From an uncultured virus (IMG/VR IMGVR_UViG_3300027708_000002) (taxonomy: Duplodnaviria > Heunggongvirae > Uroviricota > Caudoviricetes), in IMG/VR virus record IMGVR_UViG_3300027708_000002: a stretch of 64,000 nt of DNA; one strand, written 5' to 3'. A program made the translations under genes and the position numbers. Below, in pieces: positions 1 to 64,000 of this stretch (position 1 is its first letter; each line of letters starts with the position of its first letter). The notes under the pieces are model-generated. The model worked only from the letters and a program-made list of their open reading frames with translations. It was not told the DNA's origin and did not search any database.

Positions 1-19
1 ACCCCACCCCTAAAAAGAA

Positions 20-973
20 TCAGTCGTCCCAATCGCCAACTATGTCGCTCAAATCAGACTTCTCTTCCACCACAGGTGCGGCTTTCTTCGTAACCTTAAT
101 CGGCTCGGCTACGTCTTCAATGTCCACGGGGGCGGCTGGTTTCGGCGCGACCTTGGCAACGACCTTCTCGTATGCAGGGGCGTCTTCAGTCCGCATCAAC
201 TCACCCATGGGCAGGGCAGCTTTGGGTGCAGGGATTACACCGTCCATCTGAGACACGTTCAATGTGATCGCCTTAATGGTGTCGGGGTGGTTTTGCAACT
301 TGACTGCAATCGCCAACTCGTCGTCTTCCAAGGGGCGCACAGGGTTGAACACCAGCTTAGGGGTTGCGCTGTCAATATCAAAACGCATCTCCGTCAGGAC
401 AGAAATCGCAGGGGTGTTATATGCCTTGAGGTGGCGACCATACGCTTGCAGGGGCATCTTCTTGCCGTCTGCGTCACCAAACACGGATGTGGATGGTAGG
501 GTAATTTGATATACCTCACCCCTGTTCAACTCACCATCGAGCGCCACAGCAATACGTTGCTGGAAGCGGCAAGCGCGGCCTTCTCCTTGACCGGAACCCT
601 TGATGTGCTGCTTGCAGTCTTTGCAGAACTTAGCTTGGCGTTGATCTTCGGGTACTGCTTTGTCAGGAGATTGCGTATCACTAGACCAGCATGTGGGTTT
701 CATCTTCTGACCCTTGACATATGTACCTGCAAAGAACATACGGGACACGGGGGCAGCGTTAATCAGAATTACCTTCATGGAACGCTCTTCGCTCACACGA
801 ACTTCCTTGCCGTTAACGAACTCGCGGAAAGCACCGCCTTCAATACTGATGCGTCGATTACCACCACCGCTACTGCTACCAGCAAGGGTGTTTGTCAGGT
901 TATCTTCAATGCTGCCCATCAATGCGAGGGCTGCGTTACTAGGCTTACCAAAAAGGGTCATATCGTTACTCAT
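20..973 (-). CDS. putative single-stranded DNA-binding protein
   Basis: 317 aa with an acidic/aromatic C-terminus (DIVGDWDD) and a CxxC...C cluster; lies in the replication module. Confidence 0.55.
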   Translation of the reverse strand: MSNDMTLFGKPSNAALALMGSIEDNLTNTLAGSSSGGGNRRISIEGGAFREFVNGKEVRVSEERSMKVILINAAPVSRMFFAGTYVKGQKMKPTCWSSDTQSPDKAVPEDQRQAKFCKDCKQHIKGSGQGEGRACRFQQRIAVALDGELNRGEVYQITLPSTSVFGDADGKKMPLQAYGRHLKAYNTPAISVLTEMRFDIDSATPKLVFNPVRPLEDDELAIAVKLQNHPDTIKAITLNVSQMDGVIPAPKAALPMGELMRTEDAPAYEKVVAKVAPKPAAPVDIEDVAEPIKVTKKAAPVVEEKSDLSDIVGDWDD

Positions 974-987
974 CTTCGTTTCTCCTG

Positions 988-1269
988 TTACATATCTTCG
1001 TTAGGGTCATTGAAATCCAATTCAAGCTGAACTGGGGTTTTGGGGGCGCTATTACCTGCTCCCTCCGGCGCTTCCGGCGTCTCTTCAACGTTCTCGTCTG
1101 CATTGGCTAAAGCCGCTACAACTTTGGATACATTGAAGCGGTATGTGTTACCAATCTTCAAATACGTATCCTTAGTGATATGGCCTTGCCGTATCCAAGA
1201 ACGTATAGTCGATACCGAAACCGACAGATGTTTTGCCAACTCTTCTATTGGCACGTATGGCTCGTCCAT
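988..1269 (-). CDS. excisionase/MerR-like HTH DNA-binding protein
   Basis: IEELAKHLSVSVSTIRSWIRQG...IGNTYRF winged-HTH pattern. Confidence 0.75.
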   Translation of the reverse strand: MDEPYVPIEELAKHLSVSVSTIRSWIRQGHITKDTYLKIGNTYRFNVSKVVAALANADENVEETPEAPEGAGNSAPKTPVQLELDFNDPNEDM

Positions 1270-1688
1270 TACTTCCTCCGCACGGTTATGGTGTATTCGC
1301 TGTCCACGTTGAGTCCCGGTGGTAGCGTGTCAGGGTTGGCCTCAAGGAACTCTTTGAGGTTTGTTTGGTGTATGCGCTCATGCAGTAGTTGCGGCGCGTT
1401 GTGTTCAACGATGAACTTGTGCATGGACTCCCAGTCGTTTGTCCAGTAGTTTGTTTTGACAGTGCGGTAGAACAAGCCTTCGCCAGTACGTACGCTGTCC
1501 ACGTTTTGCTCCTTGCAGAACGCCAAAAGGGCAAACTTCACTTTGTCCATCTGAGCTTTGAGCTTTTTCTCTTCAGTCTCGTAGGCGACGCGCATCTCAT
1601 CGTGCTTAGCCCTCATCTTGAGGTAAACCTTAACTAGGGTTTCGGGAGGCACGGTTGTATCAGACGTACCAGTCATCTGCGCCTCCAT
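1269..1688 (-). CDS. conserved phage protein (coiled coil plus small domain)
   Basis: 139 aa ORF translationally coupled to its neighbours. Confidence 0.6.
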   Translation of the reverse strand: MEAQMTGTSDTTVPPETLVKVYLKMRAKHDEMRVAYETEEKKLKAQMDKVKFALLAFCKEQNVDSVRTGEGLFYRTVKTNYWTNDWESMHKFIVEHNAPQLLHERIHQTNLKEFLEANPDTLPPGLNVDSEYTITVRRK

Positions 1689-1950
1689 CTTCTACACTGT
1701 TAAGCGCGATAGCCAGCCCATATGCCTGTTTAGCCTGTTGCATGTAGTTCTCAAGGGGTACGCCGTAAGCAGACGCTGCGTCCGCCAAAAGCCTAGACAG
1801 CGCGGTAAGAATTAACGGAGGGGTAACCCCACCATCGGCTGAAACTCTACGTACCGCCTGTTTTATGGCGGTGTCCAGATCCCCTAAAACTTTGGCAGAT
1901 TTAATCAACTCTTCTGCACGGCGCATTTTATCGTCGGTGTTATCTTCCAC
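1660..1950 (-). CDS. hypothetical protein
   Basis: GTG at 1950 preceded by GGAGAGAACGAA; promoter immediately upstream. Confidence 0.55.
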   Translation of the reverse strand: MEDNTDDKMRRAEELIKSAKVLGDLDTAIKQAVRRVSADGGVTPPLILTALSRLLADAASAYGVPLENYMQQAKQAYGLAIALNSVEDGGADDWYV

Positions 1951-1981
1951 TTCGTTCTCTCCGTTGGTTAGTGAGGTGTTT

Positions 1982-2010
1982 ATTATAGTAGCAGTTTTTA
2001 ACTTACGCAA
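1982..2010 (-). promoter_or_regulatory. sigma70-like promoter
   Basis: TTGCGT-17 bp-TATAAT on the minus strand. Confidence 0.65.
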
Positions 2011-3541
2011 GTATTTCTTTGTAAAGATCAACTATTTTTGAGTGAACATCAATTTTGTTATCTAATAAGTTGTAAACGTGTCTTTCTACACCAGACCCCG
2101 CGAGCTGCACTACTGTAGATGGGTGTCGTTGGCCGGAGCGGTGTACCCGTGCATTAGCTTGGGCGTATGTTTCCAAGCTGGATGTTGGCCCCCACCATAC
2201 AACCGTGTTCGCTGCGGTAAGTGTTACGCCATGGGCAGCAGATTGGGGCTGAATCACCAGCACTCTCGGGTTGGGTGATTCTTGGAATCGTTTAAATATG
2301 TCCGTGCGTTTGTTGACTGGCACGTCCCCACTAATCACTTCGGTGGTGTACCCGTCGGCGTTAAGTTTCTCGTGCAAGATGCTGATGACATGCTTGAACG
2401 GTACAAATACCAATACCTTTTGGCTGGATTCGTCAATCACTTCGGTGAGCACGTTGTATCTGTTCTTGATGTCAAACTCTAAGGTTTCACCCGAATCGGA
2501 GTACACCGCGCCACAAGATATTTGCAGGAGCTTGGACATGTTCACTGCGGCGTTGACCGACGTGATCTCTTCCCCTGCGGCCTGAACTACCATTCTGCTC
2601 TTGAGCATGGTGTAGTAGCGTTCTTGTTGCTTGGTTAATTCGACGCGCCGTTTGGTGTATGTCATCTCGGGCAAGTCAAGGCACTCGTCCTTGGTGTATC
2701 GAATGGCGGGTTGCAGTGCCTCGTACACTGTTTTGGTAGCGGTCTCTTTGGCTATCCATTTGAAGTTAGTCAGCTTCAGCATGACTTGATCGCGGTAGGA
2801 TGTGAAGTATTTAGGTACTCCGTTCGGGTTGACCAGCTTAGCCAGCCCATACGCATCGAGAGGGGACTGCGCAGCGGGGGTGCCTGTCATCATCCAAAGC
2901 CATGTATCTGCCTTGACAAGGGAGTTGAGCACCTTCCAGCGTTTAGTCTGTACGTTCTTATAGGCGTTTGCCTCGTCGATCACAATCAAGTCAAACCCGC
3001 CATTGGCAATGTCCTCGGCTACGATTTCTACGCCGTCATAGTTGATGATCACAAACTCTGAGTTGCCGTTGATGATGGCCTTGCGCTTGTCCTTGGCCCC
3101 GTATGCGATGTCAACAGAGCGGTGCATAGCAAATTTAAATAGGTCAGCCCTCCATGCGGAATCCATAATGGACAGGGGGCATATCACCAGCACCCGATTG
3201 ACGCGCTTTTGCTTGAGTAAATAGTCTGCCGCCCAAATGACTGAGCCCGTTTTGCCTGTGCCTTGCTCGTTCAAACAAAACGCACGGCGGTTCATAGTGA
3301 GGAATGCGGAGGTTGTTTTCTGATGGTCAAACGGCTTGAACTGGCCGGGCCAGTCGTAGCGTCCCATGATGGGTGATGGCACGTTTTTTACACGTAGATT
3401 TCTGAGGACTTGTGCCTCGTCTAAGCCCCAATGCACTAGCACCTGATTGTTAGGCAGCACTTTGCTCTTAGGGATTACCGTTGTGATGCGGTGCGGGTTA
3501 CGCAGCGTCAGCAACAGCGCCTTGTTATCAATTATTTCCAA
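2003..3541 (-). CDS. SNF2-family DNA helicase
   Basis: NEQGTGKT (motif I), IVIDEAN (II), MTGTP (III), QANARVHRSGQ (VI); TTG start after GGAGAACGAA. Confidence 0.9.
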   Translation of the reverse strand: MEIIDNKALLLTLRNPHRITTVIPKSKVLPNNQVLVHWGLDEAQVLRNLRVKNVPSPIMGRYDWPGQFKPFDHQKTTSAFLTMNRRAFCLNEQGTGKTGSVIWAADYLLKQKRVNRVLVICPLSIMDSAWRADLFKFAMHRSVDIAYGAKDKRKAIINGNSEFVIINYDGVEIVAEDIANGGFDLIVIDEANAYKNVQTKRWKVLNSLVKADTWLWMMTGTPAAQSPLDAYGLAKLVNPNGVPKYFTSYRDQVMLKLTNFKWIAKETATKTVYEALQPAIRYTKDECLDLPEMTYTKRRVELTKQQERYYTMLKSRMVVQAAGEEITSVNAAVNMSKLLQISCGAVYSDSGETLEFDIKNRYNVLTEVIDESSQKVLVFVPFKHVISILHEKLNADGYTTEVISGDVPVNKRTDIFKRFQESPNPRVLVIQPQSAAHGVTLTAANTVVWWGPTSSLETYAQANARVHRSGQRHPSTVVQLAGSGVERHVYNLLDNKIDVHSKIVDLYKEILA

Positions 3542-3613
3542 TTCGTTCTCCGGTGCAGACGGCTTAACGGAGCGAAGTGGTGTCCCACTCGCTCTCGCTG
3601 CTATCGAACTTCT

Positions 3614-3642
3614 AATCTAACCCAACGCGCAGAGCACGTCAA
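3614..3642 (-). promoter_or_regulatory. sigma70-like promoter for the helicase
   Basis: TTGACG-17 bp-TAGATT, followed by a leader hairpin at ~3570-3594. Confidence 0.55.
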
Positions 3643-3935
3643 GCGGATTTTTTTCCGCCTTTTTCTTTTACGCTATGGCCGTTCCTTGCACGGTTCTTTG
3701 CAGGGGTAATGATGCGCAGCCCGTCCTTATTAGACCCACCCTTGGATAACATCTTTATGTGGTCAATGTCTTTGCCTTCACGCTTGTCGGCTGTACCGTT
3801 TCCGTTTTTGTCGGGGGAACTGGCATCAACTTTTCGACGGGCACGTTGACGTTCCATACGTTCGTCAAGCTCACCACGTTTCTTCTGCATTTCGTACTCG
3901 TGACGATAGGGTCTAGGACTTTTTGTATAAGGCAT
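3639..3935 (-). CDS. small HNH-like protein
   Basis: DIDHIKMLSKGGSN...NRARN; start MPYTK at 3935. Confidence 0.7.
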   Translation of the reverse strand: MPYTKSPRPYRHEYEMQKKRGELDERMERQRARRKVDASSPDKNGNGTADKREGKDIDHIKMLSKGGSNKDGLRIITPAKNRARNGHSVKEKGGKKSA

Positions 3936-4392
3936 GATCTGCCACCTTTCTGCACCAATCAATAAATTCGCCAAGTGGTGTGTCAATACGGAACTTGTTA
4001 AGCGCCGCGCACACCAGTTGCACATTATCCAGCGTATACGTACCTTTAGGGTCAATTCGGTCAATGCTAGCGTTGGTTTTACTCACAACCCCCTTCTGCA
4101 AAGCACATGTCAACTCAATGCCTGATAAGGCGCACTTCCCGTCTTGAGTAGTAAGAAGCCGCATCATCATGTCAGTGGTTAACCCTTCCCGTTTGAAACT
4201 GCGGGTGCATAGCCTATTAAAGTACCGTACCCAATTACCACTTACCCGCTCGTATTGCCGCTCCGTTAAACCTGACGCTGTAATAGGTCGGCATACCCGA
4301 GAACAGTACTTGTGGTTGTTATTGGTAGCCGCGAACTTAACCTCACAAGTGGGGCACACTCGCGTGTTACGTACGGGCTTACCTTTGGGCAT
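3913..4392 (-). CDS. Zn-finger/HNH-like endonuclease
   Basis: CPTC...YCSRVC N-terminus; QDGKCALSG...SIDRIDPKGTYTLDNVQLVC...N. Confidence 0.7.
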   Translation of the reverse strand: MPKGKPVRNTRVCPTCEVKFAATNNNHKYCSRVCRPITASGLTERQYERVSGNWVRYFNRLCTRSFKREGLTTDMMMRLLTTQDGKCALSGIELTCALQKGVVSKTNASIDRIDPKGTYTLDNVQLVCAALNKFRIDTPLGEFIDWCRKVADHALYKKS

Positions 4393-4394
4393 TA

Positions 4395-5072
4395 CTAACT
4401 CCTTCCGTTGTGTTGGCATGATAAAACAACGCAATGCTTTTTGCAAAGCCCAGACGTTTTAGGGTTCCACACGTCTGTCTCATAAGCTCTTTTCATGCGA
4501 CCGTGATCTCGTAACCATTTCTCCCATAGCTTGGGTTCATCTGATCTATCGTAGCTCGCCTTGGGGAACTGCTGAGCAATAACAAACAACAGCCCAGCCT
4601 TAACCCGCTTGACCTCGGGGAAGTGCTTGAACACCGCAAGTGCCATCATCTCAAGTTGCCCAGTGTCTGCGTACTTAGCACTCTTTCCGGTCTTGTAGTC
4701 CACTACTCGTGCAGTGCCGTCGTCTTCAAGGATGATCAAGTCAGCAATACCTCGCCACCAAACATCTGAATCCTTAAACCCACAAGGCTCTAAGTTTTCA
4801 GTCAGCCCCATCTCGTACTCACATAGCTTACGGCCCGGCCTCACCTTGAGGTTATCCAATGAACTCTTAGCGTATGTGAACTGTGGGGGCAGTGGGGTGT
4901 TGTCGCGTATGTAAAGTTCAGCCGCCTCATGAAAGGCGGTGCCGTATGTAAGGTGCTCTGCGTTCTGATCTTCTTGGAAGTCTTTAGCTACCTTCAGGTG
5001 GTAGAACTTCTTTGGGCATTGTTCAAACGTCTTGATCGACGAAAACGACCATGCCGGTATCTTAATTGTCAT
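4395..5072 (-). CDS. PD-(D/E)XK (Cas4/RecB-like) exonuclease
   Basis: WSFSSIKTFEQCP, GTAFH, GIADL...VVDYKTG, C-terminal C..HC....C. Confidence 0.85.
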   Translation of the reverse strand: MTIKIPAWSFSSIKTFEQCPKKFYHLKVAKDFQEDQNAEHLTYGTAFHEAAELYIRDNTPLPPQFTYAKSSLDNLKVRPGRKLCEYEMGLTENLEPCGFKDSDVWWRGIADLIILEDDGTARVVDYKTGKSAKYADTGQLEMMALAVFKHFPEVKRVKAGLLFVIAQQFPKASYDRSDEPKLWEKWLRDHGRMKRAYETDVWNPKTSGLCKKHCVVLSCQHNGRS

Positions 5073-5162
5073 CGTTAGATTCCGCTAAAAATAATTTGAT
5101 GGTGATGTACACAGACAGCGCTAAGGTCACGCCGCCAAGTGCTAATAGTAAAAAGATTTCAA

Positions 5163-5351
5163 TCATGTGTTCTTCTCCTTGAATGTGTCGATGCAAGAGC
5201 AGCCACGCTCCATGCAAGCGGGATCGAGTTCGGGAATGTGTTTATCAATGGCTTCGGCAACCTTTTGGCGCAACAGGCTGGGGCTTGCGTGGTATAGCAC
5301 AGCGATGTTCATCAGTTCTTCGACAAGCGGTTTGGATTGCTCGTATCTCAT
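5163..5351 (-). CDS. hypothetical protein
   Basis: ATGA-coupled small ORF. Confidence 0.5.
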   Translation of the reverse strand: MRYEQSKPLVEELMNIAVLYHASPSLLRQKVAEAIDKHIPELDPACMERGCSCIDTFKEKNT

Positions 5352-5659
5352 GTGTTCAACTCCCGCAACTTAGCCTCGATCTCCCTAATGCATTGCATCT
5401 GATAGGGTGATAGGTCGCCGTCCCAGCACTCTTCAATCTCTTTGTCTGTCAGCCTTACCCATGTGCGCTGTGGTGGGTAATTGTTGCGACTACAAGCAAC
5501 GCACTCATAAAGAATTTCTGCTTTGCATTCAGGGCATAAAGGGCGCTGAGGCCGTTCAAAGTAAGTTCGAATGACATGGTTCTCTTTTGTAGGGTCAATG
5601 ATTTCAACAAATGTTTTGCCCCATGCGGCCTTGGTTTCAATGACTTCATCTTCATTCAT
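5348..5659 (-). CDS. hypothetical protein with Zn ribbon and W-x-x-LT...IEAKLRELNT tail
   Basis: CPEC...CVAC; shared C-terminal module. Confidence 0.6.
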   Translation of the reverse strand: MNEDEVIETKAAWGKTFVEIIDPTKENHVIRTYFERPQRPLCPECKAEILYECVACSRNNYPPQRTWVRLTDKEIEECWDGDLSPYQMQCIREIEAKLRELNT

Positions 5660-5688
5660 GTGTTCAACTCCCGCAACTTAGCCTCGAT
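5348..5688. repeat. 33-bp exact direct repeat at gene ends (5348-5380 and 5656-5688)
   Basis: tcatgtgttcaactcccgcaacttagcctcgat occurs twice. Confidence 0.9.
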
Positions 5689-5901
5689 GTTCTGTATCCC
5701 CACAATGAAGTTGCCCTTCTTTAAAGTCTTCGCAAACTCCGTCACTTCATCAGCGGTTAGCCCTGACCAAGGGCGTGTACTTTCCGCTCTTAGTGCGGCT
5801 TTCTTCAGCGCTTTGTTCTCTGCCACAAGTTCGTTAATCTGATTAAGAACATCCTTCAGCATTTCAGAAGTCTCGTGGAGTGCCCTCATTGCGTCAGTCA
5901 T
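5656..5901 (-). CDS. hypothetical protein with W-x-x-LT...IEAKLRELNT tail
   Basis: ATGA coupling; shared C-terminal module. Confidence 0.6.
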   Translation of the reverse strand: MTDAMRALHETSEMLKDVLNQINELVAENKALKKAALRAESTRPWSGLTADEVTEFAKTLKKGNFIVGIQNIEAKLRELNT

Positions 5902-6194
5902 AGCAGTGCCTCCGGTACATCAAGTTGTGGTTTAGGTTGCTTACGGTTAAGTTGTCGTAACGCATCCCCAGTGGCGCGTGTGAAAGGCCACCACTCGTTC
6001 CACTTGATCTCTTTGGGCTTCTTGCGTTTTGTTTCTGCGTCAGTCATGTTTGCCCGTCTCCTTTTGTGGCAAAGTTTGCGTAATAAAGCGCACAGCAGTG
6101 TCGCCATCTTTTAGTAGCACCGTTATCGTTGCGGCTTGCAAGTCACTGCCGTAAATCAGCATCAGTGCTTCCATGATTCTTTGTGTCTCGTTGT

Positions 6195-6431
6195 TCATGC
6201 TTGTCCCCTTGCTCGGATGGCGGCGGCGCACTCTTTAGCCAAGTTGTATGGTGTACCGTCATCGGTTTCTTCGCACAACTTTGCACAGGCTTCGCGCTCC
6301 TCGTCAAGTAGCATTTTTATTTTGTCCCCATACATCGACACCACAATTGTCGGCAGGTTGATTGCTCGGGCGCGGTCGTACAAATCAATGTCTTCAGGGG
6401 TTAAGGTAACAATAACATCGTGCTCAATCAT
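6195..6431 (-). CDS. hypothetical protein, EREACA family
   Basis: EREACAKLC...AIRARGQA. Confidence 0.6.
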   Translation of the reverse strand: MIEHDVIVTLTPEDIDLYDRARAINLPTIVVSMYGDKIKMLLDEEREACAKLCEETDDGTPYNLAKECAAAIRARGQA

Positions 6432-6685
6432 GCTTGTCCCCTTGCTTTGATAGCATCAAGATTGTCAATACAAGCCGCCCATGCTGATTTTGCCGTCGGG
6501 TTTTGTTCAAGCCCAGCATACACATCAGCATGTTTCTTGCAAATTTCAGCACAGGCCTCGCGCTCGGCTTCGATTGCACTGTTAACTAACCGCAAAACCT
6601 CTTCGTCACAATCCATTAAACGTTTAAACGCAACAAGGTTTAGCTGTTGCTTGTGGAATAGTAGGTTGTATTCATCCCATGTCAT
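6428..6685 (-). CDS. hypothetical protein, EREACA family
   Basis: EREACAEIC...AIKARGQA. Confidence 0.6.
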   Translation of the reverse strand: MTWDEYNLLFHKQQLNLVAFKRLMDCDEEVLRLVNSAIEAEREACAEICKKHADVYAGLEQNPTAKSAWAACIDNLDAIKARGQA

Positions 6686-6924
6686 GCTTCACCTCTTGCT
6701 CGGATGGCATCCGCAATGATCTCAGAGTAGTTGCGTTCAGGCCCGTCAGCGTATTCGTCAGCCAACTTTGCACAGGCCTCACGCTCGGCAATGCAACAAG
6801 GTTTATTTGGTTGTTGCTCTCGTAAATCCATTAAGCTTTGTAGTCTTGCAACTCTTCGTTCCCAAATTTCGCGCTCTTTGGCGGCTGCTTGTATCGCTAT
6901 CTCAATGATTTCATCTTGTGTCAT
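6682..6924 (-). CDS. hypothetical protein, EREACA family
   Basis: EREACAKLA...AIRARGEA. Confidence 0.6.
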   Translation of the reverse strand: MTQDEIIEIAIQAAAKEREIWERRVARLQSLMDLREQQPNKPCCIAEREACAKLADEYADGPERNYSEIIADAIRARGEA

Positions 6925-7181
6925 GCGTTCTTCTCCCGCAGTCGCTCTTGCACCGCCGCCACTAGGTCAAACGGCGCGTCTTTCTTGTCAAGCATCAAGG
7001 ACATGCTCTCTTCGTCAGTCAGGTCTTTCCATCCATTTTTATACGCATACGACAAAGCATGTTGTAGTACGTCCTTGGCATGGCACAGCGCTTCTGTGGA
7101 CTCGCTCAACTGCATAGGGGTAGTTGCATCAAGCTCTAGCTTGATGGCTTCAATGGCAAATTTAATAGCTTCGATAATCAT
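6921..7181 (-). CDS. hypothetical protein with W-x-x-LT...ERLREKNA tail
   Basis: shared C-terminal module; ATGA coupling. Confidence 0.55.
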   Translation of the reverse strand: MIIEAIKFAIEAIKLELDATTPMQLSESTEALCHAKDVLQHALSYAYKNGWKDLTDEESMSLMLDKKDAPFDLVAAVQERLREKNA

Positions 7182-7378
7182 GTGGTCTCCTTGTCAAGTT
7201 CATATTCACGTTCTACGCGATCAATAGCTGCTTGCATGGCCTCCAACCTTTTGATGGCTTCAATCACTTCCTGCTTCTCCTTGACAGATAGCGTTCGTGA
7301 CGTTCGTAAACCATTTAAAGAGTTTAAGATGGACTCGATACTCATAATATCTCCTAAAAAATCCATCATAAAGGCCAC
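7178..7378 (-). CDS. hypothetical protein (true start may be internal, MSIES)
   Basis: coupled small ORF. Confidence 0.45.
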   Translation of the reverse strand: MAFMMDFLGDIMSIESILNSLNGLRTSRTLSVKEKQEVIEAIKRLEAMQAAIDRVEREYELDKETT

Positions 7379-7389
7379 TCGTTACTCTT

Positions 7390-7638
7390 CTAGCTATTCC
7401 TTCTTCTCAATTCGTTCTCGATTGCTCGGGCAAACGTTAAGTAAACATTACCGTTCGTTTGCTTGCGTACATCTTCTAGGATGTCCGAAATGTCTTTCTC
7501 TCTAAGCCCTTCCCACGGCCCTTTGCTGGCGGCTGTACTGGGCTTGACTTGGGTATAAAGTTTCTTACATTTGCTACACGCCCATTCCGATGAACGGTTA
7601 GCACTTACATCCACCCAAACGTGTTCATCACATGTCAC
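7390..7638 (-). CDS. hypothetical protein (Zn ribbon plus W-x-x-L tail)
   Basis: GTG at 7638 after GAGGAGGAG; CSKC; WEGLRE...ARAIENEL. Confidence 0.5.
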   Translation of the reverse strand: MTCDEHVWVDVSANRSSEWACSKCKKLYTQVKPSTAASKGPWEGLREKDISDILEDVRKQTNGNVYLTFARAIENELRRRNS

Positions 7639-7792
7639 TGTATTGCTCCTCCTCAACTCTGTTAGCGAGGGCATCGCGGAGTGCGTCAATAGCGTTGTCC
7701 ACAAAACCCTCATCGAATGACGGGAGCTTGTTAAACTCCCGCACAACCTCTAGCGCCTTAAGCGCTAGTTCGGCAGCTTCTTTCAGCTTCAC
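7628..7792 (-). CDS. small hypothetical protein (54 aa, not in ORF track)
   Basis: read by hand: MKLKEAAELALKALE...; GTGA overlap with the upstream ORF. Confidence 0.4.
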   Translation of the reverse strand: MKLKEAAELALKALEVVREFNKLPSFDEGFVDNAIDALRDALANRVEEEQYSDM

Positions 7793-7962
7793 GCGCGTTC
7801 GGACAGAATCCGCTCGGGGTCGCGCTTTGGCTCAGGAGCTTTCTCAGCCTTCTCGGGCTTAGCTTCTTGCTGTACCTTGACCTCAGCCGCTTTCTTTTCA
7901 TCAGCCTCGATGCGTTTGATTGGCTCTACTGGTGGTTTGTGACTTACTGATTCAATTCTCAT
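7789..7962 (-). CDS. small charged protein (57 aa, not in ORF track)
   Basis: read by hand: MRIESVSHKPPVEPIKR...; AGGAG upstream. Confidence 0.4.
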   Translation of the reverse strand: MRIESVSHKPPVEPIKRIEADEKKAAEVKVQQEAKPEKAEKAPEPKRDPERILSERA

Positions 7963-8134
7963 TTTCTAACTCCTGTAAAAATAAAATTACTGATCCCAAC
8001 TCTTCTGCCATCCTCCGCTGAACTATCGGGTTGCCCCGCCCCTTGGCGCTAGCCTCTAACAACTCAGCGGCTTTGGTCAGCGAATCAATCGCATGCCCCA
8101 ACCTCTCAATGTGTTCTGCTTTCATGGTTAACAA
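7952..8134 (-). CDS. hypothetical protein
   Basis: 60 aa ORF directly downstream of the polymerase. Confidence 0.45.
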   Translation of the reverse strand: MLTMKAEHIERLGHAIDSLTKAAELLEASAKGRGNPIVQRRMAEELGSVILFLQELENEN

Positions 8135-9963
8135 TCTCCATAAGATTTGCCACTGCCCGACTCACAATTAACTGGTAACCCTGTCGCCCACTCAGGCACC
8201 CACCGCATGCACTCTTCAACGTACTGCGTTGCAGGTACAACTTCCGCGTCGGGTACACATACAGCAATCGCGTCATGTACTGTTAGCACAACCTTGTACC
8301 GCCTACCAATCTTCAGCATCTGCTCAGCTATGATACACCTTGCTATCGCCTGACAGGCATTCTCAATCACCTTACCGCCGTATATACGGGCGCGACCCTT
8401 GCGTATTTTGTAATGAAACTCCACACCCTTCTCGGTCTGGTCAAACTTCAAGTCGTCGTACCGCATCAGTAACCCTGACGGCAACCGTATCGCTGTCTCA
8501 CTAGGTATCACTTCAAGTACGCCTGCACGTCCAAGTGGTGCGTGATCTCCCCGTGACATATTTACAAGAGCGTTCTGCGCCTGACGCCACAACCTGACCA
8601 CAGCATCATTAGTGCGTCGGTAAATGTCAACGATGCGTTTAGCCTCGTCTGCATCCACCTCGACACCCATAGTCTTAAGTTGGGCTTGGAACTTCACTGC
8701 ACCCATGCCGTACCCTGCGCCAAGAATCGTGGTCTTACCCACGAACCGCTCTTCCTTGCTGATCTCGAACTCGGGCTTGCCGTAGATAGCCGAAGCCATC
8801 TTCTTGTACACGTCCTTACCCTCAGCAAAAGCTGTTACCAAGTCATCTTGCCCCGCCAGCCATGCCAGCACCCGCGCCTCAATCTGTGCAGAGTCCGCAT
8901 CAATGATGGTGTAGCCCTCGGGCGCAATGATTGACTTCTTCAACTTGTTGGCGTTGTTGCCACGGCTTGGCAAGTTTTGCATGTTGATCTTGTCATCGCC
9001 ACCAAACCGTCCGGTGTGTGCGGCGTAGTAACGGATCGGTACAGGCAAACTACCGCGCTTTGATATGTCAATGAACCGTTGCGTACGTGTCTCTTCAAGT
9101 GTCGATTTCGTACCTAGCCGTGCGGATACAAGGGCTTGCACCTTGGGGTCGTCGTGTTCTGCGAGGGCTTTGAACTCTTCATCACTCTTAGCGAATGCGT
9201 AGGTCTGCTTACCCGTGGCAGGGCTCTCCTTCATAGGGGGCTCAACTCCACACGAGCGCAACAACTCCGCAAACTTGTCATTGCTCATCAACTCTGCCTT
9301 ATCTACACCTGACAGTGCTAGTAGGTCGTCCTTCATCTTCTTAATGCCGATGAGGTGTTGCTGTAGCATGTCACCGTCTAGCTCAAGTACAGGGTCAATA
9401 AACATACGCAGGGTCTGATCAATCACCTTAAGCTCTTGCTTGGGGAATGACTTAGCCATCTTGTGGAACAAGTTGTATGTAAGCTCTACGTCGTTAATAC
9501 AGTAGTCGCCATACCGCGCAAGCTCTTCCTCGGTGAAGTCTACCAACCTCTTCCCAAGCGCATTGACCACCTCCGTACCCTTCTCCCCCAGCCTATACCT
9601 TTCAGCCAACGCTTTAAGCGAACCGCCAACCTCCACACCGTGAACGGCACGGCCCATGCACAGAGTATCAAGCCACCCACGAGGCTCAATACCGAAGCGC
9701 CAAGATAATATAGCCCCATCAAAAAGGGTGTTGTGTGCCAAGACAAGATAGTTCTTCCAATCAAAACTGTCCTGAAGCCACCGTTTAAGTTGTGTATGCG
9801 TACCACTTGCCCACTCCGTTTCTTGGTTGTTAACTTTCACAGATACGCCAATGACTTCAAAGAGGTCAGAGCGTATGTACTCTTCCGTTGTGATCTTAGA
9901 CAGCGAATAGTCGCGGTCGTAATACGTTTCAAAATCTACTGTAATTAAATCCATGTTATGCAC
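8128..9963 (-). CDS. polA: family A DNA polymerase with 3'-5' exonuclease domain
   Basis: VDFET/HNTLFD/YCINDV exonuclease motifs; DSAQIEARVLA (A), RFVGKTTILGAGYG (B), TVHDA (C). Confidence 0.95.
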   Translation of the reverse strand: MHNMDLITVDFETYYDRDYSLSKITTEEYIRSDLFEVIGVSVKVNNQETEWASGTHTQLKRWLQDSFDWKNYLVLAHNTLFDGAILSWRFGIEPRGWLDTLCMGRAVHGVEVGGSLKALAERYRLGEKGTEVVNALGKRLVDFTEEELARYGDYCINDVELTYNLFHKMAKSFPKQELKVIDQTLRMFIDPVLELDGDMLQQHLIGIKKMKDDLLALSGVDKAELMSNDKFAELLRSCGVEPPMKESPATGKQTYAFAKSDEEFKALAEHDDPKVQALVSARLGTKSTLEETRTQRFIDISKRGSLPVPIRYYAAHTGRFGGDDKINMQNLPSRGNNANKLKKSIIAPEGYTIIDADSAQIEARVLAWLAGQDDLVTAFAEGKDVYKKMASAIYGKPEFEISKEERFVGKTTILGAGYGMGAVKFQAQLKTMGVEVDADEAKRIVDIYRRTNDAVVRLWRQAQNALVNMSRGDHAPLGRAGVLEVIPSETAIRLPSGLLMRYDDLKFDQTEKGVEFHYKIRKGRARIYGGKVIENACQAIARCIIAEQMLKIGRRYKVVLTVHDAIAVCVPDAEVVPATQYVEECMRWVPEWATGLPVNCESGSGKSYGDC

Positions 9964-10414
9964 CGTTAGTTGTTAGGGATTTCATAAGTTGGTTGGCAAG
10001 GTACTGCGCAAAGTGCAAATCAATTTCTTCATCAGGCATGACAGGTTCATCAAACACAGTCCTTGCCATTTCACACACGTCCTCAAATACCATCCTCTTC
10101 AAACCAAGCAGTTGAAACTTCTTGTCGGTCTCACGCCTCATGTATACCTTGTTCCAACCACAAGCGTGTCTATAGCACAAGCGTGGTGACGTATGTTCCC
10201 TGTGCGCAAACCCACTAACAACATCCTTGACTTTACGGAGGGTATCGGTATCACCCCTGCCGCATATGTCACACACTATGCCTGTTGGTTTACGTACGTG
10301 CTGCTTGTACACGGCATCAATCTCCTTGACTAGAGCAAGTATCTTCTCCCTAGTCTCACCATGTACATGTGGCCTGTCAGTCTGTTGCATGAAGTCAAGC
10401 GCCGACTTAAGCAT
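9956..10414 (-). CDS. hypothetical protein
   Basis: 152 aa with CDIC...C..HAC. Confidence 0.55.
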   Translation of the reverse strand: MLKSALDFMQQTDRPHVHGETREKILALVKEIDAVYKQHVRKPTGIVCDICGRGDTDTLRKVKDVVSGFAHREHTSPRLCYRHACGWNKVYMRRETDKKFQLLGLKRMVFEDVCEMARTVFDEPVMPDEEIDLHFAQYLANQLMKSLTTNGA

Positions 10415-10667
10415 GCTTTTCTTTCTTGCCTATGGGTATGCCACTAGCCGTTAAAGCCAGCGGTGTAAAACGCAGACCTGCTTTGTGGAATGTAGCAGCC
10501 TCAATCTCAAGCTTCTTAGTGTTGATAATCTGCACCGCTAGTTTTGCCACGGCTGACGCTCGGTGTGAATCGCTGAGTCCGTTGCGTAGCAAGTCGAACT
10601 CCTCGAACAGCGCATCACAAAGCCCTGCGCTAGTTTTTTCTGTTAATTTAATTAGTTTGTTACTCAT
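10407..10667 (-). CDS. hypothetical protein
   Basis: coupled ORF. Confidence 0.55.
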   Translation of the reverse strand: MSNKLIKLTEKTSAGLCDALFEEFDLLRNGLSDSHRASAVAKLAVQIINTKKLEIEAATFHKAGLRFTPLALTASGIPIGKKEKHA

Positions 10668-10870
10668 GCTTGTCCCCCAGTTGATTCGGCGTTTTCCTTA
10701 AATGCCAGCTTAGACACCGCCAAGATTCGGGCTAGTGCTACTCTGAATTGTGCGTTCTCTTCTTTCACGGTGCTAAGCTCCTGCTGTAGCTGTGCTATAT
10801 GTTCTTTCATTTCTTTGTTCTCTTGTGTTAGGTCTGCAAGCGTCATTACGTTGCGCAGTGCGTCGTACAT
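10664..10870 (-). CDS. coiled-coil hypothetical protein
   Basis: heptad pattern; GGAG RBS. Confidence 0.5.
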   Translation of the reverse strand: MYDALRNVMTLADLTQENKEMKEHIAQLQQELSTVKEENAQFRVALARILAVSKLAFKENAESTGGQA

Positions 10871-11039
10871 TGGTTACTCCTAAGTTGGGTGTAAGCCGCT
10901 CAAGATCTTCTTGTAGCATCTCAACGGTCTTAAATTTATGTTCGTTAGCACACAGGTGCGTCCGTCTTTTGGTGTTATCTAAGCGCATGCGTGTCTCCAA
11001 GACACTAGCCCATGCGCCGCATACTGGGCAGTTAATCAT
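10773..11039 (-). CDS. Zn-ribbon protein (resembles NrdR N-terminus)
   Basis: CPVCG...VLETR...RRTHLCANEHKFKTVE. Confidence 0.6.
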   Translation of the reverse strand: MINCPVCGAWASVLETRMRLDNTKRRTHLCANEHKFKTVEMLQEDLERLTPNLGVTNVRRTAQRNDACRPNTREQRNERTYSTATAGA

Positions 11040-11350
11040 TTTTTGAATGAGGTGTTAAATGGTAAGCAATGCAAGGTTTGGTATGCGTGGTCGATGTTGT
11101 CCTCATTGATAACCATGGCGATACCGCCCTTGGCTTTGATGCTGTCTAAGTTCTTTTGCTGTAGTGCAGTGGGTTTGTTCTTACCCGCCTTGCACTCAAT
11201 ACCAAAGAACCATCCGTTGTGGCATCCAACAATATCGGGAACACCGCTACCACCATACCCACCAGTAACTGGATAGAAGTAGTAAGCGCCCAACGCTTTA
11301 AGCTGGGCAACCACCCGCTGTTTTACGCGACTTTCGGGAGTCTGTGCCAT
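11036..11350 (-). CDS. VRR-NUC domain nuclease (putative Holliday junction resolvase)
   Basis: PESRVK...GVPDIV...IECKAGKNKPTALQ. Confidence 0.85.
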   Translation of the reverse strand: MAQTPESRVKQRVVAQLKALGAYYFYPVTGGYGGSGVPDIVGCHNGWFFGIECKAGKNKPTALQQKNLDSIKAKGGIAMVINEDNIDHAYQTLHCLPFNTSFKK

Positions 11351-11790
11351 TCTTTGTTCCTTTCAAATGTCCCCCATTGCTTCCAGCGCCAATGGGCAAG
11401 TTCTTTTGATATACCGAGCATTGCCGCACACTCGACGAGCGTTCCAGTGAATACCCCCTCCGTGTACCGCTTGGTGGTGGTCTTATTCTTTTGCTGCTCA
11501 CTTCGAGTCGCCCACACACAATTTGCGGGTGAGTACCCCCGACGAGTATTCTTTCGCTCGATACTGTGATCTGCGCTCGGACGTTCTCCCATGTCGGCTA
11601 TGAAGTTTGCGTATGTGTGCCATTGCTTGCAGACGCTTATGCCTTTGGCCCCGTAGTATTCGTACCCGCTAGCTGTAGGGCGATAGCACCGAGCCATCAT
11701 CGTGCGCCATACGTAGTGTTCAGGGCGCTCTTTGCCGCCTAAATACCCACCGTGTTTGGTACGGGCTAACGCCCACTCGGTATCAGCCAC
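11323..11790 (-). CDS. HNH homing endonuclease
   Basis: WRTMMARC...YGAKGISVC..W...F..DMG...SIERKN...YSPANCVWAT..QQKN; likely GTG start at 11790. Confidence 0.8.
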   Translation of the reverse strand: MADTEWALARTKHGGYLGGKERPEHYVWRTMMARCYRPTASGYEYYGAKGISVCKQWHTYANFIADMGERPSADHSIERKNTRRGYSPANCVWATRSEQQKNKTTTKRYTEGVFTGTLVECAAMLGISKELAHWRWKQWGTFERNKEWHRLPKVA

Positions 11791-12160
11791 GGAACCACTC
11801 CTTGATACGTTGCCATAGAGTAGGCTCGACCATGGTGATCTCCAACTCAGTCGGAAGCGTAGGTATTGGGTACACATTCTGTGCGGGGTGTACGTATGGG
11901 CTGGGCTGGGCCTTGATGCCAGTTCCTGCTCTCATGCGGCGCTTGGGTGGCGCACCGATGCCATCAGTAGGTTGCTTTGGCAGTTTGCCAATAGAGCCCA
12001 AACCTCTAGCCTTGTTAAGTTGATACCGTATGTTGTATACGGCTTGTGGGCGAACCCCCAGCTTTTCAACAATAGCTTTGTTGCTGTAACCCTTGTAGAC
12101 CATGGTGCGAATGCGCTGTGAGTCGCTAGGCGTAGTCTTCCGTTTTGTTTTCGTAGTCAT
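11783..12160 (-). CDS. HTH DNA-binding protein
   Basis: GYSNKAIVEKLGVRPQAVYNIR helix-turn-helix pattern. Confidence 0.65.
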   Translation of the reverse strand: MTTKTKRKTTPSDSQRIRTMVYKGYSNKAIVEKLGVRPQAVYNIRYQLNKARGLGSIGKLPKQPTDGIGAPPKRRMRAGTGIKAQPSPYVHPAQNVYPIPTLPTELEITMVEPTLWQRIKEWFRG

Positions 12161-12214
12161 CTTCGTTTCCTATAAGTTAAGTTAAACGGCACGTGAAGCG
12201 CACGTGCCAACGCA

Positions 12215-12673
12215 TCAAGATACGGTCGTGGGTGGGTATACCCAAAACACATCCCTCGATATCCTCCTACCTATACCCGCCACTTCTTTCGTTGGTGGGC
12301 TTGGGCTCGTGATCATTAAAACAGCAAGACGTTCCTGTACCCAGCTAGGTAGATCGTTAGGGGTATCATAGTGCCCATCAATATTTGAGTCAACGTTTTC
12401 TAGCCCAAAACAAATTACATCTACACCATCTGCCGCCGTGCTTACACGGTAGGTCAAGTTTTCTGACATCTTGCTCACAGAGTCCGCCCACACACCGGCT
12501 CTACTAGCCATAAATAGGTCGTACCCATACACAGCCGCCGCCGTTTCCTTACGTTGGCTAGGAGCTAACTCATTAAGCCTAAGCTTTTGAATCATCTTGC
12601 GAGTCATAGACGTACCTGTGTTTACCTTAGTAGGGTTACTAAGCATAGTTAGAACTAAACGTTTTGGAGTCAT
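12215..12673 (-). CDS. hypothetical protein
   Basis: ATGA-coupled; C-terminal LPSWVQERLAVL...GIGRR resembles the C-terminus of the upstream gene. Confidence 0.55.
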   Translation of the reverse strand: MTPKRLVLTMLSNPTKVNTGTSMTRKMIQKLRLNELAPSQRKETAAAVYGYDLFMASRAGVWADSVSKMSENLTYRVSTAADGVDVICFGLENVDSNIDGHYDTPNDLPSWVQERLAVLMITSPSPPTKEVAGIGRRISRDVFWVYPPTTVS

Positions 12674-13608
12674 TGTTGCACCCAAAAGGTTGTACTGTCC
12701 ACCCGCATTCCTACATCACGCACAAAGTGGTTGTTGTCCACCATACTCAATGCGGCAACCGCCCCTGCAATGTTGTCAGGCAGTTCACTCATCTTGTATG
12801 TTGCTACCGGCACAGCGCGATCTACAGCCCAGCGACTTGTTATGTCTAGCGCCTCGATCACATCACACACCATCTCGTCCTGCTGTATACGTGCCGTCAC
12901 GTAGTATCCATGCTTGGCGCGGGCTTTCTCAGCCTCACGCGCTAAAACATCTTCACGCCACTTGACTACGTGGTTGCGAAACTCCGGCGATACAAACTCA
13001 TACCCTGCGTCTAGTAGATGGAACAACTCACGCTGTAAGCTTTCCGTACCAATCACACTCTGCCTAGCCGTAACAACGGCTTCCTGTTGGGTAGAGCCTA
13101 CTACTTCTAAGTTATTTTTAAACAAGTAGTATGTTAAGTTAGCACACTCGACCACAGAGTACGGAATCATGTAACGCTTGACGTTCTTAATCGCACGTTC
13201 CAAGTCCTCCGCTGTTGCCATGGTGTACTGATCACGGTCAGGTCTATACTTTTGGTTGTTGATCATCCGTGCCTGTACCATGTACTTAGACCGCCCACTA
13301 CGCCGCTTGTCTGAGTAGTCGCCAAACCCCACACACATCACGGCATACGGCTGACCTTCAAAGTATGCATACACTTCCGTGCATACGTGGCGTAAAGATG
13401 TGCGACTATCAACACCAAACTTAATGTGGCGGCTTACCTTACGGATTGCCGCGCAAAACGCCGCCAACTGTGGTACGACAGCTATGCCGTCTACCTTATC
13501 AACAGGCGGGTCATTCTCATTCACAGTCTCGACCCAATTGGCTAATCGAGCTAAATAATCTTTAGTAGCTCGCTCTATCTTAGCTACTGATATATGTTTA
13601 AAAGCCAT
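12670..13608 (-). CDS. hypothetical protein
   Basis: 312 aa ORF in operon. Confidence 0.65.
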   Translation of the reverse strand: MAFKHISVAKIERATKDYLARLANWVETVNENDPPVDKVDGIAVVPQLAAFCAAIRKVSRHIKFGVDSRTSLRHVCTEVYAYFEGQPYAVMCVGFGDYSDKRRSGRSKYMVQARMINNQKYRPDRDQYTMATAEDLERAIKNVKRYMIPYSVVECANLTYYLFKNNLEVVGSTQQEAVVTARQSVIGTESLQRELFHLLDAGYEFVSPEFRNHVVKWREDVLAREAEKARAKHGYYVTARIQQDEMVCDVIEALDITSRWAVDRAVPVATYKMSELPDNIAGAVAALSMVDNNHFVRDVGMRVDSTTFWVQQ

Positions 13609-13609
13609 C

Positions 13610-14551
13610 TTATATCTCCTTTGTTTCGTACATACCTAACAACGTGTTCATCTTGCGGTTGAACGCCGCACGGATCTCGCGCAATACATCTTGTGAAGTG
13701 ACCGGACGCTTACCACCAATCTCGTACACTACCAACGCCATCAGCGGTACACGCATCGGATGTGCCTCATCTGCCACGATAGCCCTTGCAAGCTCTTGTG
13801 GGAACACGCCATTCCTACCCCATGGGGAGTAATTAAACACACTATTGGGCATGTTCTCTCTGCTCCACTCTGTGATCATGTGTCCATACAAAGTCCGCGA
13901 TTCATACGATGTATCCAGCATAGAAGCTAACGCCCCTGCATGGTCATAGAACGCATTGATCATGGGCTTCCACTGCTTCTTACGTTCTCTGTCTATCTGC
14001 TTCACCGTAACCGTGAACTGCTCACCCTCACGTGTGAACGTGCCATCACCGTTTACCTTGAACCGCAGTCGCTTGCCATCATCCTCGGTCGCCGCACCTT
14101 TTGGGTATTCCCAACGATACGCAGTCTTAGGTAAGGGAAAGTCCTCATACCCTGTCGGTGTCTTAGCGGATACCCCGTGCTTACCCTGCTGGCTGCTCCT
14201 GAACCGCAGTCCTGTAGGCAGATACCACTGTAAGAACTTATACCGTGCGATAGGTACTGACCCTATTACGCCATTGCGTATGTAGATGTAGTCGCCATCA
14301 GCCTCACGCTTCCACATGATCGGTGCCATGTCTTGCTCATACTGCTTCTTCGCTTGTTTTTCCCCACTATGCCAACTCCACAGGCCATCGAGTAGGCAGT
14401 ATGTCTCAGCGTCCACCTTGAGAATGCGCTCCCACTTACGCTTGCGGCTACCGATAGGGCGAATGTTGTCCTCTGCCTTGTGGTGTTTACTTACGACAGG
14501 CTTGGTTATGTTGTACCAATTAACCACTTCATCAAATGTATTTAATATCAT
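13610..14551 (-). CDS. hypothetical protein
   Basis: 313 aa ORF; leader AAGGAACGAAG-ATG. Confidence 0.65.
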   Translation of the reverse strand: MILNTFDEVVNWYNITKPVVSKHHKAEDNIRPIGSRKRKWERILKVDAETYCLLDGLWSWHSGEKQAKKQYEQDMAPIMWKREADGDYIYIRNGVIGSVPIARYKFLQWYLPTGLRFRSSQQGKHGVSAKTPTGYEDFPLPKTAYRWEYPKGAATEDDGKRLRFKVNGDGTFTREGEQFTVTVKQIDRERKKQWKPMINAFYDHAGALASMLDTSYESRTLYGHMITEWSRENMPNSVFNYSPWGRNGVFPQELARAIVADEAHPMRVPLMALVVYEIGGKRPVTSQDVLREIRAAFNRKMNTLLGMYETKEI

Positions 14552-14587
14552 CTTCGTTCCTTTTAAGGTTTAGGTTTGGTTTGTTTT

Positions 14588-14604
14588 GTTAGGGATTCCC
14601 TAAC
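14588..14604. promoter_or_regulatory. 17-bp palindrome (operator-like), copy 1
   Basis: GTTAGGGATTCCCTAAC, intergenic. Confidence 0.75.
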
Positions 14605-14607
14605 ACG

Positions 14608-14805
14608 TTAAGCGCGTCTATTCCACAGGCGCACTGCTTCTTCCCGTGTACGCCCCATGCACTCGACAGGTTTGAGCACAGGCTTGCCCCCATCTTTGCA
14701 CCAGTGCAACACGGATACAGAGAACACACCCGCCGTCGAGTTGCGCTCACGTATCTCTACTTCATGCCCACCACAGAACGGGCAGGGTTTCATCTCGTTA
14801 CTCAT
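14608..14805 (-). CDS. Lar-family (restriction alleviation-like) Zn-finger protein
   Basis: KPCPFCGG...C...EAVRLWNRR. Confidence 0.65.
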   Translation of the reverse strand: MSNEMKPCPFCGGHEVEIRERNSTAGVFSVSVLHWCKDGGKPVLKPVECMGRTREEAVRLWNRRA

Positions 14806-14806
14806 C

Positions 14807-15985
14807 TCAGTCCTCCACATGTACATATTTACCAACATCAGGGCAAGCACTCTTGTTACCCACGATGCACCACAGCACGGGGCAAGCCCACGTACCCCAC
14901 GAATTACCTAAGTAGCCATCAGTCAGCACCACCACCGCTTGCGGCTTAATACCACCGTCTGCCATGTACTTGGGCACACACTCCACAGTCGTACCACCAC
15001 CGCCCTCGGGCTTGGTCGAGTCCACAATGTGTTCAATCTCCATACCGGTGTACCGCTCATCAGCACACACCTCGGTATCCCAGTACAACAGCCGCACGGT
15101 TTCAGGCTTAACCTGATCACAGATACCCTTGACCTCGCCAAGAAACTGTGCCAACTCACGCCCACCGATAGAGCCCGATGTGTCGATAGCAATTACAAGT
15201 TCACCCACCTGTTCACTCACACCCGATGGCATGTAATAGCCCGATGACACAAACCTACGGTTGGGCCGCCGCCATGTTGAGTAATCGTTACCTGTACATG
15301 TTGTGGAGATGAACTCCCGCAGTGCTTCACGCCAGTCGATCTTTGTCTGTAACAAGTCATCGAACAAACGATCACCACCTGAGCCAAGCTTGCCAGCCGC
15401 TAGTGCGCCTTGACGTACTGCTTCGTCAATGTCACGTGCTAACTGCTTACCTTCCTCGTCAGACAGTTCACTCGCGCCGTCCCAGTCGTGGTCGTCGATG
15501 CCAGTTCCATCGCCCCTGCCTCGACCGCCGCCCTCGTCCTGATCTTGCTTCAACAAGTTGTACACCTGTGCGCTGTCCATACCACGAAACTGTGGATCTA
15601 CCAGCCCGACCTCGGGCATGACGGCGAACCCGTCCTTGTTGTCGTCAGTCAGCTTGATGTTGATCACGTAGTCACATGCTTGGTTGGCAAGCCTTGCATC
15701 CTCATCGTACAGATGACGCCATGTAGTCAGGTGTCTGTACAACTTGTGATAGCACTCGTGCAGCACAAGGAACCGCAACTCTGCATCAGTCAGGGATTCA
15801 ATGAACTTACGACCATACAACTCGTCACGCCCATTAGTGCATGCGGTTGGTACTTTGTCGTCCACCGAACGTTTACCGATCATCAACACACCAGCAAGGG
15901 CGACATACTTGGGCGAACCCATGATGTCAACCACCGCTTTACTCAGCCGCTGTTCAGCGGTCAACTCTTTACCTATCATTAACAT
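14807..15985 (-). CDS. DUF2201-like metallopeptidase plus VWA domain protein
   Basis: TACTNG, LVLHECYH (HExxH), IDTSGS MIDAS, GGGT, LTDG. Confidence 0.85.
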   Translation of the reverse strand: MLMIGKELTAEQRLSKAVVDIMGSPKYVALAGVLMIGKRSVDDKVPTACTNGRDELYGRKFIESLTDAELRFLVLHECYHKLYRHLTTWRHLYDEDARLANQACDYVINIKLTDDNKDGFAVMPEVGLVDPQFRGMDSAQVYNLLKQDQDEGGGRGRGDGTGIDDHDWDGASELSDEEGKQLARDIDEAVRQGALAAGKLGSGGDRLFDDLLQTKIDWREALREFISTTCTGNDYSTWRRPNRRFVSSGYYMPSGVSEQVGELVIAIDTSGSIGGRELAQFLGEVKGICDQVKPETVRLLYWDTEVCADERYTGMEIEHIVDSTKPEGGGGTTVECVPKYMADGGIKPQAVVVLTDGYLGNSWGTWACPVLWCIVGNKSACPDVGKYVHVED

Positions 15986-15986
15986 T

Positions 15987-16157
15987 TCATTCTCCTGTTA
16001 TTTCTTCGACATCGTAGGCTTGGCACTCGCTTGAGTACGTCACCTTGCTTTGGTCAAATGATTCATACATCTTCATCTCTGCCTCATCTTGCGTTTCGGC
16101 TTCGACTTCGACCTCTTGGGTGTATGACACCACCACTGTGCCTCTCCATCGTTTCAT
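15987..16157 (-). CDS. small acidic protein (56 aa, not in ORF track)
   Basis: read by hand: MKRWRGTVVVSYTQEVEVEAETQDEAE...; AAAGGA RBS. Confidence 0.5.
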   Translation of the reverse strand: MKRWRGTVVVSYTQEVEVEAETQDEAEMKMYESFDQSKVTYSSECQAYDVEEITGE

Positions 16158-16172
16158 GTTGTGTCCTTTCTT

Positions 16173-16189
16173 GTTAGGGATTCCCTAAC
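16173..16189. promoter_or_regulatory. 17-bp palindrome, copy 2
   Basis: GTTAGGGATTCCCTAAC, intergenic. Confidence 0.75.
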
Positions 16190-17281
16190 TTATTTCTTGT
16201 CCGCCGCGAACATGTAGTTGTTCTGCATCGCCCACGCTGTGAACTTCTTGTTGGTCATGACCACAGACTGCTTGGCGTACTTGGGGCTACGCACACCGTT
16301 GGCGAACATACCCTGTGCTTCCTTGTCAAGGCGCATCATGTAGTCCATCCATGCATCAATCCAATCACGGTCGATCACAGACAACGCACGGTACACAACC
16401 ATACATACAGCCGCCGCACTGTCCGGCACCTTGGCATTCATCGGGTCTTTCTTGATTGACTCAAGGCTAGGCAACTGATCAGCCAACTTCACGAACGCCA
16501 TCAGATCCATAGCACCGCGCTCACCGATAGTGCCCATTAACAAGGCAGTAAGGGTTTGGTCGTCCACACCCTCGCGCCCCTTCAGCCAATCCGATGCGGC
16601 TTCGAGAGAACGTGGCGTAACAAACGCTGTGCGCTGTTGCTTGGGGTGGTAGATGTAGGGATTCTGTTCAGGGTCTTTCACGTCCTCGAACGAATGAAAC
16701 AACTGAGGGTTGTCCTTGCACCAGCCCAGCAATGTGTGATCAACACCATTGTTCACACCCCACTCGATCCACTCCATGTTTGACGGCTTGCGGCTTGTGA
16801 CCACAGTCATACGGTTACGTGCATGTGGAGGGAGCAGGTCGCCCACGCCCTCTGCCCCTAAGTTAGTGGTCGCAAACACAACAGACTTATCTGATAGTGT
16901 GTATCCACCCATCTTGCGTTCGAGGAGCAGTCGGAGCATGGCATTCTTCACGGCGGGGTTAGCCTTGCCGTACTCGTCCACCATCAAGATGATGTCTTTC
17001 CCTAAGTGCAAGCCGAGTTCTTCGTTGGTCACGTAGCGTACGTACCCTTGCTCGTCGATAGTCTGCAACTGAGGGATAGTGATGTCGCCCAAGTCCTTGG
17101 TCGTGCAGTCAAAGTAGCACATCGTATGGTTAGGCAGGGCTTTGCCCAAGGTCTTGAGCAGAGATGATTTACCTGTACCCATGTGACCCTGCACCAGTAT
17201 GGTGCGCTTGTTGCCGCCGATGCGGATGGCAGTCTCGATTTGGTCGAGGCCGAGTGCGTACATTGCGATAGCTTGATTCAT
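16190..17281 (-). CDS. MoxR-like AAA+ ATPase
   Basis: GHMGTGKS Walker A, LMVDE Walker B, ATTN, TPRS; adjacent to the VWA gene. Confidence 0.85.
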   Translation of the reverse strand: MNQAIAMYALGLDQIETAIRIGGNKRTILVQGHMGTGKSSLLKTLGKALPNHTMCYFDCTTKDLGDITIPQLQTIDEQGYVRYVTNEELGLHLGKDIILMVDEYGKANPAVKNAMLRLLLERKMGGYTLSDKSVVFATTNLGAEGVGDLLPPHARNRMTVVTSRKPSNMEWIEWGVNNGVDHTLLGWCKDNPQLFHSFEDVKDPEQNPYIYHPKQQRTAFVTPRSLEAASDWLKGREGVDDQTLTALLMGTIGERGAMDLMAFVKLADQLPSLESIKKDPMNAKVPDSAAAVCMVVYRALSVIDRDWIDAWMDYMMRLDKEAQGMFANGVRSPKYAKQSVVMTNKKFTAWAMQNNYMFAADKK

Positions 17282-17314
17282 GATGTTTGTTCCAGTTAAG
17301 TTAAGTTAAGTTAA

Positions 17315-17331
17315 GTTAGGGATTCCCTAAC
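17315..17331. promoter_or_regulatory. 17-bp palindrome, copy 3, preceded by (GTTAA)4 at 17295-17314
   Basis: GTTAGGGATTCCCTAAC. Confidence 0.75.
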
Positions 17332-17334
17332 AAG

Positions 17335-18234
17335 TTACCAGCCCAATGAGGGCAGGGTGTCGATAGTCTTACGCACCTCGTTCACCTTGCGGCGAGTTTC
17401 AGCGCGCAGATATGAGTCCTCACGCAGAGCGTCAGGTGTTATGCCACGCATGGCATCGTCCAAGTCACGTTGTGCCTGAGCCATTGTCGCGTCGCCTGTC
17501 ACGTTGCATGCACCGAGCAGCTCGATCATGTCGTGCACGTTAGACACCAATGAATCACGAAACACCTTCTTTGTCGGGCCGTCAGCGTAGTCGAGGCGCT
17601 CTGACATCTTTGTCAGCGCATCATGTGCCCGTTTCCACACGTCACCCATCGCGGCTTGTAGCTGTTGGGTGTAGTAGCCCTCGTACTGAGAGCGCAGGGC
17701 TTGCTCAGTCTCGTTGCCGATACTCACCCGCCAATCACCTGCATCAGGCAAGGGCATGTAGTTCATCTTGAACCTGAACTTAGATGTCAGGCTGTCAGCC
17801 GTGGGGTACTCGTCAGCATTAAACAATGCGCCGAGCTTGAGTTGTGCGTCCTGCACTTCCCATGAGTACGCATCGAGGAACACATCGACGAGTCGCTTGT
17901 ATTCAGTCTCAAGCGCGGTCATTTCTTGGTGGTACTTGAAGTATTGTGTCGTCGGTAGCAGACGTAAGCCGGTATCGCTCCATGGCATGGTGCATGCATA
18001 GTGCACATTACGTGCGTTAGCCGTGAACTTCTGCACCGCGTCTAGTTCGGCGCAATCACCTAGGAGTTTCTTGCTTACATTAGCCACACCCTTATGGGCG
18101 TTGTTCTGTGACGTGACGTCTTGCGATGCACGTTTGTCGAGCTTGCGCCCTGTCCACACGCCAATAGAAAGTTCAACCAGCATTGCGGCGGTTGAGATGG
18201 ATGGCACAGATGTGCCTGTCGTTGCGTTTGTCAT
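17335..18234 (-). CDS. DUF3150-like helical protein
   Basis: start MTNAT after AAGGAA; W.G.KLD, TMPWSD.G.RLLP, FNADEYP; usual partner of AAA/VWA modules. Confidence 0.6.
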   Translation of the reverse strand: MTNATTGTSVPSISTAAMLVELSIGVWTGRKLDKRASQDVTSQNNAHKGVANVSKKLLGDCAELDAVQKFTANARNVHYACTMPWSDTGLRLLPTTQYFKYHQEMTALETEYKRLVDVFLDAYSWEVQDAQLKLGALFNADEYPTADSLTSKFRFKMNYMPLPDAGDWRVSIGNETEQALRSQYEGYYTQQLQAAMGDVWKRAHDALTKMSERLDYADGPTKKVFRDSLVSNVHDMIELLGACNVTGDATMAQAQRDLDDAMRGITPDALREDSYLRAETRRKVNEVRKTIDTLPSLGW

Positions 18235-18250
18235 TTCAGTTTCCTTGTTT

Positions 18251-18267
18251 GTTAGGGATTCCCTAAC
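18251..18267. promoter_or_regulatory. 17-bp palindrome, copy 4
   Basis: between promoter and RBS. Confidence 0.75.
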
Positions 18268-18315
18268 TGGGTTTGGTTTGTTTATCGACTGAGCGAATTC
18301 CCAGTCGATGGTTGT

Positions 18316-18344
18316 ATTATGACATACTATGTCATGTTTGTCAA
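18316..18344 (-). promoter_or_regulatory. early sigma70 promoter
   Basis: TTGACA-17 bp-CATAAT. Confidence 0.8.
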
Positions 18345-18540
18345 GTGTTTGATACCTTACGGCATCTTCTGATAGTTTAGAATTGTCTGCACTCGTATGT
18401 ATGCACCTCCCCTCTGTAGTCTGTATATGTCTCGCCACATCCGCTTGCCCACTCAAGTATGAATATCAACGCAAGAGCTAGCAAGGCTACACCTATGACG
18501 GCTTGGCCCAAGGCATGGGCTAGTTTTTTAATCAGTCTGA

Positions 18541-18750
18541 TCATGTTGTCCTCTTAGGGTTAAGTTGTTTGAGCATGCTTGCATCGGTAAACAGCATATA
18601 GTTTGACTTGTTCATTGGGGCGATGGTGTGTCGCACCTTCTTGGCGGCTTTCTCTCCGCAGTCAAGGCATGTGGTGTATCCGATTTGGGTACGGGCGGCG
18701 GCTACACGCTGGGCATAACAGCATGTACATATGGGTCGTGTGTACTTCAT
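18541..18750 (-). CDS. DksA/TraR-like Zn-finger small protein
   Basis: CTCC...R...GYTTCLDCGE. Confidence 0.5.
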   Translation of the reverse strand: MKYTRPICTCCYAQRVAAARTQIGYTTCLDCGEKAAKKVRHTIAPMNKSNYMLFTDASMLKQLNPKRTT

Positions 18751-18751
18751 A

Positions 18752-18994
18752 TTAGTCGTTCTCTGCACCGAGATAACACCCTCGGAAAAAGTGCTGTGCG
18801 CCCATTGCGCGGATCGTACCTGTGGCTATGCGTCTAGGCTTACGCCCAGCTTTCCACACACTACGTTCAAACCTCAAACCAGCCACACTATCTGAGCTTA
18901 TGGGTCTAGGTTCACGCCGCTTGGTGCTTGAGCTAAATACATGTTGCACGGTCTTGCGTTGACCTGCGCCCCACTGGTAATTCTTCGTTTTCAT
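18752..18994 (-). CDS. hypothetical protein
   Basis: leader AAGGAGAACGT-ATG; downstream of a promoter. Confidence 0.55.
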   Translation of the reverse strand: MKTKNYQWGAGQRKTVQHVFSSSTKRREPRPISSDSVAGLRFERSVWKAGRKPRRIATGTIRAMGAQHFFRGCYLGAEND

Positions 18995-19009
18995 ACGTTC
19001 TCCTTGTTT

Positions 19010-19026
19010 GTTAGGGAATCCCTAAC
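19010..19026. promoter_or_regulatory. 17-bp palindrome, copy 5
   Basis: GTTAGGGAATCCCTAAC between promoter and RBS. Confidence 0.75.
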
Positions 19027-19086
19027 AGGGTTAAGCCTTGCGGCTGGTTGTTTGTTGAATAGACGAATTCCTACTCAACAGCCTAT

Positions 19087-19115
19087 ACTATAACATAGTA
19101 TGCTACGTTTGTCAA
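19087..19115 (-). promoter_or_regulatory. early sigma70 promoter
   Basis: TTGACA-17 bp-TATAGT. Confidence 0.8.
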
Positions 19116-19136
19116 GTGTTTGACACCTTCTGATAC

Positions 19137-19619
19137 TTATTGATAGTTGAAGTAATCGTGCTCGCCGCCGCTTGAGGAACTGGTATCTACACCATGGCGC
19201 CTTTTGTCGTCGTCGTTCATCACTGCCAATAGATGTTTTGGTATCAATGCACCGTCCTTGGATTCAACGTAGTGCTGCTTCAAGCTTATTCGACCATCGT
19301 CATCTATGATGGCATCTACCCTCTTGGCGTGGTTCTCCCATTGTGGGTGTACGTTTGTGGCTTTGAGGTTTTCGATGCGGGTGTTGGTGCGGTCACCGTC
19401 CACGAACTTGATGAACCTAGGGTTTGCATTGTCAGGGTTGTGCCATGCCCACACTAGGCGATGCATGAGATATGTGCTACCCCCCATCTGCCATTGCTTA
19501 GAGTTGATACGTTTGGCGGCACGTTCGCCTAGGGGTTTAAGTTTGAGGGCTCCGGTCGCTGAGTCGTAAGTGAATGCAATGCGGACTAAGGTCGGGTTGA
19601 TGGGTACTGCTTTTGGCAT
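19137..19619 (-). CDS. HNH endonuclease-like protein (possibly degenerate)
   Basis: FTYDSATG, MHRLVWAWH, DGDRTNTRIENL; usual IDH reads IKF. Confidence 0.7.
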   Translation of the reverse strand: MPKAVPINPTLVRIAFTYDSATGALKLKPLGERAAKRINSKQWQMGGSTYLMHRLVWAWHNPDNANPRFIKFVDGDRTNTRIENLKATNVHPQWENHAKRVDAIIDDDGRISLKQHYVESKDGALIPKHLLAVMNDDDKRRHGVDTSSSSGGEHDYFNYQ

Positions 19620-19637
19620 GGTGGCTCCTTGGTTGGT

Positions 19638-19654
19638 GTTAGGGAATCCCTAAC
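19638..19654. promoter_or_regulatory. 17-bp palindrome, copy 6
   Basis: GTTAGGGAATCCCTAAC upstream of the AAGGAG RBS. Confidence 0.75.
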
Positions 19655-19689
19655 AGGTAACTGAATTGTACGTTTTTAATTGGGGTTTG

Positions 19690-20212
19690 TATTATCAATG
19701 TTCTTGAATGTTCTTGAATGTTCTTTGTTTGGGGTTGTGCAAGTCCTTGATTCATATAGTAAAGTACGATAGTTCCGAAAGTTCGTTGTATTTTGGATAC
19801 ACCCTGTCTAGAAGTGTCCAGTTACCTGCGAACTTTACCTGAAACTAGCTAAACAGGTAATTGGACACCCTCAGACGCTGGGACTCTTTTTCACTAAAAA
19901 CGAACTTTAATACAAATGATAAGAATAGATAAGAATAGATAAAATATGATAGGTATAAAACTTAAGGGATTGCAAAGCTCCTGCACAATCTAATGCAAAA
20001 CTATAAAGTACGTGCGCACAAGAACTTTATGGAACTTCTTAGCTAGCGAAAAGAACTTTATAGGCCAAAAAACGAACTTTATCCAAACTATATTTTCGCA
20101 GCCATTTAAATAAAACGAACAGTACAAGCAGACTAAAAACGAACATTAGAACATTGTGTAGAACGAACAGTATGAGCAGACTAGAAACGAACAGTACGAA
20201 CAGTACGAACTC
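19690..20212. other. candidate replication origin (AT-rich, iterated GAAC motifs, central inverted repeat)
   Basis: (AATGTTCTT)3; stem 19814-19828/19854-19868; repeated GAACTTTA and CGAACAGTA. Confidence 0.5.
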
Positions 20213-20218
20213 GCCGCC

Positions 20219-20449
20219 AAGTCAGTCGTGCCTCCTTCCGCGCTCATCGCCGCTTTAGGAACTGGTATCAGTTGTTAGGGAATCCCTAACAAAGCTGGCG
20301 CTCAACGTGCTCGCCACTAAGTCAGTCGTGCTCATCGCTAAGTCAGTCGTGCCTCCTTCCGCGCTCATCGCTAAGTCAGTCGTGCCTCCTTCCGCGCTCA
20401 ACGCTGCTTCAGGAACTGGTATCAGTTGTTAGGGAGTCCCTAACAAAGT
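20219..20449. repeat. 77-bp direct repeats (20219-20295, 20373-20449) with partial internal copies; contain palindrome copies 7 (20274-20290) and 8 (20428-20444)
   Basis: AAGTCAGTCGTG at 20219, 20319, 20340 and 20373; 4 mismatches between the long copies. Confidence 0.85.
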
Positions 20450-20497
20450 TGTGGTGTGTGGTGGCGTGTATGTGGTGGGTGCAGAAAAGTACAGACG

Positions 20498-20528
20498 AAA
20501 AAAAAGCCCCGACCAAAAGGTCAGGGCT
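20498..20528 (-). terminator. rho-independent terminator
   Basis: AGCCCTGACC-TTTT-GGTCGGGGCT followed by a T run on the minus strand. Confidence 0.75.
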
Positions 20529-20817
20529 CGAATTAAAAAGTGTTAACTCCTTGGTGATATGGTGCAGGGGTAAGACCTGCGACCTTCAATGAAACTAAAT
20601 GGGATACGTGAGTACTGCGCAATGCGCAATGCTTTGCCAACGTGAACCCTCCAAATGTTTACTTTGCCTGTTGTCATATCAACCCCCGAAATATCTGATC
20701 CAGCTTGGTAAGCTGACCAACAACGAAACCGAAAATGTTGCGAGAACTAAAACCCATTCAAAACCGTCCATGTCTATCTCCTTTAAATGCCCCCCTTTCG
20801 GGGGGCGTGGTTGTTAA

Positions 20818-21339
20818 TTAAGCGTTTGCAGGGATACGAGCCAATGCGTTCTGCAAGTCCTTGATGAATGCAGGCATGTCACGTACGGTGGTGCTCTCCT
20901 TCTTTTGCGCTTGACTTATCATTTCAGCAAGCACCTTGCGCTTGGTTGCCTCCCAGCTTGACTTGTCAGCACCAGCACCATCAGACTCAGCACCAGCGTT
21001 CTCACGCCGTGTCAACGCATTGCGCAAGTCTTTGAGCTTCGAGCCGATTTGCTGTTGCCAATTGCGCTTGGTCTCCTTTTGGTTTTCATTCAAACCCTTG
21101 GTGTCCTTCTTCAACAGCGCTTGCACGCTGGCCGAAAAACCCAACACGATGGCGGCCTTAGCACTGTCATACAGCGCAGAGGGCTCACCCTTTGCAGGGG
21201 CACGCAACATGTCAGCAGTAACACCATCAGCGAACAACCCATCGACCGCTTTGGTCATAGTGTTGCCAGTCTTGATAGTGGCAGATGTCCACGCGCCGAT
21301 TGCGTTAACGGTAGCAGTAGATAATTTAATAGAAGCCAT
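20818..21339 (-). CDS. hypothetical first early protein
   Basis: 173 aa, directly after a promoter. Confidence 0.7.
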   Translation of the reverse strand: MASIKLSTATVNAIGAWTSATIKTGNTMTKAVDGLFADGVTADMLRAPAKGEPSALYDSAKAAIVLGFSASVQALLKKDTKGLNENQKETKRNWQQQIGSKLKDLRNALTRRENAGAESDGAGADKSSWEATKRKVLAEMISQAQKKESTTVRDMPAFIKDLQNALARIPANA

Positions 21340-21401
21340 TTCAATTCCCTTTCAAGGATTAATCGGCAGACAATCAATACGTTGTCTGAACCGATGGGTG
21401 T

Positions 21402-21430
21402 AATGTAACAAAGCACAGCACGTTTGTCTA
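21402..21430 (-). promoter_or_regulatory. early sigma70-like promoter
   Basis: TAGACA-17 bp-TACATT; upstream context matches the promoters at 18344 and 19115. Confidence 0.65.
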
Positions 21431-21475
21431 GGTATTGATACGTTTAAATAAGATTAGATAGTTGATCCAATAGTT

Positions 21476-21492
21476 GTTAGGGATTCCCTAAC
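21476..21492. promoter_or_regulatory. 17-bp palindrome, copy 9
   Basis: GTTAGGGATTCCCTAAC. Confidence 0.75.
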
Positions 21493-21746
21493 GTGTTGAT
21501 ATGAAATTGGCGGTATGGTCAACCCACCCGTACCCGACCCCCGCCTTATGGGTTAGGAGTCCCTTGGTCGTATAGGTATGCTATTCCGCACAAGTAAGCC
21601 CCACTCAACGAAATTGGGCTACAAAGACCCATCAATATACGTTTACTCTGCATTTTTATAATGAGGCCCCACCCCCCATAACATCTTTTACGTTATATTT
21701 AAGACCCACCCCCCTCCTATAATGTAAGTACCCCCGGTAGGGAAGT

Positions 21747-21774
21747 TTGACATCCTTTAAAAATGATGTACTAT
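21747..21774 (+). promoter_or_regulatory. promoter for the packaging/structural arm
   Basis: TTGACA-16 bp-TACTAT. Confidence 0.6.
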
Positions 21775-21860
21775 TACGCAGTTGGTGGTGGGTGCTTACT
21801 TGGTGTTAGGGACTCCGTTGGGGGTAGGCATCCATTACCGACACTTCGGTCTACAAGGAC

Positions 21861-22517
21861 TTGCGCACAATGACTATTGAGCTAACACCCGAATTTGGGG
21901 TTGAGATTGTTCCAGATATCCCGTATCTCGATTTGAGAGAACGGGCAGAGGCTGCTTGTCGTTCCATGCTTCTATTAGAAGAACATGGGTTAGAAGTGCC
22001 AGAACCTTCTGAAGAAGATGCCCAGATTGCAGCCACACTGACAACTGCTTACGCCAGCAACCCCCACAACACAAGCGCTGCGGTATCAAACGCCCGTGCT
22101 TCATCACTTACACCCGCCACACTTTTAAACATTCGCTCATATTTAGATGAGTACGGCAAGGCGGTAGTGACCCATGCTATAGAAGTGCGGCAGTTGGTAA
22201 CTAATAGACTATTAGAAGAGTCTCAGAACCCAGACCCAAGAATCCGCATCCGTGCACTAGAACTTTTGGGCAAGCACAGCGACGTGGGGCTCTTTACCGA
22301 CAGGTCAGAAGTGACAATTACCCACCAGTCAACAGACGAATTGAAGGCAAGATTGCGTGCAAAGTTGCAACGCCTTGTCCAAAAACCCGATATTTCGACG
22401 GCAACTGTGGAAATTGGTGGGGACATCATCGACGTAGATGCAGAAATGGGCCTAAAACCCGCGTCAGAACCAGAAACTCCGGCAGTTTTCGTGCCAGAAG
22501 ACAGTTTTGATGACTAA
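21861..22517 (+). CDS. terS: terminase small subunit (putative)
   Basis: directly upstream of TerL; RIRALELLGKH..VGLF motif. Confidence 0.7.
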   Translation: MRTMTIELTPEFGVEIVPDIPYLDLRERAEAACRSMLLLEEHGLEVPEPSEEDAQIAATLTTAYASNPHNTSAAVSNARASSLTPATLLNIRSYLDEYGKAVVTHAIEVRQLVTNRLLEESQNPDPRIRIRALELLGKHSDVGLFTDRSEVTITHQSTDELKARLRAKLQRLVQKPDISTATVEIGGDIIDVDAEMGLKPASEPETPAVFVPEDSFDD

Positions 22518-24072
22518 TTCCTCCAGTTTGAGCGTGGATGACTTTACGGATGAGGAAGTTCAGCTAATGCTGGACAATCTTGACGCTTATGAACCGGAAG
22601 AACAAGCAGAAATTGAGCGAATAGCCGACATTCTTGCAGACCGCAAGACGGCAAAGGCTTGTGCAGACGACTTTATTGAGTTTTGTAAGCACATGCAGCC
22701 AGACTATAAGGTGGGAAAGCACCACCGCAGGTTGGCAGACTTACTTATGGACATCGCTACCGGGGAAAAAGACCGTGTGTGCGTGAACATGCCACCTCGA
22801 CACGGTAAGTCGCAAATGGTGTCTATATATTTCCCGGCATGGTTCCTAGGTAAATACCCTAATAAGAAGGTGCTGATGGTGTCGCACACCACTGACCTCG
22901 CCGTGGACTTTGGCCGCAAGGTTAGGAACATTATTGACTCGGCTGACTATAAGTTAGTGTTTCCTAACGTAAACCTTGCCGCTGATTCTAAGTCCGCAGG
23001 GCGCTGGAGCACTAATTCTGGTGGGGAATACTTCGCTTGCGGCGTTGGTTCTGCGCTGGCTGGCCGTGGTGCTGACTTACTTTTGGTGGACGACCCCCAT
23101 AACGAGCAGGACATCATCAATGGAAACTTTGATGTGTTTGACAAAGCATATGAGTGGTTCACATATGGTGCTCGTACTCGTTTGATGCCGGGTGGGCGTG
23201 TAGCGATTGTGCAAACAAGGTGGCACCAGAACGACCTGAGTGGGCGCGTCATTGGGGATATGACAAAGAACGAGGGTTCTGATCAGTACGATGTGATTGA
23301 GTTCCCCGCCATAGTAGAAGTTCCGCAGTCTGACGGCAGCACCATACAGAAACCCCTGTGGCCTGAGTTTTTTGACATGCCCGCGCTGCTGCGGACTAAG
23401 GCGTCGATGCCTACGTTCCAGTGGAACGCCCAGTACCAGCAAAACCCCACATCAGAAGAAGCCTCGGTTGTCAAGCGGGAGTGGTGGAAAAATTGGGAAA
23501 AGGCAGATCCGCCCAAGTGTGAGTACATCATCATGAGTCTGGACGCCGCAGCGGAAAGCCACAACCGGGCTGACTACACTGCACTGACTACGTGGGGCGT
23601 GTTTTTAAATGAAGAAGAAGGGTGCCACAACATCATCCTCCTGAACTCAATAAAGAAACGTCTGGAGTTTCCCGAGCTTAAAGAGCTTGCATATGCTGAA
23701 TATAGAGAGTGGGAACCCGACGCGTTTATCGTAGAAAAGAAGTCTGCGGGTACGCAGCTTTATCAAGAGATGAGGCGCACCGGCATACCCGTGGGGGAGT
23801 TCACACCACATAGAGGTAGCGGTGACAAACTTGCAAGGTTAAACTCTGTGGCGGATATCGTACGCTCTGGGTTATGCTGGGTGCCTGATACTCGGTGGGC
23901 CGAGGAGGTTGTAGAAGAGATTGCAGGTTTTCCGTTTATGAGTAACGATGACTTGGTGGACTCTACAGTTATGGCACTAATGAGATTCCGAGCAGGTGGG
24001 TTTATTCGCCTACCGTCCGATGAAGCAGATGAGATCAGGTATTTCAAACAACGCCAAGGCGGTTATTACTGA
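22507..24072 (+). CDS. terL: terminase large subunit
   Basis: PPRHGKS, LLVDDP, QTRWH, SLDAA..DYTA, DDLVDS. Confidence 0.95.
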   Translation: MMTNSSSLSVDDFTDEEVQLMLDNLDAYEPEEQAEIERIADILADRKTAKACADDFIEFCKHMQPDYKVGKHHRRLADLLMDIATGEKDRVCVNMPPRHGKSQMVSIYFPAWFLGKYPNKKVLMVSHTTDLAVDFGRKVRNIIDSADYKLVFPNVNLAADSKSAGRWSTNSGGEYFACGVGSALAGRGADLLLVDDPHNEQDIINGNFDVFDKAYEWFTYGARTRLMPGGRVAIVQTRWHQNDLSGRVIGDMTKNEGSDQYDVIEFPAIVEVPQSDGSTIQKPLWPEFFDMPALLRTKASMPTFQWNAQYQQNPTSEEASVVKREWWKNWEKADPPKCEYIIMSLDAAAESHNRADYTALTTWGVFLNEEEGCHNIILLNSIKKRLEFPELKELAYAEYREWEPDAFIVEKKSAGTQLYQEMRRTGIPVGEFTPHRGSGDKLARLNSVADIVRSGLCWVPDTRWAEEVVEEIAGFPFMSNDDLVDSTVMALMRFRAGGFIRLPSDEADEIRYFKQRQGGYY

Positions 24073-24084
24073 AAAGGATAGATC

Positions 24085-26508
24085 ATGGCAGCAGCAGATT
24101 CAATGGGTAAAGGTTTGTACTCCGCCCCTCAAGGGTTGGGGGGTTTAGAGATTGACGTAGAGGTTCCGTTGGAAGACGAGACTACGGTCAACATGTTGCC
24201 TGACGGGGGCGCAGAGATTCTCATCGGTGAGATTTCCGGCGATACAGACAAGTCTGATTTTGAATGTAACCTTGCGGAACACATTGACGAGGGCACATTA
24301 AGTACCTTGGCTACGGATCTGATTGACTTGTTTGAAGCTGACGTGGTAGCTCGCAAAGATTGGGCCGACACATTTGTCAAGGGTTTGGAAGTGCTCGGGT
24401 TTAAATACGAAGAGCGTACCGAGCCGTGGGAAGGTGCCTGTGGTGTGTACTCAACAGTGCTGGCCGAGGCAGCGATTAGATTCCAAGCGGAGACTATGAG
24501 CGAAACGTTCCCTGCCGCTGGCCCTGTCAAGACAAAGATTCTTGGCAAGGTTACTAAAGAGAAAGAAGAAGCCGCTGAGCGGGTAGGTTCAGACATGAAC
24601 TATCAGCTAACCGAGCGCATGGTTGAGTACCGGCCAGAGCACGAGCGCATGCTGTATTCATTAGGTTTGGCAGGCAGTGCGTTCAAGAAAGTCTACTTCG
24701 ATCCCATACTCAATCGTCAGACATCTATCTACTTGCCAGCAGAAGATGTGGTGGTGCCTTATGGCGCGTCTCATATAGAGACCGCTGAGCGTGTTACCCA
24801 TGTGATGCGCAAGACTAAGAACGAGATGGACAAGCTGATGGCCAGCGGGTTCTACAGGGAAGTTGATCTTGGTGACCCCCAGTCGTTTCCTACAGATATA
24901 GAGAAGAGAAAAGCCGAGGAGGGTGGCTACACAATCCAGAGCGATGACCGCTACACACTGCTGGAAATAAGTGTGGACATGCTGATTGATGGCGTGGATG
25001 ACGACGAGGACGACTTACCAAAACCTTACATCGTGACAATCGAGCGTGGCACAGAGGAAGTTCTTTCTGTGCGTCGTAACTGGAATGAAACCGATGAGCT
25101 ACGGGCAAAAAATAACCACTTCGTGCACTATGTATATGTGCCGGGTTATGGGTTCTACGGGCTTGGTTTGATTCACATTATCGGTGGTTATGCCCGTGCG
25201 GGCACCTCGATTATTCGCCAGTTAGTAGATGCAGGTACTCTGTCTAATCTACCCGGAGGTATGAAGTCTCGCGGACTGCGCGTTAAAGGGGACGATACTC
25301 CGATCAGTCCCGGCGAGTTCCGTGACGTAGACGTGCCAAGCGGCTCGATCAAAGACAACATCATGATGCTCCCATATCAGGAGCCGTCACAGACATTACT
25401 AGCGTTACTCCAACGGATTACTGACGAAGGGCGTCGCCTTGGGGCTATTGCGGACATGAATGTGTCTGATATGAGCGCTAACGCTCCTGTGGGTACTACT
25501 CTGGCGTTGCTCGAACGCACACTCAAGCCGATGGCCGCTGTGCAGGCTCGCGTGCACTACGCGATGAAGCAGGAGTTCAAGTTACTCAAGAAGATTATTG
25601 CTGAGGAAGCGCCAGAAGATTACAGCTACCAGCCAGAGACTGGGGGAACACAAGCCCGTAAATCTGATTATGAGTTGGTGGACGTTATCCCCGTTAGCGA
25701 CCCTAACAGCAGCACAATGGCTCAGCGAGTGGTGCAGTATCAAGCTGTGTTCCAGATGTCGCAGTCTGCGCCGCAGATCTATGACTTACCACATTTGCAC
25801 CGGCAGATGATTGAGGTGCTGGGTGTTAAGAACGCCGACAAGATTGTGCCTACTTCGGAAGATCAGAAACCCCGAGACCCCGTGTCGGAAAACATGGCAG
25901 CGTTGGTAGGTAAGCCGATGAAAGCGTTTATCTACCAAGATCACGATGCCCACATTGCGACCCACACATCATTCATGCAAGACCCGATGATTGCAGCAAC
26001 TATTGGACAAAACCCAATGGCGCAACAAATTATGGCGTCACTGCAAGCGCACATCGCTGAGCACTTAGGTTTCAGCTACCGCAAACAGATGGAAGAGCGT
26101 CTTGGCGTTCAGCTACCCCCACCAGACGAGCCACTTCCCGAGGATGTGGAAGTGCAGTTGTCACGCCTCGTTGCCGACGGTGGCAGACAGTTGGCCCAGC
26201 AGCACCAGCAACAAGCTGCCCAGCAGCAAGCCCAGCAACAGGCCGCAGATCCCCTGTTCCAGTTAGAGCAGTCCAAGGTCAAAGTGCAGGAGATGGAGGT
26301 CACTCGCAAGGCGCAGAGAGACCAGACTGACGCACAAATCGCCGCAGCAAAAATTGCTATGGACAAAGAGCGCGTGCAGATCGAGGCCCAGAAAGAAGCC
26401 AACCGCGTCCAGTCCCAAGATTCTCAAGCCCAGCAACGTCTGAAGCTTGATGCACTCAAGGTGTTAGCTACACCTAAACCCACACCCCCACAGGGTAAGA
26501 AGGAGTAA
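24085..26508 (+). CDS. portal protein
   Basis: 807 aa after TerL; GSAFKKVYFD; Q-rich coiled C-terminal barrel. Confidence 0.85.
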   Translation: MAAADSMGKGLYSAPQGLGGLEIDVEVPLEDETTVNMLPDGGAEILIGEISGDTDKSDFECNLAEHIDEGTLSTLATDLIDLFEADVVARKDWADTFVKGLEVLGFKYEERTEPWEGACGVYSTVLAEAAIRFQAETMSETFPAAGPVKTKILGKVTKEKEEAAERVGSDMNYQLTERMVEYRPEHERMLYSLGLAGSAFKKVYFDPILNRQTSIYLPAEDVVVPYGASHIETAERVTHVMRKTKNEMDKLMASGFYREVDLGDPQSFPTDIEKRKAEEGGYTIQSDDRYTLLEISVDMLIDGVDDDEDDLPKPYIVTIERGTEEVLSVRRNWNETDELRAKNNHFVHYVYVPGYGFYGLGLIHIIGGYARAGTSIIRQLVDAGTLSNLPGGMKSRGLRVKGDDTPISPGEFRDVDVPSGSIKDNIMMLPYQEPSQTLLALLQRITDEGRRLGAIADMNVSDMSANAPVGTTLALLERTLKPMAAVQARVHYAMKQEFKLLKKIIAEEAPEDYSYQPETGGTQARKSDYELVDVIPVSDPNSSTMAQRVVQYQAVFQMSQSAPQIYDLPHLHRQMIEVLGVKNADKIVPTSEDQKPRDPVSENMAALVGKPMKAFIYQDHDAHIATHTSFMQDPMIAATIGQNPMAQQIMASLQAHIAEHLGFSYRKQMEERLGVQLPPPDEPLPEDVEVQLSRLVADGGRQLAQQHQQQAAQQQAQQQAADPLFQLEQSKVKVQEMEVTRKAQRDQTDAQIAAAKIAMDKERVQIEAQKEANRVQSQDSQAQQRLKLDALKVLATPKPTPPQGKKE

Positions 26509-26511
26509 TAC

Positions 26512-26709
26512 ATGGCTAAGTCCGTATTTGACGTACTTACATTGAAACATGAAGAGGATGTGGCCTCTTCAACCCAGTTTCTGGTAAGCGGGGGAGCTAA
26601 AGACTTCGCTGAATACCGGGAAATAGTAGGCAGGATTCGAGGTCTCCAGCTTGCTATCCAAACCACCAAAGACCTTTCGCGCTCTCAAATGGAAGAAAAT
26701 GATGACTGA
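26512..26709 (+). CDS. conserved small phage protein
   Basis: DFAEYREIVGRIRGL; AAGGAG RBS. Confidence 0.65.
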   Translation: MAKSVFDVLTLKHEEDVASSTQFLVSGGAKDFAEYREIVGRIRGLQLAIQTTKDLSRSQMEENDD

Positions 26710-27079
26710 TACAGTCCAAACCGCTACTACCGACGCCGAATTGGAGGCTATGCTCCCAAAACCAGTTGGATATAAGCTGCTAATTGCCCTGCCACAAGTG
26801 GAAGAAACGCTTGGTGATATGGGTATTCTCAAGCCACAGAAGACTATTCATGAGGAAATGCTCATGACCGTAGTCGGACTTGTACTTGATATGGGCGAAC
26901 AAGCCTACGCTGACAAAGACCGTTACCCTAATGGGCCATGGTGCAAAGTTGGTGACTATGTGGTATTTCGCGCTAACTCTGGCACTCGTGTCAAAGTAAA
27001 TGGCGTTGAATATCGTCTCATGAATGACGACTCAATTGATGCTGTCGTTGCCGACCCACGTGGCGTAACACGTGCATAA
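26702..27079 (+). CDS. groES: GroES-like co-chaperonin
   Basis: PVGYKLLI, GIL, KVGDYVVF..NSGT.V..NGVEYRLMNDDSI.AVV. Confidence 0.85.
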   Translation: MTDTVQTATTDAELEAMLPKPVGYKLLIALPQVEETLGDMGILKPQKTIHEEMLMTVVGLVLDMGEQAYADKDRYPNGPWCKVGDYVVFRANSGTRVKVNGVEYRLMNDDSIDAVVADPRGVTRA

Positions 27080-27089
27080 GGAATAAATC

Positions 27090-28127
27090 ATGGCAATACA
27101 AAAAGTGGAATTTGAGTTTCCCGACCCAGATAAGGTTGAGGAAAAAGCCGACTTTGAGGAAAAAGCCGACGGTAGTTTTGCGTTAAAGGTCGAAGGACGG
27201 GCTTCGGAAGAAGAAGCTAAACGCGAAAAAGCCAAAGCAAAAGCCAAAGATGATGACCTCGATATTGAGGTGGTAGACGACCGTCCCGCAGAAGATCAGG
27301 GTGTCAAACGTGCCGCCCCAAAACCGATGGATCTTTCTGACGAGGAAATGGATGAGTATTCTGAGCGCGTACGCAAACGCCTTCAGCACTTTAGCAAAGG
27401 CTATCATGACCAGCGCCGGGCCGCCGAAGCCGCTTCGAGAGAACGCGAAGAAGCTGTACGTTATGCCCAGCAGATTGCTGAAGAGAATCGGAAACTCAAA
27501 GGCACGGTTAATAAAAACCAAGAGGCGATGCTTGAGTCGGCTAAAAAATTGGTCGTTACTGAGCATGAGGATGCAAAAGCTAAATACAAACAGGCGTATG
27601 AATCCGGTGACGCCGATGCGGTTCTTAAAGCCCAAGAGGACTTAACTAGTGCACAACTCAAACTAGAGAAGGTAAATAATTTAAAGATACCTGCTTTACA
27701 AGAGGATGAATATGATGTACAAACGCAACAAACCGCTCCAGCACAGTCTGTTGACGAACGAGCCGTTACTTGGCAAGCCAAGAATAAATGGTTCGGAGAA
27801 GACGATGAGATGACTAGTTTTGCGCTGGGGTTGCATCAAAAACTAGTCAAACAGGGCGTCAACCCGAGGTCTGACGATTACTACGAGAAAATCAACTCTC
27901 GTATGCGCCAAGTGTTCCCCGAGTCTTTTGAAGGCGAGGATGAATATGAGGAGGTGACAGAAGAGCCCCGCCGTAAGGCGACGGTCGTAGCATCTGCTAC
28001 CCGAAGCGTGGCCCCTAAAAAGATTACGCTGACACGTACGCAAGTTGCTCTGGCTAAAAAGCTCGGAGTACCGTTGGAAGAATACGCCAAACAGGCTGCT
28101 ATGGAATTAAGGAAACAAAATGGCTGA
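27090..28127 (+). CDS. capsid scaffolding protein (putative)
   Basis: acidic coiled coil with C-terminal LTRTQVALAKKLGV..EEYAKQ; upstream of the capsid genes. Confidence 0.7.
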   Translation: MAIQKVEFEFPDPDKVEEKADFEEKADGSFALKVEGRASEEEAKREKAKAKAKDDDLDIEVVDDRPAEDQGVKRAAPKPMDLSDEEMDEYSERVRKRLQHFSKGYHDQRRAAEAASREREEAVRYAQQIAEENRKLKGTVNKNQEAMLESAKKLVVTEHEDAKAKYKQAYESGDADAVLKAQEDLTSAQLKLEKVNNLKIPALQEDEYDVQTQQTAPAQSVDERAVTWQAKNKWFGEDDEMTSFALGLHQKLVKQGVNPRSDDYYEKINSRMRQVFPESFEGEDEYEEVTEEPRRKATVVASATRSVAPKKITLTRTQVALAKKLGVPLEEYAKQAAMELRKQNG

Positions 28128-28572
28128 AAATAGACTTAATCGTGAACTAGACACCCGTGAAAAAACGGCTCGCAAAAGATCGTGGACTCGTCCCGAGACT
28201 TTGCCAACTCCAAACCCGGAGGATGGCTACGACTTTCATTGGGTTCGTATCAGCACTCGCGGAGAGTCTGACGCCATGAACGTTTCTTTAAAACTTCAAG
28301 AAGGTTGGGAACCCGTCAGAGCTTCTGACCACCCCGAGATTTATGTTGCAGGCGTCGAAAATGATCGCTTCAAAGATAATATCGTGATTGGTGGGCTGAT
28401 GTTGTGCAAAACCCCCGTCGAGTTTGTTAAGGATCGCAACGCTTGGTTCCAAAATCAAGCCGCAAACCAAATGAACTCGGTCGATAATAATCTCATGCGC
28501 GAGAACGACCCCCGTATGCCGCTCTACAACGAGCGCAAAACTACGGTGTCTCGTTTTGGCAACGGCACTTAA
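28120..28572 (+). CDS. conserved head-module protein
   Basis: GYDFHWVR, EGWEPV, GGLMLCK. Confidence 0.65.
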   Translation: MAENRLNRELDTREKTARKRSWTRPETLPTPNPEDGYDFHWVRISTRGESDAMNVSLKLQEGWEPVRASDHPEIYVAGVENDRFKDNIVIGGLMLCKTPVEFVKDRNAWFQNQAANQMNSVDNNLMRENDPRMPLYNERKTTVSRFGNGT

Positions 28573-28591
28573 CTTTTTTGGAGCTTAAAAC

Positions 28592-29170
28592 ATGGCTTAT
28601 CCTACTGTCTCAGTACCGTATGGTTTAAAAGCTGTCAATTCTATTGATGGCAAACCATATGCCGGTGCACTCCGTCAGATTCCTATGGCGTCTGGCTACA
28701 CCGCCACCTATTTTGGTGATGCAGTGAAAATCGTGAACGGTTATCTTGACAAAGATACCGGTACTACTGCGGCTACCCCTTGTGGCGTATTCGTTGGTGG
28801 TTCTTATACCAACTCCTTGGGTCAGCCTGTGTATTCACAGTACCTGCCCGCTGGCGCTACTAACCCTGTTGGGTATGTAGTTGACGACCAACAAGCGTTG
28901 TTTAGAGTCGCAGTTGTGTCTGGTACTACCGTTATCGCAAGCGTAAGCCGCGATGTGGTGGGTTCCAACATGGCTTTGGTACAGAACGCTGGCAGCGCTA
29001 CTACTGGTAACTCCGGCGTAGCCGTGTTGTCTACTAGTTCTAACACTACCGCCACTTTGCCAATCCGCGTGATTGACGTTGTGCCCGACACCGCTACTGG
29101 TGCCGATGCGTATGTAGAACTGTTGGTGAAAATCAACACCCACCAATACAACAGCACCACTGGTGTTTAA
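28592..29170 (+). CDS. capsid decoration/minor head protein
   Basis: beta-rich 192 aa directly before the major capsid gene. Confidence 0.6.
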   Translation: MAYPTVSVPYGLKAVNSIDGKPYAGALRQIPMASGYTATYFGDAVKIVNGYLDKDTGTTAATPCGVFVGGSYTNSLGQPVYSQYLPAGATNPVGYVVDDQQALFRVAVVSGTTVIASVSRDVVGSNMALVQNAGSATTGNSGVAVLSTSSNTTATLPIRVIDVVPDTATGADAYVELLVKINTHQYNSTTGV

Positions 29171-29180
29171 GGAGTAAGAA

Positions 29181-30089
29181 ATGGCAATTTCCCGCGCACA
29201 ACTACTTAAAGAACTTCTCCCCGGCCTGAACGCATTGTTCGGTTTGGAGTACAAAAAGTACGGTGAAGAACACAAAGAGATTTTCGAGACCGAAACCTCT
29301 GAGCGTTCTTTCGAAGAAGAAACCAAGCTGTCTGGCTTTAACGCTGCCCCCGTCAAAAACGAGGGTATGGCGATGCAGTACGACAACGCTCAGGAAGCAT
29401 GGACTGCACGCTACGTGCACGAAACCATTGCGATGGGTTTCTCCTTGACCGAAGAAGCTATCGAAGACAACTTGTATGACTCGTTGTCCGCTCGATACAC
29501 TAAGGCTTTGGCTCGCGCCATGGCATACACCAAGCAGGTTAAAGCTGCTTCGATCCTGAACAACGCCTTTGCTGGCGGCCCCGTCTACGGCGACGGCCAA
29601 GTTCTGTGCTCGACAGCCCACCCCCTGATCTCTGGTGGTACTAACAGCAATCGTCCTACTGTTGCTGCCGATTTGAACGAGACTTCCTTGGAAGCCGCCG
29701 TAATTCAGATCGCTGGTTGGACAGACGAGCGTGGCCTGTTGATCGCTGCTCAGCCTAAAAAGCTGGTTATTCCTCCAAGCTTGCAATTCGTTACAACCCG
29801 TCTCCTTGAGACCGAGTTGCGTGTTGGCACAACCGACAACGACATCAACGCTTTGAAGAACAACAGTTCTATCCGCGAAGGCTATTGCGTTAACCACTAT
29901 CTGACAGATACCAATGCTTGGTTCTTGATGACTGACGTTCCTAATGGTCTGAAGCACTTTGTGCGTAGCCCAATGCAAACCGGAATGGATGCTGACTTTG
30001 ATACCGGAAACTCACGCTACAAAGCTCGTGAGCGTTACAGCTTCGGCGTTAGCGATCCGTTGGGCATCTTCGGTTCGCCCGGCGCTTAA
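29181..30089 (+). CDS. major capsid protein
   Basis: MAISRAQLLKELLPGLNALFG...ARERYSFGVSDP.GIFGSPGA; strong RBS; terminator follows. Confidence 0.9.
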   Translation: MAISRAQLLKELLPGLNALFGLEYKKYGEEHKEIFETETSERSFEEETKLSGFNAAPVKNEGMAMQYDNAQEAWTARYVHETIAMGFSLTEEAIEDNLYDSLSARYTKALARAMAYTKQVKAASILNNAFAGGPVYGDGQVLCSTAHPLISGGTNSNRPTVAADLNETSLEAAVIQIAGWTDERGLLIAAQPKKLVIPPSLQFVTTRLLETELRVGTTDNDINALKNNSSIREGYCVNHYLTDTNAWFLMTDVPNGLKHFVRSPMQTGMDADFDTGNSRYKARERYSFGVSDPLGIFGSPGA

Positions 30090-30110
30090 TATTTCTTAGG
30101 AAATATATAG

Positions 30111-30140
30111 AGAGGGGGGCTTGCGCCCCCTTTTCTTTTG
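30111..30140 (+). terminator. rho-independent terminator overlapping a promoter (TTGCGC-17-TATATT, 30121-30149)
   Basis: GGGGGC-TTGC-GCCCCC-TTTTCTTTT. Confidence 0.75.
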
Positions 30141-30158
30141 TTGTATATTGTTTTTAAT

Positions 30159-30226
30159 CCGGGATTTCCGGTGTATCAAACTGTCCCGGCAGACGACATA
30201 CCGATTGATACGCCTAACTTGTATGT
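30159..30226 (+). ncRNA. candidate structured leader RNA (chained pseudoknots)
   Basis: three crossing helices: 30159-64/30184-89, 30170-79/30205-14, 30196-201/30221-26. Confidence 0.45.
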
Positions 30227-30237
30227 AAGGAAATATC

Positions 30238-30708
30238 ATGGGATTCGCAACTCACCTAGGCCCTTGGCTGTTGGGCACTGTTAAAGACACAACAGGCACC
30301 ACTGCTGGCAATGTTCAAAACACTGGCTGCACCATCGTCGCTCAGTCTTTTAATCTGACCGCTGCACAAGTTGCAACTGGCAGTATTGCTGCTGGCTTTA
30401 TCCCAGCGGGTGCTTTAATCACCAACGTTCAAATTCTGACTACCACTTTGTTTGCTTCAGCCACTACACTGAAAGTGACCATCGCGGGTGTTGATGTCAA
30501 TACCGCTTCTACTATCACTACGGCTGGCACTATCACCGTGTCTCCTGCCGCTACGTTTACACCTGTTCAGGCCAACGTGGGCGCAACTGATGCTGCTTTG
30601 ACTTTCACTACTACCGGCTCATCTGCTACTGGTGCGGTGACTGTCGTGGTTGCCTACATGATGCGTGATTCAAGTGGCGCAATGTCCCAGCCTGCACAGC
30701 AGCGATAA
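30238..30708 (+). CDS. virion structural protein
   Basis: T/A/G-rich beta protein after the capsid gene. Confidence 0.65.
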   Translation: MGFATHLGPWLLGTVKDTTGTTAGNVQNTGCTIVAQSFNLTAAQVATGSIAAGFIPAGALITNVQILTTTLFASATTLKVTIAGVDVNTASTITTAGTITVSPAATFTPVQANVGATDAALTFTTTGSSATGAVTVVVAYMMRDSSGAMSQPAQQR

Positions 30709-30752
30709 TTGATCTCGGGAGCCTTGGCTCCCTTTTCTAAAGGAGATTGATT

Positions 30753-31049
30753 ATGGCAATGCAAACTGATGTAAAAAGTGCGCACCTTAGCGCGGCTGGC
30801 TCTTACTATGTAGGTCGAACACGACTAAAGGGTATTGTTATATCCCCAAAAATAAGCACGGCGGTAACATTTGAAATCCGAGACGGTAGCGCCACAGCCG
30901 CCGTTCTCTACACGATGGACTTAGCTAGCAACAGTAATCCAAACACGTTTTATATCCTAGTCCCCGGTGAAGGTATTTTGGCTAATACAGGTTTGTATTT
31001 AACGACAAGTACGGGCACAGTAACCGGGATCACGGTGTTCTATGGCTAA
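30753..31049 (+). CDS. virion structural protein
   Basis: MAMQTDVK...PGEGIL...TVFYG. Confidence 0.6.
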   Translation: MAMQTDVKSAHLSAAGSYYVGRTRLKGIVISPKISTAVTFEIRDGSATAAVLYTMDLASNSNPNTFYILVPGEGILANTGLYLTTSTGTVTGITVFYG

Positions 31050-31287
31050 AAGTCCGGCGTGGCAGAGGAAGGAAGGCAAATCCGAAAAGGGTGGCTTGAA
31101 CGCTAAAGGGCGTGCCTCTGCTAAGAAGGAGGGGATGAACTTAAAACCCCCACAGCCTGAAGGCGGTAAACGTAAAGATTCTTTTTGTGCTCGTATGGAG
31201 GGTATGAAGAAAAAGCTAACGTCAGCCAAAACAGCCAAAGATCCAGATTCACGTATCAACAAAAGCCTACGGGCTTGGAAGTGCTAA
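31042..31287 (+). CDS. small basic conserved phage protein
   Basis: KGGLNAKGR, SFCARM, SRINKSLRAWKC. Confidence 0.7.
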   Translation: MAKSPAWQRKEGKSEKGGLNAKGRASAKKEGMNLKPPQPEGGKRKDSFCARMEGMKKKLTSAKTAKDPDSRINKSLRAWKC

Positions 31288-31289
31288 AT

Positions 31290-31655
31290 ATGCCTAGTAC
31301 CAGCAGGAAACAACACAATTTCATGGAGGCGGTGGCCCACAATCCATCGTTCGCCAAGAAAGCGGGAGTCCCACAGTCCGTGGGTAAGGATTTTTCTAAC
31401 GCGGACAAGGGCCGCAAATTTTCAAAAGGCGGTGATATGAAAGAATCTAAAGCAATGGTCAAAAAAGAAGTGGACTTCATGAAAAAGAAGGGCGCTCCTA
31501 AGTCTATGATTAAGCATGAAGCAGCCGAAGCCGGTAGCATGAACTATGCTAAGGGCGGTAAAGTAGGTTCTGCTTCTAAACGTGCTGACGGTATTGCTTC
31601 CAAAGGCAAGACCAAGGGCACAATGATCAAGATGGCTAACGGCGGAAAGTGCTAA
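31290..31655 (+). CDS. small basic protein with AKGG motifs
   Basis: MPSTSRKQHNFM...FSKGG...YAKGG...MANGG. Confidence 0.65.
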   Translation: MPSTSRKQHNFMEAVAHNPSFAKKAGVPQSVGKDFSNADKGRKFSKGGDMKESKAMVKKEVDFMKKKGAPKSMIKHEAAEAGSMNYAKGGKVGSASKRADGIASKGKTKGTMIKMANGGKC

Positions 31656-31657
31656 TC

Positions 31658-32122
31658 ATGAAGCGCGTAAAAAGATATAACGGAGAAGAGGGTTCATCAG
31701 TTGAGTCTGATGAAATGAAGCCCGCTCAACGTATTGAATTTTCCGAATCAACTGGAAGTACTGGCCCTGCAAAATCCATGTCTTTTAAAGAGGCTTTTGC
31801 AAGTGCTCGCGGCGCTGGTGGTAAAACTTTTGAATGGCAAGGCAAGAAGTACACAACTGATTTGGCTCCTTCCAAACCTGCAAAACCTGCCGAGCCAGCA
31901 CCTAAACCCACTAAAGCTGCTGAACCAGTAAAACCTCGATCACTTAGATCCGATTTGGATGATCTTGCCAAATCTAATTCTTCTTTAGGTAGTGTAAACA
32001 TGCTGCCAAAAGGCAGGATGGCTCCAGAAAAGAAGTATGCCAAAGGTGGTTCGGTTTCTTCCGCTTCTAGGCGTGCCGATGGGCTCGCTACAAAAGGCAA
32101 AACCAGAGGTCGGATGGTATGA
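31658..32122 (+). CDS. basic protein with AKGG module
   Basis: SFKEAFASAR...FEWQGKKYTT; YAKGGSVSSASRRADG. Confidence 0.65.
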   Translation: MKRVKRYNGEEGSSVESDEMKPAQRIEFSESTGSTGPAKSMSFKEAFASARGAGGKTFEWQGKKYTTDLAPSKPAKPAEPAPKPTKAAEPVKPRSLRSDLDDLAKSNSSLGSVNMLPKGRMAPEKKYAKGGSVSSASRRADGLATKGKTRGRMV

Positions 32123-32373
32123 TAAATAGTCGCGGCATGGGTAATATAAACCCCTCTAAGATGCCTAAAGCCAAGGTAAAGGAGCGCCGCGACGACACGA
32201 ACTTTACTGAGTACGCCAAAGGCGGAGAAGTATGGGCCAAGCCTAGACCGGAATCCTTGGGCGATCCAGTAAAGTTAACAGCCAAGAAAAAAGCCAAAGC
32301 AAAAGCTGCGGCTAAAGCTGCGGGCCGACCATACCCAAATTTAGTTGACAATATGAGAGCGGCTAAAAAATGA
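32119..32373 (+). CDS. small basic protein
   Basis: SRGMG, YAKGG, GRPYPNLVDNM. Confidence 0.6.
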   Translation: MINSRGMGNINPSKMPKAKVKERRDDTNFTEYAKGGEVWAKPRPESLGDPVKLTAKKKAKAKAAAKAAGRPYPNLVDNMRAAKK

Positions 32374-33080
32374 CCACTTCTGGCACGTACGAATTTAATC
32401 TCGAATTCACTGAGATTGCTGAAGAGGCGTGGGAGCGTGCCGGACGTGAGATGCGTAGTGGTTACGACTTAAGAACTGCTCGCAGGTCGATGAACTTGAT
32501 GACTATCGAGTGGCAGAACCGTGGTATCAATATGTGGACGATTGATGAAGGGTACATCAATCTTGAGCAGGGGGTTAACACGTATGACCTTCCAGCCGAC
32601 ACCATAGACGTAATGGAGCATGTAATCCGCACCGGTTCGGGTAATGTAGCCACACAAGCTGATCTATCAATCACACGTATTAGTGTAAGTACGTACGCGA
32701 CTATCCCAAACAAGTTACAGCAGGCACGTCCAATCCAAGTTTGGGTTCAACGATTGCGCGATGCCCCAAAGATTACTGTCTGGCCTACCCCAGACCAAGG
32801 CACGGCTGGAGACCCGTACTATGTGTTCCATTACTGGCGCATGCGCCGCATCCAAGATGCCGGTTCGGGTATACAGACCGCAGATATAAACTTTCGATTT
32901 TTACCCGCCGTTACTGCGGGGTTGGCGTACCACATTGCTATGAAGGTGCCTGAATTGGCAAACCGCGTCCCTATGTTGAAAGAAGCGTACAACGAGCAGT
33001 TCGATTTGGCAGCAGTTGAGGATAGAGAGAAAGCCGCGATTAGGTTTGTACCTCGTCAAGCTTCCATCGGGAGTGCCTGA
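32370..33080 (+). CDS. head-tail adaptor-like structural protein
   Basis: EIAEEAWERAG...ARRSMNL...NRGINMW, VWPTPD. Confidence 0.6.
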   Translation: MTTSGTYEFNLEFTEIAEEAWERAGREMRSGYDLRTARRSMNLMTIEWQNRGINMWTIDEGYINLEQGVNTYDLPADTIDVMEHVIRTGSGNVATQADLSITRISVSTYATIPNKLQQARPIQVWVQRLRDAPKITVWPTPDQGTAGDPYYVFHYWRMRRIQDAGSGIQTADINFRFLPAVTAGLAYHIAMKVPELANRVPMLKEAYNEQFDLAAVEDREKAAIRFVPRQASIGSA

Positions 33081-33469
33081 TGGGAAACCGTTTTGCCTCT
33101 GGCAAAATTGCGATTGCTATTTGTGATAGGTGTGGGTTTCAATATCGCCTAAAGGATTTACGCACGCTGATTATCAAAACCAAGCGAGTTAACATGTTGG
33201 TTTGCAGTGACTGTTGGGAACCCGACCAGCCACAATTGCAGTTGGGTATGTACCCAGTAGATGATCCGCAAGCGTTGAGAAACCCGCGAAAGGATAATAC
33301 GTATTACCAGTCTGGCACCACTACAACTGGGTCGATTGGTGAAGGTAGCAGGAATATCCAGTGGGGGTGGAACCCCGTAGGGATGGCGCAAAATTTTGAT
33401 GCTGCGTTAACACCAAATAACTTGGTAGCGACGGGTTTTGTTGGTACAGTAACGGTAAACGTAATTTAG
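33080..33469 (+). CDS. Zn-binding conserved phage protein
   Basis: CDRCG...VCSDCW.PDQPQL..DPQALRNPR. Confidence 0.65.
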   Translation: MGNRFASGKIAIAICDRCGFQYRLKDLRTLIIKTKRVNMLVCSDCWEPDQPQLQLGMYPVDDPQALRNPRKDNTYYQSGTTTTGSIGEGSRNIQWGWNPVGMAQNFDAALTPNNLVATGFVGTVTVNVI

Positions 33470-33472
33470 GAG

Positions 33473-33655
33473 TTGGGAATGGACAAGAAAGAAGTTAAAG
33501 CTATAGCTGACAAAGAAGTTTCAGCGCATGAAAACCGCTTGCATCCCGGTGCTAAAAAGTTTGCTAAGGGTGGCAAGACTAACTTGCAGATGAAGCAGTT
33601 GGGTCGTGGCATGGCTAAAGTTGCCAACCAGATGAAGTCTTCAAGGGGCAAATAA
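33473..33655 (+). CDS. small basic protein with AKGG motif
   Basis: KKFAKGGKT..GRGMAK. Confidence 0.55.
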   Translation: MGMDKKEVKAIADKEVSAHENRLHPGAKKFAKGGKTNLQMKQLGRGMAKVANQMKSSRGK

Positions 33656-33918
33656 TGGCTAAGTTCAGCAAGAAAATGATGGGTAACGAGGTGGGCGCTG
33701 CCTCTGTGTACGCCAAGCCTCACACTATGAGTGGTAAAGAAGTGAAAGCTTCTACTAATCCCGGTAAAGGTGCTAACGGCAGTGACGCTGCTACTGTTAA
33801 CATGTCTGCGGGCAATATTTACAAGCGTGAGGAAGCTGGCCCAAAAACCAGTGGTATCACAGTGCGTGGTGGTAAAGCCCAGACTAAAGGCAAAATGGCC
33901 CGAGGCCCAATGGCATGA
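33655..33918 (+). CDS. small basic protein
   Basis: GITVRGGKAQTKGKMARGPMA. Confidence 0.6.
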   Translation: MAKFSKKMMGNEVGAASVYAKPHTMSGKEVKASTNPGKGANGSDAATVNMSAGNIYKREEAGPKTSGITVRGGKAQTKGKMARGPMA

Positions 33919-34568
33919 CCTATACTGAACTTGTCCAGTTTGTAGCTGATATCTGTGAGAACGCGTTTCCCACAGCGGATATGGACATGTTCATTAGGCA
34001 AGCAGAACAGAAAATTTACAACACTGTTCAGATCGCCAACTTACGCAAAAACATGACAGGTGTCACCACGGCTGGTAACTCTTACTTGTCAGCCCCAACT
34101 GATTTTTTGTCTGCGTATTCAATTGCCGTAATTAGTAATGACGAGTATTTTTATTTGTTGAACAAAGACGTGAACTTCATTCGTGAAGCCTATCCAAGTG
34201 CAGCGATAGCGCAGCGTGGTAGACCTAGACATTACGCCATCTTTGGCCCTCAATCTGGAAACGTAACAGAACTTGCGTTTTTACTTGGCCCTACACCAAA
34301 TGCTACGTATGATGTAGAAATTAACTTTTACTACTACCCCGAGTCTATTGTGACTACAGGCACCACATGGCTTGGGGATAACTTTGACTCTGCCCTTCTC
34401 AATGGTACGTTAATTGAGGCAATACGATACATAAAGGGTGAGGCTGACATGGTTTCGCTTTACGAAAAGTTGTATGTTCAGTCTATCGGACTGCTTAAGC
34501 AGTTGGGTGATGGAAAGCAAAGAATGGATGCCTACAGAGATGGGCAAGTTAAAATACCCGTATCGTAA
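33915..34568 (+). CDS. head-tail adaptor/tail tubular protein
   Basis: FIRQAEQKI, GPTP..YDVEINFYYYP, LLNGTLIEA. Confidence 0.65.
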   Translation: MTYTELVQFVADICENAFPTADMDMFIRQAEQKIYNTVQIANLRKNMTGVTTAGNSYLSAPTDFLSAYSIAVISNDEYFYLLNKDVNFIREAYPSAAIAQRGRPRHYAIFGPQSGNVTELAFLLGPTPNATYDVEINFYYYPESIVTTGTTWLGDNFDSALLNGTLIEAIRYIKGEADMVSLYEKLYVQSIGLLKQLGDGKQRMDAYRDGQVKIPVS

Positions 34569-34608
34569 GCAGCGTTCAAACCCGAATCAAATCATTTAAG
34601 GAGTAATC

Positions 34609-35043
34609 ATGGCAATCACACAAAACATGACCACATCGTTCAAAGTTGGAGTGCTCGCGGGGCAATTTAACTTTAACACTGGTACTACCCAAGTCTACAA
34701 AATAGCGCTGTTTACTTCCGCAGCCGCGCTAAGTGCCGCTACCACAGCGTATGCAGCCACTAACGAAGTAGTGGGTACTGGATACACCGCTGGCGGTAAA
34801 ACGCTAACAGTTTCACAGATACCTATCTCATCTGGAACAACTGCGTTCATTAACTTTGCCAACGTTACTTGGACATCATCTACCATAACTGCTCGTGGAG
34901 CTTTGGTTTATTTGTTCGATGGGGCTACTAACCCGTCAGTAGCAGTGTTAGACTTCGGTGCAGATAAGACATCCACCGCAGGTGACTTTACAATCCAATT
35001 CCCAACCGCAGATGCAACCAATGCGATTCTACGTATCGCTTAA
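34609..35043 (+). CDS. tail-associated structural protein
   Basis: TSFK, YKIALFT, TNEV.GTGY.AGG, VLDFG.DK. Confidence 0.65.
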   Translation: MAITQNMTTSFKVGVLAGQFNFNTGTTQVYKIALFTSAAALSAATTAYAATNEVVGTGYTAGGKTLTVSQIPISSGTTAFINFANVTWTSSTITARGALVYLFDGATNPSVAVLDFGADKTSTAGDFTIQFPTADATNAILRIA

Positions 35044-35052
35044 GGAGTAGAC

Positions 35053-35475
35053 ATGTCTTTATCAAACGTTACAGAGACCGCAGCACTCGCAGTATTCCTG
35101 CAAGGTACAGACCCCAGCTATCGCGCAGGTGCCACTCAGTACCTAGCCCTGTTTACCGCAGACCCCGGTGAGACTGCTTCTTTGGTAGCAGAGGCCAACT
35201 ACACAGGTTATGCCCGTGTAGCCCTGACCAAGGCCAGCGCATGGAACAACGGCGGCGGTAATGGCGCTGCGTTTACCAATGCCAACCTGATTCAGTTTGG
35301 TGCTTGCACAGCCGGAACCAACGCCATCACCCACTTTGCTGTGGTCGATACAGGCCCCGCCAGTGGTACTGCTGTGAACATGATGATCTCTGGCGCTTTG
35401 ACCTCTACGCTCAACGTTAGCTCGGGCATCCAGCCACAGTTCGGAATCGGCAGCGTCAGCGTGTCGGCAGACTAA
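35053..35475 (+). CDS. tail-associated structural protein
   Basis: YLALFTADPGE, YTGYARV, ITHFAV. Confidence 0.6.
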   Translation: MSLSNVTETAALAVFLQGTDPSYRAGATQYLALFTADPGETASLVAEANYTGYARVALTKASAWNNGGGNGAAFTNANLIQFGACTAGTNAITHFAVVDTGPASGTAVNMMISGALTSTLNVSSGIQPQFGIGSVSVSAD

Positions 35476-36351
35476 ATGCCCTTCGTCAACTGGAAAGCTA
35501 TGGTCGATGCGGATAACGCAGGGCAGAGCTTTTTCAGTGCATGGAGAAAGACCCCCACGCAGTCCACGAATGCGGGGATTTGGTTCGATCTGTCTATGTC
35601 ACCGGGCAACCCTGTGCCGAACTATTACGCAGCCTCTCCCAACATTGCAGTGAGATTGGCCCAAAGCACAGACGGAGGTATCCCCCACGGGGCTAACGTA
35701 GGCAGCGCTAAAAAGTACCTTAAGAGCTTTACGGTGATGACGGCTAATGCGTCAGCGGCTCCTATGAGCTACATCTTGTGTGATTACCTGCTGTTCTACC
35801 CGTTTGTGGACATGTCGATTACTGACCCGCAAGCGCTGGACAATACGGTGACTATTAACCGTTACACCAATGGTAAGAACGTCAAGATCATGGCGGTCGA
35901 GGTGGCGGGTCAGAACGGTGTGGGCAACCCTCAGTTCTTTGTGACGTACACCAACTCGGACGGGGTATCGGGTAGAACAACGCCCATTGTGTCTTGCAAT
36001 ACTCAAGTGGTGAACGGCACAATCATCAATTCCCAGCCTACTCAAGTCAACGGGCGCAGAGAAGCCACGGGGCCGTTTTTGCCGCTTCAGCCGGGCGACA
36101 CAGGTGTGCAGAAAATTGACAGCGTGACCTTTGTGCAGGGCGACATTGGGCTGATTTCGTTTGTGTTAGTCTATCCAATAGAGAACATTGCCCAGCGAAG
36201 CATTGACGCGCCTATGGAGCGAGTGCCCGTGGTGGACTTCATGGACTTGCCTATGATCCAAGACGACGCCTACCTTAATCTGATTTGCTGCCCTAATGCA
36301 TCTTTGTCTGGTGTTCCCCTGATGGGAACGATAGAAACTTTCTGGAACTAA
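35476..36351 (+). CDS. structural protein, paralogue A
   Basis: WFDLSMSPGNP, GPFLPLQPGDTGV. Confidence 0.6.
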   Translation: MPFVNWKAMVDADNAGQSFFSAWRKTPTQSTNAGIWFDLSMSPGNPVPNYYAASPNIAVRLAQSTDGGIPHGANVGSAKKYLKSFTVMTANASAAPMSYILCDYLLFYPFVDMSITDPQALDNTVTINRYTNGKNVKIMAVEVAGQNGVGNPQFFVTYTNSDGVSGRTTPIVSCNTQVVNGTIINSQPTQVNGRREATGPFLPLQPGDTGVQKIDSVTFVQGDIGLISFVLVYPIENIAQRSIDAPMERVPVVDFMDLPMIQDDAYLNLICCPNASLSGVPLMGTIETFWN

Positions 36352-36360
36352 GGAATTGAT

Positions 36361-37482
36361 ATGGCTTTAACTTCAATGGACTCCCTGATCAACGCCATGT
36401 CGGCGGGTCAGACTTACCGTTCAGACTTCAACAAGAACACGCTCCCCACGACAGCCTATGCCGCAGGTCAGTGGTATGACCTCTCGATGGGTGCAGGTAA
36501 CCCTAGCGTCAACGCCGTGATTGGAAGTGCTGCCAACTTAGTGCAGCAAAACGTCAGCGAAACCACCAGCATCACCGCAGCCACAGGAGCACTGGGTGGG
36601 TCTATCGCCACCACTACTTTTACCGACACGACACACGGCTCAGGTCGATTTACAGTCGGTATGTTGCTCTCCGGCACAGGCGTGGCCCCCGGCACCTACA
36701 TCACCGCATTGGGTACTGGTACAGGTGCCAACAACACGGGTACTTACACCGTCAACATCTCCCAAACCGTCACAGCCCAAACCATTACAGGTACAGGCAC
36801 TCCCAACGGTATTTACCACGGTGGCGATGTAGGGGTAAGCAACAAGAGTCTCTCCAACGCCTCGATATTCAGCGCGGCTACTACTTCTGCCCCAGCCGTG
36901 GCTATGTTGTACGACATGCTGGCTTGCTTCACCATCACCAGCACCACGGTCACAGGTACTCAGGCATTCACAGGTCAGGCCGCATGGCCTCGCTACGCCA
37001 ACGGCGCAGGGGTTAGAGCTTTCTTGGTGCCTTCAATCGTCATGGGTGCGGGTTCTCCTACGGTTCAACTGGGTTACACCAATACCGCCTCAGTCTCAGG
37101 CCGTTTGACCCCATCAGCCCCATCTTTACCCCTGCTGAACACCACAGCCCCCGTTGGCTCGATTCCTTACGCTGGTACAGGTATCGGTAAGTACGGCCCG
37201 TTCCTACCCTTGCAGTCTGGTGATTCGGGTATTGCCAGTGTGCAAAACATCAACTTCAACGCCACTATGACTTCTGGTGTGATGAATCTGATCATCTGCA
37301 AGCCTTTGGCCTTTTTGCCCATTACTACGGTAGGTGTAGCGGCAGAGCGCGACTTTGTGAACATGTTGCCCTCCATGCCCCGCATCTATGACGGCGCTTG
37401 CTTGAATTGGGCGCTGTATGCAGGTGCGGCTGTACCCATCAATACTTCGTATTTTGGTCATATTGACACTGTTTGGGGATAA
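36361..37482 (+). CDS. structural protein, paralogue B
   Basis: WYDLSMGAGNP, GPFLPLQSGDSGI. Confidence 0.6.
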   Translation: MALTSMDSLINAMSAGQTYRSDFNKNTLPTTAYAAGQWYDLSMGAGNPSVNAVIGSAANLVQQNVSETTSITAATGALGGSIATTTFTDTTHGSGRFTVGMLLSGTGVAPGTYITALGTGTGANNTGTYTVNISQTVTAQTITGTGTPNGIYHGGDVGVSNKSLSNASIFSAATTSAPAVAMLYDMLACFTITSTTVTGTQAFTGQAAWPRYANGAGVRAFLVPSIVMGAGSPTVQLGYTNTASVSGRLTPSAPSLPLLNTTAPVGSIPYAGTGIGKYGPFLPLQSGDSGIASVQNINFNATMTSGVMNLIICKPLAFLPITTVGVAAERDFVNMLPSMPRIYDGACLNWALYAGAAVPINTSYFGHIDTVWG

Positions 37483-37485
37483 CCC

Positions 37486-38193
37486 ATGCTGCACGGTAAC
37501 GGTTCGGTATTTCATAAGATACCTGCCCGTTTTATCGGGGGCTCCGCTACGTCTGTAGAGCCCCAGCTCCGCTCTGCCTTTGGCAAGGCGGGGATGCTAC
37601 GTAATCGGTTTTACCAAGACGGTCAGACCACCAGCTTCAAGCTGTACTCCATACCTGAAGGCTCCTATGCGCCCAGCGGCAGCCAAGTTGCAGGTTCGGC
37701 GTTTATGCTGGCCCAAAGGGATGGGGCGATGTCCTCCGTCAATTTAGCCACGCTGTCCATCACACCCTCATCGGTGATTTACGGTGGTATCACCACTACA
37801 GGCACGGCGACTCTAAGCATCAACACCAACACCCCAGCGGGGCAGTTGATTACGTTTGGCGCAGGCTTGGCATCGTTCACGCTGAACACCAACAACCCCC
37901 TGCTCACAGCGGTGCTTAACGCAATTGGTTCAGCCAACTTCACGTTGACTGGTAGCGGGGCTACGTTGAACGGCTTTGGTAGCGCATCGGGCGCGAGCAG
38001 CTTTGCAATCACAGGCTACGTCACACCCTACGCTATTGGCTCTATGTCTGGGAGTACGGTGGATGCCACCACACTAACCACTGCATCTATCCTTGCAGCC
38101 ATGAATGCGGCTCCACCAGCAGTGAACATTAAAAAGGTCAACGATGTGGTAGTCAATGGAGTAGGCAGCGCCGCGAATCCTTGGGGGGCTTAA
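37486..38193 (+). CDS. structural protein
   Basis: S/T/G-rich 235 aa. Confidence 0.55.
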   Translation: MLHGNGSVFHKIPARFIGGSATSVEPQLRSAFGKAGMLRNRFYQDGQTTSFKLYSIPEGSYAPSGSQVAGSAFMLAQRDGAMSSVNLATLSITPSSVIYGGITTTGTATLSINTNTPAGQLITFGAGLASFTLNTNNPLLTAVLNAIGSANFTLTGSGATLNGFGSASGASSFAITGYVTPYAIGSMSGSTVDATTLTTASILAAMNAAPPAVNIKKVNDVVVNGVGSAANPWGA

Positions 38194-40932
38194 ATGGCTA
38201 CCTCATTTACCGGCTGGGGTAATAGCTGGGGCAATAGCTGGGGCGACCTAGCAGAAAATTCCGGGTTTATATACGGTAATGCCAGCTTTGCTATCAATGC
38301 AACAGGCGGATTAGAGTCCCCAGCAGTTCCAGTTATTGCATCTGTAGTAGGTGTTGAAGCCCAAGGCCAAACAGGGGCCGTTGCTACTCAAGCCACTAGC
38401 AATGTTTTAGTTACCGGTGTTCAAGCCCAAGGTCAGATTGGGGCTGTTGCTACCCAAGCCACTAGTAATGTTTCTGCTACCGGTGTTGGGGCTCAAGGTC
38501 AGATTGGGGCTGTTGCTACCCAAGCCACTAGTAATGTTTCTGCTACCGGTGTTGGGGCTCAAGGCCAGATTGGGGCTGTTGCTACCCAAGCCGCTAGCAA
38601 TGTTCTAGCTTCCGGGGTTGAGGCTCAAGGCCAGATAGGCATTGCGGCTACCTCTGCTGGGCTAACAACATTTGTTGTAGGTGTTCAGGCCCAAGGTCAG
38701 ATAGGCACTGCTGCTATCGCAGCTTCTGGTAACGCTACCACTTCTGGCGTCCAATCTAGCGGCCAATCTGGCAGCGTAATTGCGCAGGGTTCCAGCACAG
38801 TACTTGTTTCTGGAGTTCAGTCTGAGGGTCAGTTAGGAGAAGTTGTAGCCAACCCAATGCGTGGGGTTGCATCTTTCAGTTTCTTTGCATTCCAAGGAAC
38901 TCCGGTAAATGTTACGGTAGCGTTCCAAGGCTGGGGTCAACAAGGCTGGGGTCAACAAGGCTGGGGTGTTGGAAACTCTAATGTCACGGGCACCGGAGCA
39001 GTAGGTACAGTATCAGTTCAAATAGCAGCTACCGCTGCTACTTTAGGTGTCCAAGCCCAAGGTCAAATTGGCACTGCATCGGTTCAAGTAGTAGCTAACG
39101 TAAGCGCTAGCGGTGTTCAAGCTCAAGGACAAACAGGTACTGTAGCCGGAGTTGCTTCTGCCAATGTGTACCCAACAGGTGTTCAGGCTCAGGGCCAAGT
39201 TGGTAATGTCACTGTCCAAGCGGCGGCTAATTTCGCTGTTACCGGGGTACAGGCTCAAGGCCAAATAGGTAGCGCAGTAGTTGCAGCGAACGCCAATACA
39301 TTCCCAGCGGGGGTTCAGGCGCAAGGTCAGGTTGGTGCCGTAAGTATCTCAACTTCTGCCAATGTATATCCAGTTGGGGCGCAGGCTCAAGGGCAAATAG
39401 GTACAGTATTAGTTCAAGCTGCGACTAATGTAAGCGTTTCTGGGATACAGGCTCAAGGCCAAACAGGCGATGTAAATGTAGTTGCTACTGGGGCTGTTTA
39501 CCCGTTAGGAGTTCAGGCTCAAGGCCAATTAGGCACTACCCAAGTAGTAGCTAGCGCCATCGTATACCCCACAGGTACACAAGCCCAAGGCGTATTGGGT
39601 TCAATAGTCGTTACCAACGGTGCAACCGTCTATCCAGTAGGAGTTCAGGCTCAGGGTCAGGTTGGCAACATAGCAGGTGTTACCAGCGCCAACATATATC
39701 CCACAGGTATACAAGCCCAAGGTCAAACTGGCAATGTAAGCATTTCAACTTCTGCCAACGTATATCCAGTAGGCGTACAGAGTCAAGGTCAAGCTGGCAA
39801 CGTAGGCATCTCAACTTCCGCCAACGTTTACCTCACAGGTACACAAGTACAGGGTCAGGTCGGCACCGTAGTAGGTTCTGCTGGCAACACCACATACGTA
39901 ACAGGAGTTATCACCCAAGGTCAGGCTGGCAATGTAGTTATTACCACATCTGCCAATGTGTTCCCGACAGGAGTTAGCGCTCAAGGACAAGTTGGCACTG
40001 TAATTGCTAGCGCCGCAGCTACTGCGGGCGTTTCTGGGGTGCAGGCTGAAGGCCGAGTTGGTGCTGTATTCACTGCTGCTAATGCGACTATCTACCCCAT
40101 AGGGGTTCAAACAAACAGTCAGGTTGGCGCGGTATTTGTTGCCACTGGCGCGACTATCTACCCCATAGGGGTTCAAACGAATAATCAGATCGGTACTGCG
40201 ACTGTCCAAGCAGCAGCTACTGCGGGCGTTTCTGGAGCGCAAGCTGAAGGCCAAGTTGGCGTTGTATCCACTGCCACTGGCGCAACTATATACCCCACGG
40301 GGGTTCAAACAGATAGTCAGGTTGGCGCTGTATTTATCGCCACTGGCATGACTGTTTATCCATTAGGGGTACAGGCTCAAAGCGAATTGGGCGCAGTTAC
40401 CGTTTCTGCCCAAATAGCTGGCACTGCCAATACCACGGGGGTACAAGCCGGCGGTCAAATAGGTGTCGTAGCTATCCAAGCCGCAGCCAATACAGACATC
40501 TTTACGGTTCAAACCGAAGGTCGAATTGGTACTGTAGATGTTCAAACTGGGGCTAATACAGGCGTTAGTGGCGTTCAATCCCAGAGCCAAACAGGGAATG
40601 TGCAAGTAACTACTGGCTTTGGTGACTTTGCGGCTACTACCGTAGTCCAAAGTGTGGGATATGTTGGTAACATATCTTTTGCTGCGCAGTCTGCGGTGTA
40701 TGTGACAGGGGTTCAGGCCGTTGGCTACGTTGGATACGTCAACATTTGGTCAAACATAAACACCAACCAAAACGCAATATGGCAAAATGTAGGTGACAGC
40801 CAGAACGCAATGTGGGATATTATCAGTAATGCTCAGACTGGAAACTGGATAGACGTTAACGAAAGTTCAACGGCGAATTGGGAGCCCGCAGATGATATCC
40901 AAAACGCCGATTGGGAACAGATAGCAGCATAA
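38194..40932 (+). CDS. long repetitive fibre protein (19-aa GVQAQGQ.G repeats)
   Basis: dozens of 19-aa repeats; WG motifs; periodic Trp C-terminus. Confidence 0.75.
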   Translation: MATSFTGWGNSWGNSWGDLAENSGFIYGNASFAINATGGLESPAVPVIASVVGVEAQGQTGAVATQATSNVLVTGVQAQGQIGAVATQATSNVSATGVGAQGQIGAVATQATSNVSATGVGAQGQIGAVATQAASNVLASGVEAQGQIGIAATSAGLTTFVVGVQAQGQIGTAAIAASGNATTSGVQSSGQSGSVIAQGSSTVLVSGVQSEGQLGEVVANPMRGVASFSFFAFQGTPVNVTVAFQGWGQQGWGQQGWGVGNSNVTGTGAVGTVSVQIAATAATLGVQAQGQIGTASVQVVANVSASGVQAQGQTGTVAGVASANVYPTGVQAQGQVGNVTVQAAANFAVTGVQAQGQIGSAVVAANANTFPAGVQAQGQVGAVSISTSANVYPVGAQAQGQIGTVLVQAATNVSVSGIQAQGQTGDVNVVATGAVYPLGVQAQGQLGTTQVVASAIVYPTGTQAQGVLGSIVVTNGATVYPVGVQAQGQVGNIAGVTSANIYPTGIQAQGQTGNVSISTSANVYPVGVQSQGQAGNVGISTSANVYLTGTQVQGQVGTVVGSAGNTTYVTGVITQGQAGNVVITTSANVFPTGVSAQGQVGTVIASAAATAGVSGVQAEGRVGAVFTAANATIYPIGVQTNSQVGAVFVATGATIYPIGVQTNNQIGTATVQAAATAGVSGAQAEGQVGVVSTATGATIYPTGVQTDSQVGAVFIATGMTVYPLGVQAQSELGAVTVSAQIAGTANTTGVQAGGQIGVVAIQAAANTDIFTVQTEGRIGTVDVQTGANTGVSGVQSQSQTGNVQVTTGFGDFAATTVVQSVGYVGNISFAAQSAVYVTGVQAVGYVGYVNIWSNINTNQNAIWQNVGDSQNAMWDIISNAQTGNWIDVNESSTANWEPADDIQNADWEQIAA

Positions 40933-40942
40933 AGGAAAAAAC

Positions 40943-43900
40943 ATGACTACAGCATACACCTCTCTTCTTGGCCTAGCACTACCTGTTACAAGTGAGTTGT
41001 CTGGTACTTGGGGTGATACAGTTAACAACTCTATTACGTCCTTATTGGATTCCGCTGTTGCTGGTACAACCACTCTGAGCACTGATGCAGACATAACCCT
41101 CACTACTACGAACGGCGCAGATAACCAAGCGCGAGCAGCGATCATCCTCTGGAACCCGGCCTCGGGTTCAGTCACCCGAAATATTACTGCCCCAGCCCAA
41201 AGTAAAGCCTATGTTGTTATCAACGCTACTGGAGGCACTCAGTCCATCGTATTGCGTGGGGTAGGGCCAACCACAGGGGTAACCATAGCAGCCGGAGAGA
41301 AAGCCCTATGCGCTTGGAATGGTTCTGATTTTGTAAAGGTCAGTTCAACACTTATAACCATAGGCGGCTCAAACACCCAAGTTCAGTTTAACAACTCGGG
41401 CGTGTTGGGTGGCTCTGCCAACCTGACATTTAACGGTACTACCCTAACAGCAGGTGGTTTTGCTGGCCCACACAACGGTACTGTGGGTGCTACTACTCCT
41501 ACTACTGGTGCTTTTACTACTGTGACCGCTACTGGCGGTGTAGATAAACTGACTACTGCATCTGGCGTTGTTTCTGTTGCAGCATCTTCTGCTCCGACAG
41601 CGGGTCAGGTTTTGACAGCAACTAGCGGTACTGTTGCCACATGGCAGACACCATCAGCAGCGAGCGGCGATGTGGTTGGCCCAGCGTCTGCGACAGCTAA
41701 CAGCATTGCACTGTTTAACAGCACCACAGGCAAGTTGATTAAAGACTCAGCCGCATCTGACGGTTTGATCTATGGCCTTACGGTAGGACGCGGTGCAGGT
41801 GCTGTGTCTTCTAATACGGCGCTGGGCATGTCGGCACTTGCTAGCAACACCACAGGCTACAGCAACGCAGCTAATGGATATCAAGCGCTAGCATCCAACA
41901 CAACTGGCGTCTTCAACACAGCTAATGGGGCTCAAGCGCTGGTGCAAAACACCGAGGGCAACTCCAACACAGCTAATGGATATCAAACGCTGTTCTCCAA
42001 CATCGATGGCAGCAGCAATACTGCGGTGGGAGATAGTGTGCTGTACTACAACACCACAGGCAGCAACAACACAGCTAGTGGATATAACGCGCTGACTTAC
42101 AACACCACAGGAAACAACAACACAGCTAATGGGCTTCAAGCGCTGTACTCCAACACCACAGGCGGCGCCAACACAGCTAATGGAGCTACTGCACTGCTTT
42201 TCAACACCACGGGAAACAACAACACGGCTAATGGATTTAGTGCGCTGTTCTTCAACAACGGAGGCATCGGCAATGTAGCTACTGGATTTCAGACGCTGCG
42301 TTCCAACACCGAAGGCACATTTAACTGTGCTAATGGATATCAAACGATGTTCAGCAGCACCACAGGCAGCAACAACGCAGCTAATGGAACTCAAGCGCTG
42401 TACAACAATACCACGGGAAACAGCAACGCAGCTAATGGAACTTTTGCGCTGTACGCCAACATTACAGGCAGCGGCAACACGGCTAATGGATATAGAGCGC
42501 TGTACACCAGCACCACAGCGTCTTCTAATACTGCTGTAGGTTATAACTCTGCTAGTGCCATTACCACAGGCTCTAAGAACTCTATCATTGGTTCATACAG
42601 TGGCAACCAAGGCGGCCTTGATATCCGCACAGCCAACAACTACATTGTGCTGTCTGATGGGGATGGGAATCCACGTTTAGTATTCAATACTACAGGTGCT
42701 ATGGGTCTAAATGGTGCCAACTATGGCACAGCAGGACAGGTATTAACTTCTCAAGGTACAGGTGCACCTACTTGGACTACTCCTTCAGGCTCTAGTACTT
42801 TTGCAACTGATATAGCAGTTAATGGTCTTACAGTAGGACGTGGCCTAGGTGGTGATGAGTCAAACACAGTACTCGGCATATTGGCACTTGCTAGTAACAG
42901 CGGTGGTAGCAGCAACGTAGCTACTGGATATGCTGCACTGCGTTCCAACACCACAGGTGCAAACAACGTAGCTAATGGAGCTGCTGCGCTGTACAAAAAC
43001 ACCGAGGGCAACGGCAACACAGCTAATGGGCTTCAAGCGCTGTACTCCAACACCACAGGCAGCAACAACACAGCTAGTGGAGCTTATGCGCTGACTTACA
43101 ACACCACAGGCAGCAACAACGTAGCTAATGGAGGGAGTGCGCTATACTACAACACCACAGGCGACAGCAACGCAGCTAATGGAGTGAATGCGCTGTACAA
43201 CAACACCACAGGCTACAACAACGTAGCTAATGGAGCTTATGCGCTGTACAACAACACCACGGGAAACCACAACACGGCTAATGGATATTATGCGCTGATC
43301 TCCAACACCACAGGCAACAACAACGTAGCTAATGGAGCTGCTGCGCTGCTCTCCAACACCACAGGCGGCGAAAACGTGGCTAATGGATATCTAACACTGC
43401 GTTCCAACACCACAGGCAGCAGCAACGCAGCTAATGGATATCAAGCGCTGTACTCCAACACCACAGGCAACGGCAACACAGCTAATGGATATCAAGCGCT
43501 GTACACCAGCACCACAGGCAGCAACAACGTAGCTAATGGATATAGGGCGCTGTACTTCAACACCACAGGCGGCGACAACGCGGCTAATGGATATTATGCG
43601 CTGTACGCCAACACCGGAGGCGGAAACAACACAGCTAGTGGATCTTATGCGCTGAGCGCCAACACCACAGGCAGCAACAACACAGCTAATGGACTTAGTG
43701 CGCTGAGCGCCAACACCACAGGTGCAAACAACACGGCTAATGGATATAGAGCGCTGTACGCCAACACCACAGGCAGCGGTAACACAGCGATAAGCCCCCT
43801 AAACTCAGCAGGTACATACGCTCCAGTATTTAACCCGACTACAGAAAACAACAGGTTCTGTATGGGTTCTACGGGCGTAACCAATGCTTACATTCAAGTT

Positions 43901-44245
43901 GCTTGGACTGTGGTATCTGATGCGCGGGACAAAACCGATTTTGCTCCAGTACCTCACGGTTTAGATTTTGTTTGCAAAATGCAACCAACAGCATACCGAT
44001 ACAAGATTGACCGTAAAGCCGAAGAAGGTCACGGCCCAGTGCGTTATGGTTTTAAGGCTCAAGAAATCTTAGCTCTTGAAGGCGAAAACCCAGTCATCGT
44101 TGATGCTGAAGACGATGAAAAGCTGCGCTTTAATGACCAGTCGTTACTGGCTATTTTAGTTAACGCTATCAAAGAACTCAAATCCGAGGTGGATAACCTC
44201 AAATCCGAGGTGTATAACCTCAAATCTCAACTTAAAGGAGCTTAA
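40943..44245 (+). CDS. tail fibre with 14-aa repeats and C-terminal S74-type intramolecular chaperone
   Basis: NTTGxxNTANGxxAL repeats; SDARDK...GFKAQE...LVNAIKEL. Confidence 0.85.
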   Translation: MTTAYTSLLGLALPVTSELSGTWGDTVNNSITSLLDSAVAGTTTLSTDADITLTTTNGADNQARAAIILWNPASGSVTRNITAPAQSKAYVVINATGGTQSIVLRGVGPTTGVTIAAGEKALCAWNGSDFVKVSSTLITIGGSNTQVQFNNSGVLGGSANLTFNGTTLTAGGFAGPHNGTVGATTPTTGAFTTVTATGGVDKLTTASGVVSVAASSAPTAGQVLTATSGTVATWQTPSAASGDVVGPASATANSIALFNSTTGKLIKDSAASDGLIYGLTVGRGAGAVSSNTALGMSALASNTTGYSNAANGYQALASNTTGVFNTANGAQALVQNTEGNSNTANGYQTLFSNIDGSSNTAVGDSVLYYNTTGSNNTASGYNALTYNTTGNNNTANGLQALYSNTTGGANTANGATALLFNTTGNNNTANGFSALFFNNGGIGNVATGFQTLRSNTEGTFNCANGYQTMFSSTTGSNNAANGTQALYNNTTGNSNAANGTFALYANITGSGNTANGYRALYTSTTASSNTAVGYNSASAITTGSKNSIIGSYSGNQGGLDIRTANNYIVLSDGDGNPRLVFNTTGAMGLNGANYGTAGQVLTSQGTGAPTWTTPSGSSTFATDIAVNGLTVGRGLGGDESNTVLGILALASNSGGSSNVATGYAALRSNTTGANNVANGAAALYKNTEGNGNTANGLQALYSNTTGSNNTASGAYALTYNTTGSNNVANGGSALYYNTTGDSNAANGVNALYNNTTGYNNVANGAYALYNNTTGNHNTANGYYALISNTTGNNNVANGAAALLSNTTGGENVANGYLTLRSNTTGSSNAANGYQALYSNTTGNGNTANGYQALYTSTTGSNNVANGYRALYFNTTGGDNAANGYYALYANTGGGNNTASGSYALSANTTGSNNTANGLSALSANTTGANNTANGYRALYANTTGSGNTAISPLNSAGTYAPVFNPTTENNRFCMGSTGVTNAYIQVAWTVVSDARDKTDFAPVPHGLDFVCKMQPTAYRYKIDRKAEEGHGPVRYGFKAQEILALEGENPVIVDAEDDEKLRFNDQSLLAILVNAIKELKSEVDNLKSEVYNLKSQLKGA

Positions 44246-44247
44246 TC

Positions 44248-44469
44248 ATGTCTGAAATCATTGAACAAACCACCGCAGAAGAAGTTGCACGGAACTATTC
44301 TGCATGTATGGACAGCGTAAACCTTATCAACGCTGGAAAGCCCGAAGGCATGAAAGATGCTGAATGGGCTGACTGCTTGGAGCGCAATAAAGCTCACTTA
44401 AAAATTATGTTAGCAAAGACGTACTGGACAACAGAAGACCTCACACCTTTGCAAAACGCATCGAAGTAG
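44248..44469 (+). CDS. small protein, possible fibre assembly factor
   Basis: follows the fibre gene; AAGGAG RBS. Confidence 0.55.
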   Translation: MSEIIEQTTAEEVARNYSACMDSVNLINAGKPEGMKDAEWADCLERNKAHLKIMLAKTYWTTEDLTPLQNASK

Positions 44470-44486
44470 AAGTAGATCAGTAATTT

Positions 44487-44771
44487 ATGGACGAGAAAGA
44501 CCCTCTCACTGAGCGTGTAGATCAGCTTGAATCTAAGTTAGATGAACACATCGAGAAAACAGACAAGCGACTAGATGCGCTGGGGGAGGCCTTTCCTAAC
44601 AGCGACGCTATGGGGCACAAAAGTTACCATGACCGGCTAATGCAGGAACGTATCCGACGCGCTGATTTTTACAACAAACTCAAGCTTGACGTTGTAAAAT
44701 GGGCTACTATGGGAACTCTGGGCTGGGCTGCATACGCCCTTTGGGCGGCATTTTTAAAGGGGCCAAAATAA
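44487..44771 (+). CDS. membrane protein (holin/antiholin-like)
   Basis: coiled coil plus C-terminal TM segment; in the lysis cluster. Confidence 0.5.
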   Translation: MDEKDPLTERVDQLESKLDEHIEKTDKRLDALGEAFPNSDAMGHKSYHDRLMQERIRRADFYNKLKLDVVKWATMGTLGWAAYALWAAFLKGPK

Positions 44772-45181
44772 TGTTTGGATTAGACGCACTGTTGAATATA
44801 GGTGGAAAGCTTATTGACAAACTGATTCCTGACCCAGAGCAGAAGGCCAAAGCCCAGCTAGACTTAGCCAAAATGGCGCAAGACGGTGAGCTAGCTAAGA
44901 TGGCTAACGATACAAAATTGTTTGAAGTAGAGCAAACTAACATCAGCGACCGCTGGAAAGCGGATATGTCCTCGGACTCTTGGCTGTCGAAAAACATTAG
45001 GCCTATGGCTCTCATAGCCATCTTTGTAGCTTACTTTGTGTTCACTATGATGAGCGCGTTTGGTTACAACGCACAAGAATCCTATGTGCAGTTGCTAGGC
45101 CAGTGGGGCCAGATTATTTTCCTAGCGTATTTTGGTGGTCGCACCGTAGAGAAGCTCGCAGATATGCGCGGTAAGAAATGA
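44771..45181 (+). CDS. holin (3TM family-like)
   Basis: GKLIDKLIPDP, WLSKNIRP, YFGGRT.EK; hydrophobic segments. Confidence 0.7.
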   Translation: MFGLDALLNIGGKLIDKLIPDPEQKAKAQLDLAKMAQDGELAKMANDTKLFEVEQTNISDRWKADMSSDSWLSKNIRPMALIAIFVAYFVFTMMSAFGYNAQESYVQLLGQWGQIIFLAYFGGRTVEKLADMRGKK

Positions 45182-45645
45182 ATCTAAGCCATAACTTCAC
45201 CTTTGAAGAACTAACCCACACTGACCACCGTGAGTTGGACAACACACCGACAGACAAAGAGGTGTGTATCATTGAGGGGCATGAGGTGGCTGTCGATGCC
45301 ATAGCTAACCTCTCTCGTCTAGCAGAGTTTTTGGAGCACATTAAAGCGCTTCTCGGTGGCAGACCTATTATGGTAAATAGCGCGTTTCGTTCAGAGGCGG
45401 TCAACGCTGCCGTAGGTTCTAAGCGTACTAGCGACCATAGGCGCGGTTGTGCAGCAGATATCAGGGTGCCCAACCTTACTCCTGACCAAGTAATACGCGC
45501 CATCATTGACAGCGACTTGGAATATCAGCAGGTGATTCGCGAGTTTGACAGGTGGACACATGTTTCTATACCTACGTACGCTAATAGTCCTCCTAAGAAA
45601 TCAGCTCTTATTATTGATAAGAACGGCACTCGCCCATTTATCTAG
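45178..45645 (+). CDS. endolysin, peptidase M15 family
   Basis: LSHNFTFEEL, SAFRS..VN.AVG..TSDH..G.AADI, WTHVS. Confidence 0.85.
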   Translation: MNLSHNFTFEELTHTDHRELDNTPTDKEVCIIEGHEVAVDAIANLSRLAEFLEHIKALLGGRPIMVNSAFRSEAVNAAVGSKRTSDHRRGCAADIRVPNLTPDQVIRAIIDSDLEYQQVIREFDRWTHVSIPTYANSPPKKSALIIDKNGTRPFI

Positions 45646-45655
45646 GGGGAAAACC

Positions 45656-47773
45656 GTGCCCTTAAAAAAGATCAGCCTCAAACCCGGGGTCAACAGAGAA
45701 AACACTCGATACACCAACGAAAATGGTTGGTACGACTCCGACAAGATACGGTTCCGTCAAGGAACACCTGAAAAGATTGGTGGCTGGCAGCAAATATCTG
45801 CGGCTACTTTTCTTGGGACTTGCCGGTCTCTTTGGACATGGATAACTCTTGGTGCCCAAAAGTTGATTGGTGTTGGCACCAATGTTAAGTTCTACATCTC
45901 GAATGGTGGGCAGTACTACTGCCAAACGCCGTTTGAAAAAGTTAACCTATTAGGCACTAATCCGTTTACAACAGACGTTGGATCCAACCAGACTAGTAGT
46001 GCGGGGCCGTACACCATAGTTACCGTCACTGACGCAACAAGCGGCGCTAAGTTAAATAACTATGTTGACATATACAACGCACCTACTGTCAATAACGTGG
46101 TGCTTAATGGTAGTTTTTTAATTACTTTCACTGGCCCCGGCTACTACAAAATTTTGGTAAAAGGTACAGCGGCCGCATCTGGCGCTGGCGGGGGCACTGG
46201 GGTGTATGTTTTCTATGAGATTGATACCGGCCCTGAGTTTGCTGTCCCCCTAACTGGCTGGGGTGCGGGTGGTTGGGGCACTGGTACTTGGGGCGTAGGC
46301 ACTACTGGGGTTGACCCACTGCGCGTATGGAGCCAGTCTAACTTTGGCGAGAATTTAATTTTTGGCCCTCGCGGCGGCGGTATTTACTACTGGAACGCTA
46401 GTGTTGGCTATCGCCCTTCCGCAGCTACTGTTACTATTGCTAGCCCAGCGGTAGTCACTTTTGCCTCTGCGTTACCTGATGGAACTGCGGTTCAACTTTT
46501 GACTACGGGCAAATTGCCTATAGGCTTAGTTCCCGGCACGGTATATTACGTAGTCGGTGCCTCCGGTATAACTTGTAAGCTCGCGGCTACGCCGGGCGGC
46601 ACGCCAATCAACACATCGGGTACACAGTCGGGTACACACTATTTATCATCCCACGGAATTAACGCAAGTAAGCTTGCTGGCGCTACAAGCGTTCCTATTA
46701 AGCAGAACTACATTATTGTTTCTGACATCAGCCGTTTTGTGTTTGTTCTAGGCTGTACTGAGTATGGATCAACATTGTTTGACCCTATGCTCATTCGCTG
46801 GGCGGATCAAGAGTCTGTAACCGACTGGGCACCAACAGCCACAAACCAAGCTGGTTTCTTGCGCCTTTCTCATGGCGCTCAAATCGTTACGGCTGTTCAA
46901 TCTCGCCAAGAACTTTTGGTGTGGACAGACTCATCGCTTTACTCCTTGCAGTACGTAGGCGCGCCTATTATTTGGAAGGCCGACATTGTTGGCGACAACA
47001 TTTCTGTTGCAGGGCAGAATGCTATTTCTTTTGCTAACGGTGTGTCTTACTGGATGGGTGTAGATAAGTTCTACAAATACGATGGGCGCACCCAGACTTT
47101 GAGTTGCGACTTGCGACAGTACATCTTTGGTGATATCAACACCTCTCAGCTTGACCAAGTGTATTCTGGTACGAACGAAGGATTTAACGAGGTCTGGTGG
47201 TTCTATTGTTCAAAAGACTCGACAAGAGTCGACCGTTATGCAGTCTACAACTACCTTGAGAATGTTTGGTACTACGGCACGATGGGGCGTACGGCTTGGC
47301 TTGATTCTGGTTTAAGGAGCCTACCCCTTGCTGCTACGTATGCAAATAATTTAGTCGATCATGAAGTAGGTTACGATGACAACACCTCTGGCACCCCTCA
47401 GCCAATACCAGCTTTTATTACTTCTGCTGAGTTTGACATCGATGATGGTGACCACTTTATGTTTATTCGTCGTATTTTGCCGGACGTAACGTTTAGAGGT
47501 TCTACTACAGAAAACCCATCTATTAGTATGACGCTGTACCCACTAGCAAACTCAGGTTCTGGATACAACGACCCACCTACTGAGGGGGGTGTAAATTACG
47601 CTACCATAACCCGCACTGCTGAGGTTCCTGTGGAAAAGTTTACAGGGCAGGTATTTGTACGTATACGCGGACGTCAAATGGCTATAAAAGTAGCATCAAC
47701 TGATCTTGGCGTCTCGTGGCAACTCGGGTCTCCACGCTTAGATATGCGTCCTGATGGGTTTAGAGGCACCTGA
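45656..47773 (+). CDS. tail hub/nozzle (DNA stabilisation) protein
   Basis: GTG start at 45656; beta-propeller-like 705 aa upstream of the internal proteins. Confidence 0.65.
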   Translation: MPLKKISLKPGVNRENTRYTNENGWYDSDKIRFRQGTPEKIGGWQQISAATFLGTCRSLWTWITLGAQKLIGVGTNVKFYISNGGQYYCQTPFEKVNLLGTNPFTTDVGSNQTSSAGPYTIVTVTDATSGAKLNNYVDIYNAPTVNNVVLNGSFLITFTGPGYYKILVKGTAAASGAGGGTGVYVFYEIDTGPEFAVPLTGWGAGGWGTGTWGVGTTGVDPLRVWSQSNFGENLIFGPRGGGIYYWNASVGYRPSAATVTIASPAVVTFASALPDGTAVQLLTTGKLPIGLVPGTVYYVVGASGITCKLAATPGGTPINTSGTQSGTHYLSSHGINASKLAGATSVPIKQNYIIVSDISRFVFVLGCTEYGSTLFDPMLIRWADQESVTDWAPTATNQAGFLRLSHGAQIVTAVQSRQELLVWTDSSLYSLQYVGAPIIWKADIVGDNISVAGQNAISFANGVSYWMGVDKFYKYDGRTQTLSCDLRQYIFGDINTSQLDQVYSGTNEGFNEVWWFYCSKDSTRVDRYAVYNYLENVWYYGTMGRTAWLDSGLRSLPLAATYANNLVDHEVGYDDNTSGTPQPIPAFITSAEFDIDDGDHFMFIRRILPDVTFRGSTTENPSISMTLYPLANSGSGYNDPPTEGGVNYATITRTAEVPVEKFTGQVFVRIRGRQMAIKVASTDLGVSWQLGSPRLDMRPDGFRGT

Positions 47774-48084
47774 TGAAAAATTATGTCAATCAAGTAGTTC
47801 CCCCAGCTTTACCATTAGCACGGGATGAATACGAGCGTGCATACCAAGATCAGCTTAACAACGTCTTACGTTTGTACTTTGTGCAGCTAAACGCTATTGT
47901 TAATGCGTTACATATCCCCACTACGTATATAGTAGCAGACTTACCAAGCGCGGCTGGCCTTGGAGTAGGGGCTAGGTCTTTTGCAACTGATGCAACTGGC
48001 CCTACGTTTGGCTCTATAGTTGTAGGCGGTGGATCGACTAAAGTACCTGTATATTCAGACGGAACCAATTGGAGAGTGGGATGA
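47773..48084 (+). CDS. small tail protein
   Basis: DQLNNVLRLYF; VYSDGTNWRVG. Confidence 0.55.
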   Translation: MKNYVNQVVPPALPLARDEYERAYQDQLNNVLRLYFVQLNAIVNALHIPTTYIVADLPSAAGLGVGARSFATDATGPTFGSIVVGGGSTKVPVYSDGTNWRVG

Positions 48085-48545
48085 AGCCGCATCACGTTAA
48101 CAGCAAACAGCACATGCTGTCTAACAACGACATATTGTTAGTAGCTGCTCACGATCACCCAGAGGTTGCGGAGCAAGCGTACAAGAAAGCGGGAAGTCCA
48201 CCACAAGCTACGCCAGAGTTGTTGTTGTATACGATCTTTAATCAGTTGTTTGTACAACCAAATGTCATTAGATTGCGGGAGGGCAACACGCTTGCCACAT
48301 TAACTCCAGCGGAAAACGAAGAGGCGCTCTTCCTAATGTTTGATGCAGACAGCCCAAACAACACTGTAAACAACATTGCACAGTGCATTGAAGCAGCGCG
48401 AAAGATGGGGTTTAAAAAGCTATTCGCACAATCTGACAAGCCTATAGTTAACAAGATGGTTCAAAGAGCCGTTGGAAAACTTAAAGGTAAGCACTCTTTT
48501 GTGATTAGGGGCAAATCCATGGTATTGGAGTTTGCAAATGTGTAA
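48081..48545 (+). CDS. hypothetical protein
   Basis: ATGA-coupled ORF. Confidence 0.55.
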   Translation: MKPHHVNSKQHMLSNNDILLVAAHDHPEVAEQAYKKAGSPPQATPELLLYTIFNQLFVQPNVIRLREGNTLATLTPAENEEALFLMFDADSPNNTVNNIAQCIEAARKMGFKKLFAQSDKPIVNKMVQRAVGKLKGKHSFVIRGKSMVLEFANV

Positions 48546-51135
48546 TCCACTTGAAGCGGTATCGAACGCTGTATCGCAAGCTTGGAACACAGTCACGGGG
48601 ACTATTAGCCAAATCATTAGCAACCCCCTGCCAGTCATCACAATGGCGGCAGCGACATGGGCGCTTGGGCCATCGGGCGCAGGATTAGTTTCTGCCGCCA
48701 CTGCGCCAGTTTTAGCAGCGGGAACCATCACTGCGATTCAGGGCGGGAACATTGGACAGATCGCCAAAAATTCCTTATTGGCTTATGGAGCCAATAACTT
48801 TGCGGGCCCCACTGGTATTGGAGATGTGACTAGCTATGTGGGTTCGCAAATAGGCGGAACTGCTGGGGCTATGACTACGGCTGGATTGAACAATGCGTTC
48901 TTTAATTCCACAGTTGCGGCGGTGGGCGGGGGAAATATAGCGCATGCGTTTGGCACTGGGTTTGTAGGAGGTGCTGCCGGTTCCCTCGCTAACACTGCAT
49001 TCACCTCGGACACGGGGAAAAGTTTTTTTGGGGATATGCAAAGCACATTTGGCTTAAGCAATACCCAAATGAAGTACATCCAAGGCGCGACTTTAGCGAC
49101 TTCTACGGCTGCTTTATCTGGACAAGATCCAACAAGGGCCTTGGGAAATTACATTGCACAAAACATTTCCAACTATGGCAAAAAAGAATTCAATGAGTTC
49201 CTCGACTCCGCAAAGAAGTCATATCAAAATCTAGACTCTAGTAGCAGTAGTTTAAAAACTTCCCAAGGAAATTACGAAGCGATTAAGTCTCAATACGATA
49301 GCCAGTTATCTACCGCAGAACAACTGCGTACGTCCATTAATGCAGGCAATGCGGAAATGAAGGATGTTATAGATAACAACTATACGCCATTTAAAAATAA
49401 CTATGATACAGCAATTGGATACATAAACGAGGCCAAAGGAAATTACGACGCTTGGAAATCATCGTACGATGTCTGGATGGAATATTATAATCGCTATGCC
49501 CCGCTGAACTTTCCGGGCAAAAACGAATACATGAATATGCTTGTGAATGGTATTAATGATCACATAAGAGTGTGTAACGAACAAGCAACTTACATACAAA
49601 ACACAACTGCGTATGCTAATAAGTTATATGAAGATAACAAGCCTACAATTGATTATCTTAATAGTAAAAAAGCAGAAATAGAGCAGCAAGTTTCACGGTT
49701 TCAATCAATTAAGACTGACATCGAATCACCAAATGGTTCAAATTTGGCTTCACAGCTTCTTAACGCATCGAACGATCTTCAGGCAAAATTTGATCAATTT
49801 ACCGCTGCAAAACAGAGCGTAGACAATATATCAAGCCAATACGTCACTAAGCTAGCTGACATTGGGGGCCATGAAGCAGAAGCTCAGCAACAAGCAGAAG
49901 CCCAAAGACAAGCTGAAGAGGCTCAACGACAAGCAGAAGCTCAAAGACAAGCTGAGGCGGAAGCAGCTAGACAAGCGGAAGAAGCCCGTGCTGCCGCCCA
50001 AGCTGAAGCTGACCGACAGGCTGAATTAGCACGCACGCAACATGATGCAGAAGAAAGAGCCAAGGCAGAAGAACTCCGTAGAATAGCCCAAGAAGAGGCT
50101 GATAAACATGCAGAGATTGTCCGACAAGCTGAAGAAGCTCAACGACAAGCTGAGGCCCAAAGGCAAGCTGAAGAAGCCCAAAAGCAAGCTGAAGAAGCCC
50201 AAAGGCAAGCTGAAGAAGCCCAAAGGCAAGCTGAAGCCCAAAAACAAGCTGAAGCCCAGAAGCAGCCAGAGCCCCCTGCCGAGACTGTGCAACCTCCCAC
50301 TGAGACTGTAGAGCCCCCTGCCGAGACTGTGCAACCTCCCACTGAGACTGTAGAGCCCCCTGCCGAGACTGTGCAACCGCCCACTGAGACTGTGCAACCT
50401 CCCGGCGCTGTATACGATGTTAATGATACGGACATAGGGTCTGAAACTGGGTCTGAAACTGTAACAACCAGCCCCGGTGAAGAAGTAATTCCAGAAATAC
50501 CGGAAGAGACTTGGACTCCTCCTACAGGGCTCCCCGATGCAAATATATCGACTGGGATTGACAACGAAGGGGCTGATTTGGGGGGTGGCACGGAATTTAA
50601 TCGTGACCAATTCTATAGAGACATAGGTATTGATCCAGCCTCCATGAAAGACGAGCCACCTATGTCTCAAGAAGATATAGATGCGATTATTCGGGGGGAA
50701 AACGTACCTGTTCATACAGCTAATGGCACGGTAAATATATTTGGTGGAAAAGTAGTTACCCCAAAACCCGTAACACCTACGCCTAAGCCAACTACGACTA
50801 CGCCAACTACGACTACGCCAACTACGACTACGCCAACTACGACTACGCCAACTACTACGGCACCGGTGCAAAACACCCCAAGGTCAAATGTACTGCTTGC
50901 GGCCCTTATGGATAGCTTAAATCAGGGGCAGGGGCAACAAGTCCAGCAGGGGCAAGGGCAGAACCAAGGTCAACAAGGGCCAAAACCTGCGGACATCAGC
51001 TACGTTTTCGACTGGAGTAGCATTTTTGCTAACCCTGCGCAGGAAAATAGGTTTGTGACTCCATACGCACAAGGTGGTCTTGTTGACGACACTGGTGATA
51101 TAAACACTGAATTGTTAAAAATCTTGAGGGGCTAA
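48538..51135 (+). CDS. internal virion/ejection protein with low-complexity repeats
   Basis: hydrophobic G/A-rich N-terminus, EAQRQA coil, PPAETV and TTPTT repeats, YAQGG. Confidence 0.65.
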   Translation: MCNPLEAVSNAVSQAWNTVTGTISQIISNPLPVITMAAATWALGPSGAGLVSAATAPVLAAGTITAIQGGNIGQIAKNSLLAYGANNFAGPTGIGDVTSYVGSQIGGTAGAMTTAGLNNAFFNSTVAAVGGGNIAHAFGTGFVGGAAGSLANTAFTSDTGKSFFGDMQSTFGLSNTQMKYIQGATLATSTAALSGQDPTRALGNYIAQNISNYGKKEFNEFLDSAKKSYQNLDSSSSSLKTSQGNYEAIKSQYDSQLSTAEQLRTSINAGNAEMKDVIDNNYTPFKNNYDTAIGYINEAKGNYDAWKSSYDVWMEYYNRYAPLNFPGKNEYMNMLVNGINDHIRVCNEQATYIQNTTAYANKLYEDNKPTIDYLNSKKAEIEQQVSRFQSIKTDIESPNGSNLASQLLNASNDLQAKFDQFTAAKQSVDNISSQYVTKLADIGGHEAEAQQQAEAQRQAEEAQRQAEAQRQAEAEAARQAEEARAAAQAEADRQAELARTQHDAEERAKAEELRRIAQEEADKHAEIVRQAEEAQRQAEAQRQAEEAQKQAEEAQRQAEEAQRQAEAQKQAEAQKQPEPPAETVQPPTETVEPPAETVQPPTETVEPPAETVQPPTETVQPPGAVYDVNDTDIGSETGSETVTTSPGEEVIPEIPEETWTPPTGLPDANISTGIDNEGADLGGGTEFNRDQFYRDIGIDPASMKDEPPMSQEDIDAIIRGENVPVHTANGTVNIFGGKVVTPKPVTPTPKPTTTTPTTTTPTTTTPTTTTPTTTAPVQNTPRSNVLLAALMDSLNQGQGQQVQQGQGQNQGQQGPKPADISYVFDWSSIFANPAQENRFVTPYAQGGLVDDTGDINTELLKILRG

Positions 51136-51137
51136 AA

Positions 51138-52148
51138 ATGGATGTACCAGACTACACAGATTACCCGGGGCTTGACAGCGATACTAGTAATTGGACGCCC
51201 ATAGCACTACCAAACGGTTCGTTCATCTACGAAGATAACGGTTCTTATGTTGACAAAAATGGGTATGCAGTAAGTCCCGATGGGTCTTTTCTTTATACCC
51301 CGGAAGAACAGGCATTAATTGACGCTCAGACCAAAGCGGAAAATCAACTTGGCGGAGTTCCGGGTTCAAGCGCTACAGGTGGTATAGATTTTTCTTCAAC
51401 CATAAAGAACATAGGCACTGATGCCTTTAACGCCGTCAAAAGTTTATACACTAAAAAAGTTAACGGGCAGGATGTAACAGATTGGCGAGCAATTGCTGCT
51501 ACCGCCGGTGGTTTGTATGGCTTATCCCAAAGCCAGAAGCCACAAGATAAAACAGGTTATCTAGGTGGTATCCCTAAGTATGAGGCCGTGCGTGAGCAAG
51601 TAGCTAACACTTATGACCCTAACCGACGCCCCGGAAGTGCCGCGCAAACCTACTTTACCAATACAAAATATGTTGCACCTGAGAACACTGGTGCCGCACG
51701 CGCCGCTGCCGTAGGGGAAGCCGCTGGTTTAGAAGCCCTAAACAAAGCCAATCCGGCACAACAATCGCGCCCGGTTCTACAAGCTGGTGCGCTTCAAACG
51801 CAGCCTACGTCGTTGGTAGCTGGAGATGCGCCTGTGCCACAGTACGCTGCCGGAGGTATTGCTGGGCTACCCAAGAGCGGAGCCAAAGCATCACAAGGTC
51901 GATATTTAAGTGGTGAAACCGATGGTATGGCTGATAAAATACCGGCAAAGATTGACGGTAAACAAGAAGCTAAGTTAAGTCACGGGGAGTTTGTTATTCC
52001 AGCGGACGTAGTTGGGCACCTTGGTAACGGCAATTCCGAAGCTGGCGCAAAGCGCCTTTACGAAATGATGGATCGAATTAGGCATGCTCGCACGGGTACA
52101 ACCAAACAAGGCAAGCAAATTAACTCCGACAAATTTTTACCCAAGTGA
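51138..52148 (+). CDS. internal virion protein with DGMAD.IPA...LSHGEFVIPADVV domain
   Basis: motif visible near the C-terminus; YAAGG upstream of it. Confidence 0.65.
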   Translation: MDVPDYTDYPGLDSDTSNWTPIALPNGSFIYEDNGSYVDKNGYAVSPDGSFLYTPEEQALIDAQTKAENQLGGVPGSSATGGIDFSSTIKNIGTDAFNAVKSLYTKKVNGQDVTDWRAIAATAGGLYGLSQSQKPQDKTGYLGGIPKYEAVREQVANTYDPNRRPGSAAQTYFTNTKYVAPENTGAARAAAVGEAAGLEALNKANPAQQSRPVLQAGALQTQPTSLVAGDAPVPQYAAGGIAGLPKSGAKASQGRYLSGETDGMADKIPAKIDGKQEAKLSHGEFVIPADVVGHLGNGNSEAGAKRLYEMMDRIRHARTGTTKQGKQINSDKFLPK

Positions 52149-52156
52149 GGTAGTAC

Positions 52157-53050
52157 ATGACAAACCCCGCAGCACCTAGAGTTTCCGATTCCGCCGCCCA
52201 AACTGGGGTCGGGTTAAATACCGGAACCGAGTCATCCCTATCTAATTGGGCTGGGCCGTATGTAACGGACATGCTGGGTAAAGGGCAAGCCCTGTCTAAC
52301 CAAGGGTATCAAGCTTACGGTGGCCCCCTGACTGCTGGTTCGTCCGCCTTACAGAATACGGCGTTTCAAGGGATTGCTGGGTTGGCGGTACCTACTGACC
52401 AGATGGGTGCATTTAACCCGCAGTCGTTTACTGGGGACGGCACTGCACAAAAGTACATGAATCCGTACTTGCAGATGGCACTTGACCCACAGATGGCAGA
52501 ATTACAACGGCAGAATGACATCGCCAATATGAAAACCAACTCCCAGTTCACGCAAGCTGGTGGTTTTGGTGGGGGTCGTCAGGCTGTGGCAAACACTGAA
52601 AATCAGCGCAACATGCTCCAGCAAATGAACACTACCTTGGGTCAAGGCTACTCCACTGCATACGACAAAGCTGCGCAGCAGTTCAATACTGAGCAAGGCC
52701 GTGGGCAGTCCGCACAGGATGCCGCTAACGCTTATGGTCTGAGTGCACTTCAGAAACAAGCTGATCTTGGTCAAACGCAACGTGATATTGAACAGCAAGG
52801 CATTACCGCAGATGTCAATGAGTTCAACACCCAGCGTGAGTACCCGTACAAGCAAGTGCAGTACCAGCAATCGTTACTGCAAGGGTTGCCACTTCAGTCC
52901 CAAACCTACTCATACTCACAACCCAGCGCACTATCGCAAGTCCTTGGGCAAAGTGGCGGTATTATGGACTTGTACGACCGAATTTTTGGTTCGAGCAATA
53001 CAACATCCTCGGGTACAACAGGCACAGGCACAGGCACAACCGCGAAATAA
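52157..53050 (+). CDS. DNA ejection/pilot-like protein
   Basis: Q-rich; YMNPY, AGGFGGGRQ, YPYKQV. Confidence 0.65.
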   Translation: MTNPAAPRVSDSAAQTGVGLNTGTESSLSNWAGPYVTDMLGKGQALSNQGYQAYGGPLTAGSSALQNTAFQGIAGLAVPTDQMGAFNPQSFTGDGTAQKYMNPYLQMALDPQMAELQRQNDIANMKTNSQFTQAGGFGGGRQAVANTENQRNMLQQMNTTLGQGYSTAYDKAAQQFNTEQGRGQSAQDAANAYGLSALQKQADLGQTQRDIEQQGITADVNEFNTQREYPYKQVQYQQSLLQGLPLQSQTYSYSQPSALSQVLGQSGGIMDLYDRIFGSSNTTSSGTTGTGTGTTAK

Positions 53051-53059
53051 GGACACGAC

Positions 53060-54883
53060 ATGCAATCGCAAAACGGTACACCCCAAGGGCTTGCAGGGCT
53101 TGCACAACAACGGCAACAACCGCAGATGCCTAACCCCGGCAACGCAAGTCCTATGGCTGGGCTGGGGAGTGTGGATGACCGTGTTTCAGCATATCAAGGC
53201 AACACAAAGCCGCTGGAGCAACGCTACGCAATGGGTCAAGACCTGCTTGATCTACTAGCACTCCAAAAGATTAAGTCCCAGAAGGACGCCGCTGCACGTC
53301 AAATGCAGTTGCAGATGGCGCAGCAAAACGCCCAGAACGGGCAAGCAAACATGACCGTAGCTCAGCAACGTGAGCAAGAAGTCAATGAGTTGACTAAAAA
53401 CGAGATGGCACAACAGCGGGGAGATACCGCACAAAAGCAGACTTCTGACCTGATGGCCGGTATTGCTGCTGCCCCCGGTGCAAACGCCGCTGCACAACCT
53501 AACGCCATGGCTGCTGGCGGTATCGTGGGGTATGCCGGAGGCGGTGCAGTGGGCTACTTTAAGGGTGGTGATGTGGATGCTGCGCGAGAGCGCCGTAAAG
53601 TCGCCCAGCAAAAGTTGTATTCCTATGGGTTACGCCAGCGCCAGCAAGACCCCGAGGGGTATGCAGCCGCAGAGAAAGAAAGTCAGGAAGCCCAAGAAGC
53701 TTTAAATGCAGCCGAAAAAGAACTTACCGGTGGCCCTGTTGGGGCTATGCTGCGCCCTATGGGCGCTCCTGTACCTCGCCCTGCCGCTGCCGCTGCCCCA
53801 ACGCCCGAAGCGCAAGCAACTGCTGTACCACCTGCGGCTCCCTCTGCCGCCCCTCAAGCGGCCCCTCCTGCGGCCCCAAAACCCCCTACTCAACAGGCTG
53901 CCCCGAGCCCCTCTGGTGATGGTGCCTTACCTCCCGCTGGTGGAGCCTCACCGGTTCAACTCGGTGTAGCTGGCCCCGCAAACGCCTTGGGTGCCAAACT
54001 TGAAGATATTACGTTAAAAAATGCACAGGTTGACCCCGCTGCCCGGCAGCTTTCGGAAGAAGAGCGTATTCAACAAAAAACGGCCCTTACACCCGAGCAA
54101 CGCAAGGTGTATGAAGAAGGTATTGCCGGGTTACAGAAGATGTACCAAATGCAGTATGACCCCGAACGCCTACGCCAAGAAGGTCTTAAACGTGCCTTGA
54201 TCGGTGCGGGTGGCCGTCGCTACGGCGAGTTTGCCGGTGCGGCTACAGCGGGTATGGATTATGACGAGCAACAACGCGCTGCCAAGCTAAAAGAGTTCGG
54301 TGACGTGCAGAAGGCTCGCACGGGTCTGATTGATATCGACCGCGCTAATGTCAAAGAAGGTATCGGTGCAGGTCAGAAAGCCTACGAACAGAGTAGCATG
54401 ACCCAGCGTCAGGGTCTGGAGTCTGGCCGTGGTTTGTATGGTGACGATGTTAAGTCACGAGACACCCTATACAGTGTTAACGTGCAGTCTAAAGACAAAG
54501 CACTCGACCGCGAAATTGATAAACTTAAAGTTGCGGCACAGAACAATGCAACAGCGGCAATGCGGGAAGGGCAGTCCTACGATAAGGCTCGCACTATCTA
54601 CTCAACCACAGTTAGTAGGGCCCAAGAACTTGAACGTCGTTTGGATGATGATTTCTCCAAACAGTACGGTATGTTGCTCATGCAAGAGCAAAATGGCAAA
54701 ATGGATCCCGCACAGAAAAATCAACTGGACACTGCGAAGCTACAGCTTCAACAGCAAAAAGCCAAGATTCGTAGCGAGTTGGAACCGGTGCTTGAATCGG
54801 CACGTCAAAAACTTGGCATAACGGACGGTAAACTATCCGCAGAAGACAAAGCATTGGTGAACAAGTACTCGGAAGGTAAGTGA
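53060..54883 (+). CDS. internal virion protein
   Basis: Q/A/P-rich; MAAGGIVGYAGGG. Confidence 0.65.
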   Translation: MQSQNGTPQGLAGLAQQRQQPQMPNPGNASPMAGLGSVDDRVSAYQGNTKPLEQRYAMGQDLLDLLALQKIKSQKDAAARQMQLQMAQQNAQNGQANMTVAQQREQEVNELTKNEMAQQRGDTAQKQTSDLMAGIAAAPGANAAAQPNAMAAGGIVGYAGGGAVGYFKGGDVDAARERRKVAQQKLYSYGLRQRQQDPEGYAAAEKESQEAQEALNAAEKELTGGPVGAMLRPMGAPVPRPAAAAAPTPEAQATAVPPAAPSAAPQAAPPAAPKPPTQQAAPSPSGDGALPPAGGASPVQLGVAGPANALGAKLEDITLKNAQVDPAARQLSEEERIQQKTALTPEQRKVYEEGIAGLQKMYQMQYDPERLRQEGLKRALIGAGGRRYGEFAGAATAGMDYDEQQRAAKLKEFGDVQKARTGLIDIDRANVKEGIGAGQKAYEQSSMTQRQGLESGRGLYGDDVKSRDTLYSVNVQSKDKALDREIDKLKVAAQNNATAAMREGQSYDKARTIYSTTVSRAQELERRLDDDFSKQYGMLLMQEQNGKMDPAQKNQLDTAKLQLQQQKAKIRSELEPVLESARQKLGITDGKLSAEDKALVNKYSEGK

Positions 54884-54884
54884 C

Positions 54885-57800
54885 ATGGACTTGCAAAATG
54901 TGCTGACCGCACTGCGGAATGCGGATGCGGCGGGTGACACGCAAGCTGCCCAACAGTTAGCACGGATCGCCCAATCCATGCGATCAGCCCCTTCCGAAGA
55001 GTCAGACATTGAGGCACGTTTGCAACAGCTACGTGCCGAACGCGAGGAGTTGCTCAAGCCAAAACCCACAGTTGGCGGCAACATCAAAGAGGCGTTCAAA
55101 GGCGTAGTCCCCGGTGCAATTGGCTTGCTTGAAACTGCGGGAACTGGTATCGCAGCGTTGCTCCCCGACGACACAGAAAAGGCTGTGCGGGAACAAATCA
55201 AAGAGATTGCTGGCGTTGCCAAAAAACCATTTGAAGCGAGTGCGGGTTATGAAGATTCCGTCGGTCGTAAGTTAGGTGAAGGTTTAGGTTCAACCCTACC
55301 GTTCTTTGCCGCTGGCCCCCTCGGTATAGTTGGGCGTGTTGCCGCTAGTGGTCTTGGTGTTGCTGCTGGCGCTGGTGAAGCTCGTGAGGGTGCTGAAGCC
55401 AAGGGCGCAACTAAAGAAGAACGTTCTACCGCCACACTACTCGGCGCACCTACTGGTCTGCTGGACATGCTGGCACCCCAGATTAAACCGTTTAAGAGTC
55501 TGGTAGGCACCGCACTAGCACGTGGTGGCATAGAGGGCGCAACGGAAGCCGCACAGAAAATAGCCCAGAACTTGATCGCCAAGGGTGTGTATGACCCCGA
55601 GCAACCTATTGTGGCTGGCTCTGGGGAAGAGGGTGCGTACGGCGCTGGAGTTGGTGCACTAGCTAGCTTGATTGTTGACATGACCGTGGGCCGTAAGGCT
55701 CGCCGCGCATCATTGGGGCTGGACAAAGAAACCCCTGCACCGGGGGGCGAAAAACCTGCTGCTGGGCAACAACTGTTGGGATACACCCCGCCTACGCCTA
55801 TGGTTACCCCCGAGGGGGAAACACTCACCACCACCGAACAGCAAGAAGCGTATGCGGCGCGGAAAAAAGCAGATGCGCAACAACGTGTACAAGACATACA
55901 AACTTCTGACCCCCTTGCCAACTTGTCCGCTGACCAACGCGACCTTGCACGTCGTGGTAAAGAAGCCGCACTAGCCGAAGCATTCGGACAAAAGCAAGAG
56001 CCGGGGCAGCTTGGCTTGCCGGGAATTGAGCGTGAAGACGGTACTGTAGAGGTGCCCGGCCAAGGGCGCATATCCCCCAAAGCCGTAGAAGAAGTTAGGG
56101 CGGGGGAAGAAGTTGCGCCCAAGCAAGACACCCAAACCCGCGACATGATCGACGAGTTGGAAACCCAACAAATCGAAGAGATGCAGCAGGCCGATGCTGC
56201 AAAGCAAGACAAGGCTAAAGCGGATGAGGCACGCCTAAAGTTTGAGTCTGACCTTGCCGAATTGACTGGGCAGGTAGATAGGAAGCAGGAAAAAACAACT
56301 CAGGACACGCGCCTTGAGTTGTTACTGCCAATTGTTGAGTCAGACACTAAGAACATCCCTAAAGCATTTGTACAGAGTCTTAAGCGTGAGGGCATCACCA
56401 ACACCAACCTCACTGACCGTGAACGTGACCTTATCAACCGTGCCTACGACATTCGGCTGGCAGAGGCACCCGTGTTTGAAACCCTGCCGGTAATTAAACA
56501 GCCCGAAGGACAACTTAAAGCAATCGAGTCCCTTATTCCTGAAAAGAAGTCACAGCGTGTACCTGAACAGGTGGGTTTCCCGGGCATGGGTAAGCCGAAG
56601 GGTGCCGCACCCCAAGCGTTCTCTAAAGAAGAGCTTGCACTCCAAGAAGATCAAGATAAACAATTCGATACGGTGCTTACACCCGAGGTGTTGGCTAGCG
56701 CTGGGCTACCAAAGCAGTCGGGGTTCTATAAGCAGTTACTGAACATGGACATGGCTGATGCCGCTCAGCAGCCCATAGTTGCAAATATTTTTGGCCGTAT
56801 ACGTACTAACGCTAGCCTATCCGCATCGACTAAGGACGCAGTTGAAAACCTAGCTATGCGAGCATTTGGCGGACTTGCTAAGCAAGGCGATATGTTTGTA
56901 CCGGCTACACCCACTACACCCACTAACACCACTAAGGAAGGTAAGAAAGATGCGACCCCAGCAAAGCCAGCCGCCAAAGAACCTGTCGCACGAGGACGTG
57001 GTACGGACACAGGAAATGTCGCTGGAGGAACTAGAACTAGCGATGCAGGTAGTAAAGTTAGCGGAGGGGAAGACAAGCGTGCTGGAGTTTCTGCCGATAC
57101 CGAACAGCCTAAAGCACCTAAGTCCGCTGGATTGGGAAGTAGTGGGAAACCTGCTAATGTCTCTGGAGTACGAGCAAGCGTGGAGCCGAGTGCACTGAAG
57201 AAGGCCGAGCCGAAGGCCGAAGCTAAGCCCGAGGCTAAACCGGAAGTCAAGGCAGCGCCGAAGGTCGAGAAGGCCAAGCCAGAAACCAAGGCCGAAGCCA
57301 AGCCGGAAGTTAAGGCCGAAGCTAAGCCTGAAGCTAAGTCGACAGCCAAACCCGAGAAGGCCCAATCTAACGCAAGTTTCGGTGCGTACGGTCAAGTGAT
57401 GGAGGCTGAAAGCCGGTCGGATGCGCTTGACTATTTGGCGTATGACATGTACATAGCCATGTTTGAGAAGTTCAAACTGCTTACCCGCATTGACACGCTC
57501 AACGACATTAATGCACAGCTTCGCAACGGCCAAATACCCGAGGTTGCATTCGGGCGTGAAGGTACAACTTCTATCGTGCCGTTGAGCGGTGGTAAGTATG
57601 CCAAGGCGTTTTACGAATCCCTGACGACGGCAGACAAGAAAGCACTTGCAGGAAAAATGGCCGAGCACTTTGGCGCATCCGAAAATGCGGTGCGTCGTGG
57701 CACTGCGCAATTCAGCGCACAACAAGAGTTGGCCCGTGCTACTTCTGAGCAATTCAACGGCGATGTTCTAGAGCTTGCAAAAGATGCGGCGACCCTAAGT

Positions 57801-60800
57801 ATGCCTTTGCACCCTGCCATCCGTAAGGCGTTGGAGGCCGGTGATCTGCGCGGCGCTCTGACTATGCTGGGTTCGCAAAACCTTGGCCGTGCATCTACGG
57901 CTGCTAAAAAGTTGTCCGACGCAATCGGCAAGACTAAAGTCAAACTGGTTGCAGGTTTGAAGAACGATGCGGGTAACCCCGTTGCAGGTCTGTACGATCC
58001 CAAGACAGACACTATTACGCTAGACGCGGGTGCGGGTTTAAATAATCACGTGCTATTACATGAAGTTGTACACGCCGCCACCTCACATGTGCTAGATAAC
58101 AAGTCACACCCAGTGACTAAACAACTTACAGAGCTTTACAACAATGTCAAAGACTCACTAGACACGGCGTACGGTGCGCAGTCTCTGGACGAGTTCGTTG
58201 CCGAAGCTTTCAGTAATCCAGAGTTCCAACAGAAGTTGGCAGGGATTAACCCCAAGGGTGAACCCATTACTGCGTTGCGTCGGTTCATGCACGCTATTAG
58301 GAATTTCATGCGTACCCTCATGGGTACTGGAACAAAGAGTATGGATACGGCGCTCGACGCTTCCGACTCGTTGACCAACGCTATCCTGTCCCCTGCACCT
58401 GAGTACCGCGATGCGGGGTCGCTATTTGCGGCATCCTTATTGGGTAAGAGTTCCGCAGTTTTCAAGTCTTTGGACGACCGAATCCTCTCGCTACCAGCGA
58501 TGGACAACAAGATTGTTAGTGGTATCTACGAGTTGTTCCGTGAAGGAGTACCTTCAGCCACTAAAAAAATCGTGCTTCGTAGCTTGCCGCTAAACGCGCT
58601 AACAGAGGTCGCCAAAAAAGATATCCCCATGGCCCCTAAACTATCCGAGTTGGAAAAGCTTTGGAGTGGCGCGGTCGATAAGCGCAAGCAAGCTGCGCAA
58701 GCTACCATGAAAAACATCCAGAACTGGATTAAAGGCAACCCCGAGAAAGAAGCTACGTTAAACGACGTTATTGCTAACAGCACGTTGGAGCAGGTTGACC
58801 CATCTAAGCCCCGCGCTGACTACAAAGGCCAGCAGTCCGAAAGCGGCGCAGACAAGCAAAAAGTGTGGGACGACCTGCAACCTAAGTGGAACAAGCTTGG
58901 CCCCGAGGGGCAGAGTGCTTACAAGCAGATGCGTGACACGTACGCCAAGACTTATGGCGAGTTAGTTGACTTGTTGCTTGCTAGGGTTGACTCTTCCGTA
59001 AAAGACAAAGAAGACGCCAAGAAACTTAAAGCTGAGATTTACCAGCGCCTTATGGCTAAAGGCAAGATCGAACCGTACTTCCCACTATCACGTTCCGGCG
59101 ACTACCGCCTCTCATACGACCTTAAAGGGGAGCACTACGTCGAGCACTATGAGAATTCGGTTGATCGTGAACGGGCAATAAAGGCGCTGGAAGCCGACGG
59201 CACGGCTAAGAACGTGCAGAGATTTAAGAGTGGTGATTCCAAGCGGACGTATAAAGATGCGCCGTCAACATCGTTTGTAAATTCTGTGTTGCGTACGCTA
59301 GACGCTAACAAAGTTGATCCCGAAGTAACCGACGAGATCATGCGCACTTTCCTAAACATGATGCCGGAGTCGTCGTTTGCACAGGCGTTCCGTAAACGTA
59401 AGAACACGCCCGGTTTTAACTTTGATGCAACCGCCACGTTCTATACCCGGTCTATGGGCATGGCCCACCAGATGGCTAATCTTGAATACGGTAACAAGAT
59501 GTACCAACTGCGCGATGAGATTGAGGAACACGTCAAAACAAAGAATACTACTGAACCCGCCCGTGCTATGGCCGACGAACTGAACGGTCACATCAAGACA
59601 TTGGTAAGTCCTGAAATTGCACCTTGGTCAAAGGCTCTGACCTCCACAGCTTTTGGTTGGACATTGGGTTTTAACGTATCGTCTGCGGTCGTCAACTTGT
59701 CGCAAGTCCCACTGGTGATGGTGCCTTACCTCGGCGGTAAGTACGGCTACTCCGAAACGACTAAAGCCATAGGTTCAGCAACCCGTTTGTTTTTCGGCAG
59801 CGGCCTCAAACGCAACGCCGAGATGACTGTACCTACCGCTGACGGCAAGTCCAAGATCGAACTGAAAGCCAGCTTCTCTTTGGACAATTACGACTTTGAT
59901 GCCAAGGGGGTTCCAGAAGATGTTAAGCAACTAAAAGAATTATCTGAAGTTGCAGCGGACTACGGCTTACTTAGCCGGTCATTGACGCACGACATTCTAG
60001 ACATGGACGAGAAGTCCACTGTACTTAACCGTGTAAACGCATGGTCTGGGTTTATCTTCCACCATGGCGAGCGTATGAATCGTCAGGTTTCGCTGATTGC
60101 TTCTTACAAGCTTGAGCTTGAGCGCATGGCTAAAGCCGGTGAAGATATCAACAGCGCCTCACGCACCGAAGCGGCCAAACGCGCCGTGGAGATTACTGAG
60201 TTGATGAACGGTGGCGCATCCGCAGGTAGTGCCCCGCTGCTGGCAAAGAACTCGCTGGGCAAGGTCTTGTTCATGTACAAGCGGTACGGTGTTTCCATGT
60301 ATTACATGATGTTCAAGACGGCCCGGGAAGCTATGAAGTCTGAGGACAAGCAAGTACGCGACGCTGCTATGCGGCAAATCGTGGGTATTTATGCCTCCGC
60401 AGGAATGATGGCTGGGGTGCAGGGTCTGCCAATGTTTGGCATCTTGGCTGCTGTATATAACTTGTTCAAGGGTGATGACGAGGACGATGCCGAGACCGCT
60501 GCACGCAAGTATCTTGGTGAGGGTCTGTTCAACGGCGCAGTCAACTACCTGACCGGCAGTGCCATCTCCAACCGTATCGGCTTGTCTGACCTGCTGATTA
60601 GCAGCACGGGATATAAAGAGCAAGACAACGCAATGTTGGCCTTTATGCAGCTTATGGGTGGCCCGGTTTACGGTGTTGCTGATCGGATACAGCAAGGCGT
60701 TAAGATGATTAACGAGGGTGACACCGAACGTGGTTTGGAGCGCATGCTTCCCGCAGGTATCGCCAACGGTATGAAAGGTATCCGGTTTGCCACAGAAGGT

Positions 60801-61199
60801 GCCAACACACTGCGTGGAGACCCCATTACCGGTGAGATGTCAACATCTAATGCAGCGGCGCAATTCTTTGGGTTTGCCCCCGCCGAATACACCCGTCAGC
60901 TAGAGATCAACGCTTCCCTAAAGAACATCGACCGACGCGCCGCTACACAACGCACCAAGGCGTTGCGCGACTACTACATTGCTGCACGGGTCGGGGATAC
61001 TGATGGGATGGCTGATGCCATGGAGGACATGATGAAGTTCAACCGTGCCCACCCCGGATATGCGATTACAGCTAAGACGGTGCAGAATTCTATGGCTCAG
61101 CACATGAGAACAACTCAGTCTATGTACCACGGCGTTACCTTCAGCAAGGGTATGCGCAACGAGCTATTGCAGAACGCTTCGGAGTTTGACGAGGATTAA
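54885..61199 (+). CDS. very large internal virion protein with zincin-like HExxH domain
   Basis: 2104 aa; GLYDP..DTI...LLHEVVHA...DEFVAEAFSNPEFQ. Confidence 0.75.
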   Translation: MDLQNVLTALRNADAAGDTQAAQQLARIAQSMRSAPSEESDIEARLQQLRAEREELLKPKPTVGGNIKEAFKGVVPGAIGLLETAGTGIAALLPDDTEKAVREQIKEIAGVAKKPFEASAGYEDSVGRKLGEGLGSTLPFFAAGPLGIVGRVAASGLGVAAGAGEAREGAEAKGATKEERSTATLLGAPTGLLDMLAPQIKPFKSLVGTALARGGIEGATEAAQKIAQNLIAKGVYDPEQPIVAGSGEEGAYGAGVGALASLIVDMTVGRKARRASLGLDKETPAPGGEKPAAGQQLLGYTPPTPMVTPEGETLTTTEQQEAYAARKKADAQQRVQDIQTSDPLANLSADQRDLARRGKEAALAEAFGQKQEPGQLGLPGIEREDGTVEVPGQGRISPKAVEEVRAGEEVAPKQDTQTRDMIDELETQQIEEMQQADAAKQDKAKADEARLKFESDLAELTGQVDRKQEKTTQDTRLELLLPIVESDTKNIPKAFVQSLKREGITNTNLTDRERDLINRAYDIRLAEAPVFETLPVIKQPEGQLKAIESLIPEKKSQRVPEQVGFPGMGKPKGAAPQAFSKEELALQEDQDKQFDTVLTPEVLASAGLPKQSGFYKQLLNMDMADAAQQPIVANIFGRIRTNASLSASTKDAVENLAMRAFGGLAKQGDMFVPATPTTPTNTTKEGKKDATPAKPAAKEPVARGRGTDTGNVAGGTRTSDAGSKVSGGEDKRAGVSADTEQPKAPKSAGLGSSGKPANVSGVRASVEPSALKKAEPKAEAKPEAKPEVKAAPKVEKAKPETKAEAKPEVKAEAKPEAKSTAKPEKAQSNASFGAYGQVMEAESRSDALDYLAYDMYIAMFEKFKLLTRIDTLNDINAQLRNGQIPEVAFGREGTTSIVPLSGGKYAKAFYESLTTADKKALAGKMAEHFGASENAVRRGTAQFSAQQELARATSEQFNGDVLELAKDAATLSMPLHPAIRKALEAGDLRGALTMLGSQNLGRASTAAKKLSDAIGKTKVKLVAGLKNDAGNPVAGLYDPKTDTITLDAGAGLNNHVLLHEVVHAATSHVLDNKSHPVTKQLTELYNNVKDSLDTAYGAQSLDEFVAEAFSNPEFQQKLAGINPKGEPITALRRFMHAIRNFMRTLMGTGTKSMDTALDASDSLTNAILSPAPEYRDAGSLFAASLLGKSSAVFKSLDDRILSLPAMDNKIVSGIYELFREGVPSATKKIVLRSLPLNALTEVAKKDIPMAPKLSELEKLWSGAVDKRKQAAQATMKNIQNWIKGNPEKEATLNDVIANSTLEQVDPSKPRADYKGQQSESGADKQKVWDDLQPKWNKLGPEGQSAYKQMRDTYAKTYGELVDLLLARVDSSVKDKEDAKKLKAEIYQRLMAKGKIEPYFPLSRSGDYRLSYDLKGEHYVEHYENSVDRERAIKALEADGTAKNVQRFKSGDSKRTYKDAPSTSFVNSVLRTLDANKVDPEVTDEIMRTFLNMMPESSFAQAFRKRKNTPGFNFDATATFYTRSMGMAHQMANLEYGNKMYQLRDEIEEHVKTKNTTEPARAMADELNGHIKTLVSPEIAPWSKALTSTAFGWTLGFNVSSAVVNLSQVPLVMVPYLGGKYGYSETTKAIGSATRLFFGSGLKRNAEMTVPTADGKSKIELKASFSLDNYDFDAKGVPEDVKQLKELSEVAADYGLLSRSLTHDILDMDEKSTVLNRVNAWSGFIFHHGERMNRQVSLIASYKLELERMAKAGEDINSASRTEAAKRAVEITELMNGGASAGSAPLLAKNSLGKVLFMYKRYGVSMYYMMFKTAREAMKSEDKQVRDAAMRQIVGIYASAGMMAGVQGLPMFGILAAVYNLFKGDDEDDAETAARKYLGEGLFNGAVNYLTGSAISNRIGLSDLLISSTGYKEQDNAMLAFMQLMGGPVYGVADRIQQGVKMINEGDTERGLERMLPAGIANGMKGIRFATEGANTLRGDPITGEMSTSNAAAQFFGFAPAEYTRQLEINASLKNIDRRAATQRTKALRDYYIAARVGDTDGMADAMEDMMKFNRAHPGYAITAKTVQNSMAQHMRTTQSMYHGVTFSKGMRNELLQNASEFDED

Positions 61200-61228
61200 A
61201 AAAACCCCTGCTTTTTACGGCAGGGGTT
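61198..61228 (-). terminator. terminator between convergent arms (T tract on the minus strand)
   Basis: AACCCCTGC-CGTAAAAA-GCAGGGGTT-TTTTT. Confidence 0.8.
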
Positions 61229-61267
61229 AAATCCTTTTCCAAGGAGAACGAAGACAGGGAGACTGTC
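61198..61267 (-). ncRNA. candidate ~70-nt anti-RBS small RNA
   Basis: own promoter and terminator; 5' hairpin with UCUCC loop; UCUUCGUUCUCCUUG complementary to many phage leaders. Confidence 0.55.
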
Positions 61268-61273
61268 AAGCGG

Positions 61274-61302
61274 ATAGTATCACAGCCGCCGCCAAATGCG
61301 AA
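61274..61302 (-). promoter_or_regulatory. promoter of the candidate sRNA
   Basis: TTCGCA-17 bp-TACTAT with extended -10 (TGaTACTAT). Confidence 0.55.
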
Positions 61303-61543
61303 CCCCCCAGCGCCCTTTATCAATACCGGGCCTGTAGTGCATAACCCACCCCCACTCACTTGTTAGCTCGTGTACTTGCCGCACAAGTTCCAGCGTGTTT
61401 ATGCAGGGGATGAACACCGAAGAGTCCACCGGAAACTCATCCCAACGGACAACAATCCGCACCCCATCGGGTGCGATGTCGTTAATCCTAATCCTGTTTT
61501 TCGAACAGCGCGGCGGTTGTCGCCATAATTTGCTCAGTTTCAT
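61280..61543 (-). CDS. small hypothetical protein (possibly DNA-binding)
   Basis: W..F.V.SSVFIPC...GVRIWR; follows the primase. Confidence 0.55.
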   Translation of the reverse strand: MKLSKLWRQPPRCSKNRIRINDIAPDGVRIVVRWDEFPVDSSVFIPCINTLELVRQVHELTSEWGWVMHYRPGIDKGRWGVRIWRRL

Positions 61544-64000
61544 CGTTCAAAAACCCTGTGCAGTCCAGTATTAAAACGTCGGTCGGGGGCAGGTTTACAC
61601 GGGTGCCTTTGCCAAGCCTAGCTTTGGTCTTAATCGCCTTTGTACCCCCCGTCTTAAGACCGTCCACAAACCCTGCATAGTTGATCTGCTGCTTGCCGCA
61701 CCACTCTTTCAACGGCTTAACCAGCAAGTACAGCTTCTTAACGTCGTATTCATACCGCGCTACGAGTTGGCTTCGCGGTACGCCGTCTGGTTGCACGAGG
61801 TGATCCAGCATGCCAGCGGTAGTTCTTGAGTCATCAGTTGACTTAATACGGAGCATGTTGTTGTAGTTTTCTGCCATGTAGTCGGTCAGTTGGGACTCAA
61901 CACTCACGTTCATCTCGCTAACCATAGCTTTGGCATCGGCCATAACTTTGATAATCCACTGCACAATCGGCGCAATTTTCCAATCAATCAGTCCCGCCTT
62001 TTTAGCTACCATCAACGCTGCAATATCACGTGAGGCCAAAGCAGACCAATACCTGTTTTCAGCGGAAAGCTGCGATTCTGTATCCAGTCTCTTCTGTACC
62101 GCCTTGGTAAGTTCGTTAACTGCATCCAAATTATTCAGGATGTACTGTACGAAAATCACACCAGCATGCCCGTAGTTGTCTTTTATAGCGGCGCTAAATA
62201 CGTCGGTCTCAGCCTTGGTTGCAAACTTAACGGGCTCAACACGGCATTCAAGTACCCGCTGGGCTTCGGCTTGTGGCAGTGCTTTGTACAGTGCGATACG
62301 CTCTAGCATTGAGGTGTTACCCGTTGTGCCAAACAAAGTCTTCCAAGGCTTGCCTCGAACGCGCTCTACGTTACCCTTTGGCCCCATACGATTACGCTGC
62401 AAGCCACTAGGAATTTGGTACGCCCAGTCCGACAAGTCTTTTGGGCTAGTGTTGGTCATCTCGTCCATGTAGCAGACGATGTTCTTATACACCTCGGCAC
62501 GATTCATTTTTGAATTGAACGTGTCTCGCTCCTGCATGACCAACAGATCGGGATCGCCCCAAACGGATGCACCTGCGTACATCGCCGTGGTCTTGCCCAA
62601 ACCGGAACCCTTACTCCATGCATGGAAAGCGGCAGCGTTGATAGGCTGAAACTCCATTAAGACAGAACCCAACGACAATCCAAACATGAACTGGTGCAAC
62701 TCCATATTCGGCTGGTTGTAAAACTGCATGGTTTCTTTCCACTTCTCCAGCGTACCCTTAGTCTTAAAGATCGGGAACAGCCCTACGGTGGCAGAAGAGG
62801 GTGAACTTATGTCCACTCGGTCTTTAAAAATTTCCATGTTGCCAACAACAAACGACTCGTGGGATTTGTCTTTCCATCCAAACTGTCGGCATGCTTCGTC
62901 CGCCTCGGAGGTGAACTGCAACTCATTAACCCATTTCATTGTGTACTCCATAAGTTCTTGTACGTTAAGAACAGCCACGCCTTGTGAGGCAAGTAGCTTG
63001 CGAAATTCGTCTTTTGTACCCACTGCGGTGAGGGGCACCATAAATTCTCGAACACCATCACGAGGGAGGTGCAACCGCATCACCACAGACTCCCCAATCT
63101 CAGGGTCAACTACGCGCCGGATGACATAAAGATCGTTGAAGTAAATCAGTTGGTCTTTGTCTTCCCCTTCCTCGTCTTTACCGTGCTTGAACACGCCACC
63201 GTTTTTACCCCTAAAAAACGGGTGTGGGTACTTGGGTATCACGTATGCACGGGGGGTAGCCGCCGGTACGCCCAAGGGTTTTTCAAAAACTAAGTTGTCT
63301 GACTCTTCAGCTTCCTGAACTTCTCTTCCGAGGGCTATAGGAGAACTGATCTTGCCCCAGTGCGGACACTCACTACAAACACCCCCACGGTACTCGTCAA
63401 ACCTGCTGCACAAGTACGGGCCTTTGATCAGGTCTACCTTCTGCTCGGTGCTCTCAAATGTGTACTCAGGATGCTTCGATGAGATCTTATGGATTGCTTT
63501 ACCGCCATCAACACAAAATTTAGCTATCGACAACCCAGCCCTCCACAAGGGCTCTGATATGTTTGTTTGGTTGTTGATTACTTCCTTAAGTTGTTCACAC
63601 CCAGTACCCGCAACGGTCTTGACCAAAATGGTCTTGAACTTGCTGATGTAGCTACCCGACAGGGCTTGCATCATTGCATCCTGCTGTCTAGGTACGTACT
63701 TCCTAGGTGGGGTCATCACCGTTGCGTCGTCCCCTATGATGCTACAGAACGTGTCAAAGTCTACGGGTATACCGGGCTCCCCAACCAATACGACAGGTGC
63801 CGGAGGGTTAGACTTGTGGTTACTTGTATTGGGTACTCGTAGCACACGGGCCGCATCCGCTGGCACAGCAGGGTCTATCCGTAATCCTTTGGACTTGCAC
63901 AGCCGCTTAAATTGTTCGGCAACATGCACCCAAGTTTCCCTAGCTACAGGGGTGGTTAGCGGCCAATACACGTGTATCCCACGACCGGAATTTATAAGCG
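61488..64000 (-). CDS. primase-helicase (AEP/RepB-like N-terminus plus DUF927/SF3-like ATPase); 5' end outside the window
   Basis: frame open to the window edge giving NSGRGIHVYW; DAARVLRVP; SGLGKTT; YMDE. Confidence 0.85.
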   Translation of the reverse strand, partial: LINSGRGIHVYWPLTTPVARETWVHVAEQFKRLCKSKGLRIDPAVPADAARVLRVPNTSNHKSNPPAPVVLVGEPGIPVDFDTFCSIIGDDATVMTPPRKYVPRQQDAMMQALSGSYISKFKTILVKTVAGTGCEQLKEVINNQTNISEPLWRAGLSIAKFCVDGGKAIHKISSKHPEYTFESTEQKVDLIKGPYLCSRFDEYRGGVCSECPHWGKISSPIALGREVQEAEESDNLVFEKPLGVPAATPRAYVIPKYPHPFFRGKNGGVFKHGKDEEGEDKDQLIYFNDLYVIRRVVDPEIGESVVMRLHLPRDGVREFMVPLTAVGTKDEFRKLLASQGVAVLNVQELMEYTMKWVNELQFTSEADEACRQFGWKDKSHESFVVGNMEIFKDRVDISSPSSATVGLFPIFKTKGTLEKWKETMQFYNQPNMELHQFMFGLSLGSVLMEFQPINAAAFHAWSKGSGLGKTTAMYAGASVWGDPDLLVMQERDTFNSKMNRAEVYKNIVCYMDEMTNTSPKDLSDWAYQIPSGLQRNRMGPKGNVERVRGKPWKTLFGTTGNTSMLERIALYKALPQAEAQRVLECRVEPVKFATKAETDVFSAAIKDNYGHAGVIFVQYILNNLDAVNELTKAVQKRLDTESQLSAENRYWSALASRDIAALMVAKKAGLIDWKIAPIVQWIIKVMADAKAMVSEMNVSVESQLTDYMAENYNNMLRIKSTDDSRTTAGMLDHLVQPDGVPRSQLVARYEYDVKKLYLLVKPLKEWCGKQQINYAGFVDGLKTGGTKAIKTKARLGKGTRVNLPPTDVLILDCTGFLNDETEQIMATTAALFEKQD

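What the first reader, a model, noticed from the sequence alone, without database searches (positions are those of the whole stretch)
61198..61302. Candidate phage sRNA antisense to a shared ribosome-binding motif of ~8 early/replication genes
Seen: a minus-strand promoter (TTCGCA-17-TACTAT, extended -10) predicts +1 near 61267. The RNA would read GACAG-UCUCC-CUGUC-UUCGUUCUCCUUGGAAAAGG..., ending in an intrinsic terminator at 61198, with no ORF. Its 5' hairpin displays an anti-SD loop (UCUCC). The adjacent stretch UCUUCGUUCUCCUUG is complementary to the leaders of: the helicase (GGAGAACGAA-UUG, 3542-3551, 10 nt perfect); the 1950 gene (GAGAACGAAG, 10 nt); the 18994 gene (CAAGGAGAACG, 11 nt); the 14551 gene (GAACGAAGA, 9 nt); the 12160 HTH gene (AACGAAGA, 8 nt); the 18750 gene (GAGAACGA, 8 nt); the SSB-like gene (AGGAGAAACGAAGA, one bulge); and the VWA gene (AGGAGAAUGAA, one G:U). 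The structural-arm leaders I read lack the AACGAA spacer. Inference: one trans-acting RNA silences an early/replication regulon at translation (early shut-off, or protein-free immunity; no CI gene is evident). This recalls P1 c4 and P4 CI RNAs but uses a different, multi-target anti-SD design.
Basis: partly seen in the sequence, partly recalled or inferred. Interest (0 to 1): 0.9.

Follow-up and report, generated by a model that had tools for sequence, protein, structure and literature searches.

The report
Phage small RNA blocking early-gene translation
A group of uncultured lake and sea phages carries a conserved ~70-base RNA whose sequence mirrors, and changes together with, the ribosome-binding sites of several of the phage's own early and replication genes, so it most likely switches those genes off by base pairing, although no transcript or repression has yet been shown.

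Summary
Observation confirmed; interpretation largely supported by comparative evidence, untested experimentally. The unit (extended -10, 5' hairpin, CU-rich seed, terminator; 61282-61198, minus strand) follows the primase and an 87-aa ORF. The same layout recurs in relatives (terminator in 288 of 343 loci; TGnTAnnnT in 48 of 63 clades, 3.8 expected). The seed differs between lineages, and leader spacers change with it: own RNA pairs better than foreign RNA with the leaders of the 135-aa gene, the SSB-like gene and the helicase (z -7.0, -3.4, -6.4); five control genes are flat. On independent tree pairs this holds for the 135-aa gene (27 of 33) and SSB-like gene (10 of 12), not the helicase (12 of 26). 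Corrections: the working seed is the linker, not the 5' loop; polymerase, primase and exonuclease are not targets; the 18750 target is doubtful; nine early palindromes argue against 'protein-free immunity'. Best reading: a trans-acting translational repressor giving delayed early shut-off, an RNA counterpart of T4 RegB. No Rfam family is met. No RNA data cover it. This scan noted similar anti-leader RNAs in other phages.

The parts
61274..61282 (-). Extended -10 promoter element TGA-TACTAT (TG supplied by the stop codon of the 87-aa ORF)
   Evidence: TGnTAnnnT in 48 of 63 clades vs 3.8 expected, displaced from the stop codon in 6 clades
61297..61302 (-). Weak -35-like hexamer TTCGCA inside the coding end of the 87-aa ORF; variable in relatives, probably dispensable
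61198..61267 (-). Predicted 70-nt small RNA, +1 inferred
   Evidence: only strong hit of model R1 in the window
61253..61267 (-). 5' hairpin GACAG/CUGUC; stem conserved, loop variable
   Evidence: 94.4% of cells paired, 2 of 5 pairs with two-sided change
61240..61254 (-). Target-pairing region (RNA nt 14-28); nt 16-22 UUCGUUC predicted open (toehold on the SD-to-start spacer), followed by the anti-SD UCCUU
61232..61245 (-). Second hairpin that partly masks the anti-SD; lineage-restricted
   Evidence: masking in 8 of 55 clades
61198..61228 (-). Intrinsic terminator; overlaps the stop of the convergent 54885-61199 gene
   Evidence: 4 of 8 pairs with two-sided change
61280..61543 (-). 87-aa ORF of unknown function directly upstream; used as the marker for relatives
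   Evidence: no PHROG or Pfam family; DUF7303 lead only; model pLDDT 86, no clear fold match
61488..63998 (-). DUF927 primase/helicase, 5' end outside the window; not a target
973..986 (-).
   Evidence: co-fold -11.1 kcal; covaries
1950..1962 (-). Target leader of the 96-aa gene; in relatives this leader belongs directly to the 135-aa gene (1269-1676), the most consistent target
   Evidence: co-fold -10.7 kcal
3542..3551 (-). Target leader of the helicase (TTG start)
   Evidence: co-fold -9.3 kcal; not significant on independent pairs
12160..12167 (-). Probable target leader of the 125-aa HTH-like gene, just after terminator 12209-12187
   Evidence: (2 of 4 family members)
14551..14559 (-). 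Target leader of the 313-aa gene
   Evidence: 7 of 13 family members
15986..15996 (-). Target leader of the DUF2201/VWA-like gene in this lineage
   Evidence: co-fold -9.7 kcal; family-wide weak, 3 of 15
18235..18246 (-).
   Evidence: family mean z -1.78, 6 of 14; co-fold -6.9 kcal
18996..19006 (-). Target leader of the 80-aa gene, first gene after promoter 19115-19087
   Evidence: 11 nt exact; co-fold -13.3 kcal
18756..18763 (-). Doubtful target (18750 gene)
   Evidence: 8 nt exact but co-fold -3.9 kcal; family 0 of 10, scored partly at another start

Best explanation
A phage-encoded, trans-acting base-pairing small RNA that represses translation of a subset of the phage's own early and replication mRNAs. 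Shown by comparison: a conserved promoter box, hairpin, seed and terminator, and a seed that coevolves with a private SD-plus-spacer tag in the target leaders. Inferred: host sigma-70 RNA polymerase makes a ~70-nt RNA from the extended -10 (read-through from the primase operon ends at the same terminator). The open linker nucleates on the spacer between SD and start codon, and pairing extends over GGAG, giving 8-13 bp that exclude the 30S subunit. The spacer tag separates targets from late mRNAs that have only a generic SD. Inferred, weaker (about two in three, given the mechanism): the RNA builds up with time and genome copy number and ends the early pulse during lytic growth, freeing ribosomes for structural proteins, as T4 does with the RegB nuclease.
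For: Architecture. Lineage-specific seed/leader pairs by eye: TTCGTTCTCC/GGAGAACGAA, CATGTTCTCC/GGAGAACATG (L040), TCAGTTCTCC/GGAGAACTGA (L091), GCATCATTTCC/GGAGATGATGC (L105), ATGTCGTTTCTCC/GGAGAAACGACAT (G015), GGTCTCCTACT/AGTAGGAGACC (G018). Own versus foreign RNA, one member per clade at 80/70/65% identity: 135-aa gene z -7.0/-5.3/-4.5 (n 57/37/20), helicase -6.4/-4.9/-4.6 (n 47/30/17), SSB-like -3.4/-2.8/-3.7 (n 28/22/14); HTH, primase, 87-aa ORF, exonuclease and polymerase all mean |z|<1. Independent pairs on a primase tree: 27 of 33 (p=0.0002) and 10 of 12 (p=0.019), five controls not significant. Early leaders pair better than late in 15 of 15 genomes with the RNA, p<0.05 in 9. Of the five most early-enriched leader 7-mers per genome, 23 of 75 are exact reverse complements of the own RNA, against about 0.12 for foreign RNAs. 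Targets lie behind different predicted promoters and a terminator, which requires action in trans.
Against: No transcript seen: the one RNA run gave 2 contigs on the 8-kb stretch, neither on the element. The first sister-pair test was weak (135-aa gene 15 of 27, helicase 11 of 22, SSB-like 8 of 13) and became clear only after starts were re-chosen by a generic SD rule and pairs taken from a tree; the helicase stayed at 12 of 26. The G:U test of which strand pairs was inconclusive. The exonuclease control was positive in the register test (p=0.011). Several lineages (L094, L216, L228/229, L233, L309) show no own-RNA advantage, and 6 of 15 genomes had no top 7-mer in the RNA. G009 has a shared early leader with no antisense copy, so shared leaders can arise without an RNA. 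The strongest single co-fold in the window is a late leader. duplexfold ignores intramolecular structure.
Confidence: 0.72

Rival explanations
1. Same RNA and same pairing, but its main role is dormancy or superinfection exclusion: it keeps replication genes silent in a carrier or plasmid-like state together with a repressor on the palindromes, like P4 CI or P1 c4. (This shares the mechanism of the best explanation; the figure is the share of total probability for this purpose.)
For: The promoter looks host-type and has no palindrome near it. Palindrome arrays vary between genomes as immunity operators would. The HTH gene matches Cox/excisionase families.
Against: No integrase, partition or CI family among the 70 ORFs scanned against PHROGs or the 30 against Pfam (CI HTH only at E 0.012). 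The one-pattern scan of 185,579 prokaryote genomes gave only a 15-residue match. Primase and polymerase are not targets.
Confidence: 0.2
2. Cis action: the element is the 3' end of the long replication-operon mRNA and folds back on leaders of the same transcript; no free small RNA is needed.
For: The best-supported targets (135-aa gene, SSB-like gene, helicase) are probably co-transcribed with it; the terminator also ends that operon. Earlier scan notes proposed this for other phages (e1-5782497, unchecked).
Against: A -10 box keeps its distance to the RNA even when moved away from the stop codon (6 clades). Targets 18994, 18234 and 14551 lie upstream of the terminator at 12209-12187, and their families also favour the own RNA. 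One cis copy can mask only one leader per molecule.
Confidence: 0.1
3. The leader tag is read by a protein (RegB- or RegA-like, or a DNA-binding protein), and the inverted copy is another site or a plus-strand decoy; covariation reflects a shared protein specificity.
For: GGAGAACGAAG agrees with the T4 RegB consensus GGAGRAYARAA at 5 of the 7 positions after GGAG (my comparison; consensus from PMC3014915). The G:U strand test did not separate the strands. Shared leaders exist without an antisense copy in G009.
Against: Promoter box and U-tract are on the strand that gives the complement; 0 of 63 clades have a mirror U-tract. Hairpins fold better on that strand than composition predicts (-0.5 vs +1.35+-0.23 kcal). 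The tag changes often between lineages, easy for an RNA and hard for a protein.
Confidence: 0.1
4. A generic anti-SD RNA aimed mainly at host mRNAs (host take-over), like the growth-inhibiting CU-rich RNAs of Burkholderia.
For: Weak similarity to RF02278 (31.7 bits); CUCC is exposed in most clades (mean unpaired 0.82).
Against: Would not explain covariation with the phage's own spacers. Host unknown, so host targets could not be tested.
Confidence: 0.05
5. The opposite strand carries a real ribosome-binding site for a small antisense ORF, or the match is chance.
For: 30 of 59 clades have a start codon 3-11 nt after the SD-like motif on the opposite strand.
Against: Those frames are 1-55 codons, unrelated to each other, and the window has none. 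The start-codon complement is expected if the RNA covers the target start codon.
Confidence: 0.03

Closest known systems
T4 RegB endoribonuclease (PMC3014915, passages read)
   Same: Early mRNAs are marked by GGAG plus a 3' spacer consensus (GG*AGRAYARAA) and are inactivated at the ribosome-binding site, which is thought to free the translation apparatus for later genes.
   Different: RegB is a protein nuclease helped by S1 with a fixed consensus.
Betaproteobacteria 'toxic' double-hairpin sRNAs, Rfam RF02278 (ncS03/05/27/62; PMC5688073, passages)
   Same: Short terminator-ended RNAs with CU-rich unpaired stretches predicted to cover ribosome-binding sites of many mRNAs.
   Different: Chromosomal, host-metabolic targets, 3-5 homologues per genome. 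Here single-copy, phage-encoded, with a private spacer tag; score 31.7 against a cut-off of 50.
c4 antisense RNA of P1/P7 and CI RNA of P4 (PMC12197685; PMC4825925; passages)
   Same: Phage RNA that controls the phage's own genes by short complementary sites; c4 blocks translation near a ribosome-binding site.
   Different: They act on one operon (ant; P4 replication operon by premature termination; CI is processed from the target transcript) in temperate elements. Here the targets are many dispersed leaders and no lysogeny genes were found.
SviR of the phage satellite PLE (bioRxiv 10.1101/2022.04.08.487710, passages)
   Same: Mobile-element sRNA with a seed for several of its own element's operons near the RBS; Hfq/ProQ-independent.
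   Different: Satellite-encoded, with a second seed against the helper phage; no shared coevolving leader tag was described in the passages read.
Start-Associated Sequences (SAS/ESAS) of Cluster K mycobacteriophages (PMC3203893, passages)
   Same: A shared SD-containing leader motif limited to non-structural genes, often with upstream inverted repeats; four K1 phages have one inverted copy not at a gene start; function unknown, RNA or protein reader suggested.
   Different: Different sequence and phage group; no RNA was shown there, and I did not test those genomes.

Membership tests
Rfam RF02278 Betaproteobacteria toxic sRNA | Covariance-model score at or above gathering cut-off (50 bits) | tested here: not met
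   31.7 bits; no gathering hit in the window or in 14 related loci
Rfam RF02278 Betaproteobacteria toxic sRNA | CU-rich unpaired stretch complementary to ribosome-binding sites | tested here: met
   (predicted structure only)
Rfam RF02278 Betaproteobacteria toxic sRNA | Chromosomal, several homologues per Burkholderia genome | tested here: not met
   single copy in a phage genome
c4 / P4 CI antisense RNAs | Match to a curated Rfam model | tested here: not met
   no such family among 12 matches up to E 10; none at gathering
c4 / P4 CI antisense RNAs | Controls an antirepressor or immunity operon of a temperate element | tested here: inconclusive
   no antirepressor, integrase or CI family among the scanned ORFs; most early ORFs have no family
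Trans-encoded base-pairing sRNA (general class) | Own promoter and intrinsic terminator, no ORF | tested here: met
   (sequence signals only)
Trans-encoded base-pairing sRNA (general class) | Short seed complementary to several unlinked mRNAs, with compensatory change | tested here: met
   (robust for two gene families, partial for the helicase)
Trans-encoded base-pairing sRNA (general class) | Discrete transcript detected | tested here: inconclusive
   no coverage in the one RNA run, contigs only
Trans-encoded base-pairing sRNA (general class) | Repression of targets; Hfq or ProQ dependence | not testable with these tools
   needs experiments; host unknown
RegB-type system | A RegB-like nuclease in the genome | tested here: inconclusive
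   no RegB family named; the 87-aa model has no clear fold match

The most novel reading that the evidence does not exclude
These phages run their early-to-late switch with a reprogrammable RNA address code: a private tag between the SD and the start codon marks a regulon, and one guide-like RNA reads it, tag and seed drifting together so that each lineage has its own code (which could also decide exclusion between co-infecting relatives). The adjacent 87-aa protein may be its chaperone or effector. The same logic would explain the unexplained Start-Associated Sequences of other phages, whose single inverted copy would be the seed.
Probability: 0.3. Interest if true: 0.9.

Novelty: new variant of a known kind. 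Interest (0 to 1): 0.76.

Why it matters
The phage sRNAs in the papers I read act on host genes, on one antisense partner, or in temperate or satellite circuits. This is a family in widespread aquatic phages that appears to control the phage's own early regulon through a coevolving tag, the job T4 gives to a protein nuclease. Natural seed/leader pairs from different lineages are ready-made compensatory mutants, so the claim can be tested in a laboratory strain without culturing the phage. It also offers a testable answer to what shared early-gene leader motifs (SAS) are for, and gives natural orthogonal RNA/RBS pairs.

Tried and rejected
RNA evidence: one lake metatranscriptome with a small word share gave 2 contigs on 56000-64000, neither on the element; uninformative. 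Rfam: nothing at gathering; weak hits are terminator plus CU-rich stretch. Cultured relatives: the 87-aa ORF has no match in the phage collection. Pseudomonas phage Rollin and Rhizobium phage RHph_TM27A share primase and the 135-aa gene, but Rollin has no gap at the arm junction and TM27A has a terminator without a homologous ORF; I saw no such seed there. Prophage copies: none credible (one pattern only). G:U strand test inconclusive. Self-masking of the anti-SD as a general design rejected (8 of 55). Fold of the 87-aa protein: no Foldseek hit at E<=0.001 (best 0.6; KH, R3H and uS8 rows) and best VIA Z 5.0; no function assigned. One search used a mis-registered structure and is void; one search replaces it. 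A second RNA for the G009 leader motif was not found. Literature: searches showed no description of this family. The viral structured-RNA catalogue PMC10690425 could hold it anonymously: 3 of its 6 text files were searched without a hit, files 1, 2 and 4 were not searched and three more are unreadable. Paywalled papers and bioRxiv supplements were not visible.

Full report
Setting. The window is nearly a whole two-armed phage genome: a minus-strand early/replication arm (about 21400 to 1, continuing from the window end to 61280) and a plus-strand structural arm (21861-61199). The capsid protein is 63-71% identical to those of HTVC023P, DSL-LC04 and Pag-Yong1, but those records did not match the primase, the 135-aa protein or the 87-aa ORF. 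No host or assembly is held. The element lies where the arms converge, after the DUF927 primase and the 87-aa ORF.

Observation. Promoter boxes, hairpins, terminator and leader matches are as stated. Nucleotides 16-22 of the RNA are predicted open, and the anti-SD is partly held in a weak second hairpin. The motif is in 7 of 45 called early leaders and 0 of 46 late leaders (motif defined after the fact, own simple gene caller). Co-fold gains are -9 to -13 kcal for 18994, 973, 1950, 15985 and 3541, -8.0 for 14551, -5.2 for 12160 and -3.9 for 18750. Fourteen of 15 late leaders tested gave -1.1 to -7.2; 30756 gave -14.2.

Conservation. The 87-aa ORF gave 344 loci. Of 343 with the ORF, 288 had a terminator call and 23 were cut short. 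A stricter call gave 286, of which 273 had a body of 14 nt or more and entered the tests. Some lack the element altogether (L184-186, L198, L269-274, L277, mostly 36-39% GC) or have only a terminator (L220, L222, L226). Among 63 clades, 48 have TGnTAnnnT (3.8 expected) and 10 more begin TGATA; in 6 the box has moved away from the stop codon and stays ahead of the RNA. In 36 near relatives the 5' hairpin and terminator keep 94.7% of cells paired with 28 two-sided changes (0 of 500 shuffles; related sequences inflate this). The 5' loop is variable, the linker is not.

Covariation, the main test. Seeds differ between lineages and the spacers of orthologous leaders follow. Each RNA was paired in silico with each leader, row and column means removed, one member per clade. 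Own pairs were better for the 135-aa gene, helicase and SSB-like gene at all three clade thresholds, and not for five control genes from the same loci (numbers under Best explanation). Because kin share seeds I also used pair contrasts. The first attempt, with nearest neighbours and uncorrected starts, was weak (15 of 27, 11 of 22, 8 of 13). Many 135-aa starts were visibly misplaced. With starts re-chosen by one generic SD rule for all genes and independent pairs on a primase tree of 69 of 77 clades (those with the 135-aa start and a long primase), own pairing won in 27 of 33 (135-aa), 10 of 12 (SSB-like) and 12 of 26 (helicase); controls gave 18 of 32, 12 of 26, 15 of 30, 6 of 25 and 10 of 18 (ties dropped). 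A register test agreed for the 135-aa gene (2.84 vs 1.86 contiguous pairs, n 38) and helicase (2.47 vs 1.74, n 30), was flat for the HTH gene, and was positive for the exonuclease control (p 0.011).

Whole genomes. I fetched 15 of the 23 records with handles. With the window, 15 have the RNA and G013 does not. Early leaders favoured the own RNA more than late leaders in 15 of 15, p<0.05 in 9 (five of these genomes belong to one clade). Recurring target families: 135-aa gene (9 of 16 members at z<-1.5), SSB-like (7 of 12), 14551 family (7 of 13), 18234 family (6 of 14), helicase (6 of 15), and two families absent from the window (4 of 4, 3 of 5). Polymerase (0 of 14), exonuclease (0 of 15) and capsid (0 of 15) are not targets. 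G013 shows only SD variants among its enriched leader words. G009 has a second shared leader without an antisense copy, a caution that leaders can be shared by cassette duplication.

Strand and mode. The promoter box and U-tract put the RNA on the early strand, where it is the complement of the leaders; no clade has a mirror U-tract (0 of 63). The G:U test leaned the same way in energy but not in substitution counts, so it is inconclusive. No conserved opposite-strand ORF exists. Predicted promoters at 19115 and 18344 and a terminator at 12209-12187 place some targets on other transcripts, which favours action in trans. No transcript was seen.

Mechanism. Shown: architecture and coevolving complementarity over SD, spacer and often the start codon. 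Inferred from the known behaviour of RBS-pairing sRNAs: 30S exclusion. Inferred, weaker: a weak host-type promoter at the end of the early arm gives delayed, dose-dependent feedback that ends the early pulse. Dormancy or exclusion is the main alternative purpose; no integrase or CI family was found and no prophage copy, but nine palindromes and similar arrays in 15 of 16 genomes, G013 included, point to a separate protein regulator. The 87-aa protein is kept where the RNA is lost and has no clear fold match, so a partnership is only a possibility.

Comparison. It works like CU-rich RBS-pairing sRNAs (RF02278, PMC5688073), c4 (PMC12197685) and SviR (10.1101/2022.04.08.487710), and has the purpose described for T4 RegB (PMC3014915). 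It is a member of no Rfam family tested. The leader tag plus upstream inverted repeats plus one inverted copy parallels SAS/ESAS (PMC3203893), a lead I took from an earlier scan note. Papers seen: PMC12197685 parts 1-2 of 6 and passages; passages only of PMC5688073, PMC3203893, PMC3014915, PMC4825925, PMC10690425 and the SviR preprint; HTVC023P papers as a search listing. Searches showed no description of this family; unseen supplements of PMC10690425 may list it without a function. Earlier scan notes describe similar anti-leader RNAs in other phages; two marine cases might be this family, but look-ups by place and by sequence found nothing. They are unchecked and not counted as support.

Verdict. 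A real, conserved, very probably regulatory RNA; new variant of a known kind; interest 0.76.

Noticed in passing
window 14588, 16173, 17315, 18251, 19010, 19638, 20274, 20428, 21476 (17 bp each): Nine copies of the palindrome GTTAGGGA(A/T/G)TCCCTAAC, none expected by chance, mostly just upstream of early leaders. Arrays of lineage-specific palindromes (GTTAGTG, GTTATAC, GTTATAA, GTAGTGA, GGGTAAC types) occur in 15 of 16 genomes: candidate operator system with an unknown reader.
   Followed up: partly
window 19115-19087 and 18344-18316 (minus): Twin near-consensus sigma-70 promoters with similar upstream sequence, each followed by a hairpin with a GAATTCG loop, then the palindrome and a target leader: a repeated expression cassette.
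   Followed up: no
window 30736-30756 (plus): A late leader matches RNA nt 21-36 at 15 of 16 positions, the strongest co-fold in the window; 3 of 14 family members score below -1.5. Chance from a T-run plus SD, or a real late target.
   Followed up: partly
window 1660-1950 (minus): A 96-aa ORF without family sits between the conserved leader and the 135-aa gene and has taken over that leader; it was not matched in the other loci.
   Followed up: partly
window 19700-20450: Non-coding stretch with direct repeats (about 30 bp, 20250-20400) and many GTTC(G/T) runs: possible origin or packaging region.
   Followed up: no
L043, L060, L070, L111, L114, L247, L303, just after the stop of the small ORF: Short tandem repeats (such as GTATGGAGTT or TTACGGAACG units) inserted between the stop codon and the promoter box.
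   Followed up: no
G009 (L360-L363), early arm: Seven early leaders share AACCATG and several share AGAGGAGC, with no antisense copy found in the record.
   Followed up: partly
L401 (Rhizobium phage RHph_TM27A), early-arm leaders: Several leaders contain GGTAAC next to the SD and an upstream TTACC able to fold over it; the gene annotated 'putative integrase' matches the window's primase.
   Followed up: no
L184-L186, L198, L269-L274, L277: AT-rich relatives keep the small ORF but lack promoter, seed and terminator; natural RNA-less controls.
   Followed up: partly
window 26651-27079 (plus) and 14608-14850 (minus): Phage-encoded GroES-like co-chaperonin and a Lar-like restriction alleviation protein.
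   Followed up: no
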